Shown: positions 1-33,209 of the stretch, one piece after another | Layout of the letters: each line of letters opens with the position of its first letter | Position numbering within the stretch: position 1 is the stretch's first letter | Translations under genes and position numbers: made by a program | NCBI GenBank assembly: GCA_013813345.1 | Contig: JACCRW010000066.1 | Span: forward strand, 1 to 33,209 | Reading direction: 5' to 3' | DNA length: 33,209 nt | Origin: Actinomycetota bacterium | GTDB lineage: Bacteria > Actinomycetota > Thermoleophilia > Gaiellales > Gaiellaceae | Notes under the pieces: generated by a model | Seen by the model: only the letters and a program-made list of their open reading frames with translations | What the model was told of the DNA's origin: nothing | Database searches by the model: none

Positions 1-796
1 TCGCCGCCGGGGTCTCGCCACCCGCCGCGAACCACTCGCGGTAGCGGTTGTACTGGTAGCGGAGGTGCTCGCCGATCTCAGCCCAGGAACGCTCGGGATC
101 CTCGGTGACGAAGACGGTGGGGTTGAGCGCCACCTGGAAATCGGCGGGATCGTGCCCTGCCTCCGCGAGCGCCTGACGGTAGGTCGCGTAGTGCTCGACC
201 GAGATGTAGGCATCGGGCATGAAGTGACAGCCGAGCCGCCCCGCGCGCTCAGCGGCCTTTGCCGTGCCGCCGCCGAGCCAGAGCGGCGGGCCGCCCGGCT
301 GAAACGGGGTCGGCGTCACCGTGACGGCTTCGAAGCTCCAATGGGCGCCGCGATGGGAGAACGGCTCGCCCGTCCAGGCTCTGCGAGCAACCTCGATCAG
401 CTCCTCCGTGCGCGTCCCCCGCTCCGCTCGCGGCACCCCCAGCACGCGGAACTCGTCGCGCCGATAGCCGAGCCCGAGGCCGAGCTCGAGCCTGCCGCCG
501 CTGAGCTGGTCGACGAGAGCCGCATCCTCGGCGAAGCGGATCGGATGGTGGAGCGGCGCGAGCAGGACGGCCGAGCCGAGCCTGATCGTGGTCGTCCGCA
601 CGGCGAGAGCGGCGAGGAACGGGAAGACAGAAGGCAGATAGCCCTCGTCGGTCACATGATGCTCGGAGACCTGCACCGACTCGAACCCGGCCGCCTCCGC
701 CCAGGCGATCTGGTCGAGGGTCTCGCGGTAGAGCTCCGCGTAGGGCCGCTTCCACCGCGAGGGGTTCCGCAGGTCGTACCAGACGCCGAACCTCAT
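1..796 (-). CDS. LLM-class (luciferase-like) flavin/F420-dependent oxidoreductase; C-terminus lies beyond the left window edge
   Basis: Not in the supplied ORF track because it is open to the edge. Hand translation of the reverse strand from ATG 796..794 gives 265 codons with no stop: MRFGVWYDLRNPSRWKRPYAELYRETLDQIAWAEAAGFESVQVSEHHVTDEGYLPSVFPFLAALAVRTTTIRLGSAVLLAPLHHPIRFAEDAALVDQLSGGRLELGLGLGYRRDEF... This is a typical LLM TIM-barrel pattern. The ATG overlaps the upstream SDR stop (ATGA, 793-796). The + ORF 65..805 is its antisense shadow. Confidence 0.8.
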   Translation of the reverse strand, partial: MRFGVWYDLRNPSRWKRPYAELYRETLDQIAWAEAAGFESVQVSEHHVTDEGYLPSVFPFLAALAVRTTTIRLGSAVLLAPLHHPIRFAEDAALVDQLSGGRLELGLGLGYRRDEFRVLGVPRAERGTRTEELIEVARRAWTGEPFSHRGAHWSFEAVTVTPTPFQPGGPPLWLGGGTAKAAERAGRLGCHFMPDAYISVEHYATYRQALAEAGHDPADFQVALNPTVFVTEDPERSWAEIGEHLRYQYNRYREWFAAGGETPAA

Positions 797-1554
797 CGGA
801 TGTAGCTCGCGCCGTTGACGTCCAGCGTGGCGCCGGTCAGGTGGCGGACGCGGCCGGTGGCGAGGAACGCGACGAGGCCGGCGACGTCCCCCGGCGGCAC
901 CCATTCCCCCATCGCGAGCGTCGCGGTCAGCGCCTCCTCCCCGCCCCGGCTCGCGGCCGCTTGCTCCGACATGCGCGTGCGGACGACGCCCGGCGCCACG
1001 ACATAGGAGAGGACGCCATCGGCGGCGTGGTTCCGGGCGATCGTCTGCGCCAGCGCCTTGACCGCGGACTTCGAGGCGGCATACGCGACGAGATCGGAGT
1101 TGCCGGCGCCGCGTTGCGCCGCCCAGCTAGAGAGCGTGATCAGCGTGCCGCCGCCGCGCTCGCGAAAGTGCCGCACGGCGTCGCGCATCAGCGCGGCCGG
1201 CGCGAGCACGTTGACGCGCAACGTACGCTCCCAGGCCTCGTTCCAGGCAGCATCCTCGACGTCGAGCGGCGTCTCGAGCATGAGCGCGGCGTTCAAGACG
1301 AGGACGTCGACGCGGCCGCGCCAGGCGACGCCCTCGGCCCATAGGCGCGCCGGCGACGTTGGGTCGAGAAGGTCGGCGCCGACGAGTAGCTTCCGCTCGT
1401 CGGGAATCGCCGCCGTCGCAGCGCGGGCGCCCGCCTCGTCGCTGCCGTAGTGAGCGACCACGTCGGCGCCCTGCTCGCCGAGCGCTCGCACGATCGAAGC
1501 TCCGATCCCCTTCGAGGCGCCCGTGACGAGGATCGTCCTTCCTTCCAGACTCAC
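793..1554 (-). CDS. SDR-family oxidoreductase (paralog of 24388..25152)
   Basis: 253 aa. Rossmann motif ILVTGASKGIGASI and catalytic S...YAASK. The GTG start at 1554 overlaps the cupin stop (GTGA), and the stop overlaps the next ATG (ATGA). Confidence 0.9.
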   Translation of the reverse strand: MSLEGRTILVTGASKGIGASIVRALGEQGADVVAHYGSDEAGARAATAAIPDERKLLVGADLLDPTSPARLWAEGVAWRGRVDVLVLNAALMLETPLDVEDAAWNEAWERTLRVNVLAPAALMRDAVRHFRERGGGTLITLSSWAAQRGAGNSDLVAYAASKSAVKALAQTIARNHAADGVLSYVVAPGVVRTRMSEQAAASRGGEEALTATLAMGEWVPPGDVAGLVAFLATGRVRHLTGATLDVNGASYIR

Positions 1555-1898
1555 TCGACTTCCTCGTAGTGGTCGTCGCCCTCGATGTACGCAGGCGCGT
1601 TCAGGACGAGGTAGGCGATCTCGCCCTCGAAAGAGTAGAGCTCGCCGCGCGGGACGATGACGACGTCGCCAGCTTTCGCGACGACCGGTTCGGCAGCCCC
1701 GAGCGTGAAGCGCGCCGAGCCTTCGAGGACGTAATAGACGCGGGTCGAGCGCGGCGTCCAGAGCGGCCGGTGCGCGCCCGAGAGACGCACGTGGGTCAGG
1801 CTCAGTCCCACATTGTCTTCGTAGCGGACGAGCGGCCGCATCACGAGATCATCCTCGGGCCCCTCCACCTCGGGTCGCTCTTGAGCGCGGATCAGCAT
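1551..1898 (-). CDS. Cupin-domain protein
   Basis: 115 aa. Small beta-barrel pattern (THVRLSGAHRPLWTPRSTRVYYVLEGSARF...GDVVIVPRGELYSFEG). ATGA overlap with the upstream SDR stop at 1898 and GTGA overlap downstream. Confidence 0.75.
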   Translation of the reverse strand: MLIRAQERPEVEGPEDDLVMRPLVRYEDNVGLSLTHVRLSGAHRPLWTPRSTRVYYVLEGSARFTLGAAEPVVAKAGDVVIVPRGELYSFEGEIAYLVLNAPAYIEGDDHYEEVE

Positions 1899-2644
1899 CA
1901 GAGAACGCCCGCGTCGACGGGGAGGAGCGCGCCCGTAATCCCCGCGGAGAGATCGCTCGCGAGGAAGAGCGCTGCGCGCGCGACGTCTTCCTCGGTCGCC
2001 ATCCGACCGAGCGCGGTTCCGGCAGCCGCCTCGGCGATCGCCTGCTCCACGGGAAGTCCCCCGTCGGCCGCGCGCCGCTCAAACCGGGCGCGGAGCGCGT
2101 CCGTCAGGATCGGCCCCGGCGCGAGCCCGTTGACGCGGATGCCGTGACGCCCCGCGTCGAGCGCGGCCGTCCGGACGAGGCCGAGGACGGCGTGCTTCGA
2201 GGCCGTGTAGACGGGCTGACTGCGGTGGGCGCGCCAGGCGTTCAATGACGCCATGACGACGATCGAGCCGCCGCCGCCGCGGAGGGCGGCGATTCCGTGC
2301 TTGAGAGTCGCCGCGACCCCACGCACGTTGACCGCGAACACCGCGTCGAGCTGCGCGAGGTCGAGCTCGGCCGTCTCGCTCCAGGGCGGCACGACGCCTG
2401 CGTTCGCGACGACGATGTCGAGCCGGCCGAAGCGCTCGACAGTCTCGCGAAACGCGGCTGCGACCGTCTCCTCGGCGCTCACGTCTGCTGTCAACGCCGC
2501 CCAGCCGGTGGGCGCGCCGGGCTCGAGATCGACCACCGAGCCGGTCGCTCCCTTTGCCGCGAGCTCCTGCGCGATCGCCGCTCCGAGCCCGCGGGAGCCG
2601 CCGGTGACGAGCGCAACCCGCCCCTCCAACAGGCCGGAGGACAC
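1898..2644 (-). CDS. SDR-family oxidoreductase
   Basis: Only the C-terminal 248 codons of the 791-aa track ORF look like a protein family (VALVTGGSRGLGAAIA, NAGV, YTASK). GTG 2644..2642 shares its G with the TAG stop of the gcvPB-like gene (TAGTG). Confidence 0.88.
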   Translation of the reverse strand: MSSGLLEGRVALVTGGSRGLGAAIAQELAAKGATGSVVDLEPGAPTGWAALTADVSAEETVAAAFRETVERFGRLDIVVANAGVVPPWSETAELDLAQLDAVFAVNVRGVAATLKHGIAALRGGGGSIVVMASLNAWRAHRSQPVYTASKHAVLGLVRTAALDAGRHGIRVNGLAPGPILTDALRARFERRAADGGLPVEQAIAEAAAGTALGRMATEEDVARAALFLASDLSAGITGALLPVDAGVL

Positions 2645-4227
2645 TACGTCGCGACCTTGGCCCAGTCCTCGGTGGCGTCGCCGTCGCCCTCGACCGGCAC
2701 AGGCCGCTTGCGCTTGTACGCGCGCCACGTCGTGGCCCAGGTGGACGGATCGTCGAGATTGCGCCCGTCGAGCTGGCGGATCGCCTGGTTGTGCGGCGCC
2801 GTGCGGACGAGCTCGGGGTCGGAGTACGCCTCCTCGACGACGTGCGCGAGGACGTCGATCCACTCGTCCACGTCCTCCTTCGACCACATCTCGCCCGCCT
2901 CGGGCGTGAAGGGCTGCGGCACGAGCCACGGCTCGTGGCTGAGCCAGAACGCGTCGATCCCGAAGTCGACCATTCGGTTCTGCACGTCCACGACCGTGAT
3001 CCCCGTGTCCTCCTCGAGTTGCCCAAGGCTGTAGCGCGTCATCTCGAGCCGCGGCGCGGTCAGATGCGGTTGCGACTTCGTGACGCCGCGGATCTCGAGC
3101 AGCCGCTTCTCCATGTAGTTGTTCAGGAGGACGGAGATGTCCGAAGCCTCGTCGATCCCCGCGGCGCCCATCGCGCGACTCCACGTGTAGGCATAGACGA
3201 GCTGCGGCACGTTGCCGAAGAACTCGCGCACCTTGCCGATGCTGTCCGGCCGGTCGCGGTCGAGGCGATAGCCGCCTCCCTCCCGGGCAACGACCGGCGA
3301 GGGGAGGAAGCGCGCGAGCTCGGCGGTGCAGCCATACGCGCCGACGGCCGGCCCGCCGCCCGCCTTCGGCGCTCCGAAGGTCTTGTGGAGCATGTACATG
3401 CACGCATCGAAGCCGAGGTCGCGGGCCTTCAGCTTCCCCATCACCCCGTTGAAGTTCGCGTGGTCGTAGAAGCAGAGCCCGCCGGCGTCGTGGACGACCT
3501 CGACCCACCGGTCGATCTCGGGGTTGTAGATCCCCATGTCGTCCGGGTTCCCGACCATCAGCGCCGCCGTGCGCTCCGAGACGGCGGCCTCGAGCGCCTC
3601 GAGCGAGGGATAGCCGTTCTCCTCGAGCGGGAGCGTCACGATCTTGAAGCCCGCGGCCGCGGCCGTCGCCGGGTTGCACGGATGCGCCTGGATCGTCGTC
3701 ACGATCTCGTCGCGCTGCGCGAGCTCGCCCCGCGAGGCGTGGTAGGCGCGCGTGAGCACCGCGTTCGTGTACGCGGCGTGGGCACCGCCTCCCGGCTGGA
3801 AGACGAACTGATCCATGCCCGAGAGCGCGCGCAGGATCAGGTCGAGCCCGTGCACGAGCTCGAGCACGCCCTGCAGCGTCTCGTCGTCCTGGTCGGGGTG
3901 CAGCTCCGCGACCTCCGGCCGCGCCACGAGCTCCCACGCGAGCCGCGGGTTGTACTTCATCGTGCAGGTACCGAAGAGGCTGATCCCCATCATCCCGAGC
4001 GTCTCCTGGGAGAGGTGGAGGTAATGACGGAGAACCTCCGGCTCCGAGAGCTCGGGCAGCTCCGGCGGCTCGGTTCGGCGCAGTCCGGCCGGGACGAGCT
4101 CGGCCGGGTCGCCGACCGCGTCGCGCACCTCCGGCTCGACCTCGTCGAAGACGATGCCGCGACGCCCGGGCCGACCCATTTCCATGACCAGCGGCTCGTC
4201 CCAGACGGCTGCGTGGTACCGCCTCAT
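2644..4227 (-). CDS. gcvPB: Glycine dehydrogenase (aminomethyl-transferring) subunit 2-like PLP enzyme (divergent GcvPB)
   Basis: 527 aa. Collinear with two-subunit P-protein beta subunits (LPELSEPEVLRHY..., GTCTMKYNP, LHKTF PLP-lysine motif with K282 at 3384..3382). The ATG overlaps the gcvPA stop (ATGA, 4224-4227). Confidence 0.85.
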   Translation of the reverse strand: MRRYHAAVWDEPLVMEMGRPGRRGIVFDEVEPEVRDAVGDPAELVPAGLRRTEPPELPELSEPEVLRHYLHLSQETLGMMGISLFGTCTMKYNPRLAWELVARPEVAELHPDQDDETLQGVLELVHGLDLILRALSGMDQFVFQPGGGAHAAYTNAVLTRAYHASRGELAQRDEIVTTIQAHPCNPATAAAAGFKIVTLPLEENGYPSLEALEAAVSERTAALMVGNPDDMGIYNPEIDRWVEVVHDAGGLCFYDHANFNGVMGKLKARDLGFDACMYMLHKTFGAPKAGGGPAVGAYGCTAELARFLPSPVVAREGGGYRLDRDRPDSIGKVREFFGNVPQLVYAYTWSRAMGAAGIDEASDISVLLNNYMEKRLLEIRGVTKSQPHLTAPRLEMTRYSLGQLEEDTGITVVDVQNRMVDFGIDAFWLSHEPWLVPQPFTPEAGEMWSKEDVDEWIDVLAHVVEEAYSDPELVRTAPHNQAIRQLDGRNLDDPSTWATTWRAYKRKRPVPVEGDGDATEDWAKVAT

Positions 4228-5615
4228 GCAAGCACATCCGAGACCACGCCGACGAGCCGGTCGATGTCCTCACGCGTGTGCACCTCGGTGACGCAATAGA
4301 GAGCGCTCTGTCCGAGCTCCGGGAAGTCGCGCGAGAGATCGCTCCCCCCGAAGATCCCTTGCTCGCGCAGACCGGCGTTCACGTCCGCCACGGTCGCGCC
4401 CGCGTCGTCGAAGCAGACGACGAGCTCCTTGAAGAAGCCGTCCGGGAAGAGGACGCGGACGCCGTCGAGCTCCGCCAGCCGCCGGGCCGCGTAATGACTT
4501 CGCCCGACGATCAGACGGCCGACTTCCGCGAATCCCTCCGGCCCCAGCAGCGCCATGTACGCGGCGTTCGCGACAGCGTGGAGGTAGACCGAGTTGCCGG
4601 TCCAGTCGTTCCCCTCCTCGCGCAGCCCGTACGAGGTCTGGTGGAAGAGCGCGATCCCGAAGCCGTGCTCCCCGGCGACGGTCTCGGCGATGCTCAGGTT
4701 GAGCGTCGGATACTCGTGCGCGTAGCGCTCCTCGTCGCGCGTCGCGATGAAGCCGCCCGCGCCACCCCCGCAGGACATGTGGACGCCGAGCGGCTGGACG
4801 GAGCCGACGACGATGTCGGCGCCGTACTCGGAAGGTGGCGCGACGATCCCGAGCGAGATCGGGTCGACGCCGACGATCGTCTCTGCCCCGGCCGCGCGCG
4901 CGAGCGCTGCGATCTCTGCGGCGGTCGTCTCGAACATGCCGAGGTAGCCGGGGTTCTCGAAGAGCACCGCCGCGGTTCGCGACGAGAGCTTCGCTCGCAG
5001 GTCGTCGAGGTCGAGCCCTCCCGTGACGGCGTCGTGCTCCACCAGCTCGACCTCGATGTGGCCGGGAAGCTCGGCGGCGCCGCAGTAGGTTCGGATCACG
5101 GCGAGCCGCTCCTGCCCGATCCGGCGTGGGACGAGCACATGGGAGCGCTCGGTCAGGCGGGCGGCCATCCTGATCGCGTGCCCCTCGGCACAGCCCCAGC
5201 TGTAGACCGGCAGGCCGACGAATTCCATCCCCACGAGCTCCCCGAGCTGGCTCGCGAACTCGAACCACGCCTGGTTGCGGCCGTGGTCGGACGACGGTGT
5301 CCCCCACACCGGCGTCAGGAACTCGCTCCGGCGCGCAATCTCGTCCACGATCGCCGGCACGTGGTGCTGCCAGATCCCGCCGCCGAGGAAGCTGAGGTTG
5401 CGCTCACACGTCTCGTTGCGGCCGAGCAGGTCGAGCAGGTGCCGCCGCAACGCGGGCTCGGAGGTCAGCGCGGGCGGCAGGTCGAGCTCACCCTGGAGGC
5501 GGTGCTCCGGTGGGATCTGGACGAAGAGCGACTCGACATCGGGGGCGCCGATCGCGTCCAGAAGCTCGCGATGCTGCTCCTCGGTCGAGTTCGGCATGTA
5601 CGGATGCGCCTTCAT
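4224..5615 (-). CDS. gcvPA: Glycine dehydrogenase (aminomethyl-transferring) subunit 1-like (GcvPA)
   Basis: 463 aa. N-terminal YMPNSTEEQHRELLDAIG..., FLGGGIWQHHVPAIVDEI and TSYGLREEG are typical of P-protein alpha subunits. ATGA overlap with the upstream gene at 5612-5615. Confidence 0.88.
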   Translation of the reverse strand: MKAHPYMPNSTEEQHRELLDAIGAPDVESLFVQIPPEHRLQGELDLPPALTSEPALRRHLLDLLGRNETCERNLSFLGGGIWQHHVPAIVDEIARRSEFLTPVWGTPSSDHGRNQAWFEFASQLGELVGMEFVGLPVYSWGCAEGHAIRMAARLTERSHVLVPRRIGQERLAVIRTYCGAAELPGHIEVELVEHDAVTGGLDLDDLRAKLSSRTAAVLFENPGYLGMFETTAAEIAALARAAGAETIVGVDPISLGIVAPPSEYGADIVVGSVQPLGVHMSCGGGAGGFIATRDEERYAHEYPTLNLSIAETVAGEHGFGIALFHQTSYGLREEGNDWTGNSVYLHAVANAAYMALLGPEGFAEVGRLIVGRSHYAARRLAELDGVRVLFPDGFFKELVVCFDDAGATVADVNAGLREQGIFGGSDLSRDFPELGQSALYCVTEVHTREDIDRLVGVVSDVLA

Positions 5616-6739
5616 GCGGCCACCTTGAAGACGACGTCGCGGCGGGGCGCCACGTGGACGCGGCGGTAACCCGTGAGCTCAGAGTCCAACTCAGGATCGC
5701 CGGTGTCGACGCGCAGCCACGGCGGGTCGAGGCCGAGGAGCTTCCCGAGCCCCGCGACCACCTCGACATTCTCGAGCCCGATCCTGCGGAGGACGGTCGG
5801 GCTCAGCTGCTGGTTGCCGCGCCCGAGCAGCGCTCCCTGGCCGCCGACAACGCCGACGACGAGCGTCGCCGCCTGGCCATCGATCAGCTCGAGCAGCTCC
5901 CGCTCGCCGAGGTCGGCGCCGACGAGCCGGCCGCCGTGGACTGCGTCGATGCCGAGCAGCGTCTTCGGCAGGCCAAGGTGCGCCAGGACGCGCCGCGTGG
6001 TCGTCCCCGGCCCGAGCACGTAGACGCGACGCGGATCCATCTCGCCCGCAAGCGAACGGCAGACAGCGTCCAGCGCCGCCTCGTCCGTCGGCCCGGAGCG
6101 CGCCTTTGCGGCTTGCATGCGGAGCCGATCCTCGGGAACCAGGGCGGCGCCGTAGAGCCGCGTCTCGATCCGGCCCTCGCGGGCGGCGTCCTCGTCGACA
6201 TCGACGACCTCCGCCTCGCGGAGTGGCGCGCTCGCGCCGGCGAGGACGAACGCCGCAGCGACCTCGCCGGCGTTCTCGGGGCTCGTCGCGAAGACGGCGG
6301 AGTGCATCTTGACGCCGGTCGGAATCCCCAGGATGGGAAGGCGGTCGCAGACGACCTCATAGATGTCGCGAGCCGTGCCGTCGCCGCCAGCGAAGAAGAT
6401 CAGCTCGACCTCGCGCCGCGCGAGCTCGGCTGCGGCGGCCCGCGTGTCGGCCGCAGTCGTCGATCCATCCCCGCCGGGAAGCACGTCGATCGAGAACCCG
6501 CGGCCGAGCGCAAGATCGCCGCCCATCTCGCCAGCCGCAGCGACGAGCTCGAAGCGGACTTTGTGTTGCTGCGACACAAGGTCGCGCTCCAGCCGTACGA
6601 GCGCGCGCTCGGCTCGGTCGGCGGCAACCGGGGTCGCCCCCAGCTCGCGCGCGCGCTCGACCACACCGTCGGTTCCCTTCAGCCCGACCCGCCCTCCCAT
6701 GCCGGCGATCGGGTTGACGATCAGGCCGATGCGGATCAC
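5612..6739 (-). CDS. ATP-NAD kinase family protein (AcoX-like)
   Basis: 375 aa, the C-terminal part of the 780-aa track ORF. IGLIVNPIAGMGG and the GGDGT motif (FFAGGDGTARDI) are present. GTG 6739..6737 overlaps the aminotransferase TGA (GTGA). Confidence 0.75.
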   Translation of the reverse strand: MIRIGLIVNPIAGMGGRVGLKGTDGVVERARELGATPVAADRAERALVRLERDLVSQQHKVRFELVAAAGEMGGDLALGRGFSIDVLPGGDGSTTAADTRAAAAELARREVELIFFAGGDGTARDIYEVVCDRLPILGIPTGVKMHSAVFATSPENAGEVAAAFVLAGASAPLREAEVVDVDEDAAREGRIETRLYGAALVPEDRLRMQAAKARSGPTDEAALDAVCRSLAGEMDPRRVYVLGPGTTTRRVLAHLGLPKTLLGIDAVHGGRLVGADLGERELLELIDGQAATLVVGVVGGQGALLGRGNQQLSPTVLRRIGLENVEVVAGLGKLLGLDPPWLRVDTGDPELDSELTGYRRVHVAPRRDVVFKVAA

Positions 6740-8145
6740 AACGCACCCTCGCTGCGCAGCTCGGCCGCCACCTCGTCGACGGCGCGCCGGACCGTCGTCA
6801 CGAGCTCGTCGAGCTCGTCCTCGGAGATCACGAACGGCGGCGCGAAGGAGATCGCGTCCGAGGCCGGGAGCGCGCGCGTGATCACGCCGAGCTCGAGGCA
6901 GCGGCGCGTGACGCGCGCCGCGACCTTCCCCAGCGGGTCGAAGCGCCGCGGCGGATCCTTCGCAGCCACGAACTCGAGTGCGCCGATCAGAGCCTGGCCG
7001 CGCACCTCCCCGACGAGCGGATGATCGGCGAGCTCGGCCCTCAGCCGCTCGTGCATGAACGCGCCGCGACTCGCCGCCTGAGCGACGAGCCCCTCGTTCT
7101 CGATCAGGTCGAGATTCGTCATCGCGACCGCGGCCGCGAGCGGATGGGAGCTGTAGGTGTAGCCGTGCCCGAACGGCCCGGATTCGGCCCCGGCCTCGAC
7201 GAGGACGCGCCAGACGCGCTCCGAGACGATGCAGGCCGAGAGCGGCACATACCCGGAGGTAAGGCCCTTCGCGACCGTGATCAGATCGGGCTCGATCCCG
7301 AAGACGTCGCTCCCGAACCACTCGCCGAGCCGCCCGAAGCCCGTGATCACCTCGTCGGCGATCAGGAGCACGTCGTGCCGGCGGAGCACGGCCTGGATCT
7401 TTCCGAAGTAGCCGGCGGGCGGGACGAGCACGCCGCCCGCGCCCTGGATCGGCTCGGCGATGAACGCGGCGACCGTGTCCGGGCCTTCGGCGAGGATCAG
7501 CGCCTCGAGGTCGTCGGCGAGCTTCTGGGCGAAGTCCTCGTCGCTCTGGCCGGGCTCCGCCTCCCAGAGCCGGTGCGGCGCCGTCGTGTGCCGGATCATC
7601 GGCAGCGGCAGGTCGAAGTTCGCGTGCACGCCCGGCAGCCCGGTCAGCCCGCCGGCCATCACCGTGACCCCGTGGTAGCCGCGCTGGCGCGCGACGATCT
7701 TCTTCTTCTCGGGCCGGCCGAGGACGTTGTTGTAGTACCAGACGATCTTCACCTGGGTGTCGTTCGCATCCGACCCGGTGCAGCCGTAGAAGACCTTTGA
7801 CATCCCGGCGGGCGCCAGCGAGATCAGCCGCTCGGCGAGGAGAGCCGGCGTGTCTGTGCCCATCGAGGAAAAGGAGTGGTAGTAGCCGAGCCGCTCGGCG
7901 TGGATCTTCAGCGTCTCGGCGATCTCCGGCCGGCCATAGCCGACGTTCACGCACCAGAGCCCGGCCATCCCGTCGATGTAGCTGCGCCCGTGGATATCGG
8001 TGAGGCGGGCGCCGCTGCCCTCGACGATCAGGCTCGGCGAGCCGGCTCGCTCGTGCTGGTCGAGCTGAGTGAAGGGGTGGAAGACGAAGCGGCGGTCGGC
8101 CTCCTCGACGTTCGCGGCATCGACGCGCTTGGGCTCGACGGCTAT
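6736..8145 (-). CDS. Class-III (omega) aminotransferase; start codon non-canonical or uncertain
   Basis: The track ORF begins at ATG 7968 (MAGLWCVNVGYG...). The frame is open from 8220, and residues IAVEPKRVDAANVEEADRRFVFHPFTQLDQHERAGSPSLIVEGSGARLTDIHGRSYIDG upstream of that Met belong to the conserved fold. PLP-lysine context DLITVAKGLTSGY. SD AAGGAGA at 8157..8151 sits 5 nt before ATA 8145..8143. Confidence 0.82.
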   Translation of the reverse strand: MAVEPKRVDAANVEEADRRFVFHPFTQLDQHERAGSPSLIVEGSGARLTDIHGRSYIDGMAGLWCVNVGYGRPEIAETLKIHAERLGYYHSFSSMGTDTPALLAERLISLAPAGMSKVFYGCTGSDANDTQVKIVWYYNNVLGRPEKKKIVARQRGYHGVTVMAGGLTGLPGVHANFDLPLPMIRHTTAPHRLWEAEPGQSDEDFAQKLADDLEALILAEGPDTVAAFIAEPIQGAGGVLVPPAGYFGKIQAVLRRHDVLLIADEVITGFGRLGEWFGSDVFGIEPDLITVAKGLTSGYVPLSACIVSERVWRVLVEAGAESGPFGHGYTYSSHPLAAAVAMTNLDLIENEGLVAQAASRGAFMHERLRAELADHPLVGEVRGQALIGALEFVAAKDPPRRFDPLGKVAARVTRRCLELGVITRALPASDAISFAPPFVISEDELDELVTTVRRAVDEVAAELRSEGAL

Positions 8146-8150
8146 GACGG

Positions 8151-8157
8151 TCTCCTT
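8151..8157 (-). promoter_or_regulatory. Shine-Dalgarno (AAGGAGA) for the aminotransferase
   Basis: Reverse strand reads cgAAAGGAGAccgtcATAgccgtcgag. It lies in the 70-nt gap after the ABC ATPase stop (8216). Confidence 0.55.
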
Positions 8158-8215
8158 TCGCGGCTGCGCTGACGAACTCCCTGATTCTGCACGCGGCTGG
8201 AGAGGCGGCGGCGCA

Positions 8216-9046
8216 TCAGCTCAGGATCGCGCTCAGGAAGGCCTGGGTCCGCTCGTTCTGCGGGCGTTCGATGACATCGCGCGCGCCGCCCTCCTCGACG
8301 ACGACGCCCTCGTCCATGAAGAGAACGCGGTCGCCGACCTCCCGCGCGAAGCCCATCTCGTGGGTGACGACGATCATCGTCATCCCCGACTCCGCGAGCC
8401 GCTTCATCTCCTCGAGGATCCCGCCGATCAGCTCGGGGTCGAGCGCGGAGGTCGCCTCGTCGAAGAGCATCAGCTGCGGCCGCATCGCGAGGGCTCGCGC
8501 GATCGCGACGCGCTGCTTCTGGCCGCCGGAGAGCTGACTCGGATACTGCCGCGCCTTCTCGCCCATCCCGACCCGCTCGAGCTCCTCGAGGCTCCGCTCC
8601 TTCGCCTCTCGGCGCGTCAGGCCGAGAGCCCGTGTGGGCCCGAGCGCGACGTTGTCGGCCGCCGTCATGTGCGGGAAGAGGTTGAAGTGCTGGAAGACCA
8701 TCCCGATGTGCGTCCGGTAGAAGCGGAGGTCGCGTTCGTAGCGCATTCGTTCGGCCGGCCGGCGGCGGGGCACCTCGCCCGTGAGGCAGTGACCGAGAAA
8801 GGTGACGCTGCCGGCGTCGGGCGGCGCGATGAAGTTGAGGCAGCGCAGGAGGGTGCTCTTGCCGGAGCCGCTCGGGCCGATCACGACGAGCACCTCGCCC
8901 TTCGCCACCTTCAGGTCGACGCCGCGGAGCACGTGGATCTCTCGCTCCTTCTGGCCGCGATTGAACGATTTGTGGATCCCCTCGGCGACGACGATCTCCT
9001 CGCCGAGATCGAGCTCCGCCGCCTCGTTCGCCGCCGCCTCGGTCAC
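8216..9046 (-). CDS. Polar amino-acid ABC transporter ATP-binding protein
   Basis: 276 aa from GTG 9046 (VTEAAANE...). Walker [10 protein letters not shown], signature LSGGQKQR and Walker [17 protein letters not shown] overlap with the permease stop at 9043. Confidence 0.9.
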
Positions 9047-9783
9047 GTCGGGACCCGGCCGCCGAACCGGTAGCGCTGCATCCGCTCGAGCGGAGAGGGG
9101 CCGGAGCCGCCTCCCCTCACATGACGCGCGAGCCGCCGCTCGAGCAGCGCCGCGGCCGCCGAAATCGCAAGGATCAGGACTATGTAGGCGACAGCCGTCG
9201 CGGTGTAGAGCTCGAACGGCGCCCGCTCGGTGCTGACGAGCTGGATCGTCGTCCCCATCAGGTCGAGGAGGCCGATCACCGCGACGATCGACGAGTCCTT
9301 GACGATGTCGACGAGCTGGTTGACGAGGCCCGGCACCGCCACGCGGCCGGCCTGCGGGAAGGTGACGCTCGAGAACGTCCGCGTGTGGCCGAGCCCGAGC
9401 GCGAGCGCGGCCTCGCGCTGGCCGTGGTCGACCGACTGGATCGCCGCCCGGTAGATCTCCGCCATATAGGCGCTGTTCAGGAGCGTCAGAGCGACGACTC
9501 CCGCCGCGAACGTGCCGAGGTTGATCCCGAAGACCGCCGAGATCCCGAAGTAGATGAAGAGCACGTAGACGTAGAGCGAGAGCGCCCGGAAGACCTGGGT
9601 GTATGTGTACGCGAGCGCGCGAAGCGGCCTGGAGGGGGCGAGACGGCAGAGCGCGACGACGAGCCCGAGCACGAGCGAGAGGACGAAGGAAATCGCCGAG
9701 AGCTGCAGGGTCAGCTTGAGCCCGTGGGCGAGCGCTCCGGCGGACTCCGGGACGACGTGCCACTGGAACGTGTACGCGACCAT
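9043..9783 (-). CDS. Amino-acid ABC transporter permease (His/Glu/Gln/Arg/opine family)
   Basis: 246 aa from ATG 9783 ([10 protein letters not shown]...). Hydrophobic, with an EAA-like loop ([18 protein letters not shown]). ATGA overlap with the upstream permease stop. Confidence 0.88.
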
Positions 9784-10457
9784 CACGGGAGCCGCAGCAC
9801 CCGCTCCAGCACCGTCACCCCGGCCGAGAAGACGGCGACGAGGGCCACGAGAATGACCGCAACCGCGGTGAAGGCCTCGAACGGGGTGAAGAAGTTGATG
9901 TTCAGATCGTTCGCGACGCTGACCATGTCGCTGACCGCGATGATCGAGAGCAGGGTCGCGCCCTTGAGCAGGCCGATGAAGACGTTCCCGAGCGGCGGAA
10001 TCACGATCCGCAGCGTCTGCGGGAGCAGGACGTGCCGGTAGGTCCCGGTCCGGCTCAGCCCGAGCGAGCGCGAGGCCTCGGCCTGGCCGGCGTCGAGCGC
10101 CTGAAGCCCGCCGCGGAAGATCTCGGCCGTGTAGGCCGAGCCGGTGAGTGTCAAGGCGACGATTCCCGCCTGCACGGGGCTGAAGTTGAGCCCGATCACG
10201 ATCGCGACCCCGAAGTAGACCCAGTAGAGGAAGACGAGCAGCGGCACTCCTCGCAGGATCTGCACGTAGGCGAATGCGGGCGCGCTGAGCAGCCGGACGC
10301 CCGAGAGGCGCAGCACGGCGATCCCGATCCCGAGCGCGCACGCGAGGACGAACGAGATCGCCGTCACCCAGACGTCGAGCCAGGCCCCGAGCAGGAAGAG
10401 GTCCCAGCGGTCGAGCACCGGCCCCCAGGCGAACTCGTATGCGAGCACGTTCGTCAT
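9783..10457 (-). CDS. Amino-acid ABC transporter permease (His/Glu/Gln/Arg/opine family)
   Basis: 224 aa. Multi-TM, with EAA loop [18 protein letters not shown]. Confidence 0.9.
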
Positions 10458-10491
10458 CGTGGCGGCGATGCCCTCGATTCGGCGGGAGCGA

Positions 10492-11478
10492 CTACTGGCC
10501 GATCGTCTCCGCGTTCCCGTTGATCCCGACGACGGCAGTTTGGAGATCGAACTTCTCGGTATTCGGCACGACCCACTTCTCCCACAGCGCCCTGAACGTG
10601 CCGTGCGAGGCCTGGTAGCGGGCCCAGTTCGAGACCCAGAGCCAGAGCTTCGTGTCGCCCTGCGTCATGAAGTAGCTGTTCGCGTCGACGAAGAGCGGCG
10701 GCACGGGCAGCGCGGCGAGATCGTCGTTGCCGCCGAGGACGGACGACGTCGAGAACTCGCTGAAGATCGCGGCGTCGGCGCGACCGACGGCCACCTCCGT
10801 CGCGGCGTCGTTCTCGGACGCGAACTCGTTGAAGGTTGCCTTCGGGAAGAGCGCTCCCGAGCTCGCAGCCTGGGAGCTGCCCTGCAGGACCGCGAACCTC
10901 GACGTCGCAAGGTCCTCGAGCGTGCTCGCGTTCGAGTCCTTCTTGACGACGACCACGTTGGATTCGTAGAAGGCCGGGATGTCTGCGAAGTCGCCGCGGA
11001 GCGCGCGCGACGGCAGGATCGTGACCGCGATCCCGAGCATGTCGAACTTGCCGGCGGAGAGGCCCGGGAAGAGTTGGGCAAACGGCGTCTCCACATACTC
11101 GGGCGTAACTCCGAGCTCCTTCATCATCATTTCCGTGATCTCGACCTGATAGCCGGTCGGCTTCCCGCTGTCGTCCTTGAACTGGAGCGGCGGGAAGCTC
11201 AGGTCGACTCCCAGCTTCGCCGTCTTGTCGCGCGTCCACTTGTCGAGGATCGAGTCGCCCGACGAGCTGGAGCCGCCCGCGGTCGTCGCGCCTGCGGGCG
11301 CTGCTGCGTTGGGCTCGTCATCGTCGTCGCCCATACAGCCCGAGAGCCCGAGGACGCCGGCGCCGAGCAGGCCAAGGCCGCCGGCTTCGAGTAGCCGCCG
11401 CCGGCTCGTCCCACCGCGGGCCGCGGCGCTCCCCGACTCGGCCGCAGGTGTCCCGGTCTCCACGTCATGCGTGCTCAT
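10492..11478 (-). CDS. Family-3 amino-acid ABC substrate-binding lipoprotein with a Tat-type signal
   Basis: The track ORF starts at TTG 11490. ATG 11478 is preferred because it is preceded by GGAGAcaggc. Signal SRRRLLEAGG...GLSGC (twin-arginine plus lipobox), then a low-complexity linker and a periplasmic-binding fold. Confidence 0.87.
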   Translation of the reverse strand: MSTHDVETGTPAAESGSAAARGGTSRRRLLEAGGLGLLGAGVLGLSGCMGDDDDEPNAAAPAGATTAGGSSSSGDSILDKWTRDKTAKLGVDLSFPPLQFKDDSGKPTGYQVEITEMMMKELGVTPEYVETPFAQLFPGLSAGKFDMLGIAVTILPSRALRGDFADIPAFYESNVVVVKKDSNASTLEDLATSRFAVLQGSSQAASSGALFPKATFNEFASENDAATEVAVGRADAAIFSEFSTSSVLGGNDDLAALPVPPLFVDANSYFMTQGDTKLWLWVSNWARYQASHGTFRALWEKWVVPNTEKFDLQTAVVGINGNAETIGQ

Positions 11479-11511
11479 GCCTGTCTCCAATCGGAGTAGT
11501 GGCTTCCTCGA

Positions 11512-11528
11512 TGTTCACGATACGAACA
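11512..11528. promoter_or_regulatory. Palindrome TGTTC-N7-GAACA in the 5' leader of the ABC importer (possible operator)
   Basis: Plus strand reads aTGTTCacgatacGAACAgt. It is AT-rich relative to its surroundings and lies between the predicted -10 and the SD. Confidence 0.25.
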
Positions 11529-11549
11529 GTCGTGCGCTGAGGATGGTCC

Positions 11550-11578
11550 AGGCTATGCCCGCACTTCGGCCGAGTCAA
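11550..11578 (-). promoter_or_regulatory. Candidate sigma-70-type promoter (TTGACT-17 nt-TAGCCT)
   Basis: Reverse strand: TTGACT at 11578..11573, a 17-nt spacer, then TAGCCT at 11555..11550. It lies in the 95-nt gap between the DapA-family stop and the SBP start. Confidence 0.4.
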
Positions 11579-11585
11579 GCCTTCC

Positions 11586-12542
11586 TCAGGCTCGCGAGAG
11601 CGCGGGATCCGGCTCGAGCTCGTCGAGCAGGACGTCGAGCTCGGCAAGGAGCGGCGTGATCTGGCCGAGTCGCTCACGCCCCTCGGCGCCGAGCTCGGCG
11701 AACGTCGTCAGCGGCGGTCGCACGTCGCCGACCGGGTGCCCGACAGCGCCAGCGAGCGCCTTCGAGTAGCACTGGTGCCCGTAGGTCGGGTGCCCCTCGG
11801 CGATCACATGGTCGATCCGGGAGATCAGCCGCTGGATCCGCTTCGCCTCCTCGAGCCGGCCCGCGACGAGCATGTCCCAGATCCGCGCCGAGGCGCGCGG
11901 GATGTAGTTCCCGTACGGATTGACGTAGCCGACCGCGCCCAGGAGGAACGACTCGACGATGCGCTCGCCGGCGAAAACGCTCATCACTCCGTCCGTGGCC
12001 TCGACGATGTCGTAGACGCGGGCGACGTCCATGCTCGCCTCCTTGATGTAGCGGACGTTCTCGAAGGCGCGCGTGAGCCGGGCGACGAACTCGGCGGACA
12101 TGTCCACGTTGGACGTGACCGGGTTGTTGTAGAGCATGAGCGGGATCGAGACCGCCTCGGCAACGGCGCGGTAGTAGGCGAAGATCTCGGCCTCGGTCGG
12201 GGTGTAGTAGTAGGGCGGCACGATCATCAGCCCGTCCGCGCCGAGCTCCTCGGCCTCCCGGCTGTAGCGAACGGCGTTCGCCGTCGAGGCGTTCATCGTC
12301 CCGACGAGCACCGGGATCCGGCCGTCCAGATGCTTGACGGTCTCCTCGACGAGTTGCGTCCGCTCCTCATCGGTCACGGTCAGGAACTCGCCCGTCGTCC
12401 CGAGGACGATCACGCCCGGGACACCCGACTCGAGCTGCCAGTCGAGGAAGTCGCGGAGAGCATCGACGTCGAGCTGCGAGCCGTCCTCGGTGAAGGGGGT
12501 GACGAGGACCGAGTAGCTACCGCGAAACTCGCTGGGCATCAT
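11586..12542 (-). CDS. Dihydrodipicolinate synthase/N-acetylneuraminate lyase (DapA) family protein
   Basis: SD AAGGAGA at 12551..12545 is followed by ATGATG, so the start is 12542 or 12539. The track start 12611 is probably too long. TPF..., GTTGEF and Schiff-base lysine context YIKEAS are present. Confidence 0.85.
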   Translation of the reverse strand: MMPSEFRGSYSVLVTPFTEDGSQLDVDALRDFLDWQLESGVPGVIVLGTTGEFLTVTDEERTQLVEETVKHLDGRIPVLVGTMNASTANAVRYSREAEELGADGLMIVPPYYYTPTEAEIFAYYRAVAEAVSIPLMLYNNPVTSNVDMSAEFVARLTRAFENVRYIKEASMDVARVYDIVEATDGVMSVFAGERIVESFLLGAVGYVNPYGNYIPRASARIWDMLVAGRLEEAKRIQRLISRIDHVIAEGHPTYGHQCYSKALAGAVGHPVGDVRPPLTTFAELGAEGRERLGQITPLLAELDVLLDELEPDPALSRA

Positions 12543-13737
12543 GGTCTCCTTGCGCTCGGGGCCTGCACTCGACTCTAGCCGCAGCGGTAGGCGCTGCGAC
12601 ACCCTCGTCATCGGCGGCGGCCTGACCGGCTGCGCGGCGGCCTACTACCTCGCGAAGGCCGGAATCGACGTCGTTCTTGCCGAGCGGCACAGCCTGAACG
12701 CCGAGGCCTCCGGGCGGAACGCGGGCGGCTTCCACGTCCAGATCCAGTTCGAGCCCTTCGTCACGCTCGGCGAGGACTGGGCCCGGAGCTGGGCGCCGAC
12801 GATCCCGCTCCTGATCGACGCGGTCCGGCTCTGGCAGGAGCTGCCCGCCGAGCTCGGCGCCGACCTGGAGGTGAAGGTGAGCGGCGGCCTCCTCGCCGCA
12901 GAGACCGAGGAGGAGCTGGCGGCGATCGAGCGGAAGGCCGCGATCGAGCGGGAGGCCGGGCTCGAGGTCGAGCTCCTCTCGCGCGAGGAGCTGAGGCGCA
13001 CCGCGCCGTACCTCTCTCGCTCGCTCGCCGGCGGGCTCTTCTGCCCGGTCGAGGGCAAGGCGAGCCCGCTCGTCTCGACACCGGCATTCGCGCGCGCGGC
13101 GCGAGCGGAGGGCGCCGTTCTCGCGCCCGGCAGCGATGTGCTCGCGATCGAGCAGACCGCGGTCGGATTCCGGGTCGAGACCGACCGCGGCCCGATCGAG
13201 TGCGAGCGGGTGGTCGACTGCGCGGGCACCGCCGCCGGACGAGTGGCGGAGCTCGTGGGCGTACCGCTGCCCGTCGAGAGCGTCCCGCTCCAGGCGCACG
13301 TGACCGAGCCGGTCGCGCAGCTCGTCCAGCACCTCGTCTACTGCGCGGGGGAGCCGCTGACCGTGAAGCAGTCCGTCCACGGCTCGATCCTGATCGGCGG
13401 CGGCTGGTCGTCGGAGCTCGACGACGCCGGCCGCGCCGACGTGAACATGGCCTCCCTGCGGGGAAATCTCCGCGTTGCCACACGCGTGATCCCCGCTCTC
13501 GCCCACGTTCGCCTGCTCCGGATCTGGACCGGCTTCTGCAACGGCACCCCGGATCACCGCCCGATCCTCGGCGAGCTGGACGAAGTACCAGGCTTCTTCG
13601 TCGCCTCGTTTCCCTATCTCGGCTTCACGGCGGCGCCGATGATGGGGAAGCTCGTCGCCGACCTCTCGCGGGGCCGGTCGGTCCCGTACGACTTGGCCCC
13701 GTTCTCTGCGGCCCGGTTCGATCCCGCCCCCGTCTAG
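12541..13737 (+). CDS. FAD-dependent oxidoreductase (DAO / sarcosine-oxidase-beta / opine-oxidase-B type), stand-alone
   Basis: 398 aa. The dinucleotide fold DTLVIGGGLTGCAAAYYLAKAG begins about 20 aa in. Full-length collinear homology to 18354..19580. The start is ATG 12541 or TTG 12550. No SD is visible. Confidence 0.85.
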   Translation: MVSLRSGPALDSSRSGRRCDTLVIGGGLTGCAAAYYLAKAGIDVVLAERHSLNAEASGRNAGGFHVQIQFEPFVTLGEDWARSWAPTIPLLIDAVRLWQELPAELGADLEVKVSGGLLAAETEEELAAIERKAAIEREAGLEVELLSREELRRTAPYLSRSLAGGLFCPVEGKASPLVSTPAFARAARAEGAVLAPGSDVLAIEQTAVGFRVETDRGPIECERVVDCAGTAAGRVAELVGVPLPVESVPLQAHVTEPVAQLVQHLVYCAGEPLTVKQSVHGSILIGGGWSSELDDAGRADVNMASLRGNLRVATRVIPALAHVRLLRIWTGFCNGTPDHRPILGELDEVPGFFVASFPYLGFTAAPMMGKLVADLSRGRSVPYDLAPFSAARFDPAPV

Positions 13738-14105
13738 CCACAGGCGAAGCTGCGATTCAGGATCGCCGGATAGTCGACCCACGCCTCCTGGCTCGAACGC
13801 TGCTCGAGCAGGCGCTGGACTCCTCGCGCGATCAGGTCGAATTCGCCGTGGTCGATCCCGTAGACGAGGATCACGCCCGCGTGAGAGCGGGCCGCCTCGG
13901 CCCATTCGCGCAGGATTCCCGGGAAGTGAGCGATGTTGTGGGTGACGAGAATGCGTTGCTCGGCCGCACCAAGCGCGAGCACCTCGCCGTCAGGGAGACC
14001 TTCGAGCTGCCGTTCGTCGTCGAGCGCCCGAACGTCGTGCTCGTGCTCACGAAGCGCTCCACCGACTCGTCGCCCCGACACGTGGGCGTCGAGAAGCAGT
14101 CGCAC
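13734..14105 (-). CDS. DUF5615-family PIN-like putative toxin
   Basis: 123 aa from GTG 14105 (VRLLLDAHVSGRRVG...). It is the partner of the DUF433 gene. The 153-aa track version begins at a GTG inside the inserted palindromic element. Confidence 0.65.
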   Translation of the reverse strand: MRLLLDAHVSGRRVGGALREHEHDVRALDDERQLEGLPDGEVLALGAAEQRILVTHNIAHFPGILREWAEAARSHAGVILVYGIDHGEFDLIARGVQRLLEQRSSQEAWVDYPAILNRSFACG

Positions 14106-14108
14106 CGT

Positions 14109-14277
14109 TAGATGGTTGATCGGAGAATGACGGCGGCCCGGATGACGGCCACGACACGGCGCCGGATCACCACCCTCGCGAACCGCCCAGGCCACGGGCC
14201 TGAACGGCCCGCGAGTGCGGCGCCCGGCTTGGTCGTGACCGCCCCCGGCTGCGCGTCATTCTCCGATCAACCATCTA
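14109..14277. mobile_element. 169-bp MITE-like palindromic element (24-bp perfect terminal inverted repeats, TA at both ends)
   Basis: 14109..14132 tagatggttgatcggagaatgacg is the exact reverse complement of 14254..14277 cgtcattctccgatcaaccatcta. Further imperfect nested inverted repeats lie inside (cggccacgac/gtcgtgaccg, ctcgcg/cgcgag, caggcc-acg-ggcctg). It has no coding capacity. Confidence 0.5.
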
Positions 14278-14703
14278 TTCGGCGACGCGGATGAACGGAT
14301 AGAGCTCGCGGAGCTCGTCGAGCGGGCGGTGCTGCTCCTCTAGGATCGCCTCGATCTCCTCCGGGAAGCGGTCGGCGTACGCGTGCGCGAGCTGCAGGTG
14401 ACGTTCGGTCACGAGCGGATGGCTCGCCCGAAGCGAGTCCTCGTCTCCGTCGTAGGATCGAAGCAGGTCGACGATCTCCCAGACATCGAGGCCGCTTCCG
14501 ATCGCCCACGCGCGACGCGGAGCATCCCGGAACGCGATCCCGGGAAACAAGCGCGTCTTCGCCGCCTCTTCGGCGAGCTCCTCGACGACCACGCTCCGCG
14601 AGCGTCCGGACCGGCGTCCCTCCTCCCGAACGAGCAGGTCGGCCTGCTCACCGAGCCGGATCGAGAACGGCTGAGTTCTTGCGGGCCGTGCTCTACTACG
14701 CAT
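14275..14703 (-). CDS. DUF433-domain putative antitoxin with an N-terminal RHH-like segment
   Basis: 142 aa. FSIRLGEQADLLVREEGRRSGRSRSVVVEELAEE resembles a ribbon-helix-helix, followed by a DUF433-like core (PGIAFRD...RAWAIGSGLDVWEIV). The TAG stop is formed by the end of the element. Confidence 0.72.
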   Translation of the reverse strand: MRSRARPARTQPFSIRLGEQADLLVREEGRRSGRSRSVVVEELAEEAAKTRLFPGIAFRDAPRRAWAIGSGLDVWEIVDLLRSYDGDEDSLRASHPLVTERHLQLAHAYADRFPEEIEAILEEQHRPLDELRELYPFIRVAE

Positions 14704-14704
14704 G

Positions 14705-14717
14705 GCTACACTGTAGC
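14705..14717. promoter_or_regulatory. 13-nt palindrome GCTACAcTGTAGC immediately upstream of the antitoxin ATG
   Basis: It fills the 16-nt gap between the ALDH stop (14720) and the antitoxin ATG (14703). Confidence 0.3.
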
Positions 14718-14719
14718 GA

Positions 14720-16135
14720 TCAGGTGTCGTGGAAGACGATCGTCTTCAGCTCGGTCATCTCCTCGACTGCGTAGCGCGGGCCTTCCTTGCCGATTCCGCT
14801 GCCCTTGAGACCGCCGTAGGGCATCAGGTCGGCGCGCCAGAGCGGTGACGAGTTGATCTGGATCGAGCCGCTGTCGACCTCGCGAGCGAAGCGGAGCGCG
14901 TGCTCGATGCTCGAGGTGAAGAGGCCGGCGCCGAGGCCGTAGTCGCTGTCGTTCGCGAGAGCGATGGCCTCATCGATCCCGCTCACGGGCGTCAGCGCGA
15001 CCGCGGGGCCGAAGAGCTCGCCGCGCGAGAGCTCCATCGCCGGATCGACGTCGCCGACGACCGCCGCCGAGACCACGGCGCCCTCGCGCTCGCCGCCGGC
15101 CAGAAGCGTGGCGCCGCCGTCGACCGCGGCGCGGATCGTCCGCTCGACCCGTTCGGCCTCGGCCTCCGAGATCACGGGCCCGAGCCCCGTCGCGTCGTCG
15201 AGTGGGTGCCCGGTGCGCAAGCCCTCGACGAGCGGCGTCAGCACGTCCACAAAATCCGCGTAGACCTCCCGCGCCACGAGTACGCGCTGCACCGAGATAC
15301 AGACCTGGCCCGCGTTGACGTAGCCGCCCGTCAACGTCGCGGCCGCAACCTGCTCGAGGTCGGCATCCGGGAGCACGATCAGCGGACAGTTCGAGCCGAG
15401 CTCGAGCGAGAGCCGCTTGACGCCGGCGACGCGCGTGATCTGCTCGCCCACCCCGGTCGAGCCCGTGAAGCTGATCTTGCGGACCCGCGGATCGGCGCAG
15501 AGGACGTCGCCGAGCTCGGCGCCGGGTCCGGTGAGGCACTGGAGCGCGTTCTCCGGCAGCCCCGCCTCGAGCAGCGTGCGGGTGAGGAAGAGCGCCGTCA
15601 GCGGGGTCTGGCGGGCGGGCTTCAGCACCACGGCGTTCCCCGCCGCGAGGGCCGGGCCGACCTTGTGCACGACGAGCAGCGCCGGATAGTTGAAGGGCGT
15701 GATCGCGACGACGGTCCCGCATGGCTGGCGCAGGGTGAAGGCGAGCTTGCCGGCGCCGTTCGCCGACGCGTCGACCGGCACCGTCTCGCCGTGCAGTCGC
15801 GCGCCCTCCGTACCGGAGAGCCGGAGCAGGTCGGCGATCCGGCCGGCTTCCCCTCGCGCCTCAGCGAGGGGCTTTCCGACCTCGAGCGCGATCGTCCGTG
15901 CCAGCTCCTCGACGGAGCCCTCGACGAGCCCGGCTGCGCGACGGAGGATCTCGTTCCGCTCCCAGGCAGACAAGCCGCGCATCGCCGCCGCGCCGTCTAC
16001 AGCGGCAGCGATCGCCGCCTGCGCATCGGCGGCGCTAGCGACCGGGACGGTGCCGACGACCTCGCCGTCGAACGGGTTCCGGACCTCCTCCTCGCGCTCG
16101 GCGCCGCGCCACTCGCCGGCGACGTACATCTGCAT
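14720..16135 (-). CDS. NAD(P)-dependent aldehyde dehydrogenase
   Basis: 471 aa. Motifs ITPFNYP, FTGSTGVG, ELGSNCP and the catalytic Cys in NAGQVCISVQR. ATGA overlap with the 2Fe-2S gene stop at 16135. Confidence 0.92.
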   Translation of the reverse strand: MQMYVAGEWRGAEREEEVRNPFDGEVVGTVPVASAADAQAAIAAAVDGAAAMRGLSAWERNEILRRAAGLVEGSVEELARTIALEVGKPLAEARGEAGRIADLLRLSGTEGARLHGETVPVDASANGAGKLAFTLRQPCGTVVAITPFNYPALLVVHKVGPALAAGNAVVLKPARQTPLTALFLTRTLLEAGLPENALQCLTGPGAELGDVLCADPRVRKISFTGSTGVGEQITRVAGVKRLSLELGSNCPLIVLPDADLEQVAAATLTGGYVNAGQVCISVQRVLVAREVYADFVDVLTPLVEGLRTGHPLDDATGLGPVISEAEAERVERTIRAAVDGGATLLAGGEREGAVVSAAVVGDVDPAMELSRGELFGPAVALTPVSGIDEAIALANDSDYGLGAGLFTSSIEHALRFAREVDSGSIQINSSPLWRADLMPYGGLKGSGIGKEGPRYAVEEMTELKTIVFHDT

Positions 16136-16446
16136 CAGCCGTCCTCCCGCAGGGGCGCGAAGCCGTCCTGCCTCGAGACCGCCATCCCCTCGCGCACCCA
16201 GGTGACGCAGGCGCGCGTATTCGGGATCCCGTCGACGACGACCAGGCAGTCGAAGCAGACGCCCATCCCGCAGTAGACGCCGCGCGGCTCGCCATTGCGG
16301 GTGAAGCGCGTCGCGAGGTGGCCCTCGGCGTAGAGCAGCGTCGCGACGCTCTCGCCCTCGTACGCGGTCACCGGACGGCCGTCGAGGGTCAACGTCACGG
16401 CCGGGCCGCGCTCGAGCCCGCCGTGGAGAGGAAGGCGCGCGTCCAT
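16135..16446 (-). CDS. Small (2Fe-2S)-binding subunit (HcnA / opine-dehydrogenase gamma type)
   Basis: 103 aa from ATG 16446 (MDARLPLHGG...TLTLDGRPVTAYEGESVA...CGMGVCFDCLVVVDG...RACV). ATGA overlaps at both ends. Confidence 0.8.
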   Translation of the reverse strand: MDARLPLHGGLERGPAVTLTLDGRPVTAYEGESVATLLYAEGHLATRFTRNGEPRGVYCGMGVCFDCLVVVDGIPNTRACVTWVREGMAVSRQDGFAPLREDG

Positions 16447-17396
16447 CAGTACCGAGCCTCGACGAGGGAGACGTAGTTGCCGTCGGGTTCGGCGAAGGCG
16501 ACGGTTCGCCACTCGCGGCCGCCGCCGAGGTCGATCGTCTGCGGCTCGCCGTGCACCTCGATTCCGTCGGCGCGCAGCTCGGCTGTCGCGGCGTCGATGC
16601 TGGCGACGCGGATCCCGAAGTCCATCGGGCCGAGATGTCCCCACTCGCCCCGGCAGTCGGGCCCTGGCGGGTCGAGGACGACCGGCTCGATCGCCGCGCC
16701 CTGCGACGACATCGGCATCGTCATGTGCTGCGCAGGGAGATTCCCCGGGTCGTACCAGGGCGCCTCGTACCAGGGCGCCATCGGGTCGAAGAAGTCGACC
16801 GACTCGAAGAGGAGCTCGGTGAAGCCGAGCCGCTCGTAGAAGGCGCGCGTGCGCGCCATCTCGGTGACGCCGAAGGCGACGTGGTTGACGCCCTCGGCTC
16901 GGGCCGGGCCGGGCAGCGAACGCCAGAGGCCGGTCCACTCGATCAGCTCGAGCTTCGTTCCCCAGGGATCGGCGACGTAGGAGATGTCGAGGGCGATGTC
17001 GTGCGGGACGACCGCGGAGCTCTGCGCCGGCATCAGCTCCTCGCAGCCGGCGGCGACGAGGGCGGCATGCACTTCGCCGACGTTCCGGACGTGGAGGCAG
17101 ATCTCGCAGACGCCGACCTCGCCCCACGCCTGGCCCGCCGGTACGGGAGGCGGGTCGTCGCTGTCGAGGATCTGGACGAGCTTTACGCGACCGGGGCCGA
17201 TCGGGGTCGCGCTGCTCGACTCGAGCATCGCAACGCGGGCATGCGGCGCTCGGCCGGCGAACGCCTCGACGCTCGTCAGCTCGCCCGTCCAGTCGAAAAG
17301 CACGCGGTCGAAGCCGACGTGCCGTCCGTAGAACGCGATCGCCTCGTCGATGTCGCCGACGCCGACGCCGACGTGGTCGACGCCCTGAAAGCTCAC
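16446..17396 (-). CDS. Two-domain VOC (glyoxalase/extradiol-dioxygenase superfamily) protein
   Basis: 316 aa from GTG 17396 (VSFQGVDHVGVGVGDIDEAIAFY...; second module VNHVAFGVTEMARTRAFYERLGF). GTGA overlap with the DapA-family stop at 17393. Confidence 0.8.
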   Translation of the reverse strand: MSFQGVDHVGVGVGDIDEAIAFYGRHVGFDRVLFDWTGELTSVEAFAGRAPHARVAMLESSSATPIGPGRVKLVQILDSDDPPPVPAGQAWGEVGVCEICLHVRNVGEVHAALVAAGCEELMPAQSSAVVPHDIALDISYVADPWGTKLELIEWTGLWRSLPGPARAEGVNHVAFGVTEMARTRAFYERLGFTELLFESVDFFDPMAPWYEAPWYDPGNLPAQHMTMPMSSQGAAIEPVVLDPPGPDCRGEWGHLGPMDFGIRVASIDAATAELRADGIEVHGEPQTIDLGGGREWRTVAFAEPDGNYVSLVEARY

Positions 17397-18349
17397 GTTC
17401 GGACCTCCGCCGGCCGCTCGAGCAGGCCGGCTTCGACGAGCACCCCGCGCATCGCCCCGATGCTCTCCGCGTCGGTCACCGGAAGCCGCGGCGGGCGTAC
17501 GGTGGGGCCGATCGGCTGACCGAGAAGTCCCATCAGCACCTTGAGCTGGCTCTGATAGGCGCCGTAGTGGCCGCCCCACCCGCCGGGGAGCCAGAGCTTC
17601 GGGAAGAGCTCGTCCATGCGTCGCGCGTGCTCGCGAGCGGGCTCGAGGTCGCCGCGCCAGACGGCCTCCCAGAACTCGGCGTCGGGTCTCCCCCAGAGCG
17701 AGCCGCCGCCGATGAAGCCGTCGCCGCCGACCTCGAGCAGCAGATCGAGCCCGGCCTCGGACATGAACGGCCCGATCACCCGCACGCGGTCGACGATCCT
17801 GCGCGTCGTCTCCGCGAACTGCTCGAAGCTCGGCGTCGAGTCCTTAATTGCGACCACGTTGCCGATCTCGACGAGCCGTTCGGCGAGCACTGCGTCGATG
17901 TCGACGCCCGTGCCGTGCGGCCAGTTGTAGATCATCACCGGCCCGTCGACCGTCTCCGCGAGGTCGCGGTAGTAGCGGACCGTCTCGTCCGGGTAGGTCT
18001 TCGCGTAGGGCGGCGGCGTCGAGCCGATCCCGTCGGCGCCGGCCGCGAGCGCGTGGCGGCCGAGCTCCGCGCCCTCGCGTGCGGTGTAGGACGTGCAGCC
18101 GATCACGACCGTCAGCCGCCCTGCCACGGCGTCGATCGCGTTCTCGGCCACGAGCCGGCGCTCCTCGGGGCTCTGCGAGAACCACTCGCCGGTGGTGCCG
18201 TTGACGAAGACGCCGTGCATCCCCTCGCCGACGTACCAGTCGAGGAGCGCGCGGTGCGCCTCCGCGTCGTAACTGCCGTCCTCGGCGAAGGGGGTCGGAC
18301 AGGCGGGCCAGTATCCGCGCCAGTCCACGTCGTCTCGCGTCATCGTCAC
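17393..18349 (-). CDS. DapA-family (DHDPS/NAL-like) lyase, second copy
   Basis: 318 aa. The start is GTG 18349 or ATG 18343. PTPF, NGTTGEW and Schiff-base lysine context VAIKDST are present. Confidence 0.87.
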   Translation of the reverse strand: MTMTRDDVDWRGYWPACPTPFAEDGSYDAEAHRALLDWYVGEGMHGVFVNGTTGEWFSQSPEERRLVAENAIDAVAGRLTVVIGCTSYTAREGAELGRHALAAGADGIGSTPPPYAKTYPDETVRYYRDLAETVDGPVMIYNWPHGTGVDIDAVLAERLVEIGNVVAIKDSTPSFEQFAETTRRIVDRVRVIGPFMSEAGLDLLLEVGGDGFIGGGSLWGRPDAEFWEAVWRGDLEPAREHARRMDELFPKLWLPGGWGGHYGAYQSQLKVLMGLLGQPIGPTVRPPRLPVTDAESIGAMRGVLVEAGLLERPAEVRT

Positions 18350-18353
18350 CTCG

Positions 18354-19580
18354 TCAGGTCGTCGGTTGGCCGGCCGGAGTGCGGTCGACCGCGTAGGCGG
18401 GCGGGATCGCGGCGCGCCCGGTGGCGAGCTCCTCGGCGAGGAGCTGGGCGAGCAGGGGGCTGAGTGTAAAACCGGTCGTCGCGATCAGGGTATGGAATCC
18501 CGGCAGCCGCGCCGACTCACCGACGATCGGCGCCAGGTCTGCCGTGAAGGCCATCACCCCCGACCAGGTTCGCACGATCCGCACCTCGGCGAGCAGCGGG
18601 AGGACGCGCAGGGCGACCGCGACGTTCCCGGCCGTGCTCTCCCAGGTCGTCGAGAACCGTCCCGGCGGCGGCTCCGGATTGGCAGGCCAACCGCCGCCGA
18701 TGATGAAGGTGCCGTTCGTCGACTGCTTCAGCGTCAGCCGGCGACCGATGTGCTGGATCATCGGCTCGAGCACGCGCTCGCACGGCTCGGTGACGTTGAG
18801 GTGGAGCCCCTCGGCCCGCATCGGCAGGCGAAGGCCGACGAGCGCGCCGACCTCGTTCGCCCACGCTCCCGTCGCGTTGACGACGCGCCGTGCGTGGACG
18901 CGCCCCGCACCCGTGCTCACCGTGAACCGGCGGGCGCCGCCGTCGGGATCGACTTCGACCCTCGTCACCTCCGCGTGCGTCCTCAGCTCGGCGCCCGCCT
19001 CGGCGGCCCGCGCGGCAAAGAGCGGCGCGGCCAGCATCGGGTTCGCATGGCCCTCGTCGGGGCACCAGGTCGCACCGAGCAGGTCGTCGGCCAGGTAGGG
19101 GGCGAACTCGCGCAGCTCCGCGCCCTCGAGCACGTGCGTCTCGAGCCCGGCCTCCTCCTCGAGCTCGCGCTTCTCGTGCAGGAGCCGGAGCTCGTCAGGG
19201 GTCTCGGCGACCATGAGCCCGCCCGTGATGTGGATCTCGAGCGAGCCCGAGAGCTCGCGTTCGAGCGTCTTCCAGACCTCCGCCGCCTCCGCGTGCAGTC
19301 GCACCTCGGTCTGGAGGCGCTCCCGTACGTTGCCCGTCTCGAGCGCGGTGAGCTGGTGGAGCGCGATCTGGAAGTGGAAGCTGCCGGCGTTCGTGCCCGA
19401 GGCCTCGCGGTTCAGCTCCGCCCGCTCGACGAGCACGCACTCGACCCCGGCGCGGGCGAGGTAGTAGGCAAGGGCAGTCCCGGCGAGGCCGCCGCCCACG
19501 ATCAGGACGTCGGTGCTCTGCGGGAGCGGCGCGCGGAGCGCCCTCGCGGGCGGCCAGGCGGCAGGGGAATCAGCCCTCAA
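18354..19580 (-). CDS. FAD-dependent oxidoreductase, beta subunit type (OoxB / HcnC / LhpB-like)
   Basis: The only usable start upstream of DVLIVGGGLAGTALAYYLARAG is TTG 19580, with GGAGG 11 nt upstream. That gives 408 aa and overlaps the alpha-subunit gene by 11 nt. Confidence 0.83.
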   Translation of the reverse strand: MRADSPAAWPPARALRAPLPQSTDVLIVGGGLAGTALAYYLARAGVECVLVERAELNREASGTNAGSFHFQIALHQLTALETGNVRERLQTEVRLHAEAAEVWKTLERELSGSLEIHITGGLMVAETPDELRLLHEKRELEEEAGLETHVLEGAELREFAPYLADDLLGATWCPDEGHANPMLAAPLFAARAAEAGAELRTHAEVTRVEVDPDGGARRFTVSTGAGRVHARRVVNATGAWANEVGALVGLRLPMRAEGLHLNVTEPCERVLEPMIQHIGRRLTLKQSTNGTFIIGGGWPANPEPPPGRFSTTWESTAGNVAVALRVLPLLAEVRIVRTWSGVMAFTADLAPIVGESARLPGFHTLIATTGFTLSPLLAQLLAEELATGRAAIPPAYAVDRTPAGQPTT

Positions 19581-21009
19581 CGGTGAAGAAGCCTCCGTCC
19601 TCGAGGCTCGCGTCGGCGACGGCGCCGATGGGCACCGGGCGCACGGGCGGCCGCGCCGTCGCGACGGGCAGGCTCGCAATCGAGCCGCCGTGCCGAAGCG
19701 CGAGCGTCGCCGCGATCTGGCGCTGGCAGTTCCGGCCCTGGCAGAGCCCCATCCCGGCCCGCGTGAGGGACTTGACGACGTTGACGTCGTCGGTTCCCTC
19801 GCTCGCGGCGTCGAGCGCCCCTGCAGTCACCTCCTCGCAGCGGCAGACGACCGTCGCGGGAGTGGCGAGCTCGTAGATCCCCGGGCCGACGGCGTGCATC
19901 CGCCGGAGCGCTCGGCGAAACGCCTCCTTGCGAGCGAGTCGCCGGCGCAGGGGCGCCGCGCGAGCTGCGGCCGCCTCCGGAGCGAGCGTGCCGAGATCGA
20001 GCGCCGCGCCGAGCGCCGCGAGCCGGCCCTCGTCGATCGCGACGTAGGAGCCGGCGACGCCGGTCCCGTCCCCGGCGGCCGAGACGTCGGGCGTGGTCGT
20101 GCGCAGCCACTCGTCGCGGACGACGATGGGGCCACCGAGATCCTCGTCGTAGACGAAGTCGCATCCCGCGAGGCGGAGGAGCTCGACCGAGGGAAAGAAG
20201 CCGTAGCCGACGCAGAGCGTGTCGGCGGCCACCCGCTCCTCGGTGCCCGCCAGCGGCCGCCAAGCCGTGTCGACGGACGCGTGCACGACCTCCTCGACTC
20301 GGCCTTCGCCCTCCGCGCGAACCACGATCCGGCGGTAGCGGAGCGGAACGCGGTCGCGCAGGAGCCGCGTCCGGTAGGCGACGGCGTCGCGGAGGAGCGG
20401 TACGTTTCCGCGAGCCGCCGCGAGGAGCCGGAGCACGTCGCGCGGCCCCGGCGCGGGTCCGGCCTCGAGCACGAGCTCGACGTTCGCGCCATAGCCGCGG
20501 AGCTGGGCCGGGAACGCGAGCGCGAGCGGGCCGCTCCCCGCGAAGACGATCCGCTTTCCCGGGAGCACGCGCTGGGTCTTCACGAGCGTCTGCGCTCCGC
20601 CCGCCGTGAGCACGCCGGGCAGCGTCCAGCCGGGAAAGACGACCGGCCGATCGTGGGCGCCGGACGCGAGCAGCAGCCGCCCCGCCTCGACCGTGCGGGC
20701 GGGCTCGCCGTCCTCGACGAGCACGAGCGTCGTGCCGCGGATCGCGACGGCGCTCGTCCGGGGCAGGAGCCGAGCGCCCGCTCGCTCAGCGGCCGCAATC
20801 AGCGCGCGACCGCGGACGTACTCCCGCCCGACCGCGGCCGGCTCGGTGACCCGGAAGCCGGGGCCGGGTTGCTTGAAGATCTGCCCGCCGAAGGTCGGCC
20901 GCTCGTCGACGAGGCAGACCGAGAGTCCCGTCGACGCCGCCTCCGCCGCGGCGGCGAGCCCTGCGGGCCCGCCGCCGACGACGATCAGGTCGTAGCTCGC
21001 GTCAGTCAC
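19570..21009 (-). CDS. FAD/NAD(P)-binding oxidoreductase, alpha subunit type (OoxA / HcnB-like) with a C-terminal BFD-like [2Fe-2S] domain
   Basis: 479 aa. Two dinucleotide folds (DLIVVGGGPAGLAAA; RIVFAGSGPLALA) and C-terminal VVCRCEEVTAGAL...GLCQGRNCQ. GTG start at 21009. Confidence 0.85.
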   Translation of the reverse strand: MTDASYDLIVVGGGPAGLAAAAEAASTGLSVCLVDERPTFGGQIFKQPGPGFRVTEPAAVGREYVRGRALIAAAERAGARLLPRTSAVAIRGTTLVLVEDGEPARTVEAGRLLLASGAHDRPVVFPGWTLPGVLTAGGAQTLVKTQRVLPGKRIVFAGSGPLALAFPAQLRGYGANVELVLEAGPAPGPRDVLRLLAAARGNVPLLRDAVAYRTRLLRDRVPLRYRRIVVRAEGEGRVEEVVHASVDTAWRPLAGTEERVAADTLCVGYGFFPSVELLRLAGCDFVYDEDLGGPIVVRDEWLRTTTPDVSAAGDGTGVAGSYVAIDEGRLAALGAALDLGTLAPEAAAARAAPLRRRLARKEAFRRALRRMHAVGPGIYELATPATVVCRCEEVTAGALDAASEGTDDVNVVKSLTRAGMGLCQGRNCQRQIAATLALRHGGSIASLPVATARPPVRPVPIGAVADASLEDGGFFTVEG

Positions 21010-21024
21010 CGCTTTCGAATCGAT

Positions 21025-21933
21025 TCACGAGCACTCGGGCATCTCCGGGAGCTCCGCTCCGATCGTCTCCTCGTAGATGTCCGCGAGCTCGCCGCTCTCC
21101 TGCTTCTCGCAGATGAAGTCGCTCAGGTAGTCGGCGAGCGCCGTGTTGCCCTTCTGCACGGCGTAGGAGCCGTACTCGACCTGGAGCGGCTCCTCCAGCG
21201 CGACCTCCTCGAGGGCGTCGTCGTTCGACTCGTTGAACTGGGCGAGGAGGTAGTTCTCGACGACGATCGCATCCGCACGGCCGGTGGAGACCTCGAGGAA
21301 CGCCGCGTTCTGATCCGGGAACGACTTCGACTGCGCCTCCGGGAACGTTGCCGCGACGAGCTTCTCGGCCGTCGAGCCCTGGAGCGAGGTGATCGCCTTG
21401 TCAGAGCTGTTGAACGCCTCGATCGTCGCCTCCGTCGAGTCGTCGGCCGCGGCTGCGAGGACCTGGACGTACGGCACGTACTCGCGGCTGAAGTCGACCG
21501 ACTCCTTGCGCTCCGGGGTCGCGGAGAGACCGACCGAGACCATGTCGAACCGCTTCGAGACGAGACCGGGAATCAGGCCGTTGAAGTCGAGGTTCTGGAT
21601 GTCGAGCTCGACGCCCATCTGCTCGGCGAGCTCCTCGACGAGCACGACGTCGTATCCGGCGGGTTCGCCGCTGTCGTCGAGGTACATCTGAGGCTCGAAC
21701 TGGAGCGACATCCCGACCGTGAGCTTCGACGAGTCGACGAGGTTCAGGTCGGCCACGTCGCCCGTCTCCGTCTCTGTGTCCGTTTCCCCTTCCGTGGTCG
21801 CCGCGCTCGTCTCGGTCGTAGCGGCGCCGTCACTGCTCTCGTCGTCGTCGCCGCCGCAGGCGAGCGCGATCGTCGTCAGGGCAAGGGCAAGGGCGACGGC
21901 AAAGAGCAGTCTCCCGATTCGCGTGCGTGTCAC
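21025..21933 (-). CDS. Family-3 amino-acid ABC substrate-binding lipoprotein
   Basis: 302 aa. GTG start with GGAGGA 8 nt upstream. Lipobox LALACGG followed by a D/E/T-rich linker. Confidence 0.87.
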   Translation of the reverse strand: MTRTRIGRLLFAVALALALTTIALACGGDDDESSDGAATTETSAATTEGETDTETETGDVADLNLVDSSKLTVGMSLQFEPQMYLDDSGEPAGYDVVLVEELAEQMGVELDIQNLDFNGLIPGLVSKRFDMVSVGLSATPERKESVDFSREYVPYVQVLAAAADDSTEATIEAFNSSDKAITSLQGSTAEKLVAATFPEAQSKSFPDQNAAFLEVSTGRADAIVVENYLLAQFNESNDDALEEVALEEPLQVEYGSYAVQKGNTALADYLSDFICEKQESGELADIYEETIGAELPEMPECS

Positions 21934-21976
21934 TTCGATACTCCTCCGTGGTTGTGGCCTTCGGCCATTGTGGGGA

Positions 21977-22735
21977 CTAGGTCTTGCCAGAGAGCGCTTC
22001 GACGTCTTTCATCACGAGCTCGATCCGGCGGCGCCGCCTGCCTGCCGCGGCCCGTGCGATCCCTCCGCTCGGCGGTGTGGTCAGCGTCTTCTCGAACGCC
22101 CGGAAGAGGAAGTCGAAGAAGAATGCGGCGGCGACGTAGAGACCGGCCGCGGCGGTGTAGAGGACGAACGGCTGGAACGTCGTCGAGTTCAGGTTCTGCG
22201 TCACGCGGACGAGCTCGAGCAGCCCGATCACGGTGAAGGTCGAGGTGTCCTTGATCATCCCGATGAACATGCTTCCGATGTTCGGAATCGCGATCTTCGT
22301 CGCCTGCGGGAGGGTGACCTGGACGAAGATCCTCGCCGGATGCATCCCGAGCGCGAGCCCTGCCTCGCGCTGGCCTTTCGGGATCGCCTGCAGCGCGGCG
22401 CGGTAGATCTCGGAGATGAAGGCGCTGTAGAGGAGGGTAAGCGCGATCACCCCGGCCTGGAAGACGGTGAAGCTGATCCCGACGACGAGCGACCAACCGA
22501 AGTAGACCCAGATCACGCTGACGAGCGCCGGGACGCCGCGGAAGACGTTCACGTAGATCGCGGCGAGCCAGGAGACCGGCGGCTTGCCCAGCCGCAGGAG
22601 CGCGAGCACGAGGCCGATGGCAACTGAGAGCACGAGCGCAACGGCGGCGACCTGGATCGCGACGAGCAGGCCGCGGAGGAGATCCTCCTTGTTCTCCCAG
22701 ATTAGGCCCCAGTCGTAGTTCGCGAGGAGCCTCAC
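21977..22735 (-). CDS. Amino-acid ABC transporter permease
   Basis: 252 aa. EAA loop ALQAIPKGQREAGLALGM. The GTG start overlaps the ATPase stop (GTGA). Confidence 0.9.
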   Translation of the reverse strand: MRLLANYDWGLIWENKEDLLRGLLVAIQVAAVALVLSVAIGLVLALLRLGKPPVSWLAAIYVNVFRGVPALVSVIWVYFGWSLVVGISFTVFQAGVIALTLLYSAFISEIYRAALQAIPKGQREAGLALGMHPARIFVQVTLPQATKIAIPNIGSMFIGMIKDTSTFTVIGLLELVRVTQNLNSTTFQPFVLYTAAAGLYVAAAFFFDFLFRAFEKTLTTPPSGGIARAAAGRRRRRIELVMKDVEALSGKT

Positions 22736-23520
22736 AGCACGGCCTTCAGGAACCGCTTCGTCCGCGCGTTCTCGCAGATGTCGAGGAAGCCGCGCGGCCC
22801 CGACTCGACGACGAGGCCCTCGTCCATGAAGACGTTGAAGTCGCCGATCTCGCGAGCGAAGTTGAGCTCGTGGGTGACGATCACCATCGTCATCCCGCTC
22901 TCTGCGAGCGCGCGCATGACCGCGAGCACCTCGCCGACGAGCTCCGGATCGAGCGCGGAGGTGGGCTCATCGAAGAGCATCACCTCGGGATCGAGGCTGA
23001 GCGCACGGGCGATCGCGACCCGCTGTTGCTGGCCGCCCGAGAGCTCGCCCGGAAAGTGGCCCGCCCAGGGAAGGAGTCCGACCTGGCGGAGCGCGATCCC
23101 CGCCTTCTCCTCGGCCTCGCGGCGGCCGAGGCTGCGAACCGAGCGGAGCGCGAGCGAGATATTGTGGAGCGCGGTCAAATGCGGGAAGAGGTTGAACTGC
23201 TGGAAGACCATCCCCACGTGGCGGCGCAGTTGCAACGGCCCCCCGCGCTTCTCGGCGCGCTCGCCGGGCAGCCCCGGCCCGTACTCCACCCCGAGCACGC
23301 GCACAGAGCCCGCGCTCGGCTCCTCGAGCAGGTTGATCGTGCGCAGGAGCGTCGACTTGCCAGAGCCGGACGGCCCGAAGATGACGACGTGCTCGCCGGA
23401 GTGCACCTTGAGGTCGACTCCGTGGAGCACCTCGACGCTGCCGAACGACTTCTTGATCCCCTTCAGCTCGACGACGAGCCGGCTCGCTCGCTCGGCGTCG
23501 GCAAGGGATGCGCGGCTCAC
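22732..23520 (-). CDS. Polar amino-acid ABC transporter ATP-binding protein
   Basis: Walker [18 protein letters not shown] and MLFDEPTSALD. The preferred start is GTG 23520 (GGAAGG 10 nt upstream); the alternative is ATG 23571. The track start 23667 would run into the upstream SDR. Confidence 0.86.
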   Translation of the reverse strand: MSRASLADAERASRLVVELKGIKKSFGSVEVLHGVDLKVHSGEHVVIFGPSGSGKSTLLRTINLLEEPSAGSVRVLGVEYGPGLPGERAEKRGGPLQLRRHVGMVFQQFNLFPHLTALHNISLALRSVRSLGRREAEEKAGIALRQVGLLPWAGHFPGELSGGQQQRVAIARALSLDPEVMLFDEPTSALDPELVGEVLAVMRALAESGMTMVIVTHELNFAREIGDFNVFMDEGLVVESGPRGFLDICENARTKRFLKAVL

Positions 23521-23632
23521 CTCGGTCGAGCCTTCCTGCCGCGAGGAGCTAGTGGACGCAGGCGTTCGCATGGCGGTCGTAATGTCCGCATGGTGAACCT
23601 TCGGTGAAACGGTGTCAAGCGAGAGCCGACCC

Positions 23633-24391
23633 TCACACGAGCCAGCCGCCGTCGACGACGAGCACATGGCCGGTGATGTACGCCGCCGCGGGCGAGGAGA
23701 GGAACGCGACCGCGGCGGCGATCTCCTCGGGCCTGCCGAGCCGGCGGAGCGGGACGCGCTCTCGCCCGAGCGCGGCGAGCTCCTCGGGGCTCGCGAGGCC
23801 CCGAGTCAGGTCGGTCTCGACCGTCCCCGGCGCGACCGCGTTCACCCGCACGCCGCTCGGGCCGACCTCGCGCGCCGCTGCCTGCGTCAGCAGCCGCACT
23901 GCCCCCTTCGAGGCGTCGTAGGCGACCATCGGCCCGGTCGAGGCGGTGAAGCCCGAGGTCGAGCAGACGGTGACGATGCTGCCGCGCCCGCGCGGCACGA
24001 GTGCGCGCAGGGCGGCCTGGACGACGAAGAAGACCCCGCGCACGTTCACCGCCATCAGCCGCTCGTACTCCTCCGGCTCGACCTCGACGAGCGGGCGTCT
24101 GAGCGCGACCCCGGCATTCGCGACGACAGTCTCGAGCGGCGTCTCCGCGTCGACCTTGGCCACGACCTCGCGCACGGTGATCACGTCGGTGACGTCGAGC
24201 TCGATCGCCCGGGCGCTGAGCCCCTCGGCGGCGAGCGAGCGCACGCATTCGGCCGCAGCGGCGACGTCCACGTCCGCGACGACGGTATCGTCGCCGCGCT
24301 CGGCAAGGGCGCGAGCGATCGCGCGCCCGATTCCCTTCGCTCCGCCAACGACGAGCGCGCCGCGCGGCTCAGGGTCAGCCGACGGCCTCAC
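23633..24391 (-). CDS. SDR-family oxidoreductase
   Basis: 252 aa from GTG 24391, with a GTGA overlap with the upstream SDR stop. VVGGAKGIGRAIA, NAGV and YDASK are present. Confidence 0.87.
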   Translation of the reverse strand: MRPSADPEPRGALVVGGAKGIGRAIARALAERGDDTVVADVDVAAAAECVRSLAAEGLSARAIELDVTDVITVREVVAKVDAETPLETVVANAGVALRRPLVEVEPEEYERLMAVNVRGVFFVVQAALRALVPRGRGSIVTVCSTSGFTASTGPMVAYDASKGAVRLLTQAAAREVGPSGVRVNAVAPGTVETDLTRGLASPEELAALGRERVPLRRLGRPEEIAAAVAFLSSPAAAYITGHVLVVDGGWLV

Positions 24392-25152
24392 CGGATGTTG
24401 CTGGCACCGTTCACGTCGATCGTCGCACCCGTGAGGTGGCGGCACCGGCCCGAGGCGAGGAAGACGATCAGCTCCGCGACCTCTTCGGGGGGAACCATCT
24501 CCCCGAGCGCGAGCGCCGCGTTCACCGCCTCGATCCCGCCGCGCGCGGCCGCGGATGCCTCCGAGAGCCGCGTGCGGACGATCCCCGGCGCGACGACGTA
24601 GGCGAGGATCCCGGCCGCGGCGTAGTTCCGGGCGACGGTCTGGGTCAGGCTTGCGAGCGCGGCCTTCGACGCGGCGTAGCCGCCGAGGTGCGAGATCGCC
24701 GAGCCGCGCTGCGCGGCCCAGCTCGAGAGCGCGATCACGATTCCGCCCTCCTGCTCGAGGAAGTGGCGGACGGCCTCGCGGATCAGGCTCGCCGGCTCGA
24801 GTAGGTTCACCTGCGCGGCGAGCGCCCAGCCCTCGTCCCACTCCTCGTCCGAGCCATCGAAAGCGGTCGTCGGCATCGTCGCGGCGTTGACGACGAGGAC
24901 GTCGACACGGCCGTGCCAGGCGACCGCCTCGCGCCAGAGCTTGCGGGCGGCGCCGCGCTGCAAGAGATCGGCCTGGAGCAGGAGCCGGTCCGACTGAGGA
25001 ATCGCCGCCACTGCACCCTCGGCCCCCCCGCGGTGCGAGCCGTAGTGGGCGATCACGCTCGCGCCGGCCTCTCCGAGGGCGCGGGCCGTTGCCGCGCCGA
25101 TCCCGCGGGACGCGCCGGTAAGGAGGACCGTCTTGCCTTCGAGGTCGTGCAC
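24388..25152 (-). CDS. SDR-family oxidoreductase (paralog of 793..1554)
   Basis: 254 aa from GTG 25152, 1 nt after the LLM TGA. LLTGASRGIGAATA, SSWAAQRG and YAASK are present. About 60% identical to the 793..1554 product by eye. Confidence 0.87.
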   Translation of the reverse strand: MHDLEGKTVLLTGASRGIGAATARALGEAGASVIAHYGSHRGGAEGAVAAIPQSDRLLLQADLLQRGAARKLWREAVAWHGRVDVLVVNAATMPTTAFDGSDEEWDEGWALAAQVNLLEPASLIREAVRHFLEQEGGIVIALSSWAAQRGSAISHLGGYAASKAALASLTQTVARNYAAAGILAYVVAPGIVRTRLSEASAAARGGIEAVNAALALGEMVPPEEVAELIVFLASGRCRHLTGATIDVNGASNIR

Positions 25153-25153
25153 G

Positions 25154-26044
25154 TCAGCCGGCGCGCATCCGCGCGAGCTCCGGGGCAGGATCGCGGGCAT
25201 CCCAGTCGATGTTGACCACGATCTCCTCGACGCCGGCTTCGGCCAGCGCGGGGAGCGCCGCCGCGACCTCGGCGCCTCGCCCGGCCGAGTCGACGAGCCG
25301 GAGCACCACCTGGAGCGAGTCCGGATCGCGCTCGGCCTCTTCGGCGGCCGTTCGCAGCGCGAGGACGGCGGCGGCGAGCGCCTCCGGGTCGAGCTCGGAG
25401 AGCGACTGCTGGGCGAGCCAGCCGTCGGCGAGCCGGCCGGCTCGACGGAGGGCGACCGGCGAGTGGCCCCCGACCAGGAACGGGATCTCGTGGGCCGGGC
25501 GAGGCAGGGAGAGCACGCCCGCGGGCAGCGTGTATCGCTCGCTGCTCCTCTCCGGCGGGCTCCCGGTCCAGCAGTCGCGCGCGATCTGCATCCACTCGAC
25601 GAGCCTGCCGCCACGGCCCTCGAACGGCACGCCCAACGCCTCGAACTCCTCGCGCAACCAGCCCGCGCCGACCCCGAGCCGCAGTCGCCCGCCGCTCGCG
25701 ACATCGATCGACGCGGCCTGCTTCGCGAAGACGACGGGGTGCCGGAGGGGGAGCACGAGCACCGCCGTTCCGATCGTCGCGTGCTCGGTTGCACCCGCGA
25801 TCAGCGCGAGCGCGATCAGCGCGTCGACGTACGGCGTGTCCGTGGGCCACGTTGCCTTGCCATCCTCGGCGAACGGGTAGCGAGACTCGATCCGCTCGGG
25901 CAGAACGATGTGATCGCTGACCCAGAGCGACTCGTAGCCGGCCGTCTCGGCGGCGCGCGCCAGCGCCGGGATGCCGCGCTCGAGCGGCAGTCGACCGCTG
26001 TTCGGGACGAGGGCGCCGATGCGCATGGCGCGCGACTCAACCAC
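25154..26044 (-). CDS. LLM-class F420/flavin-dependent oxidoreductase
   Basis: 296 aa from GTG 26044; the alternative start is ATG 26026 (MRIGALV). Contains ...AETAGYESLWVSDH...GGRLRLGVGAGW. Confidence 0.83.
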   Translation of the reverse strand: MVESRAMRIGALVPNSGRLPLERGIPALARAAETAGYESLWVSDHIVLPERIESRYPFAEDGKATWPTDTPYVDALIALALIAGATEHATIGTAVLVLPLRHPVVFAKQAASIDVASGGRLRLGVGAGWLREEFEALGVPFEGRGGRLVEWMQIARDCWTGSPPERSSERYTLPAGVLSLPRPAHEIPFLVGGHSPVALRRAGRLADGWLAQQSLSELDPEALAAAVLALRTAAEEAERDPDSLQVVLRLVDSAGRGAEVAAALPALAEAGVEEIVVNIDWDARDPAPELARMRAG

Positions 26045-26090
26045 AGCGGTCGGAGGCCGTCAAGCCGAGCCCACGGCCGAACCGAGCGCA

Positions 26091-26119
26091 TTGACCGAGA
26101 CCGAGCAACGGACTAGGGT
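26091..26119 (+). promoter_or_regulatory. Candidate promoter (TTGACC-17 nt-TAGGGT) for the CoA-transferase operon
   Basis: TTGACC at 26091..26096, a 17-nt spacer, then TAGGGT at 26114..26119. Same architecture as the 11550..11578 candidate. It lies in the divergent gap between the LLM gene and the CoA-transferase A gene. Confidence 0.35.
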
Positions 26120-26135
26120 GTTCGTTCTGAGCACA

Positions 26136-26981
26136 GTGGTGCGCGACCCGAACATTCTTCCACCGCCTCGTCGCAGGGCCGAGATCGCCTCTCTCGACGT
26201 GGCGATCGCGGCGCTCGTGCGGGACGGCGACACGATTGCGCTCGAGGGCTTCACCCACCTTATCCCCTTCGCGGCGGGGCACGAGATCATCCGACAGGGA
26301 CGGCGGCGGCTCAGCCTCGTCCGGATGACACCCGACCTGATCTACGACCAGCTGATCGGGATGGGATGCGCGCGCCGGCTCGTCTTCTCGTGGGGCGGCA
26401 ATCCCGGAGTCGGCAGCCTGCACCGCTTCCGTGACGCCGTCGAGCACGACTGGCCAGAGTCGCTCGAGCTCGAGGAGCACAGCCACGCGGGGATGGCCAA
26501 CCGCTACGCGGCCGGCGCCTCGGGCCTTCCCTTCGCCGTCCTCCGCGGCTACGCGGGGAGCGATCTGGTCGGCGAGACGGACTCGATCCGCTCGATCGTC
26601 TGCCCGTTCACGGGCGAGAGCCTCGCCGCCGTCAGCGCGCTCAATCCGGATGTCGCGGTGATCCACGCCCAGCAGGCGGACGCGAGCGGCAACGTCCAGC
26701 TCTGGGGAATCTGCGGCGTCCAGAAGGAGGCAGTGCTCGCCGCCCGCCGCACGCTCGTCACCGTCGAGGAGCTGGTCGAGCGGCTCGAGCCGCGGCCGGG
26801 CGCCGTCGTCCTGCCTGCGTGGGCGATCGACTACGTCTCCGTCGTCCGCAACGGCGCCCATCCGTCCTACGCGCACGGCTACTCGGAGCGCGACAACGAC
26901 TTCTACCTGGCCTGGGACGCGATCAGCCGGGACCGGACGACCTTCCAGGAATGGATGGAGGCGAATGTCCTCGCCGCCTGA
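26136..26981 (+). CDS. CoA-transferase subunit A (glutaconate/3-oxoacid CoA-transferase family)
   Basis: Conserved core LVRDGDTIALEGFTHLIPFAAGHEIIRQG. The track start 25971 overlaps the divergent LLM gene. In-frame GTGs occur at 26118, 26136 and 26139. I chose 26136 because the predicted -10 covers 26118. Confidence 0.78.
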   Translation: MVRDPNILPPPRRRAEIASLDVAIAALVRDGDTIALEGFTHLIPFAAGHEIIRQGRRRLSLVRMTPDLIYDQLIGMGCARRLVFSWGGNPGVGSLHRFRDAVEHDWPESLELEEHSHAGMANRYAAGASGLPFAVLRGYAGSDLVGETDSIRSIVCPFTGESLAAVSALNPDVAVIHAQQADASGNVQLWGICGVQKEAVLAARRTLVTVEELVERLEPRPGAVVLPAWAIDYVSVVRNGAHPSYAHGYSERDNDFYLAWDAISRDRTTFQEWMEANVLAA

Positions 26982-27759
26982 GCGCCCCTGGACGGCGGAG
27001 GAGATGATGACCATCGCGGCCGCGCGCGCCTTGCGCAACGGCGCCGTCTGCTTCGTCGGGATCGGTCTGCCCAGCACGGCGGCAAACCTCGCTGCGCGCC
27101 TCCATGCCCCGGAGCTCGTCCTCGTCTACGAATCGGGCACGCTCGGCGCGAAGCCCGAGTTCCTGCCCCTCTCGATTGGCGACGGGATCCTGGCCGAGAC
27201 AGCCGACGCGGTCGTCGGCGTCGTCGAGACGTTCAACTACTGGCTCCAGCCCGGCCGGATCGACATCGGCTTCCTCGCAGGGGCGCAGCTCGATCGCTTC
27301 GGCAACATCAATACGACGGTGATCGGCGACTCCTACGATGCGCCGCGCGTCCGGCTCCCCGGCGCGGGAGGGGCTCCCGAGATCGCCGCGTCGTGCCGCG
27401 AGGTGCTGATCATCATGCGCCAGAGCCCGCGCACGTTCGTCGAGCGGGTCGACTTCGTCACGTCGGTGGGCTACGGGAGCGGCGCCGGCGACCGCGAGCG
27501 CCACGGCTTCATCGGCGCCGGCCCCACCATGGTGATCACGGACGTCGGCATCCTCCAACCAGCGCCGGAGACGCGCGAGCTCGTGCTCACCCACCTCCAC
27601 CCCGGTGTCGGCCTCCAGGAAGCGAAGGCCGCGACGGGCTGGGAGCTCGTCGCCTCCGCCGAGCTGGAGCACACACCGCCGCCGACGACGCTCGAGCTCT
27701 CGACGCTGCGCGAGCTCGAGCAGACGAAGGCCGGTCGATCGACCGTGGGCGTGCTGTGA
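26965..27759 (+). CDS. CoA-transferase subunit B
   Basis: 264 aa. Contains WTAEEMMTIAAARALRNGAVCFVGIGLPS...ESG. Overlaps subunit A by 17 nt. Confidence 0.85.
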   Translation: MSSPPERPWTAEEMMTIAAARALRNGAVCFVGIGLPSTAANLAARLHAPELVLVYESGTLGAKPEFLPLSIGDGILAETADAVVGVVETFNYWLQPGRIDIGFLAGAQLDRFGNINTTVIGDSYDAPRVRLPGAGGAPEIAASCREVLIIMRQSPRTFVERVDFVTSVGYGSGAGDRERHGFIGAGPTMVITDVGILQPAPETRELVLTHLHPGVGLQEAKAATGWELVASAELEHTPPPTTLELSTLRELEQTKAGRSTVGVL

Positions 27760-28559
27760 CGAGGCTCGAGAGAGCGCCCGCGGCGGAGATGCGCGAGACG
27801 GACTTCGTCCAGTCGCTCCAGCGCGGCCTCGCCGTGATCCGCGCCTTCGATGCGGAGAGCCCCGCACTGACGCTGAGCGAGGTCGCACGAGCGACCGGCC
27901 TTGCGAGGGCGGCCGCACGGCGCTTCCTGCTCACGCTCGTCGAGCTCGGCTACATGCGGGTCGAGGATCGCCGCTTCGCCCTCACTCCGCGCGTGCTCGA
28001 GCTCGGCCACGCCTACCTCTCCAGCCTGACCTTGCCGGACATCGCGCTGCCGTACATGCGCGACTTTGTCGCGGCGATCCGGGAGTCGTCGTCGCTGTGC
28101 GTCCTCGACGAGGATCAGATCGTCTACGTCGCCCGCGTCCCGGCGAAGCGGATCATGTCCGTCTCGATCAGCGTCGGCACCCGCTTCCCCGCCTTCGCGA
28201 CCTCGATGGGACGCGTGCTCCTGGCGGGGCAGACCGACGAGTGGCTCGCCGGGTACCTCGCGAGCGCCGACCTGACGCCGATGACCTCGCGCACGATCGG
28301 GAGCTCGGAGCAGCTCGTGGCGGAGATCGAGCGGGTCCGCCGCCAGGGCTGGGCGATGGTCGACCAGGAGCTGGAGGAGGGGCTGCGCTCGCTCGCCGCG
28401 CCGATCCACGACTCGACCGGGCGGGTGGCCGCGGCGATGAACGTCTCGGTGCACGCGAGCCGCTGGAGCCTCGAGAAGGTGCGCGAGGAGCTGCTGCCAC
28501 GGCTGCTCGAGACCGCAGCGGCCATCGACCGCGATGCGCAGGCGTCGGCGCGCACCTAG
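27756..28559 (+). CDS. IclR-family transcriptional regulator
   Basis: GTG 27756 overlaps the CoA-transferase B TGA (GTGA); the alternative start is ATG 27789. HTH LTLSEVARATGLARAAARRFLLTLVELGY, with an IclR effector domain after it. Confidence 0.87.
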   Translation: MTRLERAPAAEMRETDFVQSLQRGLAVIRAFDAESPALTLSEVARATGLARAAARRFLLTLVELGYMRVEDRRFALTPRVLELGHAYLSSLTLPDIALPYMRDFVAAIRESSSLCVLDEDQIVYVARVPAKRIMSVSISVGTRFPAFATSMGRVLLAGQTDEWLAGYLASADLTPMTSRTIGSSEQLVAEIERVRRQGWAMVDQELEEGLRSLAAPIHDSTGRVAAAMNVSVHASRWSLEKVREELLPRLLETAAAIDRDAQASART

Positions 28560-28563
28560 TGAG

Positions 28564-29523
28564 ATGAGCGGGCAACGGATAGCGGTCGTCGGCGGCGGCT
28601 CGATCGGGGTCGGTTGGGCCGTCGTCTTCAACCGCGCCGGAATCGAGACTGCGCTCTACGAGCCGGACGCCGAGCGGCGCAAGGACGTGCCCGCCGACCT
28701 CGAGCGGCGGCTCCGCCGGCTCGCCCTCGGCGGCGTCCTCAACGAGGATCCCGCGGTCGTCGCGAGGCGGACGCGAACGGTCGAGTCTCTCGAGGAGACC
28801 GTGGTCGACGTCACCCACGTTCAGGAGTGCGCGCCCGAGTCGCTCGAGCTGAAGCGGGAGCTCTTTCGCCGCCTGGACGCGCTCGTCGCCCCCGACGTCC
28901 CGCTCGCCAGCTCGTCATCGGCGCTCGTCGCGAGCGCGTTCGCCTCAGAGCTTCCCGGCCGCCAGCGCTGCCTCGTCGCGCATCCGAGCAATCCGCCGTA
29001 CCTACTTCCGGTCGTGGAGCTCGTGCCGGCGCCCTTCACTGACGCCGAGGTCGTCGAGCGTGCGAGGACGCTCTTCGCGGCGGTCGGGATGTCGCCGGTG
29101 CTCGTTCAGCGCGAGCTCGAGGGCTTCGTCTTCAATCGACTTCAGGGCGCCCTCCTGCGCGAGGCGTACTGCCTCGTCCGCGACGGGATCGCCTCGGTGG
29201 ACGACGTCGACCGCGTCGTCCGGGACGGCCTGGGCAGGCGCTGGGCCGCGATCGGCCCGTTCGAGACAGCCGAGCTGAACACGCGCGGCGGGATCGAGGC
29301 GCACGCCGAGCTGCTCGGCCCCGCCTACGCGCGAATGGGCGCCGAGCGCGGCCAGCACGATCCCTGGACGCCGGAGCTCGTCGCCCGCGTCGCCGGCGAG
29401 CTGCACGAGCGCCTACCACCGGAGCGCTGGGAAGAGCGCGTCTCGTGGCGGGACGAGGCGCTGATCGCGCTCGAGCGCGCCCGTAAGGAAAGCGGCCTCT
29501 TCGAGGCGACGGCCGCCGCATGA
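28564..29523 (+). CDS. 3-hydroxyacyl-CoA-dehydrogenase-fold enzyme of the lambda-crystallin / L-gulonate 3-dehydrogenase / L-carnitine dehydrogenase type
   Basis: 319 aa from ATG 28564 (MSGQRIAVVGGGSIG). Blocks HVQECAPESLELKRELF, CLVAHPSNPPYLLPVVELVP and RVSWRDEALIALERARK match that subfamily as I remember it. Confidence 0.8.
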   Translation: MSGQRIAVVGGGSIGVGWAVVFNRAGIETALYEPDAERRKDVPADLERRLRRLALGGVLNEDPAVVARRTRTVESLEETVVDVTHVQECAPESLELKRELFRRLDALVAPDVPLASSSSALVASAFASELPGRQRCLVAHPSNPPYLLPVVELVPAPFTDAEVVERARTLFAAVGMSPVLVQRELEGFVFNRLQGALLREAYCLVRDGIASVDDVDRVVRDGLGRRWAAIGPFETAELNTRGGIEAHAELLGPAYARMGAERGQHDPWTPELVARVAGELHERLPPERWEERVSWRDEALIALERARKESGLFEATAAA

Positions 29524-29563
29524 CAGGTCTCACCAGTCCCGCAACCCGATAGGAGGAAACACC

Positions 29564-31168
29564 ATGCTCAGCCGCTTCACGCCACGCAGAGCCCTGCTGG
29601 TCGCGGCAGCCCTCGTCGCCGCGATCGCGGTCGCAGCCGCGGCCGCCAACTCGACGTCGAGCGAGCAAGCCGCGACCGGCACGCTCGTGATCGACAAGTC
29701 GTTCGACCTGAAGACGGCCGACCCGCAAAGGCAGTTCGAGGTCACGGGCGGGATCGTCGCCCACGTCCTCTACGACACGCTGCTCGAGTTCCGAGGCTCG
29801 GACGTCACCACCCCGCGGCCGTCACTCGCGACCGGCTACCGGGCCTCGAACGGCGCCAAGACCTACACCTTCACCCTGCGCCGGAACGTCCGCTTCTCCG
29901 ACGGCGCCCCGCTGAGGTCCAGCGACGTCGTCTTCTCGTTCCGCCGTCTGATCAACCTGAAGGGCAACCCGTCCTTCCTCCTCGCCGGCGTCACGGTCTC
30001 GGCGGGAGGCCCGTACACGGTGATCCTCCGCTCGAGGACTCCAAATCCGGCGCTTCCCGCAATCGTCGCTAACGGCTCGCTCGGGATCGTCAACTCGAGA
30101 CTCGTCAGGGCGAACGGCGGCACCGACGCCGTCGGGGCCGACAAGACCGACAAGGCCGAGTCGTTCCTGAACCGGACCTCGGCCGGCTCAGGGCCGTATC
30201 TCCTCAGGTCGTTCAACACGACCTCGCGCGTCGAGCTGACGGCGAACCCGCGCTACACGGGCCGGCGGAAGGCGAAGTTCGCGACCGTCGTGATCCGGAA
30301 CGTCCTCGCGCCGGCGCAGCTCCTGAGCGTCCAGCGAGGCACGAACGAGATCTCGCTCGACCTCTCGCCCGACCAGGCCCGGCCGCTCTTCGGAAACCGG
30401 AACGTCAACGTCCAGGCCATCTCCGGCCCGAACATCTGGTTCCTGTTCGCGAACTCCAACTCGAAGATCTCGTCGATCACGTCCAACAAGCGGTTCCAGA
30501 ACGCGATCCGCTACCAGCTCGACTACGCCGGCCTCGTCCGGCTCGCCGGTCGCGGCTCCGGCCGGGCGGCAGGAGTCGTGCCGTCGCAGTTCCTCGGAGC
30601 GCTCGCCGACGCAGCCGCGATCAAGCAGAACACGACCAGGGCGAAGGCCGAGCTCGCAGCGTCCGGCCTCACGAACCCGGAGATCGAGCTCGAGTTTCCG
30701 AGCGACTTCACCTCGAGCGGCCTCTCCTTCGGCGTGATCGCGCAGAAGATCCAGGCCGACCTGGCGAAGATCGGGATCAAGGTCAACCTCGCCGGAAAGC
30801 CGATCGCCACCTCGCTCGCGAACTACCGCGCGGGAACGGAACAGCTCGGTCTCTGGCTCTGGGGCCCTGACTATCCGGATCCGAACGACTACCTCGTCTT
30901 CCTGCCGGGCCAGCTCGTCGGTCTCCGCGCCGGCTGGGCGGCCGGCTCGGACCGGAGGCTCGAGGCGCTAGGTCGCAGGGCGGGCTCGACCTCGAACCCG
31001 AGGGTTCGCGGCCAGCTCTTCCAGCAGATCCAGGTGCAACTCAACCAGCGGGGCCCGTTCTTCCCGCTCTTCCAGCCGGGCCAGGTCGTCGCCGCGTCGA
31101 AGAACCTGACCGGCGTCGTCTACAACGCCACCTTCCAGATCGACCTGGCCACTATTGGCTCGAGGTAG
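29564..31168 (+). CDS. Family-5 (peptide/opine/nickel) ABC substrate-binding protein
   Basis: 534 aa. SD AGGAGGA at 29551..29557. N-terminal signal PRRALLVAAALVAAIAVAAAAA. Typical length and pattern for the family. Confidence 0.87.
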   Translation: MLSRFTPRRALLVAAALVAAIAVAAAAANSTSSEQAATGTLVIDKSFDLKTADPQRQFEVTGGIVAHVLYDTLLEFRGSDVTTPRPSLATGYRASNGAKTYTFTLRRNVRFSDGAPLRSSDVVFSFRRLINLKGNPSFLLAGVTVSAGGPYTVILRSRTPNPALPAIVANGSLGIVNSRLVRANGGTDAVGADKTDKAESFLNRTSAGSGPYLLRSFNTTSRVELTANPRYTGRRKAKFATVVIRNVLAPAQLLSVQRGTNEISLDLSPDQARPLFGNRNVNVQAISGPNIWFLFANSNSKISSITSNKRFQNAIRYQLDYAGLVRLAGRGSGRAAGVVPSQFLGALADAAAIKQNTTRAKAELAASGLTNPEIELEFPSDFTSSGLSFGVIAQKIQADLAKIGIKVNLAGKPIATSLANYRAGTEQLGLWLWGPDYPDPNDYLVFLPGQLVGLRAGWAAGSDRRLEALGRRAGSTSNPRVRGQLFQQIQVQLNQRGPFFPLFQPGQVVAASKNLTGVVYNATFQIDLATIGSR

Positions 31169-32234
31169 GTCCCTGGGGGCACTGATCCCGGGGCGGTCGC
31201 GCACGCGGCCGCCCCGGCCCTTCCTGCGCTTCCTGGCGCGCCGCTTCGTCGCGCTCCTCTTGCTCGGGCTCGGGATCACGCTCGTCGCGTTCCTGCTCAC
31301 GAACCTCGTTCCCGGCGATCCCGCAGCCGCGAATCTGGGCCAGCGGGCGATCGAGGATCCTGCCGCCGTCGCGTCGTTTCGCGAGCGCTACGGCCTCGAC
31401 AAGTCGCTGCCCGAGCAATACGGGATCTACGTCTGGCGCCTCGTTCACGGCGACCTCGGCGAGTCGCAGCAGGCGCGACTCCCGGTCACCGAGGAGCTCG
31501 GCACGTTCATCCCGGCGACCGCCGAGCTCGCGCTTCTGTCGATCCTGATCGCCGTCGTCGTCGGGGTCGGGCTCGGCATCCTCGCCGCGATCCGGCAGAA
31601 CCGCCTGACCGACCACGTCCTCCGCGTCGTCTCGCTCACCGGTGTCTCGATGCCGACCTTCTGGCTCGCTCTCGTCGCCCTCTACGTCTTTTTCTTCCGG
31701 CTCAACTGGCTCCCCGGCACCGGTCGGCTCGATCCGCAGTTCAGCGAGCCGGAGCACCGAACCGGCTTCTTCACGATCGACGCGCTCCTCCAGGGCGAGT
31801 GGGCGACCGCCGGCGACGCCGCTCGCCACCTCGTCCTCCCCGCGCTCGTGCTCGCGCTCTACAACATCGGGCTGCTCACCCGCTACACGCGCGCCGCGGT
31901 GCTCGAGGTCGTGAACAACGACTACATCAGGGCCGCGCGCGCCAAGGGGATCTCCGAGCGGCGCGTCGTACTTCGCCACGTCCTCCGCGCGGCGCTGCCG
32001 TCGGTGCTCACGGTGATCGGGCTCGCGTTCGCCAATGTGATGACCGGAGCGGTGCTCGTCGAGAACATCTTCGCCTGGCCGGGAATCGGCCAGTACGCCT
32101 ACCGCAGCGCGACCACGCTCGACCTGCCCGCGATCATGGGCGTCAGCCTCTTCGTCGCCGTCGTGTACATCGTCGTCAACTTCACGGTCGACGTGCTCTA
32201 CGGCGTGATCGACCCGCGGATCCGCGTCTCGTGA
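31155..32234 (+). CDS. ABC transporter permease (DppB/OppB type)
   Basis: 359 aa. The TTG start overlaps the SBP gene by 14 nt. Contains LVPGDPAA, ...YIRAARAKGISERRV. Confidence 0.87.
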   Translation: MARGRSLGALIPGRSRTRPPRPFLRFLARRFVALLLLGLGITLVAFLLTNLVPGDPAAANLGQRAIEDPAAVASFRERYGLDKSLPEQYGIYVWRLVHGDLGESQQARLPVTEELGTFIPATAELALLSILIAVVVGVGLGILAAIRQNRLTDHVLRVVSLTGVSMPTFWLALVALYVFFFRLNWLPGTGRLDPQFSEPEHRTGFFTIDALLQGEWATAGDAARHLVLPALVLALYNIGLLTRYTRAAVLEVVNNDYIRAARAKGISERRVVLRHVLRAALPSVLTVIGLAFANVMTGAVLVENIFAWPGIGQYAYRSATTLDLPAIMGVSLFVAVVYIVVNFTVDVLYGVIDPRIRVS

Positions 32235-33118
32235 GCGTTACCGGCGCGACTCCCGCCCGGCGCTTCCGGCTCCGCCGCCCTCGGGTGGCGGCGGCCTGGC
32301 GCCAGCCGCTCGCCGTGATCGGCCTCTCGCTCGCTGCGGCCTGGATCCTCGTCGCGATCCTCGCCCCGCTGCTCGCTCCCTACGATCCGCTCGAGCAGAA
32401 CGCGCCGCCGCTCCTCGCGCCCGGCGGCGACTATCTCTTCGGGACCGATGAGCTCGGACGCGACGTGCTCTCCCGCGTCCTCTACGGGGCGCGGATCTCG
32501 ATCCCGCTCGCGCTCCTCCTCGTAGGGCTCGCGCTGCTCGTCGGGGCGACGCTCGGCGCCATCGCCGGCTACTTCGGGGGCATCGTCGACAGCATCGTGA
32601 TGCGCTCGGCAGACCTCGTCTTCGCGTTCCCGGCGATCATCCTCGCCATGGTCGTGACGGCGGCGCTCGGGCCGAGCATCCGGAACGCGGTCCTCGCGCT
32701 CGTCATCGTGAGCTGGCCCTCTTACGCACGCGTTGTCCGCGGCCTCGTGCTCTCGATCGGCCAGACCGAGTACGTGACCGCCACCCGCCTCCTCGGCGCC
32801 TCCGCTCGACGGGCTCTCGTCCGCGACGTGCTCCCGAACGTGGCCGGCCCCGTGCTCGTGCTCGCGACCCTCGATCTCGGGAACGCCGTGCTCCTCCTCG
32901 CGGGCCTCTCGTTCCTCGGCCTCGGCGCTCAGCCGCCGCAGCCGGAGTGGGGCGCCGGCGTCGCGGAAGGGATCCAGTACTTCCAGTTCTGGTGGATCGG
33001 GACGTTCCCCGGGCTCGCGATCTTCACCGTCGTGCTGGCGTTCAACTTCCTGGGAGACAGCCTCCGCGATGTCCTCGACCCGCAATCGTCCTGGCGCGCC
33101 GGGAGCGACGATGACTAG
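32231..33118 (+). CDS. ABC transporter permease (DppC/OppC type)
   Basis: 295 aa from GTG 32231, with a GTGA overlap. Contains LFGTDELGRDVLSRVLYGARIS, ...EYVTATRLLGAS. Confidence 0.87.
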   Translation: MSVTGATPARRFRLRRPRVAAAWRQPLAVIGLSLAAAWILVAILAPLLAPYDPLEQNAPPLLAPGGDYLFGTDELGRDVLSRVLYGARISIPLALLLVGLALLVGATLGAIAGYFGGIVDSIVMRSADLVFAFPAIILAMVVTAALGPSIRNAVLALVIVSWPSYARVVRGLVLSIGQTEYVTATRLLGASARRALVRDVLPNVAGPVLVLATLDLGNAVLLLAGLSFLGLGAQPPQPEWGAGVAEGIQYFQFWWIGTFPGLAIFTVVLAFNFLGDSLRDVLDPQSSWRAGSDDD

Positions 33119-33209
33119 CCCAGCGCAGACCGCCGACGTGCGCGCGTTCCTCGGGCGTTGCTCGCAGTGCCCGGCCGGAGGGGACAGTACGCGTAGTACG
33201 GCCCCGGAG

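Follow-up and report, generated by a model that had tools for sequence, protein, structure and literature searches.

Closest described systems

The glycine-cleavage decarboxylase GcvPA/GcvPB (EC 1.4.4.2; Thermus thermophilus, 1WYT) is the closest known counterpart of a gene pair, here called PA/PB, in a 33,209-nucleotide stretch of a Gaiellaceae genome assembly (contig JACCRW010000066.1; "the window"). The two share alpha/beta architecture, the fold-type-I PLP fold, a PLP lysine in HKTF and subunit lengths, and PA/PB scores above the NCBIfam GcvPA and GcvPB cutoffs. The adjoining gene, X, shares the N- and C-terminal NAD-kinase Pfam domains and the GGDGT motif with the NAD kinase/diacylglycerol kinase superfamily (PF01513, PF20143, PF00781), to which the COG3199-type "predicted polyP/ATP NAD kinase" and AcoX presumably also belong. 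X differs from the superfamily in its 375-aa length and its own motifs, and it lacks an NCBIfam model or PDB sequence relative. It occurs alongside a lipoyl-dependent system in at least one locus (L047), as AcoX is reported to do.

Translational coupling of a kinase-fold gene to a PLP enzyme recalls ThrB/ThrC, PduX/CobD, hydroxylysine kinase/phospholyase and sphingosine kinase/S1P lyase, and CobD/HisC-like and TrpB2-like enzymes are further partners of X; here, however, the kinase family differs (sphingosine kinase excepted) and the PLP partner is of the P-protein type. Upstream of the importer that precedes the eight genes, the surroundings have just the protein families of bacterial D-hydroxyproline/opine clusters (heteromeric OoxA/OoxB-type dehydrogenase, DHDPS-family deaminase, semialdehyde dehydrogenase, polar amino-acid ABC importer), all pointing the same way as an SBP_bac_3 importer and in an order kept in loci L009 and L010, although the NCBIfam matches of these proteins all fall below cutoff and no proline-racemase-type epimerase is seen among the annotated ORFs. 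To our knowledge, the described clusters lack the aminotransferase-X-PA-PB-SDR extension.

The operon and its island

Eight minus-strand ORFs, with coding-type GC3 (0.84-0.94) and zero internal stops (SDR1 being checked in the corrected frame 1898-2644), are joined by seven stop/start overlaps, each seen in the sequence itself (Table 1). The eight overlapping genes of the initial annotation are real, and its domain assignments hold in Pfam and NCBIfam profile searches; six of its seven junctions are as described, but that between SDR1 and the cupin is TGATG, not ATGA. The 70-nt gap it gave between the operon and the four-gene importer is correct, and no terminator-like sites were found on the minus strand from 1 to 14800. 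A scan of the whole window found no Rfam family, and hence no glycine riboswitch, in line with the initial annotation. The window sequence is present only in DNA-like metagenome runs.

The aminotransferase ORF exists as first delimited, but 8145 offers only ATA, without an ATG, GTG or TTG start; none of these codons follows the in-frame stop (about 8220) until ATG 7968, so that gene callers truncate the protein to 410 aa. Only the ATA codon allows the conserved N-terminus (FVFHPFTQ...) to be translated, and the AAAGGAG site upstream of it is identical in nine independent assemblies; a close relative (L016) has GGAGGAGG, then ATC, at the same place. The protein exceeds the PRK06105 cutoff (589.6 against 517), and among solved structures omega/GABA:pyruvate-type transaminases come nearest to it (5KR6, 2.7e-170).

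Downstream of PB, SDR1 belongs to a conserved aminotransferase-X-PA-PB-SDR cassette, with homologues of 68-83% identity after PB in L009, L010, L016, L017 and L022. In L036, L043, L048, L069 and L071, an SDR2 homologue (51-65% identity) is found 4-8 kb away from the module; the cupin is kept only in L016 and L017. The LLM passes the NCBIfam TIGR03619 cutoff for F420-dependent LLMs (172.9 against 166.9) and is 333 aa at full length in the near-identical contigs L002/L012. To the left of the window edge, these contigs complete the LLM and carry an M24 peptidase and a DAO and, further left, a TIGR04076 protein, another LLM and an SBP_bac_5 gene. Window and flank together have two SoxB/ThiO-like oxidases and one M24 peptidase.

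The eight genes, first presented as a unit, are the distal operon of a larger island of roughly 23 kb (to about 23.7 kb), with OoxA/OoxB-like dehydrogenases, in a Gaiellaceae-like soil actinobacterium. The order SBP-OoxA-OoxB-DHDPS-VOC-Fer2_4-Aldedh-AT-X-PA-PB-SDR is repeated in the Thermoleophilia loci L009, L010 and L022. DHDPS no. 1 scores below the dapA cutoff (180 against 206), and the SBP_bac_3 protein has only weak NCBIfam matches (Lys/Arg/Orn, cystine, EhuB-like). The favoured reading is that the substrates of the island would be polar amino or imino acids taken up from outside (opine, D-hydroxyproline or small-peptide type).

Table 1. Features of the operon and island (window coordinates)
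Feature	Position	Strand	Basis or remark
LLM, luciferase-like oxidoreductase, N-terminal 265 aa	1..796	-	Bac_luciferase 7e-61; partial at window edge
Junction SDR2/LLM, ATGA	793-796	-	LLM start ATG 796-794 overlaps SDR2 stop
SDR2, short-chain dehydrogenase, 253 aa	793..1554	-	adh_short, adh_short_C2
Junction cupin/SDR2, GTGA	1551-1554	-	
Small cupin, 115 aa	1551..1898	-	Cupin_2, Cupin_1; weak EutQ-like matches
Junction SDR1/cupin, TGATG	1896-1900	-	1-nt overlap
SDR1, short-chain dehydrogenase, 248 aa	1898..2644	-	adh_short_C2 2.6e-51
Junction PB/SDR1, TAGTG	2642-2646	-	
PB, variant P-protein beta subunit, 527 aa	2644..4227	-	PLP lysine in MLHKTF
Junction PA/PB, ATGA	4224-4227	-	
PA, variant P-protein alpha subunit, 463 aa	4224..5615	-	GcvPA-type profile match
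Junction X/PA, ATGA	5612-5615	-	
X, NAD-kinase/DAG-kinase-fold ATP-binding protein, 375 aa	5612..6739	-	Pfam NAD_kinase 3.4e-19, NAD_kinase_C, DAGK_cat
Junction aminotransferase/X, GTGA	6736-6739	-	
Class-III omega-aminotransferase, 469 aa if begun at ATA 8145-8143	6736..8145	-	Aminotran_3 5e-86
Ribosome-binding site AAAGGAG, strong	8152..8158	-	6 nt upstream of ATA codon; read from sequence
Polar-amino-acid-type ABC importer, 4 genes	8216..11478	-	Gene calls and Pfam, near-identical contigs L002/L012
Importer ATPase	8216-9046	-	
Importer permeases	9043-9783, 9783-10457	-	
Importer SBP_bac_3 binding protein	10492-11478	-	
DHDPS-family lyase/aldolase no. 1, 317 aa	11586..12539	-	PF00701
Divergent FAD oxidase/dehydrogenase, SoxB/ThiO-like, 398 aa	12541..13737	+	soxB family 1.9e-41, ThiO 1.6e-37, both NCBIfam matches below cutoff
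Island upstream half	14720..23667	-	Pfam and NCBIfam
Aldedh	14720-16135	-	
VOC/glyoxalase	16446-about 17400	-	
DHDPS no. 2	17393-18349	-	
OoxB-like DAO	18354-19679	-	
OoxA-like (Fer2_BFD, SO_alpha_A3)	19570-21009	-	
Second ABC importer, SBP	21025-21933	-	
Second ABC importer, permease	21977-22735	-	
Second ABC importer, ATPase	22732-23667	-	

A variant P-protein pair

Both subunits pass the family cutoffs (PA against NF001696, 417.3 over 364; PB against NF003346, 511.8 over 441) and match the Thermus enzyme (1WYT_A at 2.7e-57; 1WYT_B at 6.5e-80, with only 36% identity). Thermus GcvPB, at 36% identity to the window PB, is 61% identical to a canonical operon copy, and identity between the window pair and the canonical operons of L047 and L062 reaches only 31-37%. 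Variant PB proteins form a clade of their own (bootstrap 100/100), apart from GcvPB of Thermus, E. coli and Synechocystis and from operon-context copies. In every variant member, the alpha loop YTPYQPE[IV]SQG, invariant from E. coli to Thermus, has been replaced (VWG-TPSSDHGRNQ in the window), and so have four beta-subunit motifs surrounding the PLP site. Canonical beta subunits have LGSCTMK, SAHG[TS]NPA, PST[LH]G, DGAN and PHGGGGPG, whereas the variant clade has its own GTCTMK, AHPCNPA, NPDDMG, DHAN and PKAGGGPA. Linkage differs as well, the variant being associated with X and dehydrogenases instead of gcvT/gcvH.

PA/PB appears to be a two-subunit PLP enzyme of P-protein fold, sister to GcvPA/GcvPB, with a remodelled active-site region. 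As judged from tree and motifs, it is very likely a distinct paralogue, in agreement with the earlier view that the pair is no canonical component of glycine cleavage; that it differs from the housekeeping P-protein is probable. PGAP labels the variant genes gcvPA/gcvPB, the name of the ordinary enzyme.

The partner X and the X-PA-PB module

X had no match among NCBIfam models or PDB sequences. An alignment of 86 sequences shows the GGDGT motif and 83 positions conserved at 90% or more, with family motifs VNPIAGMGG, GGQGxxFGRGNQQ and VDTGD, and the N-terminal domain gives a partial structural match to DgkB. X was initially assumed to resemble AcoX of acetoin operons; the neighbours examined at X loci included no recognisable acetoin E1/E2 genes.

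In 53 of 80 genome loci, which span at least 10 phyla, X lies beside variant PA/PB (41 of the 55 with enough flank), and X-PA-PB is an ancient, widely distributed module in which X accompanies PA/PB in most genomes examined. Its hosts range from Actinomycetota to Pseudomonas, Clostridia and Bathy-/Heimdallarchaeota, and an SDR is often alongside; the module is common in Atribacteria, Syntrophomonadaceae and Bathyarchaeia, and it occurs on plasmids of cultured Rhodococcus, Paracoccus and Sphingomonas, annotated gcvPA/gcvPB. SDRs, Zn-ADHs, LLMs and acyl-CoA synthetases are its commonest neighbours. The neighbourhood envisaged by the initial annotation is conserved, but all eight genes recur together only in L016 and L017, and partly in L018, which are close relatives within Gaiellales; the deep unit is X-PA-PB, often with an SDR. 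AT-X-PA-PB-SDR is found across Actinomycetota, and the window's aminotransferase is missing from most module loci. No description of the module was found in the literature searched, in keeping with the first impression that no described pathway has this gene set.

Possible roles of PA/PB and X

The leading, if tentative, reading is that PA/PB may be a lipoyl-linked, glycine-type decarboxylase paralogue within the catabolic island. It would use PLP to decarboxylate oxidatively either glycine or a small, very similar analogue of it made inside the island, the glycine perhaps arising from glyoxylate by the omega-aminotransferase or from the products of SoxB/ThiO-type oxidases and the peptidase. 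The aminomethyl unit would most likely be handed to a lipoyl H-protein encoded elsewhere. X would be an ATP- or NAD-binding accessory of lipoyl-linked chemistry rather than a pathway-specific substrate kinase, and the SDRs, cupin and F420-type LLM would perform redox steps on the carbon skeletons of a lineage-specific substrate.

This reading is favoured because X occurs in a canonical gcv-lipoylation-lpd operon and gcvT follows a variant module. In L047, X overlaps the lpd stop codon and closes a gcvT-gcvH-gcvPA-gcvPB-(radical SAM)-lplA-lpd operon, and it groups with variant-module X proteins in the X tree. X adjoins gcvH-gcvT in L057, the variant PA-PB-X of L030 is followed by DUF436 and gcvT, and a DAO-FAO_M-GCV_T gene (sarcosine/dimethylglycine-dehydrogenase-type) lies 3.7 kb from the variant module of L075. 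The two predicted SoxB/ThiO-like oxidases, the M24 peptidase and the omega/pyruvate-type transaminase point the same way. The initial annotation had set the pair apart from the canonical glycine cleavage system; clade and motifs bear this out, but L047, L030 and L075 make a link to glycine cleavage plausible.

Against a glycine-type, lipoyl-linked enzyme, gcvH, lpd and lplA occur within 10 kb of the module at none of 53 loci, and gcvT at only one. The absence of gcvT and gcvH from the window, as first noted, is borne out by tblastn with the E. coli proteins, and past the left edge L002/L012 continue with other genes. None of the commonest neighbours (SDRs, Zn-ADHs, LLMs, acyl-CoA synthetases) has an evident part in glycine cleavage, and the altered alpha loop and beta motifs would follow more readily from another substrate or acceptor.

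Such a substrate figures in the main alternative, a somewhat unlikely one, in which PA/PB is a kinase-coupled decarboxylase of another amino acid that uses no H-protein. X would phosphorylate a hydroxylated amino acid (e.g., serine or threonine), PA/PB would decarboxylate the phospho- or otherwise substituted product to a primary amine, and the omega-transaminase would convert this to an aldehyde or ketone for the SDRs, the LLM and, elsewhere, ADHs and acyl-CoA synthetase. The kinase-type GGDGT site and DgkB-like domain of X fit this scheme, as do the near-general lack of gcvH, gcvT and lpd at module loci and the AT, SDR/ADH, Aldedh and AMP-binding ligase neighbours typical of an amine/aldehyde/acid route; the remodelled alpha loop has a new conserved D-H-G-[RK], a potential binding site for an anionic group. 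Four further families of PLP enzymes also show translational coupling to X, and their characterised relatives mostly use phosphorylated substrates: a separate archaeal X clade adjoins TrpB2-like, DegT and HisC/CobD-like enzymes, TrpB2-like and DegT proteins flank X in Bathyarchaeia, and a HisC/CobD-like gene overlaps X in Peptoclostridium acidaminophilum. This clade hints that X may be a kinase supplying phospho-substrates; yet these partners go with a separate X clade, so their X function may differ. A substrate kinase would have no obvious role in the L047 operon or beside gcvH/gcvT in L057. The gcvT after the L030 module, the absence of the window's aminotransferase from most module loci and the lack of any evident phosphatase or phospholyase also count against the scheme.

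An ATP-driven reverse reaction is improbable; in this "glycine synthase" variant, X would give ATP-dependent activation and PA/PB would carboxylate an aminomethyl or amine carbanion to an alpha-amino acid. The partner X is ATP-binding, and the anaerobes and archaea in which the module is common are credited with reductive glycine metabolism, with RGP calls for Atribacterota (PMC11227167). The window context, with its importers and oxidases, is instead catabolic and aerobic. We also know of no NADK/DAGK-fold enzyme that activates bicarbonate.

Least probable is an ordinary housekeeping P-protein in a catabolic operon, with gcvT/gcvH elsewhere and X an unrelated NAD kinase paralogue: although both subunits pass "equivalog" cutoffs, such genes bear the names gcvPA/gcvPB in PGAP, and gcvH is often unlinked in bacteria, the separate clade with lost invariant motifs, the low identity to the canonical operons, the X-PA-PB linkage kept across domains of life far beyond chance, the plasmid-borne, accessory module of cultured bacteria and the missing riboswitch speak against it.

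In this amino-acid breakdown operon, the glycine-cleavage decarboxylase has an unstudied sister lineage, which databases label as the ordinary enzyme and which, across bacteria and archaea, lies nearly always beside the same kinase-like gene.

A paralogous P-protein clade linked to a kinase-fold partner

The glycine cleavage P-protein is among the most conserved PLP enzymes. PA and PB have its fold (PB matches 1WYT_B at 6.5e-80 and PA matches 1WYT_A at 2.7e-57), exceed the cutoffs of NCBIfam models NF003346 (PB, 511.8 against 441) and NF001696 (PA, 417.3 against 364), and form a paralogous P-protein-type clade with conserved linkage to the gene for X, a NAD-kinase/DAG-kinase-fold protein. The contexts of this variant clade are accessory, catabolic and often plasmid-borne.

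PB keeps the PLP lysine, its MLHKTF aligning with NLHKTF of Thermus, E. coli and Synechocystis. The canonical alpha-subunit loop, [SA]YTPYQPE[IV]SQG, is identical in E. coli, Thermus and two canonical comparison loci, L047 and L062; as a lead, its YT pair is presumed to line the active site in the Thermus P-protein structure. In the window PA the loop reads VWG-TPSSDHGRNQ, and an AG-EPYEDHGRFQ-type loop is found in all 54 other variant PA sequences. The window PB has FGTCTMK, QAHPCNPA, DHANFNG and PKAGGGPA, versus canonical LGSCTMK, SAHG[TS]NPA, DGAN[LM]NA and PHGGGGPG. Across the variant clade, the beta motif LGSCTMK becomes GTCTMK, SAHG[TS]NPA becomes [SA]HP[CSA][ND]xA, PST[LH]G becomes NP[ED]D[TM]G, DGAN becomes D[QH]AN, and PHGGGGPG becomes P[HK]G[CSA]xGP.

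A tree of 59 PB sequences, built by neighbor joining only and with a canonical set of five (Thermus 1WYT_B, the C-terminal halves of the E. coli and Synechocystis proteins, L047 and L062), returned the X-linked PBs as monophyletic, to the exclusion of canonical sequences, in 100 of 100 bootstrap replicates. The gcvT-gcvH-gcvPA-gcvPB operons of L047 and L062 are 31-37% identical to the window pair, versus 45-88% for X-linked pairs; PB of the window is 36% identical to that of Thermus, which itself shares 61% with canonical L047 and 36% and 35% with the variant loci L030 and L042. Tree and motifs together therefore place the pair outside the proven P-proteins, and the neighborhood is conserved in a survey of 80 loci; a placement among those proteins without a conserved neighborhood, which the initial annotation had named as counting against its proposal, is thus not what was observed.

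Distribution of the module

The 80 loci were collected by scanning an alignment of X homologues against one genome per species, and neighbors were identified by tblastn with the window proteins. In 53 of the 80, or in 41 of the 55 loci with enough flank, the variant PA/PB genes are no more than 3.5 kb away from X. The order X-PA-PB is that of aerobes (Actinomycetota, Pseudomonas, Acidovorax, Roseomonas and other Alphaproteobacteria), and PA-PB-X that of anaerobic bacteria (Clostridia/Tissierellia, Syntrophomonadaceae, Chloroflexota, Aminicenantes and Atribacteria) and of archaea (Bathy-, Heimdall- and Hadarchaeota). An SDR adjoins the module in about 20 loci, often in two copies in Heimdallarchaeota, and one Atribacteria locus reads SDR-PA-PB-X; orthology of the archaeal SDRs beside PA-PB-X to SDR1 was not established, identity being merely 33-36%. 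The arrangement AT-X-PA-PB-SDR, where AT is the class-III aminotransferase, is limited to actinomycetotal relatives, and its cupin, SDR2 and LLM continuation to two loci, L016 and L017, with SDR2 and LLM in a third (L018). In unrelated phyla, homologues of SDR2 (51-65% identity) occur at a distance of 4-8 kb from the module.

In cultured bacteria the module is plasmid-borne in Rhodococcus, Paracoccus and Sphingomonas. R. jostii RHA1 pRHL1 and R. qingshengii share an APC permease-SDR-X-PA-PB-acyl-CoA synthetase-M20 deacylase order, with an extra SDR upstream of the permease in R. qingshengii; Paracoccus aminophilus carries the module on pAMI4, and in Sphingomonas psychrotolerans it is flanked by Zn-dependent alcohol dehydrogenases and an LLM. 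Involvement of the module in Rhodococcus 2-aminoisobutyrate catabolism was a guess for which literature support was not found. On a plasmid of the haloarchaeon Natronosalvus halobius (L101, 4867-16348), where tblastn found no PA/PB, the neighbors of X encode SDRs, an ornithine-cyclodeaminase-family protein, a TIGR03619 LLM, a class-III aminotransferase and a DHDPS-family protein; much of the gene set of the window is thus re-assorted in a distant archaeon.

Partner genes of glycine cleavage are nearly absent from these neighborhoods. Of the 53 module loci only L030 has gcvT, which there comes after variant PA-PB-X and DUF436, and genes for Lpd, LplA and GcvH are missing within 10 kb of every variant module.

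The eight-gene operon and its surroundings

Family assignments made for the eight genes at the outset were confirmed by Pfam and NCBIfam searches. All eight minus-strand frames lack internal stops and have GC3 values of 0.84-0.94 in a window of about 70% G+C, with SDR1 read in a corrected frame. Every junction is a stop/start overlap, as first described, except that positions 1896-1900, which had been read as ATGA, are TGATG with a 1-nt overlap. The gap of 70 nt to a four-gene SBP_bac_3 ABC importer was also given correctly. No terminator-like site was found on the minus strand in 1-14800 and no Rfam family in the whole window.

Features of the operon and of the larger stretch to which it belongs
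Feature	Position	Strand	Family or remark
LLM (partial)	1-796	-	TIGR03619 F420-type
SDR2	793-1554	-	SDR family (Pfam/NCBIfam)
Cupin	1551-1898	-	Cupin_2
SDR1	1898-2644	-	SDR family (Pfam/NCBIfam)
PB	2644-4227	-	GcvPB 512 bits, cutoff 441
PA	4224-5615	-	GDC-P; GcvPA 417 bits, cutoff 364
X	5612-6739	-	NAD_kinase N and C domains, DAGK_cat
Aminotransferase	6736-8145	-	Aminotran_3
First DHDPS-family gene	11586-12539	-	
Divergent SoxB/ThiO-like DAO	12541-13737	+	
Two small ORFs	13734-14703	-	142-aa ORF without family; DUF5615 (PIN-like) ORF
169-bp element	14109-14277		Perfect 24-nt terminal inverted repeats
Aldehyde dehydrogenase; two-domain VOC protein; second DHDPS-family gene	within 14720-23667	-	
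OoxB-like and OoxA-like flavoproteins; second ABC importer	within 14720-23667	-	Importer reaches to 23667
Another LLM	25154-26044	-	
Two CoA-transferase subunits	25971-27759		
3-Hydroxyacyl-CoA dehydrogenase	28534-29523		
SBP_bac_5 peptide/opine-type ABC system	29564-32234		

Queries with E. coli GcvT and GcvH had no match in the window, and gcvT and gcvH were found neither in its 33 kb nor in the 5 kb past its left edge; they do not, therefore, lie just beyond that edge, an arrangement that the initial annotation had named as counting against its proposal. What the near-identical contigs L002 and L012 carry there is the remainder of the LLM gene (333 aa in total), an M24 peptidase (PepQ/DoeA-like, with scores below cutoff) and a 127-aa ORF, followed by a SoxB/ThiO-like DAO, a TIGR04076 protein, a second LLM and an SBP_bac_5 gene.

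Because the upstream gene set and its order, SBP-OoxA-OoxB-DHDPS-VOC-Fer2_4-Aldedh-AT-X-PA-PB-SDR, are shared with three thermoleophilial loci (L009, L010 and L022), the eight genes are the distal portion of a larger catabolic island. The OoxA/OoxB-type dehydrogenase, DHDPS-family enzyme, aldehyde dehydrogenase and polar amino-acid importer families of D-hydroxyproline and opine clusters are all present upstream, at 14720-23667; all of their specific NCBIfam matches fall below cutoff, and no epimerase was identified. Beyond the island, from 25154 to 32234, there are more catabolic genes.

Several further features of the island are recorded here. The longest ORFs of the divergent DHDPS and DAO genes are separated by only about 1 nt (12539-12541), so that at least one start probably lies further in or promoters lie inside coding sequence. 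Two small ORFs between the DAO and aldehyde dehydrogenase genes resemble an inserted toxin-antitoxin-type pair; the pair is intact in the loci L006 and L007 (141 aa, and a 119-aa DUF5615 protein), and in the window the 5' end of the DUF5615 ORF is disrupted by the 169-bp element, whose terminal repeats are TAGATGGTTGATCGGAGAATGACG. Three other metagenome runs lack the element at this position, 14107 being joined to 14275, and contig depth at the element is 20-60x higher in three of four runs (X1, X12 and X13), which suggest a multicopy MITE-like insertion.

A search for RNA evidence found the locus sequence in DNA-like metagenome contigs only. The window sequence is present in many soil and terrestrial metagenomes, the exact PB protein matches a single 3.9-kb contig, and the closest relatives of X are proteins of Gaiellaceae MAGs (85-86% identity).

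An apparent non-canonical start codon for the aminotransferase

The aminotransferase resembles omega-transaminases (PF00202, 5e-86; PRK06105, 589.6 with a cutoff of 517; 5KR6, 2.7e-170) and is closest to the pyruvate-dependent enzymes of that group; a phospholyase was ruled out, its best families and solved relatives being true omega-transaminases. Its frame is open from about 8220 and has no ATG, GTG or TTG before 7968, so that automatic gene callers shorten the protein by 59 aa, to 410 aa. For the conserved N-terminus the sole possible start is the ATA at 8145-8143, which stands 6 nt after AAAGGAG (minus strand, 8143-8158). The same ATA is present in nine independent assemblies, one of the nine being a 91%-identical relative, and L006, L007 and L008 likewise offer only ATA at the conserved start; the 86%-identical Gaiellaceae MAG locus L016, of a second Gaiellaceae lineage, has ATC at this position (about 8586) behind GGAGGAGG, and orthologues further removed start with ATG. 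As the first gene of the operon, the aminotransferase appears to initiate at a non-canonical ATA, which may act as a translational throttle on that gene.

The partner protein X

X matches PF01513 (3.4e-19) and PF20143 (1.1e-06), with an invariant FAGGDGTARD containing the GGDGT motif. It matches no NCBIfam model, and sequence searches of the PDB returned no relative, with no solved or characterized close relative. An AlphaFold model was mediocre (pLDDT 74.8), and with it Foldseek gave a weak, partial match to a DgkB-like N-domain at an E value no better than 3e-3, uninformative on substrate. The family comprises 762 clusters (50% identity) at E ≤ 1e-30. An alignment of 86 X sequences (40-50% identity) shows conservation of 90% or more at 83 positions; a redox-active cysteine pair was rejected, there being no conserved cysteine among them. 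Orthology with AcoX of acetoin dehydrogenase operons, as implied by the "AcoX-like" label of the initial annotation, is putative, and no acetoin E1/E2 neighbors were seen in X loci. An apparent aminotransferase-X fusion (P0121), considered as a Rosetta stone, looks like read-through of overlapping genes, and other long forms of X carry no extra domain.

The context that hints most clearly at a role of the X family in lipoyl/NAD-linked decarboxylation is the Syntrophomonadaceae MAG locus L047 (1265-13646), where a single long operon reads gcvT-gcvH-gcvPA-gcvPB-ORF-radical SAM-LplA/B ligase-Lpd-X-NuoE-like-NuoF-like and X overlaps the lpd stop codon. This X clusters in the X tree with the module-linked proteins. 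Elsewhere, X adjoins gcvH-gcvT (L057), and L075 has a DAO-FAO_M-GCV_T gene at a distance of 3.7 kb from its module. In a separate, mostly archaeal X clade, Bathyarchaeia have X flanked by a TrpB2-like PLP enzyme on one side and a DegT/DnrJ-type aminotransferase on the other (L045, 8457-12260; L058, 8361-12288), and in Peptoclostridium acidaminophilum (L098, 9992-12068) the X stop overlaps the gene of a short, 328-aa HisC/CobD-like PLP enzyme; the PLP enzymes with which X associates are thus of several folds.

Possible functions of PA, PB and X

The reading favored here, tentatively, is that PA/PB are a putative lipoyl-linked, glycine-type decarboxylase paralogue. Within the island the enzyme would dispose of glycine formed from glyoxylate by the omega-transaminase, or the glycine might instead come from SoxB/ThiO-like oxidases and peptidase products, and X would assist by binding ATP or NAD. 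Somewhat less likely is the main rival, in which the decarboxylase is coupled to a kinase, acts on a different and possibly phosphorylated amino acid, and would feed an amine/aldehyde/acid route; it explains better than a glycine-type enzyme the loss of invariant motifs, the scarcity of glycine cleavage partners, and the dehydrogenase and CoA-ligase neighbors. About as probable as this rival is the broader proposal that X-PA-PB are a self-contained, ATP-dependent PLP system with chemistry new to the P-protein fold, for example aminomethyl transfer independent of H-protein, or decarboxylation, coupled to a kinase, of an amino acid that is phosphorylated or substituted. That PA/PB are a plain housekeeping P-protein, as their model scores might suggest, is very improbable given the separate clade and altered motifs.

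Annotation and significance

No published description of the module was found in literature on AcoX, COG3199, GcvP-like proteins, or NAD kinase and glycine cleavage, and two papers on the glycine cleavage system (PMC12674515 and PMC11227167) make no mention of X. On the R. qingshengii, Paracoccus and Sphingomonas plasmids (L097, L099 and L100), PGAP labels the pair [quoted passage not shown] and assigns GO terms for glycine catabolism. The variant clade receives these names because its scores exceed the NCBIfam equivalog cutoffs, which is probably systematic over-annotation. Pathway reconstructions that count gcvPA/PB may accordingly mix the variant and canonical clades, and reductive glycine pathway calls in Atribacterota (PMC11227167) are an example where this may have occurred. 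Were the new chemistry to prove true, the wrong enzyme would underlie many "gcvPA/gcvPB" calls, and likewise reconstructions of glycine cleavage and of the reductive glycine pathway, both in MAGs of archaea and anaerobes and on catabolic plasmids.

The position of X beside lpd in a complete glycine cleavage-lipoylation operon provides a first functional handle on the uncharacterized COG3199/AcoX-type proteins. As an ancient sister lineage of the P-protein that spans Bacteria and Archaea, has a remodelled active-site loop and is usually encoded next to its kinase-fold partner, the variant clade is a well-defined target, and since cultured hosts exist (R. jostii RHA1 with pRHL1, and Paracoccus aminophilus with pAMI4), the question of its function is directly testable.

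What the first reader, a model, noticed from the sequence alone, without database searches (positions are those of the whole stretch)
14109..14277. A 169-bp MITE-like palindromic element is inserted exactly between the antitoxin and toxin genes
14109..14132 and 14254..14277 are perfect 24-bp inverted repeats. Both outer ends are TA. The 121-bp interior contains nested imperfect inverted repeats, so the whole unit can fold into one long hairpin.

Deleting the element plus one TA restores, on the minus strand, ...GCC GAA TAA cg GTG CGA CTG... This is the DUF433 gene ending in TAA, followed 2 nt later by the DUF5615 GTG start, which is the compact layout expected of a TA pair.

In the present state the antitoxin stop (TAG) is built from the TA plus the first base of the element, so the antitoxin C-terminus is unchanged.

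TA duplication with about 20-26-bp terminal repeats is the hallmark of IS630/Tc1-mariner-derived MITEs, such as Correia-type elements. The insertion should uncouple toxin translation from the antitoxin. It also creates an in-frame GTG at 14195 that would extend the toxin ORF by 30 codons.
Basis: partly seen in the sequence, partly recalled or inferred. Interest (0 to 1): 0.65.

Follow-up and report, generated by a model that had tools for sequence, protein, structure and literature searches.

The report
Mobile hairpin element splits toxin–antitoxin pair
A 165-bp non-coding jumping element from a previously undescribed, multi-copy family in soil Gaiellaceae bacteria has landed in the stop codon of a predicted antitoxin gene, pushing its toxin gene 167 bases away behind a very stable hairpin; this is a real but fairly ordinary kind of event.

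Summary

**What is there**
- Window 14109-14277 is a 165-bp palindromic MITE (14111-14275) flanked by a duplicated TA.

**Evidence that it is a mobile insertion**
- The genome, a 70%-complete Gaiellaceae MAG, holds four more copies.
- The genus holds dozens of copies. More than 119 copies with exact termini occur in Gaiella, Gaiellaceae and Thermoleophilia MAGs.
- One genome has seven copies that are 98-100% identical at different sites.
- The syntenic ortholog and about 30 homologous gene pairs all have a compact stop-start junction without the element.

**Target and likely mechanism**
- The family prefers a symmetric C-TA-G target and duplicates TA. This is the signature of IS630/Tc1 elements.
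- No partner transposase carrying these termini was found.
- Because the element begins TA|G, insertion into a TAA or TAG stop codon rebuilds a TAG stop. 41 of 80 copies sit on a gene's stop codon, and 23 of 80 lie between co-directional genes as this one does. The placement is therefore a family habit and is not specific to toxin-antitoxin loci.

**Structure and local effect**
- The full-length hairpin is kept by compensatory changes in 27 of 42 pairs.
- The toxin gene is intact. Its start lies 3 nt after the stem, and the computed cost of opening its ribosome-binding region rises from 15 to 33 kcal/mol.

**Limits**
- Reduced toxin translation is inferred, not shown.

The parts
14111..14275 (.). 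The element proper: a 165-bp non-coding palindromic MITE (GATGGTTGATCGG...CCGATCAACCATC)
   Evidence: Similarity to the other copies stops at these ends. The family length is 160-169 bp. It folds as one unbranched hairpin.
14109..14110 (.). TA, toxin-side copy of the target-site duplication. With A14108 it forms the original TAA stop on the minus strand.
   Evidence: TA is adjacent to both ends in 52 of 80 copies, and homologous empty sites show a single TA.
14276..14277 (.). TA, antitoxin-side copy of the target-site duplication
14111..14132 (+). Left terminal inverted repeat (24 nt including the TA). The first 13-18 nt are conserved across the whole family.
14254..14275 (-). Right terminal inverted repeat, a perfect complement of the left one
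14275..14277 (-). The antitoxin's present stop codon TAG, made of the duplicated TA plus the first base of the element
   Evidence: The same arrangement occurs in 41 of 80 family copies.
14278..14703 (-). Predicted antitoxin gene (142 aa): RHH-like N-terminus and DUF433-like C-terminal half
   Evidence: DUF433 is a predicted antitoxin partner of PIN-family toxins (PMC2701414).
13734..14105 (-). Predicted toxin gene (123 aa, DUF5615, Mut7-C-like PIN group). The native GTG start is at 14105-14103, 3 nt after the hairpin.
   Evidence: Pfam E 2e-11. It is intact and keeps 33 of 35 conserved positions. The structural model has pLDDT 93.
14193..14195 (-). In-frame GTG inside the element that opens a 153-aa extended toxin ORF. 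It lies in the apical triloop.
   Evidence: The opening energy is 41.3 kcal/mol.
14135..14250 (.). Interior of the element: variable between subfamilies but self-complementary. It holds the conserved unpaired motifs ACGGCGC (14156-14162) and GCTTGGTC (14227-14234).

Best explanation
The segment is one copy of a non-autonomous DNA transposon (MITE) family confined, as far as searched, to Gaiellaceae/Gaiellales (Thermoleophilia, Actinomycetota).

**The insertion.** The element proper is 165 bp long. It has conserved 15-18-nt termini, extended here to a perfect 22 nt plus TA, and an interior that is self-complementary along its whole length. It inserted by a cut-and-paste, TA-duplicating reaction into the TA of the antitoxin's TAA stop codon. 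The original junction was ...GCC GAA TAA CG GTG..., and the two genes are now 167 bp further apart.

**Why the antitoxin is unchanged.** The element begins with G, so the upstream copy of the TA plus that G rebuilds a TAG stop at the same codon.

**Likely enzyme.** The symmetric C-TA-G target preference points to a dimeric DDE transposase of the IS630/Tc1-mariner type acting in trans. This enzyme has not been identified.

**Why it landed here.** Landing on a stop codon is a family habit. CTAG is 6.5-fold depleted in these 70% GC genomes, and about 38% of the remaining CTAG sites are stop codons.

**Inferred consequence at this locus.** The toxin's GTG has no Shine-Dalgarno sequence and, in all relatives, sits 0-27 nt from the antitoxin stop, mostly within 10 nt. 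It probably depended on translational coupling. It now lies 3 nt after a roughly -140 kcal/mol hairpin, which should lower toxin translation. The host encodes RNase III, so the double-stranded stem also becomes a potential cleavage site.

**Shown:** insertion, multi-copy mobility, TA duplication and CTAG preference, conserved hairpin, intact toxin.

**Inferred:** the type of enzyme and the effect on expression.
For: **Multi-copy and recently mobile**
- Five copies in the genome at 88-93% identity.
- 18 of 36 same-genus genomes have matches. The termini occur in 47 of 57 genus genomes, against about 0-2 hits per genome for the control pattern.
- More than 119 stretches with exact termini, all in Gaiella, Gaiellaceae, Gaiellales, Thermoleophilia or 'Actinomycetes' MAGs.
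- Seven copies 98-100% identical at distinct sites in G005.

**Empty sites**
- The syntenic ortholog in G061 aligns on both sides and lacks the element: 185 nt in the window against 20 nt there.
- Seven genus loci and 22 of 25 metagenomic loci holding both genes have compact junctions, and none carries the element.

**Target**
- C at -3 in 64 of 78 copies, G at +3 in 59 of 80, and CTA...TAG in 36 of 80.
- With 71 oriented copies the preference is symmetric: 75% and 80%, with both in 62%.
- The inner G and C stay invariant when the outer flank differs, so the duplication is 2 bp and not 4 bp.
- IS630/Tc1 elements insert at TA and duplicate it, and IS630 prefers the TA within CTAG (PMC2170065, citing Tenzen & Ohtsubo 1991).

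**Stop-codon habit**
- 41 of 80 copies sit on a stop codon, against 37-38% of free CTAG sites.
- 23 of 80 copies lie between co-directional ORFs.

**Hairpin**
- 98 of 107 unique copies fold as one hairpin.
- 27 of 42 pairs show compensatory changes. 95.2% of cells are paired, against 80.8% in shuffles and at most 42% when partners are slid.

**Local consequences**
- The toxin is intact.
- The opening energy of the toxin's ribosome-binding region is 33.4 kcal/mol with the element and 15.0 with the flanks joined.
- RNase III is encoded in the genome.
- No Rfam family matches.
Against: **No partner transposase was found.**
- DDE_3 occurs in only 2 of 57 genus genomes and in none of the copy-rich ones.
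- 30 IS630-type loci across the order lack the termini.
- NCBI's IS630 model and the IS5, IS427 and Harbinger models find nothing in G005.

**The conserved hairpin is not explained.** A DDE transposase needs only the ends, so conservation of the full-length hairpin does not follow from this mechanism alone.

**This copy's target is not the preferred one.** It is T-TA-T (A-TA-A on the coding strand), not CTAG.

**Other gaps**
- No same-species empty allele is available.
- The toxin-antitoxin function itself is a prediction. There is no PDB or NCBIfam match, and Foldseek finds no neighbour.
Confidence: 0.85

Rival explanations
1. Same kind of element, but mobilised by an IS5-family (IS427/ISL2-like) transposase and not an IS630-type one. 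Some of those elements also hit TA- or CTAG-like targets with 2-4-bp duplications and have ends beginning GA/GG.
For: The element starts GA. The TA/CTAG target is compatible (own knowledge of the IS5 subgroups, not tested against ISfinder). IS5-type DDE genes exist in G002 and G007.
Against: None of the eight IS5-type loci carries the termini. G005, the genome with the recent burst, has none. The duplication is strictly 2 bp.
Confidence: 0.12
2. A palindromic single-strand element (REP/RAYT-like or an IS200/IS605 'PATE') that a Y1 tyrosine transposase inserts 3' of a TA without any duplication. In this case the second TA belongs to the element.
For: For a near-palindrome, this model and a TA duplication leave identical sequence. 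The whole-length hairpin is conserved by covariation, as expected for a hairpin-recognising enzyme. Y1_Tnp genes are present in all five MITE-rich genomes. No DDE partner was found.
Against: The target preference is symmetric on both sides of oriented copies, with C-TA-G jointly in 62%, whereas Y1 enzymes read an asymmetric 5' target. The Y1 genes are syntenic chromosomal genes with no termini nearby. They occur equally in five MITE-free genomes. The inverted repeats run to the very ends and are not subterminal hairpins.
Confidence: 0.06
3. The element is kept here because it is useful: a co-opted RNA-level module (attenuator, RNase III site or 3'-end stabiliser) that tunes the toxin-to-antitoxin ratio. 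On this view it is not a neutral or mildly harmful insertion.
For: The hairpin is maintained by compensatory changes and there are conserved unpaired motifs. The toxin is still intact. This copy has the longest perfect repeat among 107 unique copies. Correia, ERIC and BIME elements are documented to affect co-transcribed mRNAs (PMC10969869 and PMC3049150).
Against: None of about 30 homologous toxin-antitoxin loci has the element, so it is not needed for the system. There is no orientation bias relative to the upstream gene, 22 against 19. There is no U-tract terminator or promoter signal. Hairpin conservation is family-wide and not locus-specific.
Confidence: 0.15
4. A native, conserved structured spacer of this toxin-antitoxin operon, and not an insertion.
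For: The hairpin is very stable.
Against: It is multi-copy at unrelated loci. It is absent from the syntenic ortholog and from all other homologous loci.
Confidence: 0.01
5. An assembly artefact: the contig was joined wrongly through a repeat.
For: This is a short-read MAG with 463 contigs. Another contig (C46) begins inside a copy. A fold-back artefact was seen in a relative's assembly.
Against: The two flanks are the two halves of one syntenic gene pair. A TA lies on each side exactly as in the other copies. At 169 bp, the element is shorter than typical read pairs.
Confidence: 0.02

Closest known systems
IS630/Tc1-mariner-derived bacterial MITEs, for example RUP of Streptococcus pneumoniae (TIRs like IS630-Spn1) and MITEEc1
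   Same: Small, non-coding, with terminal inverted repeats and TA target duplication. The CTAG preference matches that reported for IS630 itself. Multi-copy and mostly at gene ends.
   Different: No IS630-type element with matching ends was found in any genome searched. The element is GC-rich and forms a full-length hairpin of 165 bp. The host is a Thermoleophilia lineage, for which no MITE is described in the literature searched.
Correia elements (CREE/NEMIS) of Neisseria
   Same: TA duplication, inverted repeats of about 25 bp, roughly 100-200 bp long, and no known cognate transposase. They are often co-transcribed with neighbouring genes, where the hairpin is an RNase III substrate (PMC10969869). 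They are a useful model for how this element may act on the toxin mRNA.
   Different: Unrelated host, and sequence relatedness was not tested. Correia elements carry promoters and an IHF site, and no promoter-like site was found here. RNase III processing is only inferred here.
ERIC/IRU and YPAL-type enterobacterial palindromic repeats, and BIME/REP
   Same: Long imperfect palindromes placed at 3' ends of genes or within operons. They change mRNA stability or attenuate downstream genes (PMC3049150 background section).
   Different: REP/BIME elements are linked to Y1 (RAYT) enzymes and make no target duplication. Here the target is a symmetric CTAG with TA on both sides, and the Y1 genes do not correlate with the element.
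DUF433 (COG2442) - PIN (Mut7-C-like, COG4634/PIN_10) predicted type II toxin-antitoxin pairs, for example M. tuberculosis VapBC45
   Same: This is the interrupted host locus: an upstream DNA-binding partner and a downstream small nuclease-like protein, with a compact junction in all relatives.
   Different: The antitoxin here has an extra RHH-like N-terminus and only sub-threshold DUF433 similarity. Neither toxicity nor neutralisation has been tested for this subfamily.

Membership tests
Prokaryotic MITE | Short (under about 300-500 bp) and non-coding | tested here: met
   165 bp. The only ORFs inside it are frame artefacts of 35-60 aa. The family length is 160-169 bp.
Prokaryotic MITE | Terminal inverted repeats | tested here: met
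   24-nt perfect repeat here. 13-18 nt are conserved family-wide.
Prokaryotic MITE | Target-site duplication | tested here: met
   TA on both sides in 52 of 80 copies, with single-base decay in the rest. Empty sites have one TA.
Prokaryotic MITE | Many copies at unrelated loci, with presence/absence differences between relatives | tested here: met
Prokaryotic MITE | A related autonomous element that supplies the transposase | tested here: not met
   No longer element shares the termini in G000, G002, G005, G007 or G069. Many accepted MITE families, such as Correia, also lack one.
IS630/Tc1-mariner-derived element | Insertion at TA with 2-bp TA duplication | tested here: met
   The family property is cited from PMC2170065.
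IS630/Tc1-mariner-derived element | Symmetric target, with IS630's preference for the TA within CTAG | tested here: met
   C at -3 in 75% and G at +3 in 80% of 71 oriented copies.
IS630/Tc1-mariner-derived element | Ends similar to those of an IS630-family IS in the same or related genomes | tested here: not met
   32 DDE_3 loci (2 from the genus, 30 from the order) have no match to the termini or the body of the element.
IS630/Tc1-mariner-derived element | An IS630-type DDE transposase present where the element recently moved | tested here: not met
   G005 (seven near-identical copies) has no PF13358 or NF033545 hit. That MAG is 85% complete, so absence is not proven.
Correia/NEMIS | Sequence relatedness to the Neisseria element, its IHF site and its promoters | not tested
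   No reference sequence was available in the tools. No promoter-like site was found. Treated as an analogy only.
REP/RAYT or IS200/IS605-type palindromic element | No duplication, an asymmetric 5' target, and association with a Y1 transposase gene | tested here: not met
   The target is symmetric. The Y1 genes are syntenic, lack the termini nearby and are present in MITE-free genomes.
Type II toxin-antitoxin pair, DUF433 - Mut7-C-like PIN | Two small adjacent co-directional genes with an overlapping or near-abutting junction, conserved as a pair | tested here: met
   7 genus loci and 25 metagenomic loci hold both genes.
Type II toxin-antitoxin pair, DUF433 - Mut7-C-like PIN | Domain signatures of both partners | tested here: inconclusive
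   DUF5615 matches at E 2e-11. DUF433 reaches only E 0.021 in this protein but matches 7 of 17 homologues, and RHH_1 matches 10 of 17. There is no PDB neighbour for the toxin model, as expected for a group without a solved structure (PMC5499597).
Type II toxin-antitoxin pair, DUF433 - Mut7-C-like PIN | Toxicity of one partner and neutralisation by the other | not testable with these tools
   Needs expression assays.

The most novel reading that the evidence does not exclude
The family's full-length hairpin may be what makes it harmless inside operons. The stem brings the upstream stop codon (at its 5' base) and the next gene's start codon (just past its 3' base) side by side. A terminating ribosome could then re-initiate across the closed stem, a shunt-like form of translational coupling. 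This would explain three observations. First, 23 of 80 copies sit between a stop codon and a co-directional ORF, with almost no Shine-Dalgarno sequence in the spacer. Second, the whole stem, and not just the transposase-binding ends, is kept by compensatory changes. Third, the toxin gene here is still intact. The family may also be moved by an enzyme of a type not yet recognised, since no known TA-targeting transposase is visible even where it recently spread.
Probability: 0.1. Interest if true: 0.8.

Novelty: new member of a known kind. Interest (0 to 1): 0.42.

Why it matters
- **A new mobile-element family.** This documents a MITE family in Gaiellaceae, an abundant but almost uncultured soil actinobacterial group for which no MITE was found in the literature searched.
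- **A simple rule for harmless insertion.** A TA-duplicating element that starts with G rebuilds a TAG stop. In a GC-rich genome where CTAG is rare and often is the stop codon, such an element ends up exactly at gene ends without damaging proteins.
- **A natural experiment on gene coupling.** This copy separates a predicted toxin from the antitoxin it is normally coupled to. Nearly a third of family copies sit inside operons in the same way, so the family offers many natural test cases for how long hairpins affect the expression of coupled genes.
- **A practical point.** These repeats break short-read assemblies. One contig of this genome starts inside a copy.

Tried and rejected
1. **G009:C148 candidate parent.** A pair of identical termini 2.8 kb apart looked like a full-length parent. 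It is a perfect 2,390-nt fold-back with no spacer, which is an assembly artefact.
2. **IS630-type loci.** Two in the genus and 30 across the order were checked. None has the termini.
3. **Other transposase models.** IS5, IS427 and Harbinger-type models and NCBI's IS630 model were run on five copy-rich genomes. There was nothing in G005, and the few loci in G002 and G007 lack the termini.
4. **Y1 (RAYT/IS200-like) genes.** They are present everywhere, syntenic, and do not correlate with the element.
5. **Unbiased scan of the own genome** for terminus-like pairs at IS-like distances. It returned only noise at three mismatches.
6. **Viral contigs.** Five hits of the 19-mer lie in contigs of 36-38% GC with no further similarity, so they are chance matches.
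7. **Rfam.** Nothing above noise.
8. **A 4-bp CTAG duplication.** Rejected because the inner G and C stay fixed when the outer bases differ, and because this copy would then lose the antitoxin stop.
9. **Extra selection for stop-codon placement.** The excess over the CTAG null is modest: 51% against 37-38%, nominal p = 0.007, and the copies are not independent.
10. **Orientation bias relative to transcription.** None, 22 against 19.
11. **Confirming the toxin as PIN-like.** There are no sequence matches in the PDB or NCBIfam, and no Foldseek neighbour for the model.

Full report
**1. The observation**

Window 14109-14132 and 14254-14277 are perfect 24-nt inverted repeats with 121 nt between them. 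The 24-mer occurs nowhere else in the window, and none is expected by chance. Both outer dinucleotides are TA. As RNA in the sense of the genes (minus strand), 177 nt fold into a single unbranched hairpin of -141.2 kcal/mol. Shuffles give -80.2 +/- 4.3, so z = -14.4.

On the minus strand the 142-aa ORF 14275-14703 ends GCC GAA TAG. The 123-aa ORF begins GTG at 14105, and an in-frame GTG at 14195 opens a 153-aa version.

**2. It is a repeated, mobile element**

- The window lies in a 2.47-Mb MAG of 463 contigs, 70% complete. That genome has four further copies: C132 (93% identical), C202 (88%), C240 (5'-truncated) and C46 (cut by the contig end). Similarity stops sharply at TAGA...TCTA.
- 18 of 36 genomes of the same genus have matches at 70-85% identity, several with ten or more.
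- The 15-nt terminus, allowing up to two mismatches, occurs in 47 of 57 genus genomes. The control pattern gives 0-2 hits per genome.
- An exact-termini pattern finds more than 119 stretches in the species-representative genome collection. All are in MAGs labelled Gaiella, Gaiellaceae, Gaiellales, Thermoleophilia or simply Actinomycetes/Actinomycetota.
- In G005 seven copies are 98-100% identical but sit at different sites with different flanks, so the family moved recently there.
- Rfam has no matching family.

**3. The site was once empty**

- The upstream protein has homologues in four other genus genomes. G061 has the closest one, at 86% amino-acid identity. Its locus aligns with the window continuously over the FAD-oxidase gene and toxin (12611-14104) and over the antitoxin (14289-14716). 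The 185 nt between those blocks correspond to only 20 nt in G061.
- All seven genus loci holding both genes have junctions ranging from an overlap to 5 nt. One reads GAGTAACGGTTG.
- Of 25 metagenomic loci holding both genes, 22 have compact junctions and none has the element. The closest ones (79-82% identical) read GACTAACGGCGATG or GACTAGCAGGATG. Two of the three exceptions are distant homologues where the gap is an artefact of partial alignment. The third, L076, carries an unrelated insert.
- Joining the window's flanks with one TA gives GCCGAATAACGGTG, the same layout.

**4. Ends, duplication and target**

- In 80 copies from other genomes, TA lies next to GATG...CATC on both sides in 52. 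The rest show single-base decay.
- The base before the left TA is C in 64 of 78 copies. The base after the right TA is G in 59 of 80. The pair CTA...TAG occurs in 36 of 80.
- A 4-bp CTAG duplication would look the same at consensus sites. It fails because the inner G and C never change when the outer bases differ. In this copy it would also remove the antitoxin stop.
- For a near-palindrome, 'TA duplication' and 'insertion 3' of TA without duplication' (the Y1 style) leave identical sequence. I therefore oriented 71 copies by an asymmetric internal motif. The preference is symmetric: C at -3 in 75%, G at +3 in 80%, both in 62%. This fits a dimeric enzyme acting on double-stranded DNA.
- TA insertion with TA duplication defines IS630/Tc1-mariner elements, and IS630 prefers the TA within CTAG (PMC2170065 and the Tenzen & Ohtsubo 1991 paper it cites).
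- This copy used a non-preferred T-TA-T site.

**5. Why it sits 'exactly between' the genes**

- The element starts with G, so TA plus G always forms TAG reading inward from either side.
- In 41 of 80 copies, a long ORF with high third-position GC ends exactly on that TAG.
- The null is high. CTAG occurs at 0.43 per kb in this 69.8% GC genome, against 2.77 expected. 37-38% of unoccupied CTAG sites already serve as stop codons. The excess (51%, nominal p = 0.007, with copies not independent) is modest. It is most simply explained by loss of insertions that disrupt genes.
- 23 of 80 copies lie as this one does, with a stop codon on the junction and a co-directional ORF reaching to within 80 nt after the element. 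This is a crude ORF-based call, and true start codons may lie further downstream.
- The placement is therefore a family habit and is not specific to toxin-antitoxin loci.
- An earlier scan note on another genome (e1-3931570) describes a 164-bp hairpin element starting on the last base of a stop codon. That agrees, but I did not check it.

**6. The partner enzyme was not found**

- Pfam DDE_3 occurs in 2 of 57 genus genomes and 37 of 301 genomes of the order. None of the 32 loci inspected carries the termini or any similarity to the element.
- In five copy-rich genomes, NCBI's IS630 model and the IS5, IS427 and Harbinger models find nothing in G005 and only unrelated loci in G002 and G007.
- All termini in four copy-rich genomes are paired at about 150-167 bp or stand alone.
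- A 2.8-kb 'pair' in G009 is a perfect fold-back assembly artefact.
- Y1 genes are present in every genome tested, whether MITE-rich or MITE-free. They lie in syntenic contexts with no termini nearby.
- Viral-contig hits are chance matches.
- These are MAGs, so absence cannot be claimed. The enzyme may be on an unbinned contig or a plasmid.

**7. The hairpin is conserved as a structure**

- Interiors differ widely between subfamilies, yet 98 of 107 unique copies fold as one unbranched hairpin.
- On 40 diverse copies, RNAalifold predicts 42 pairs, and 27 of them keep pairing through changes on both sides.
- 95.2% of cells are paired, against 80.8% in shuffles and 23-42% when partners are slid. 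The covariation score is 0.373 against 0.125, with 0 of 500 shuffles reaching it.
- Two unpaired motifs, ACGGCGC and GCTTGGTC, are conserved.
- A DDE transposase needs only the ends, so this conservation is unexplained. It may reflect how such palindromes arise and are corrected, or it may reflect selection at the DNA or RNA level.
- There is no orientation bias relative to the upstream gene, 22 against 19.

**8. Consequences at this locus (inferred)**

- The toxin gene is intact and keeps 33 of 35 positions that are at least 90% conserved in 23 homologues.
- Its GTG has no Shine-Dalgarno sequence and, in relatives, abuts the antitoxin stop. Coupling is therefore the likely native mode of translation.
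- The start now lies 3 nt after the stem. The cost of opening positions -18 to +12 is 33.4 kcal/mol, against 15.0 with the flanks joined.
- The extra GTG at 14195 is in the apical triloop and costs 41.3 kcal/mol to open, so the 30-codon extension is unlikely to be used.
- No sigma-70-like promoter or U-tract terminator was found.
- RNase III is encoded in the genome. Correia hairpins in transcripts are cut by RNase III, and BIME and ERIC elements alter operon expression (PMC10969869 and PMC3049150).
- I estimate about a 60% chance that toxin output is lowered.

**9. The host genes**

- The downstream protein matches DUF5615 at E 2e-11.
- The upstream protein scores below cut-off for RHH_1 and DUF433. 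Its homologues match RHH_1 in 10 of 17 cases and DUF433 in 7 of 17.
- DUF433 (COG2442) is a predicted antitoxin of PIN-family toxins (PMC2701414).
- The Mut7-C-like PIN group is described as potential toxins without a solved structure (PMC5499597). This fits the confident model (pLDDT 93.2) having no PDB neighbour.
- The toxin-antitoxin label is a sound prediction, not a tested fact.

**10. Verdict**

- This is a genuine MITE insertion from a family not found in the literature searched.
- It works like IS630-derived MITEs, but membership is unproven because the parent was sought and not found.
- It is a new member of a known kind and of moderate interest.
- The open points are the missing transposase, the covariation-maintained full-length stem, and the tolerance of insertions inside operons.

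Noticed in passing
L076 about 1921-2116 (metagenome contig Ga0315292_10029578): A homologous toxin-antitoxin locus (antitoxin 72% identical) carries an unrelated insert of about 185 nt at the same stop/start junction. It is flanked by the direct repeat CTAGTGCG, with a third copy of that repeat inside. It has no similarity to the 169-bp element.
   Followed up: partly
window 13734-13737: A CTAG supplies the stop codon of both the toxin (minus strand) and the convergent FAD-oxidase gene (plus strand). It is an unoccupied copy of the family's preferred target only 370 nt from the insertion.
   Followed up: partly
G026:C11:469553-469598; G061:C1:95478-95531; G029:C54:299209-299276: Miniature versions of 46-68 bp consisting of little more than the two termini facing each other. 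They are probably internal-deletion derivatives.
   Followed up: no
L068 (G009:C148:10900-15700): A perfect 2,390-nt inverted duplication with no spacer, which is a fold-back chimera in that public assembly. It mimicked a 2.8-kb element with matching ends.
   Followed up: yes
L278-L287 (G005, G007, G002, G033, G069) and G036, G027, G032, G067, G021: One to three Y1_Tnp (IS200/RAYT-like) genes per genome in conserved chromosomal contexts across the genus. They look like domesticated or vertically inherited genes, not mobile IS copies.
   Followed up: partly
window 14156-14162 and 14227-14234; alignment A1 columns about 52-58 and 126-134: Two unpaired sequence motifs (ACGGCGC and GCTTGGTC) are conserved across subfamilies whose paired interiors have diverged. 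They may be a protein-binding site.
   Followed up: no
G000 contigs C46:1-88 and C240:3225-3363: One contig begins inside a copy of the element, so the repeat breaks the assembly. Another copy has lost its left 30 nt including the terminus.
   Followed up: no
L269 and L270 (G005:C17:3482-3646 and G005:C5:29914-30078): Two copies with identical element sequence and identical flanks on different contigs. This is either a duplicated region or redundant contigs in that MAG.
   Followed up: no
window 14705-14717: A 13-nt palindrome GCTACAcTGTAGC fills the gap between the upstream aldehyde-dehydrogenase stop and the antitoxin ATG. I did not examine it.
   Followed up: no
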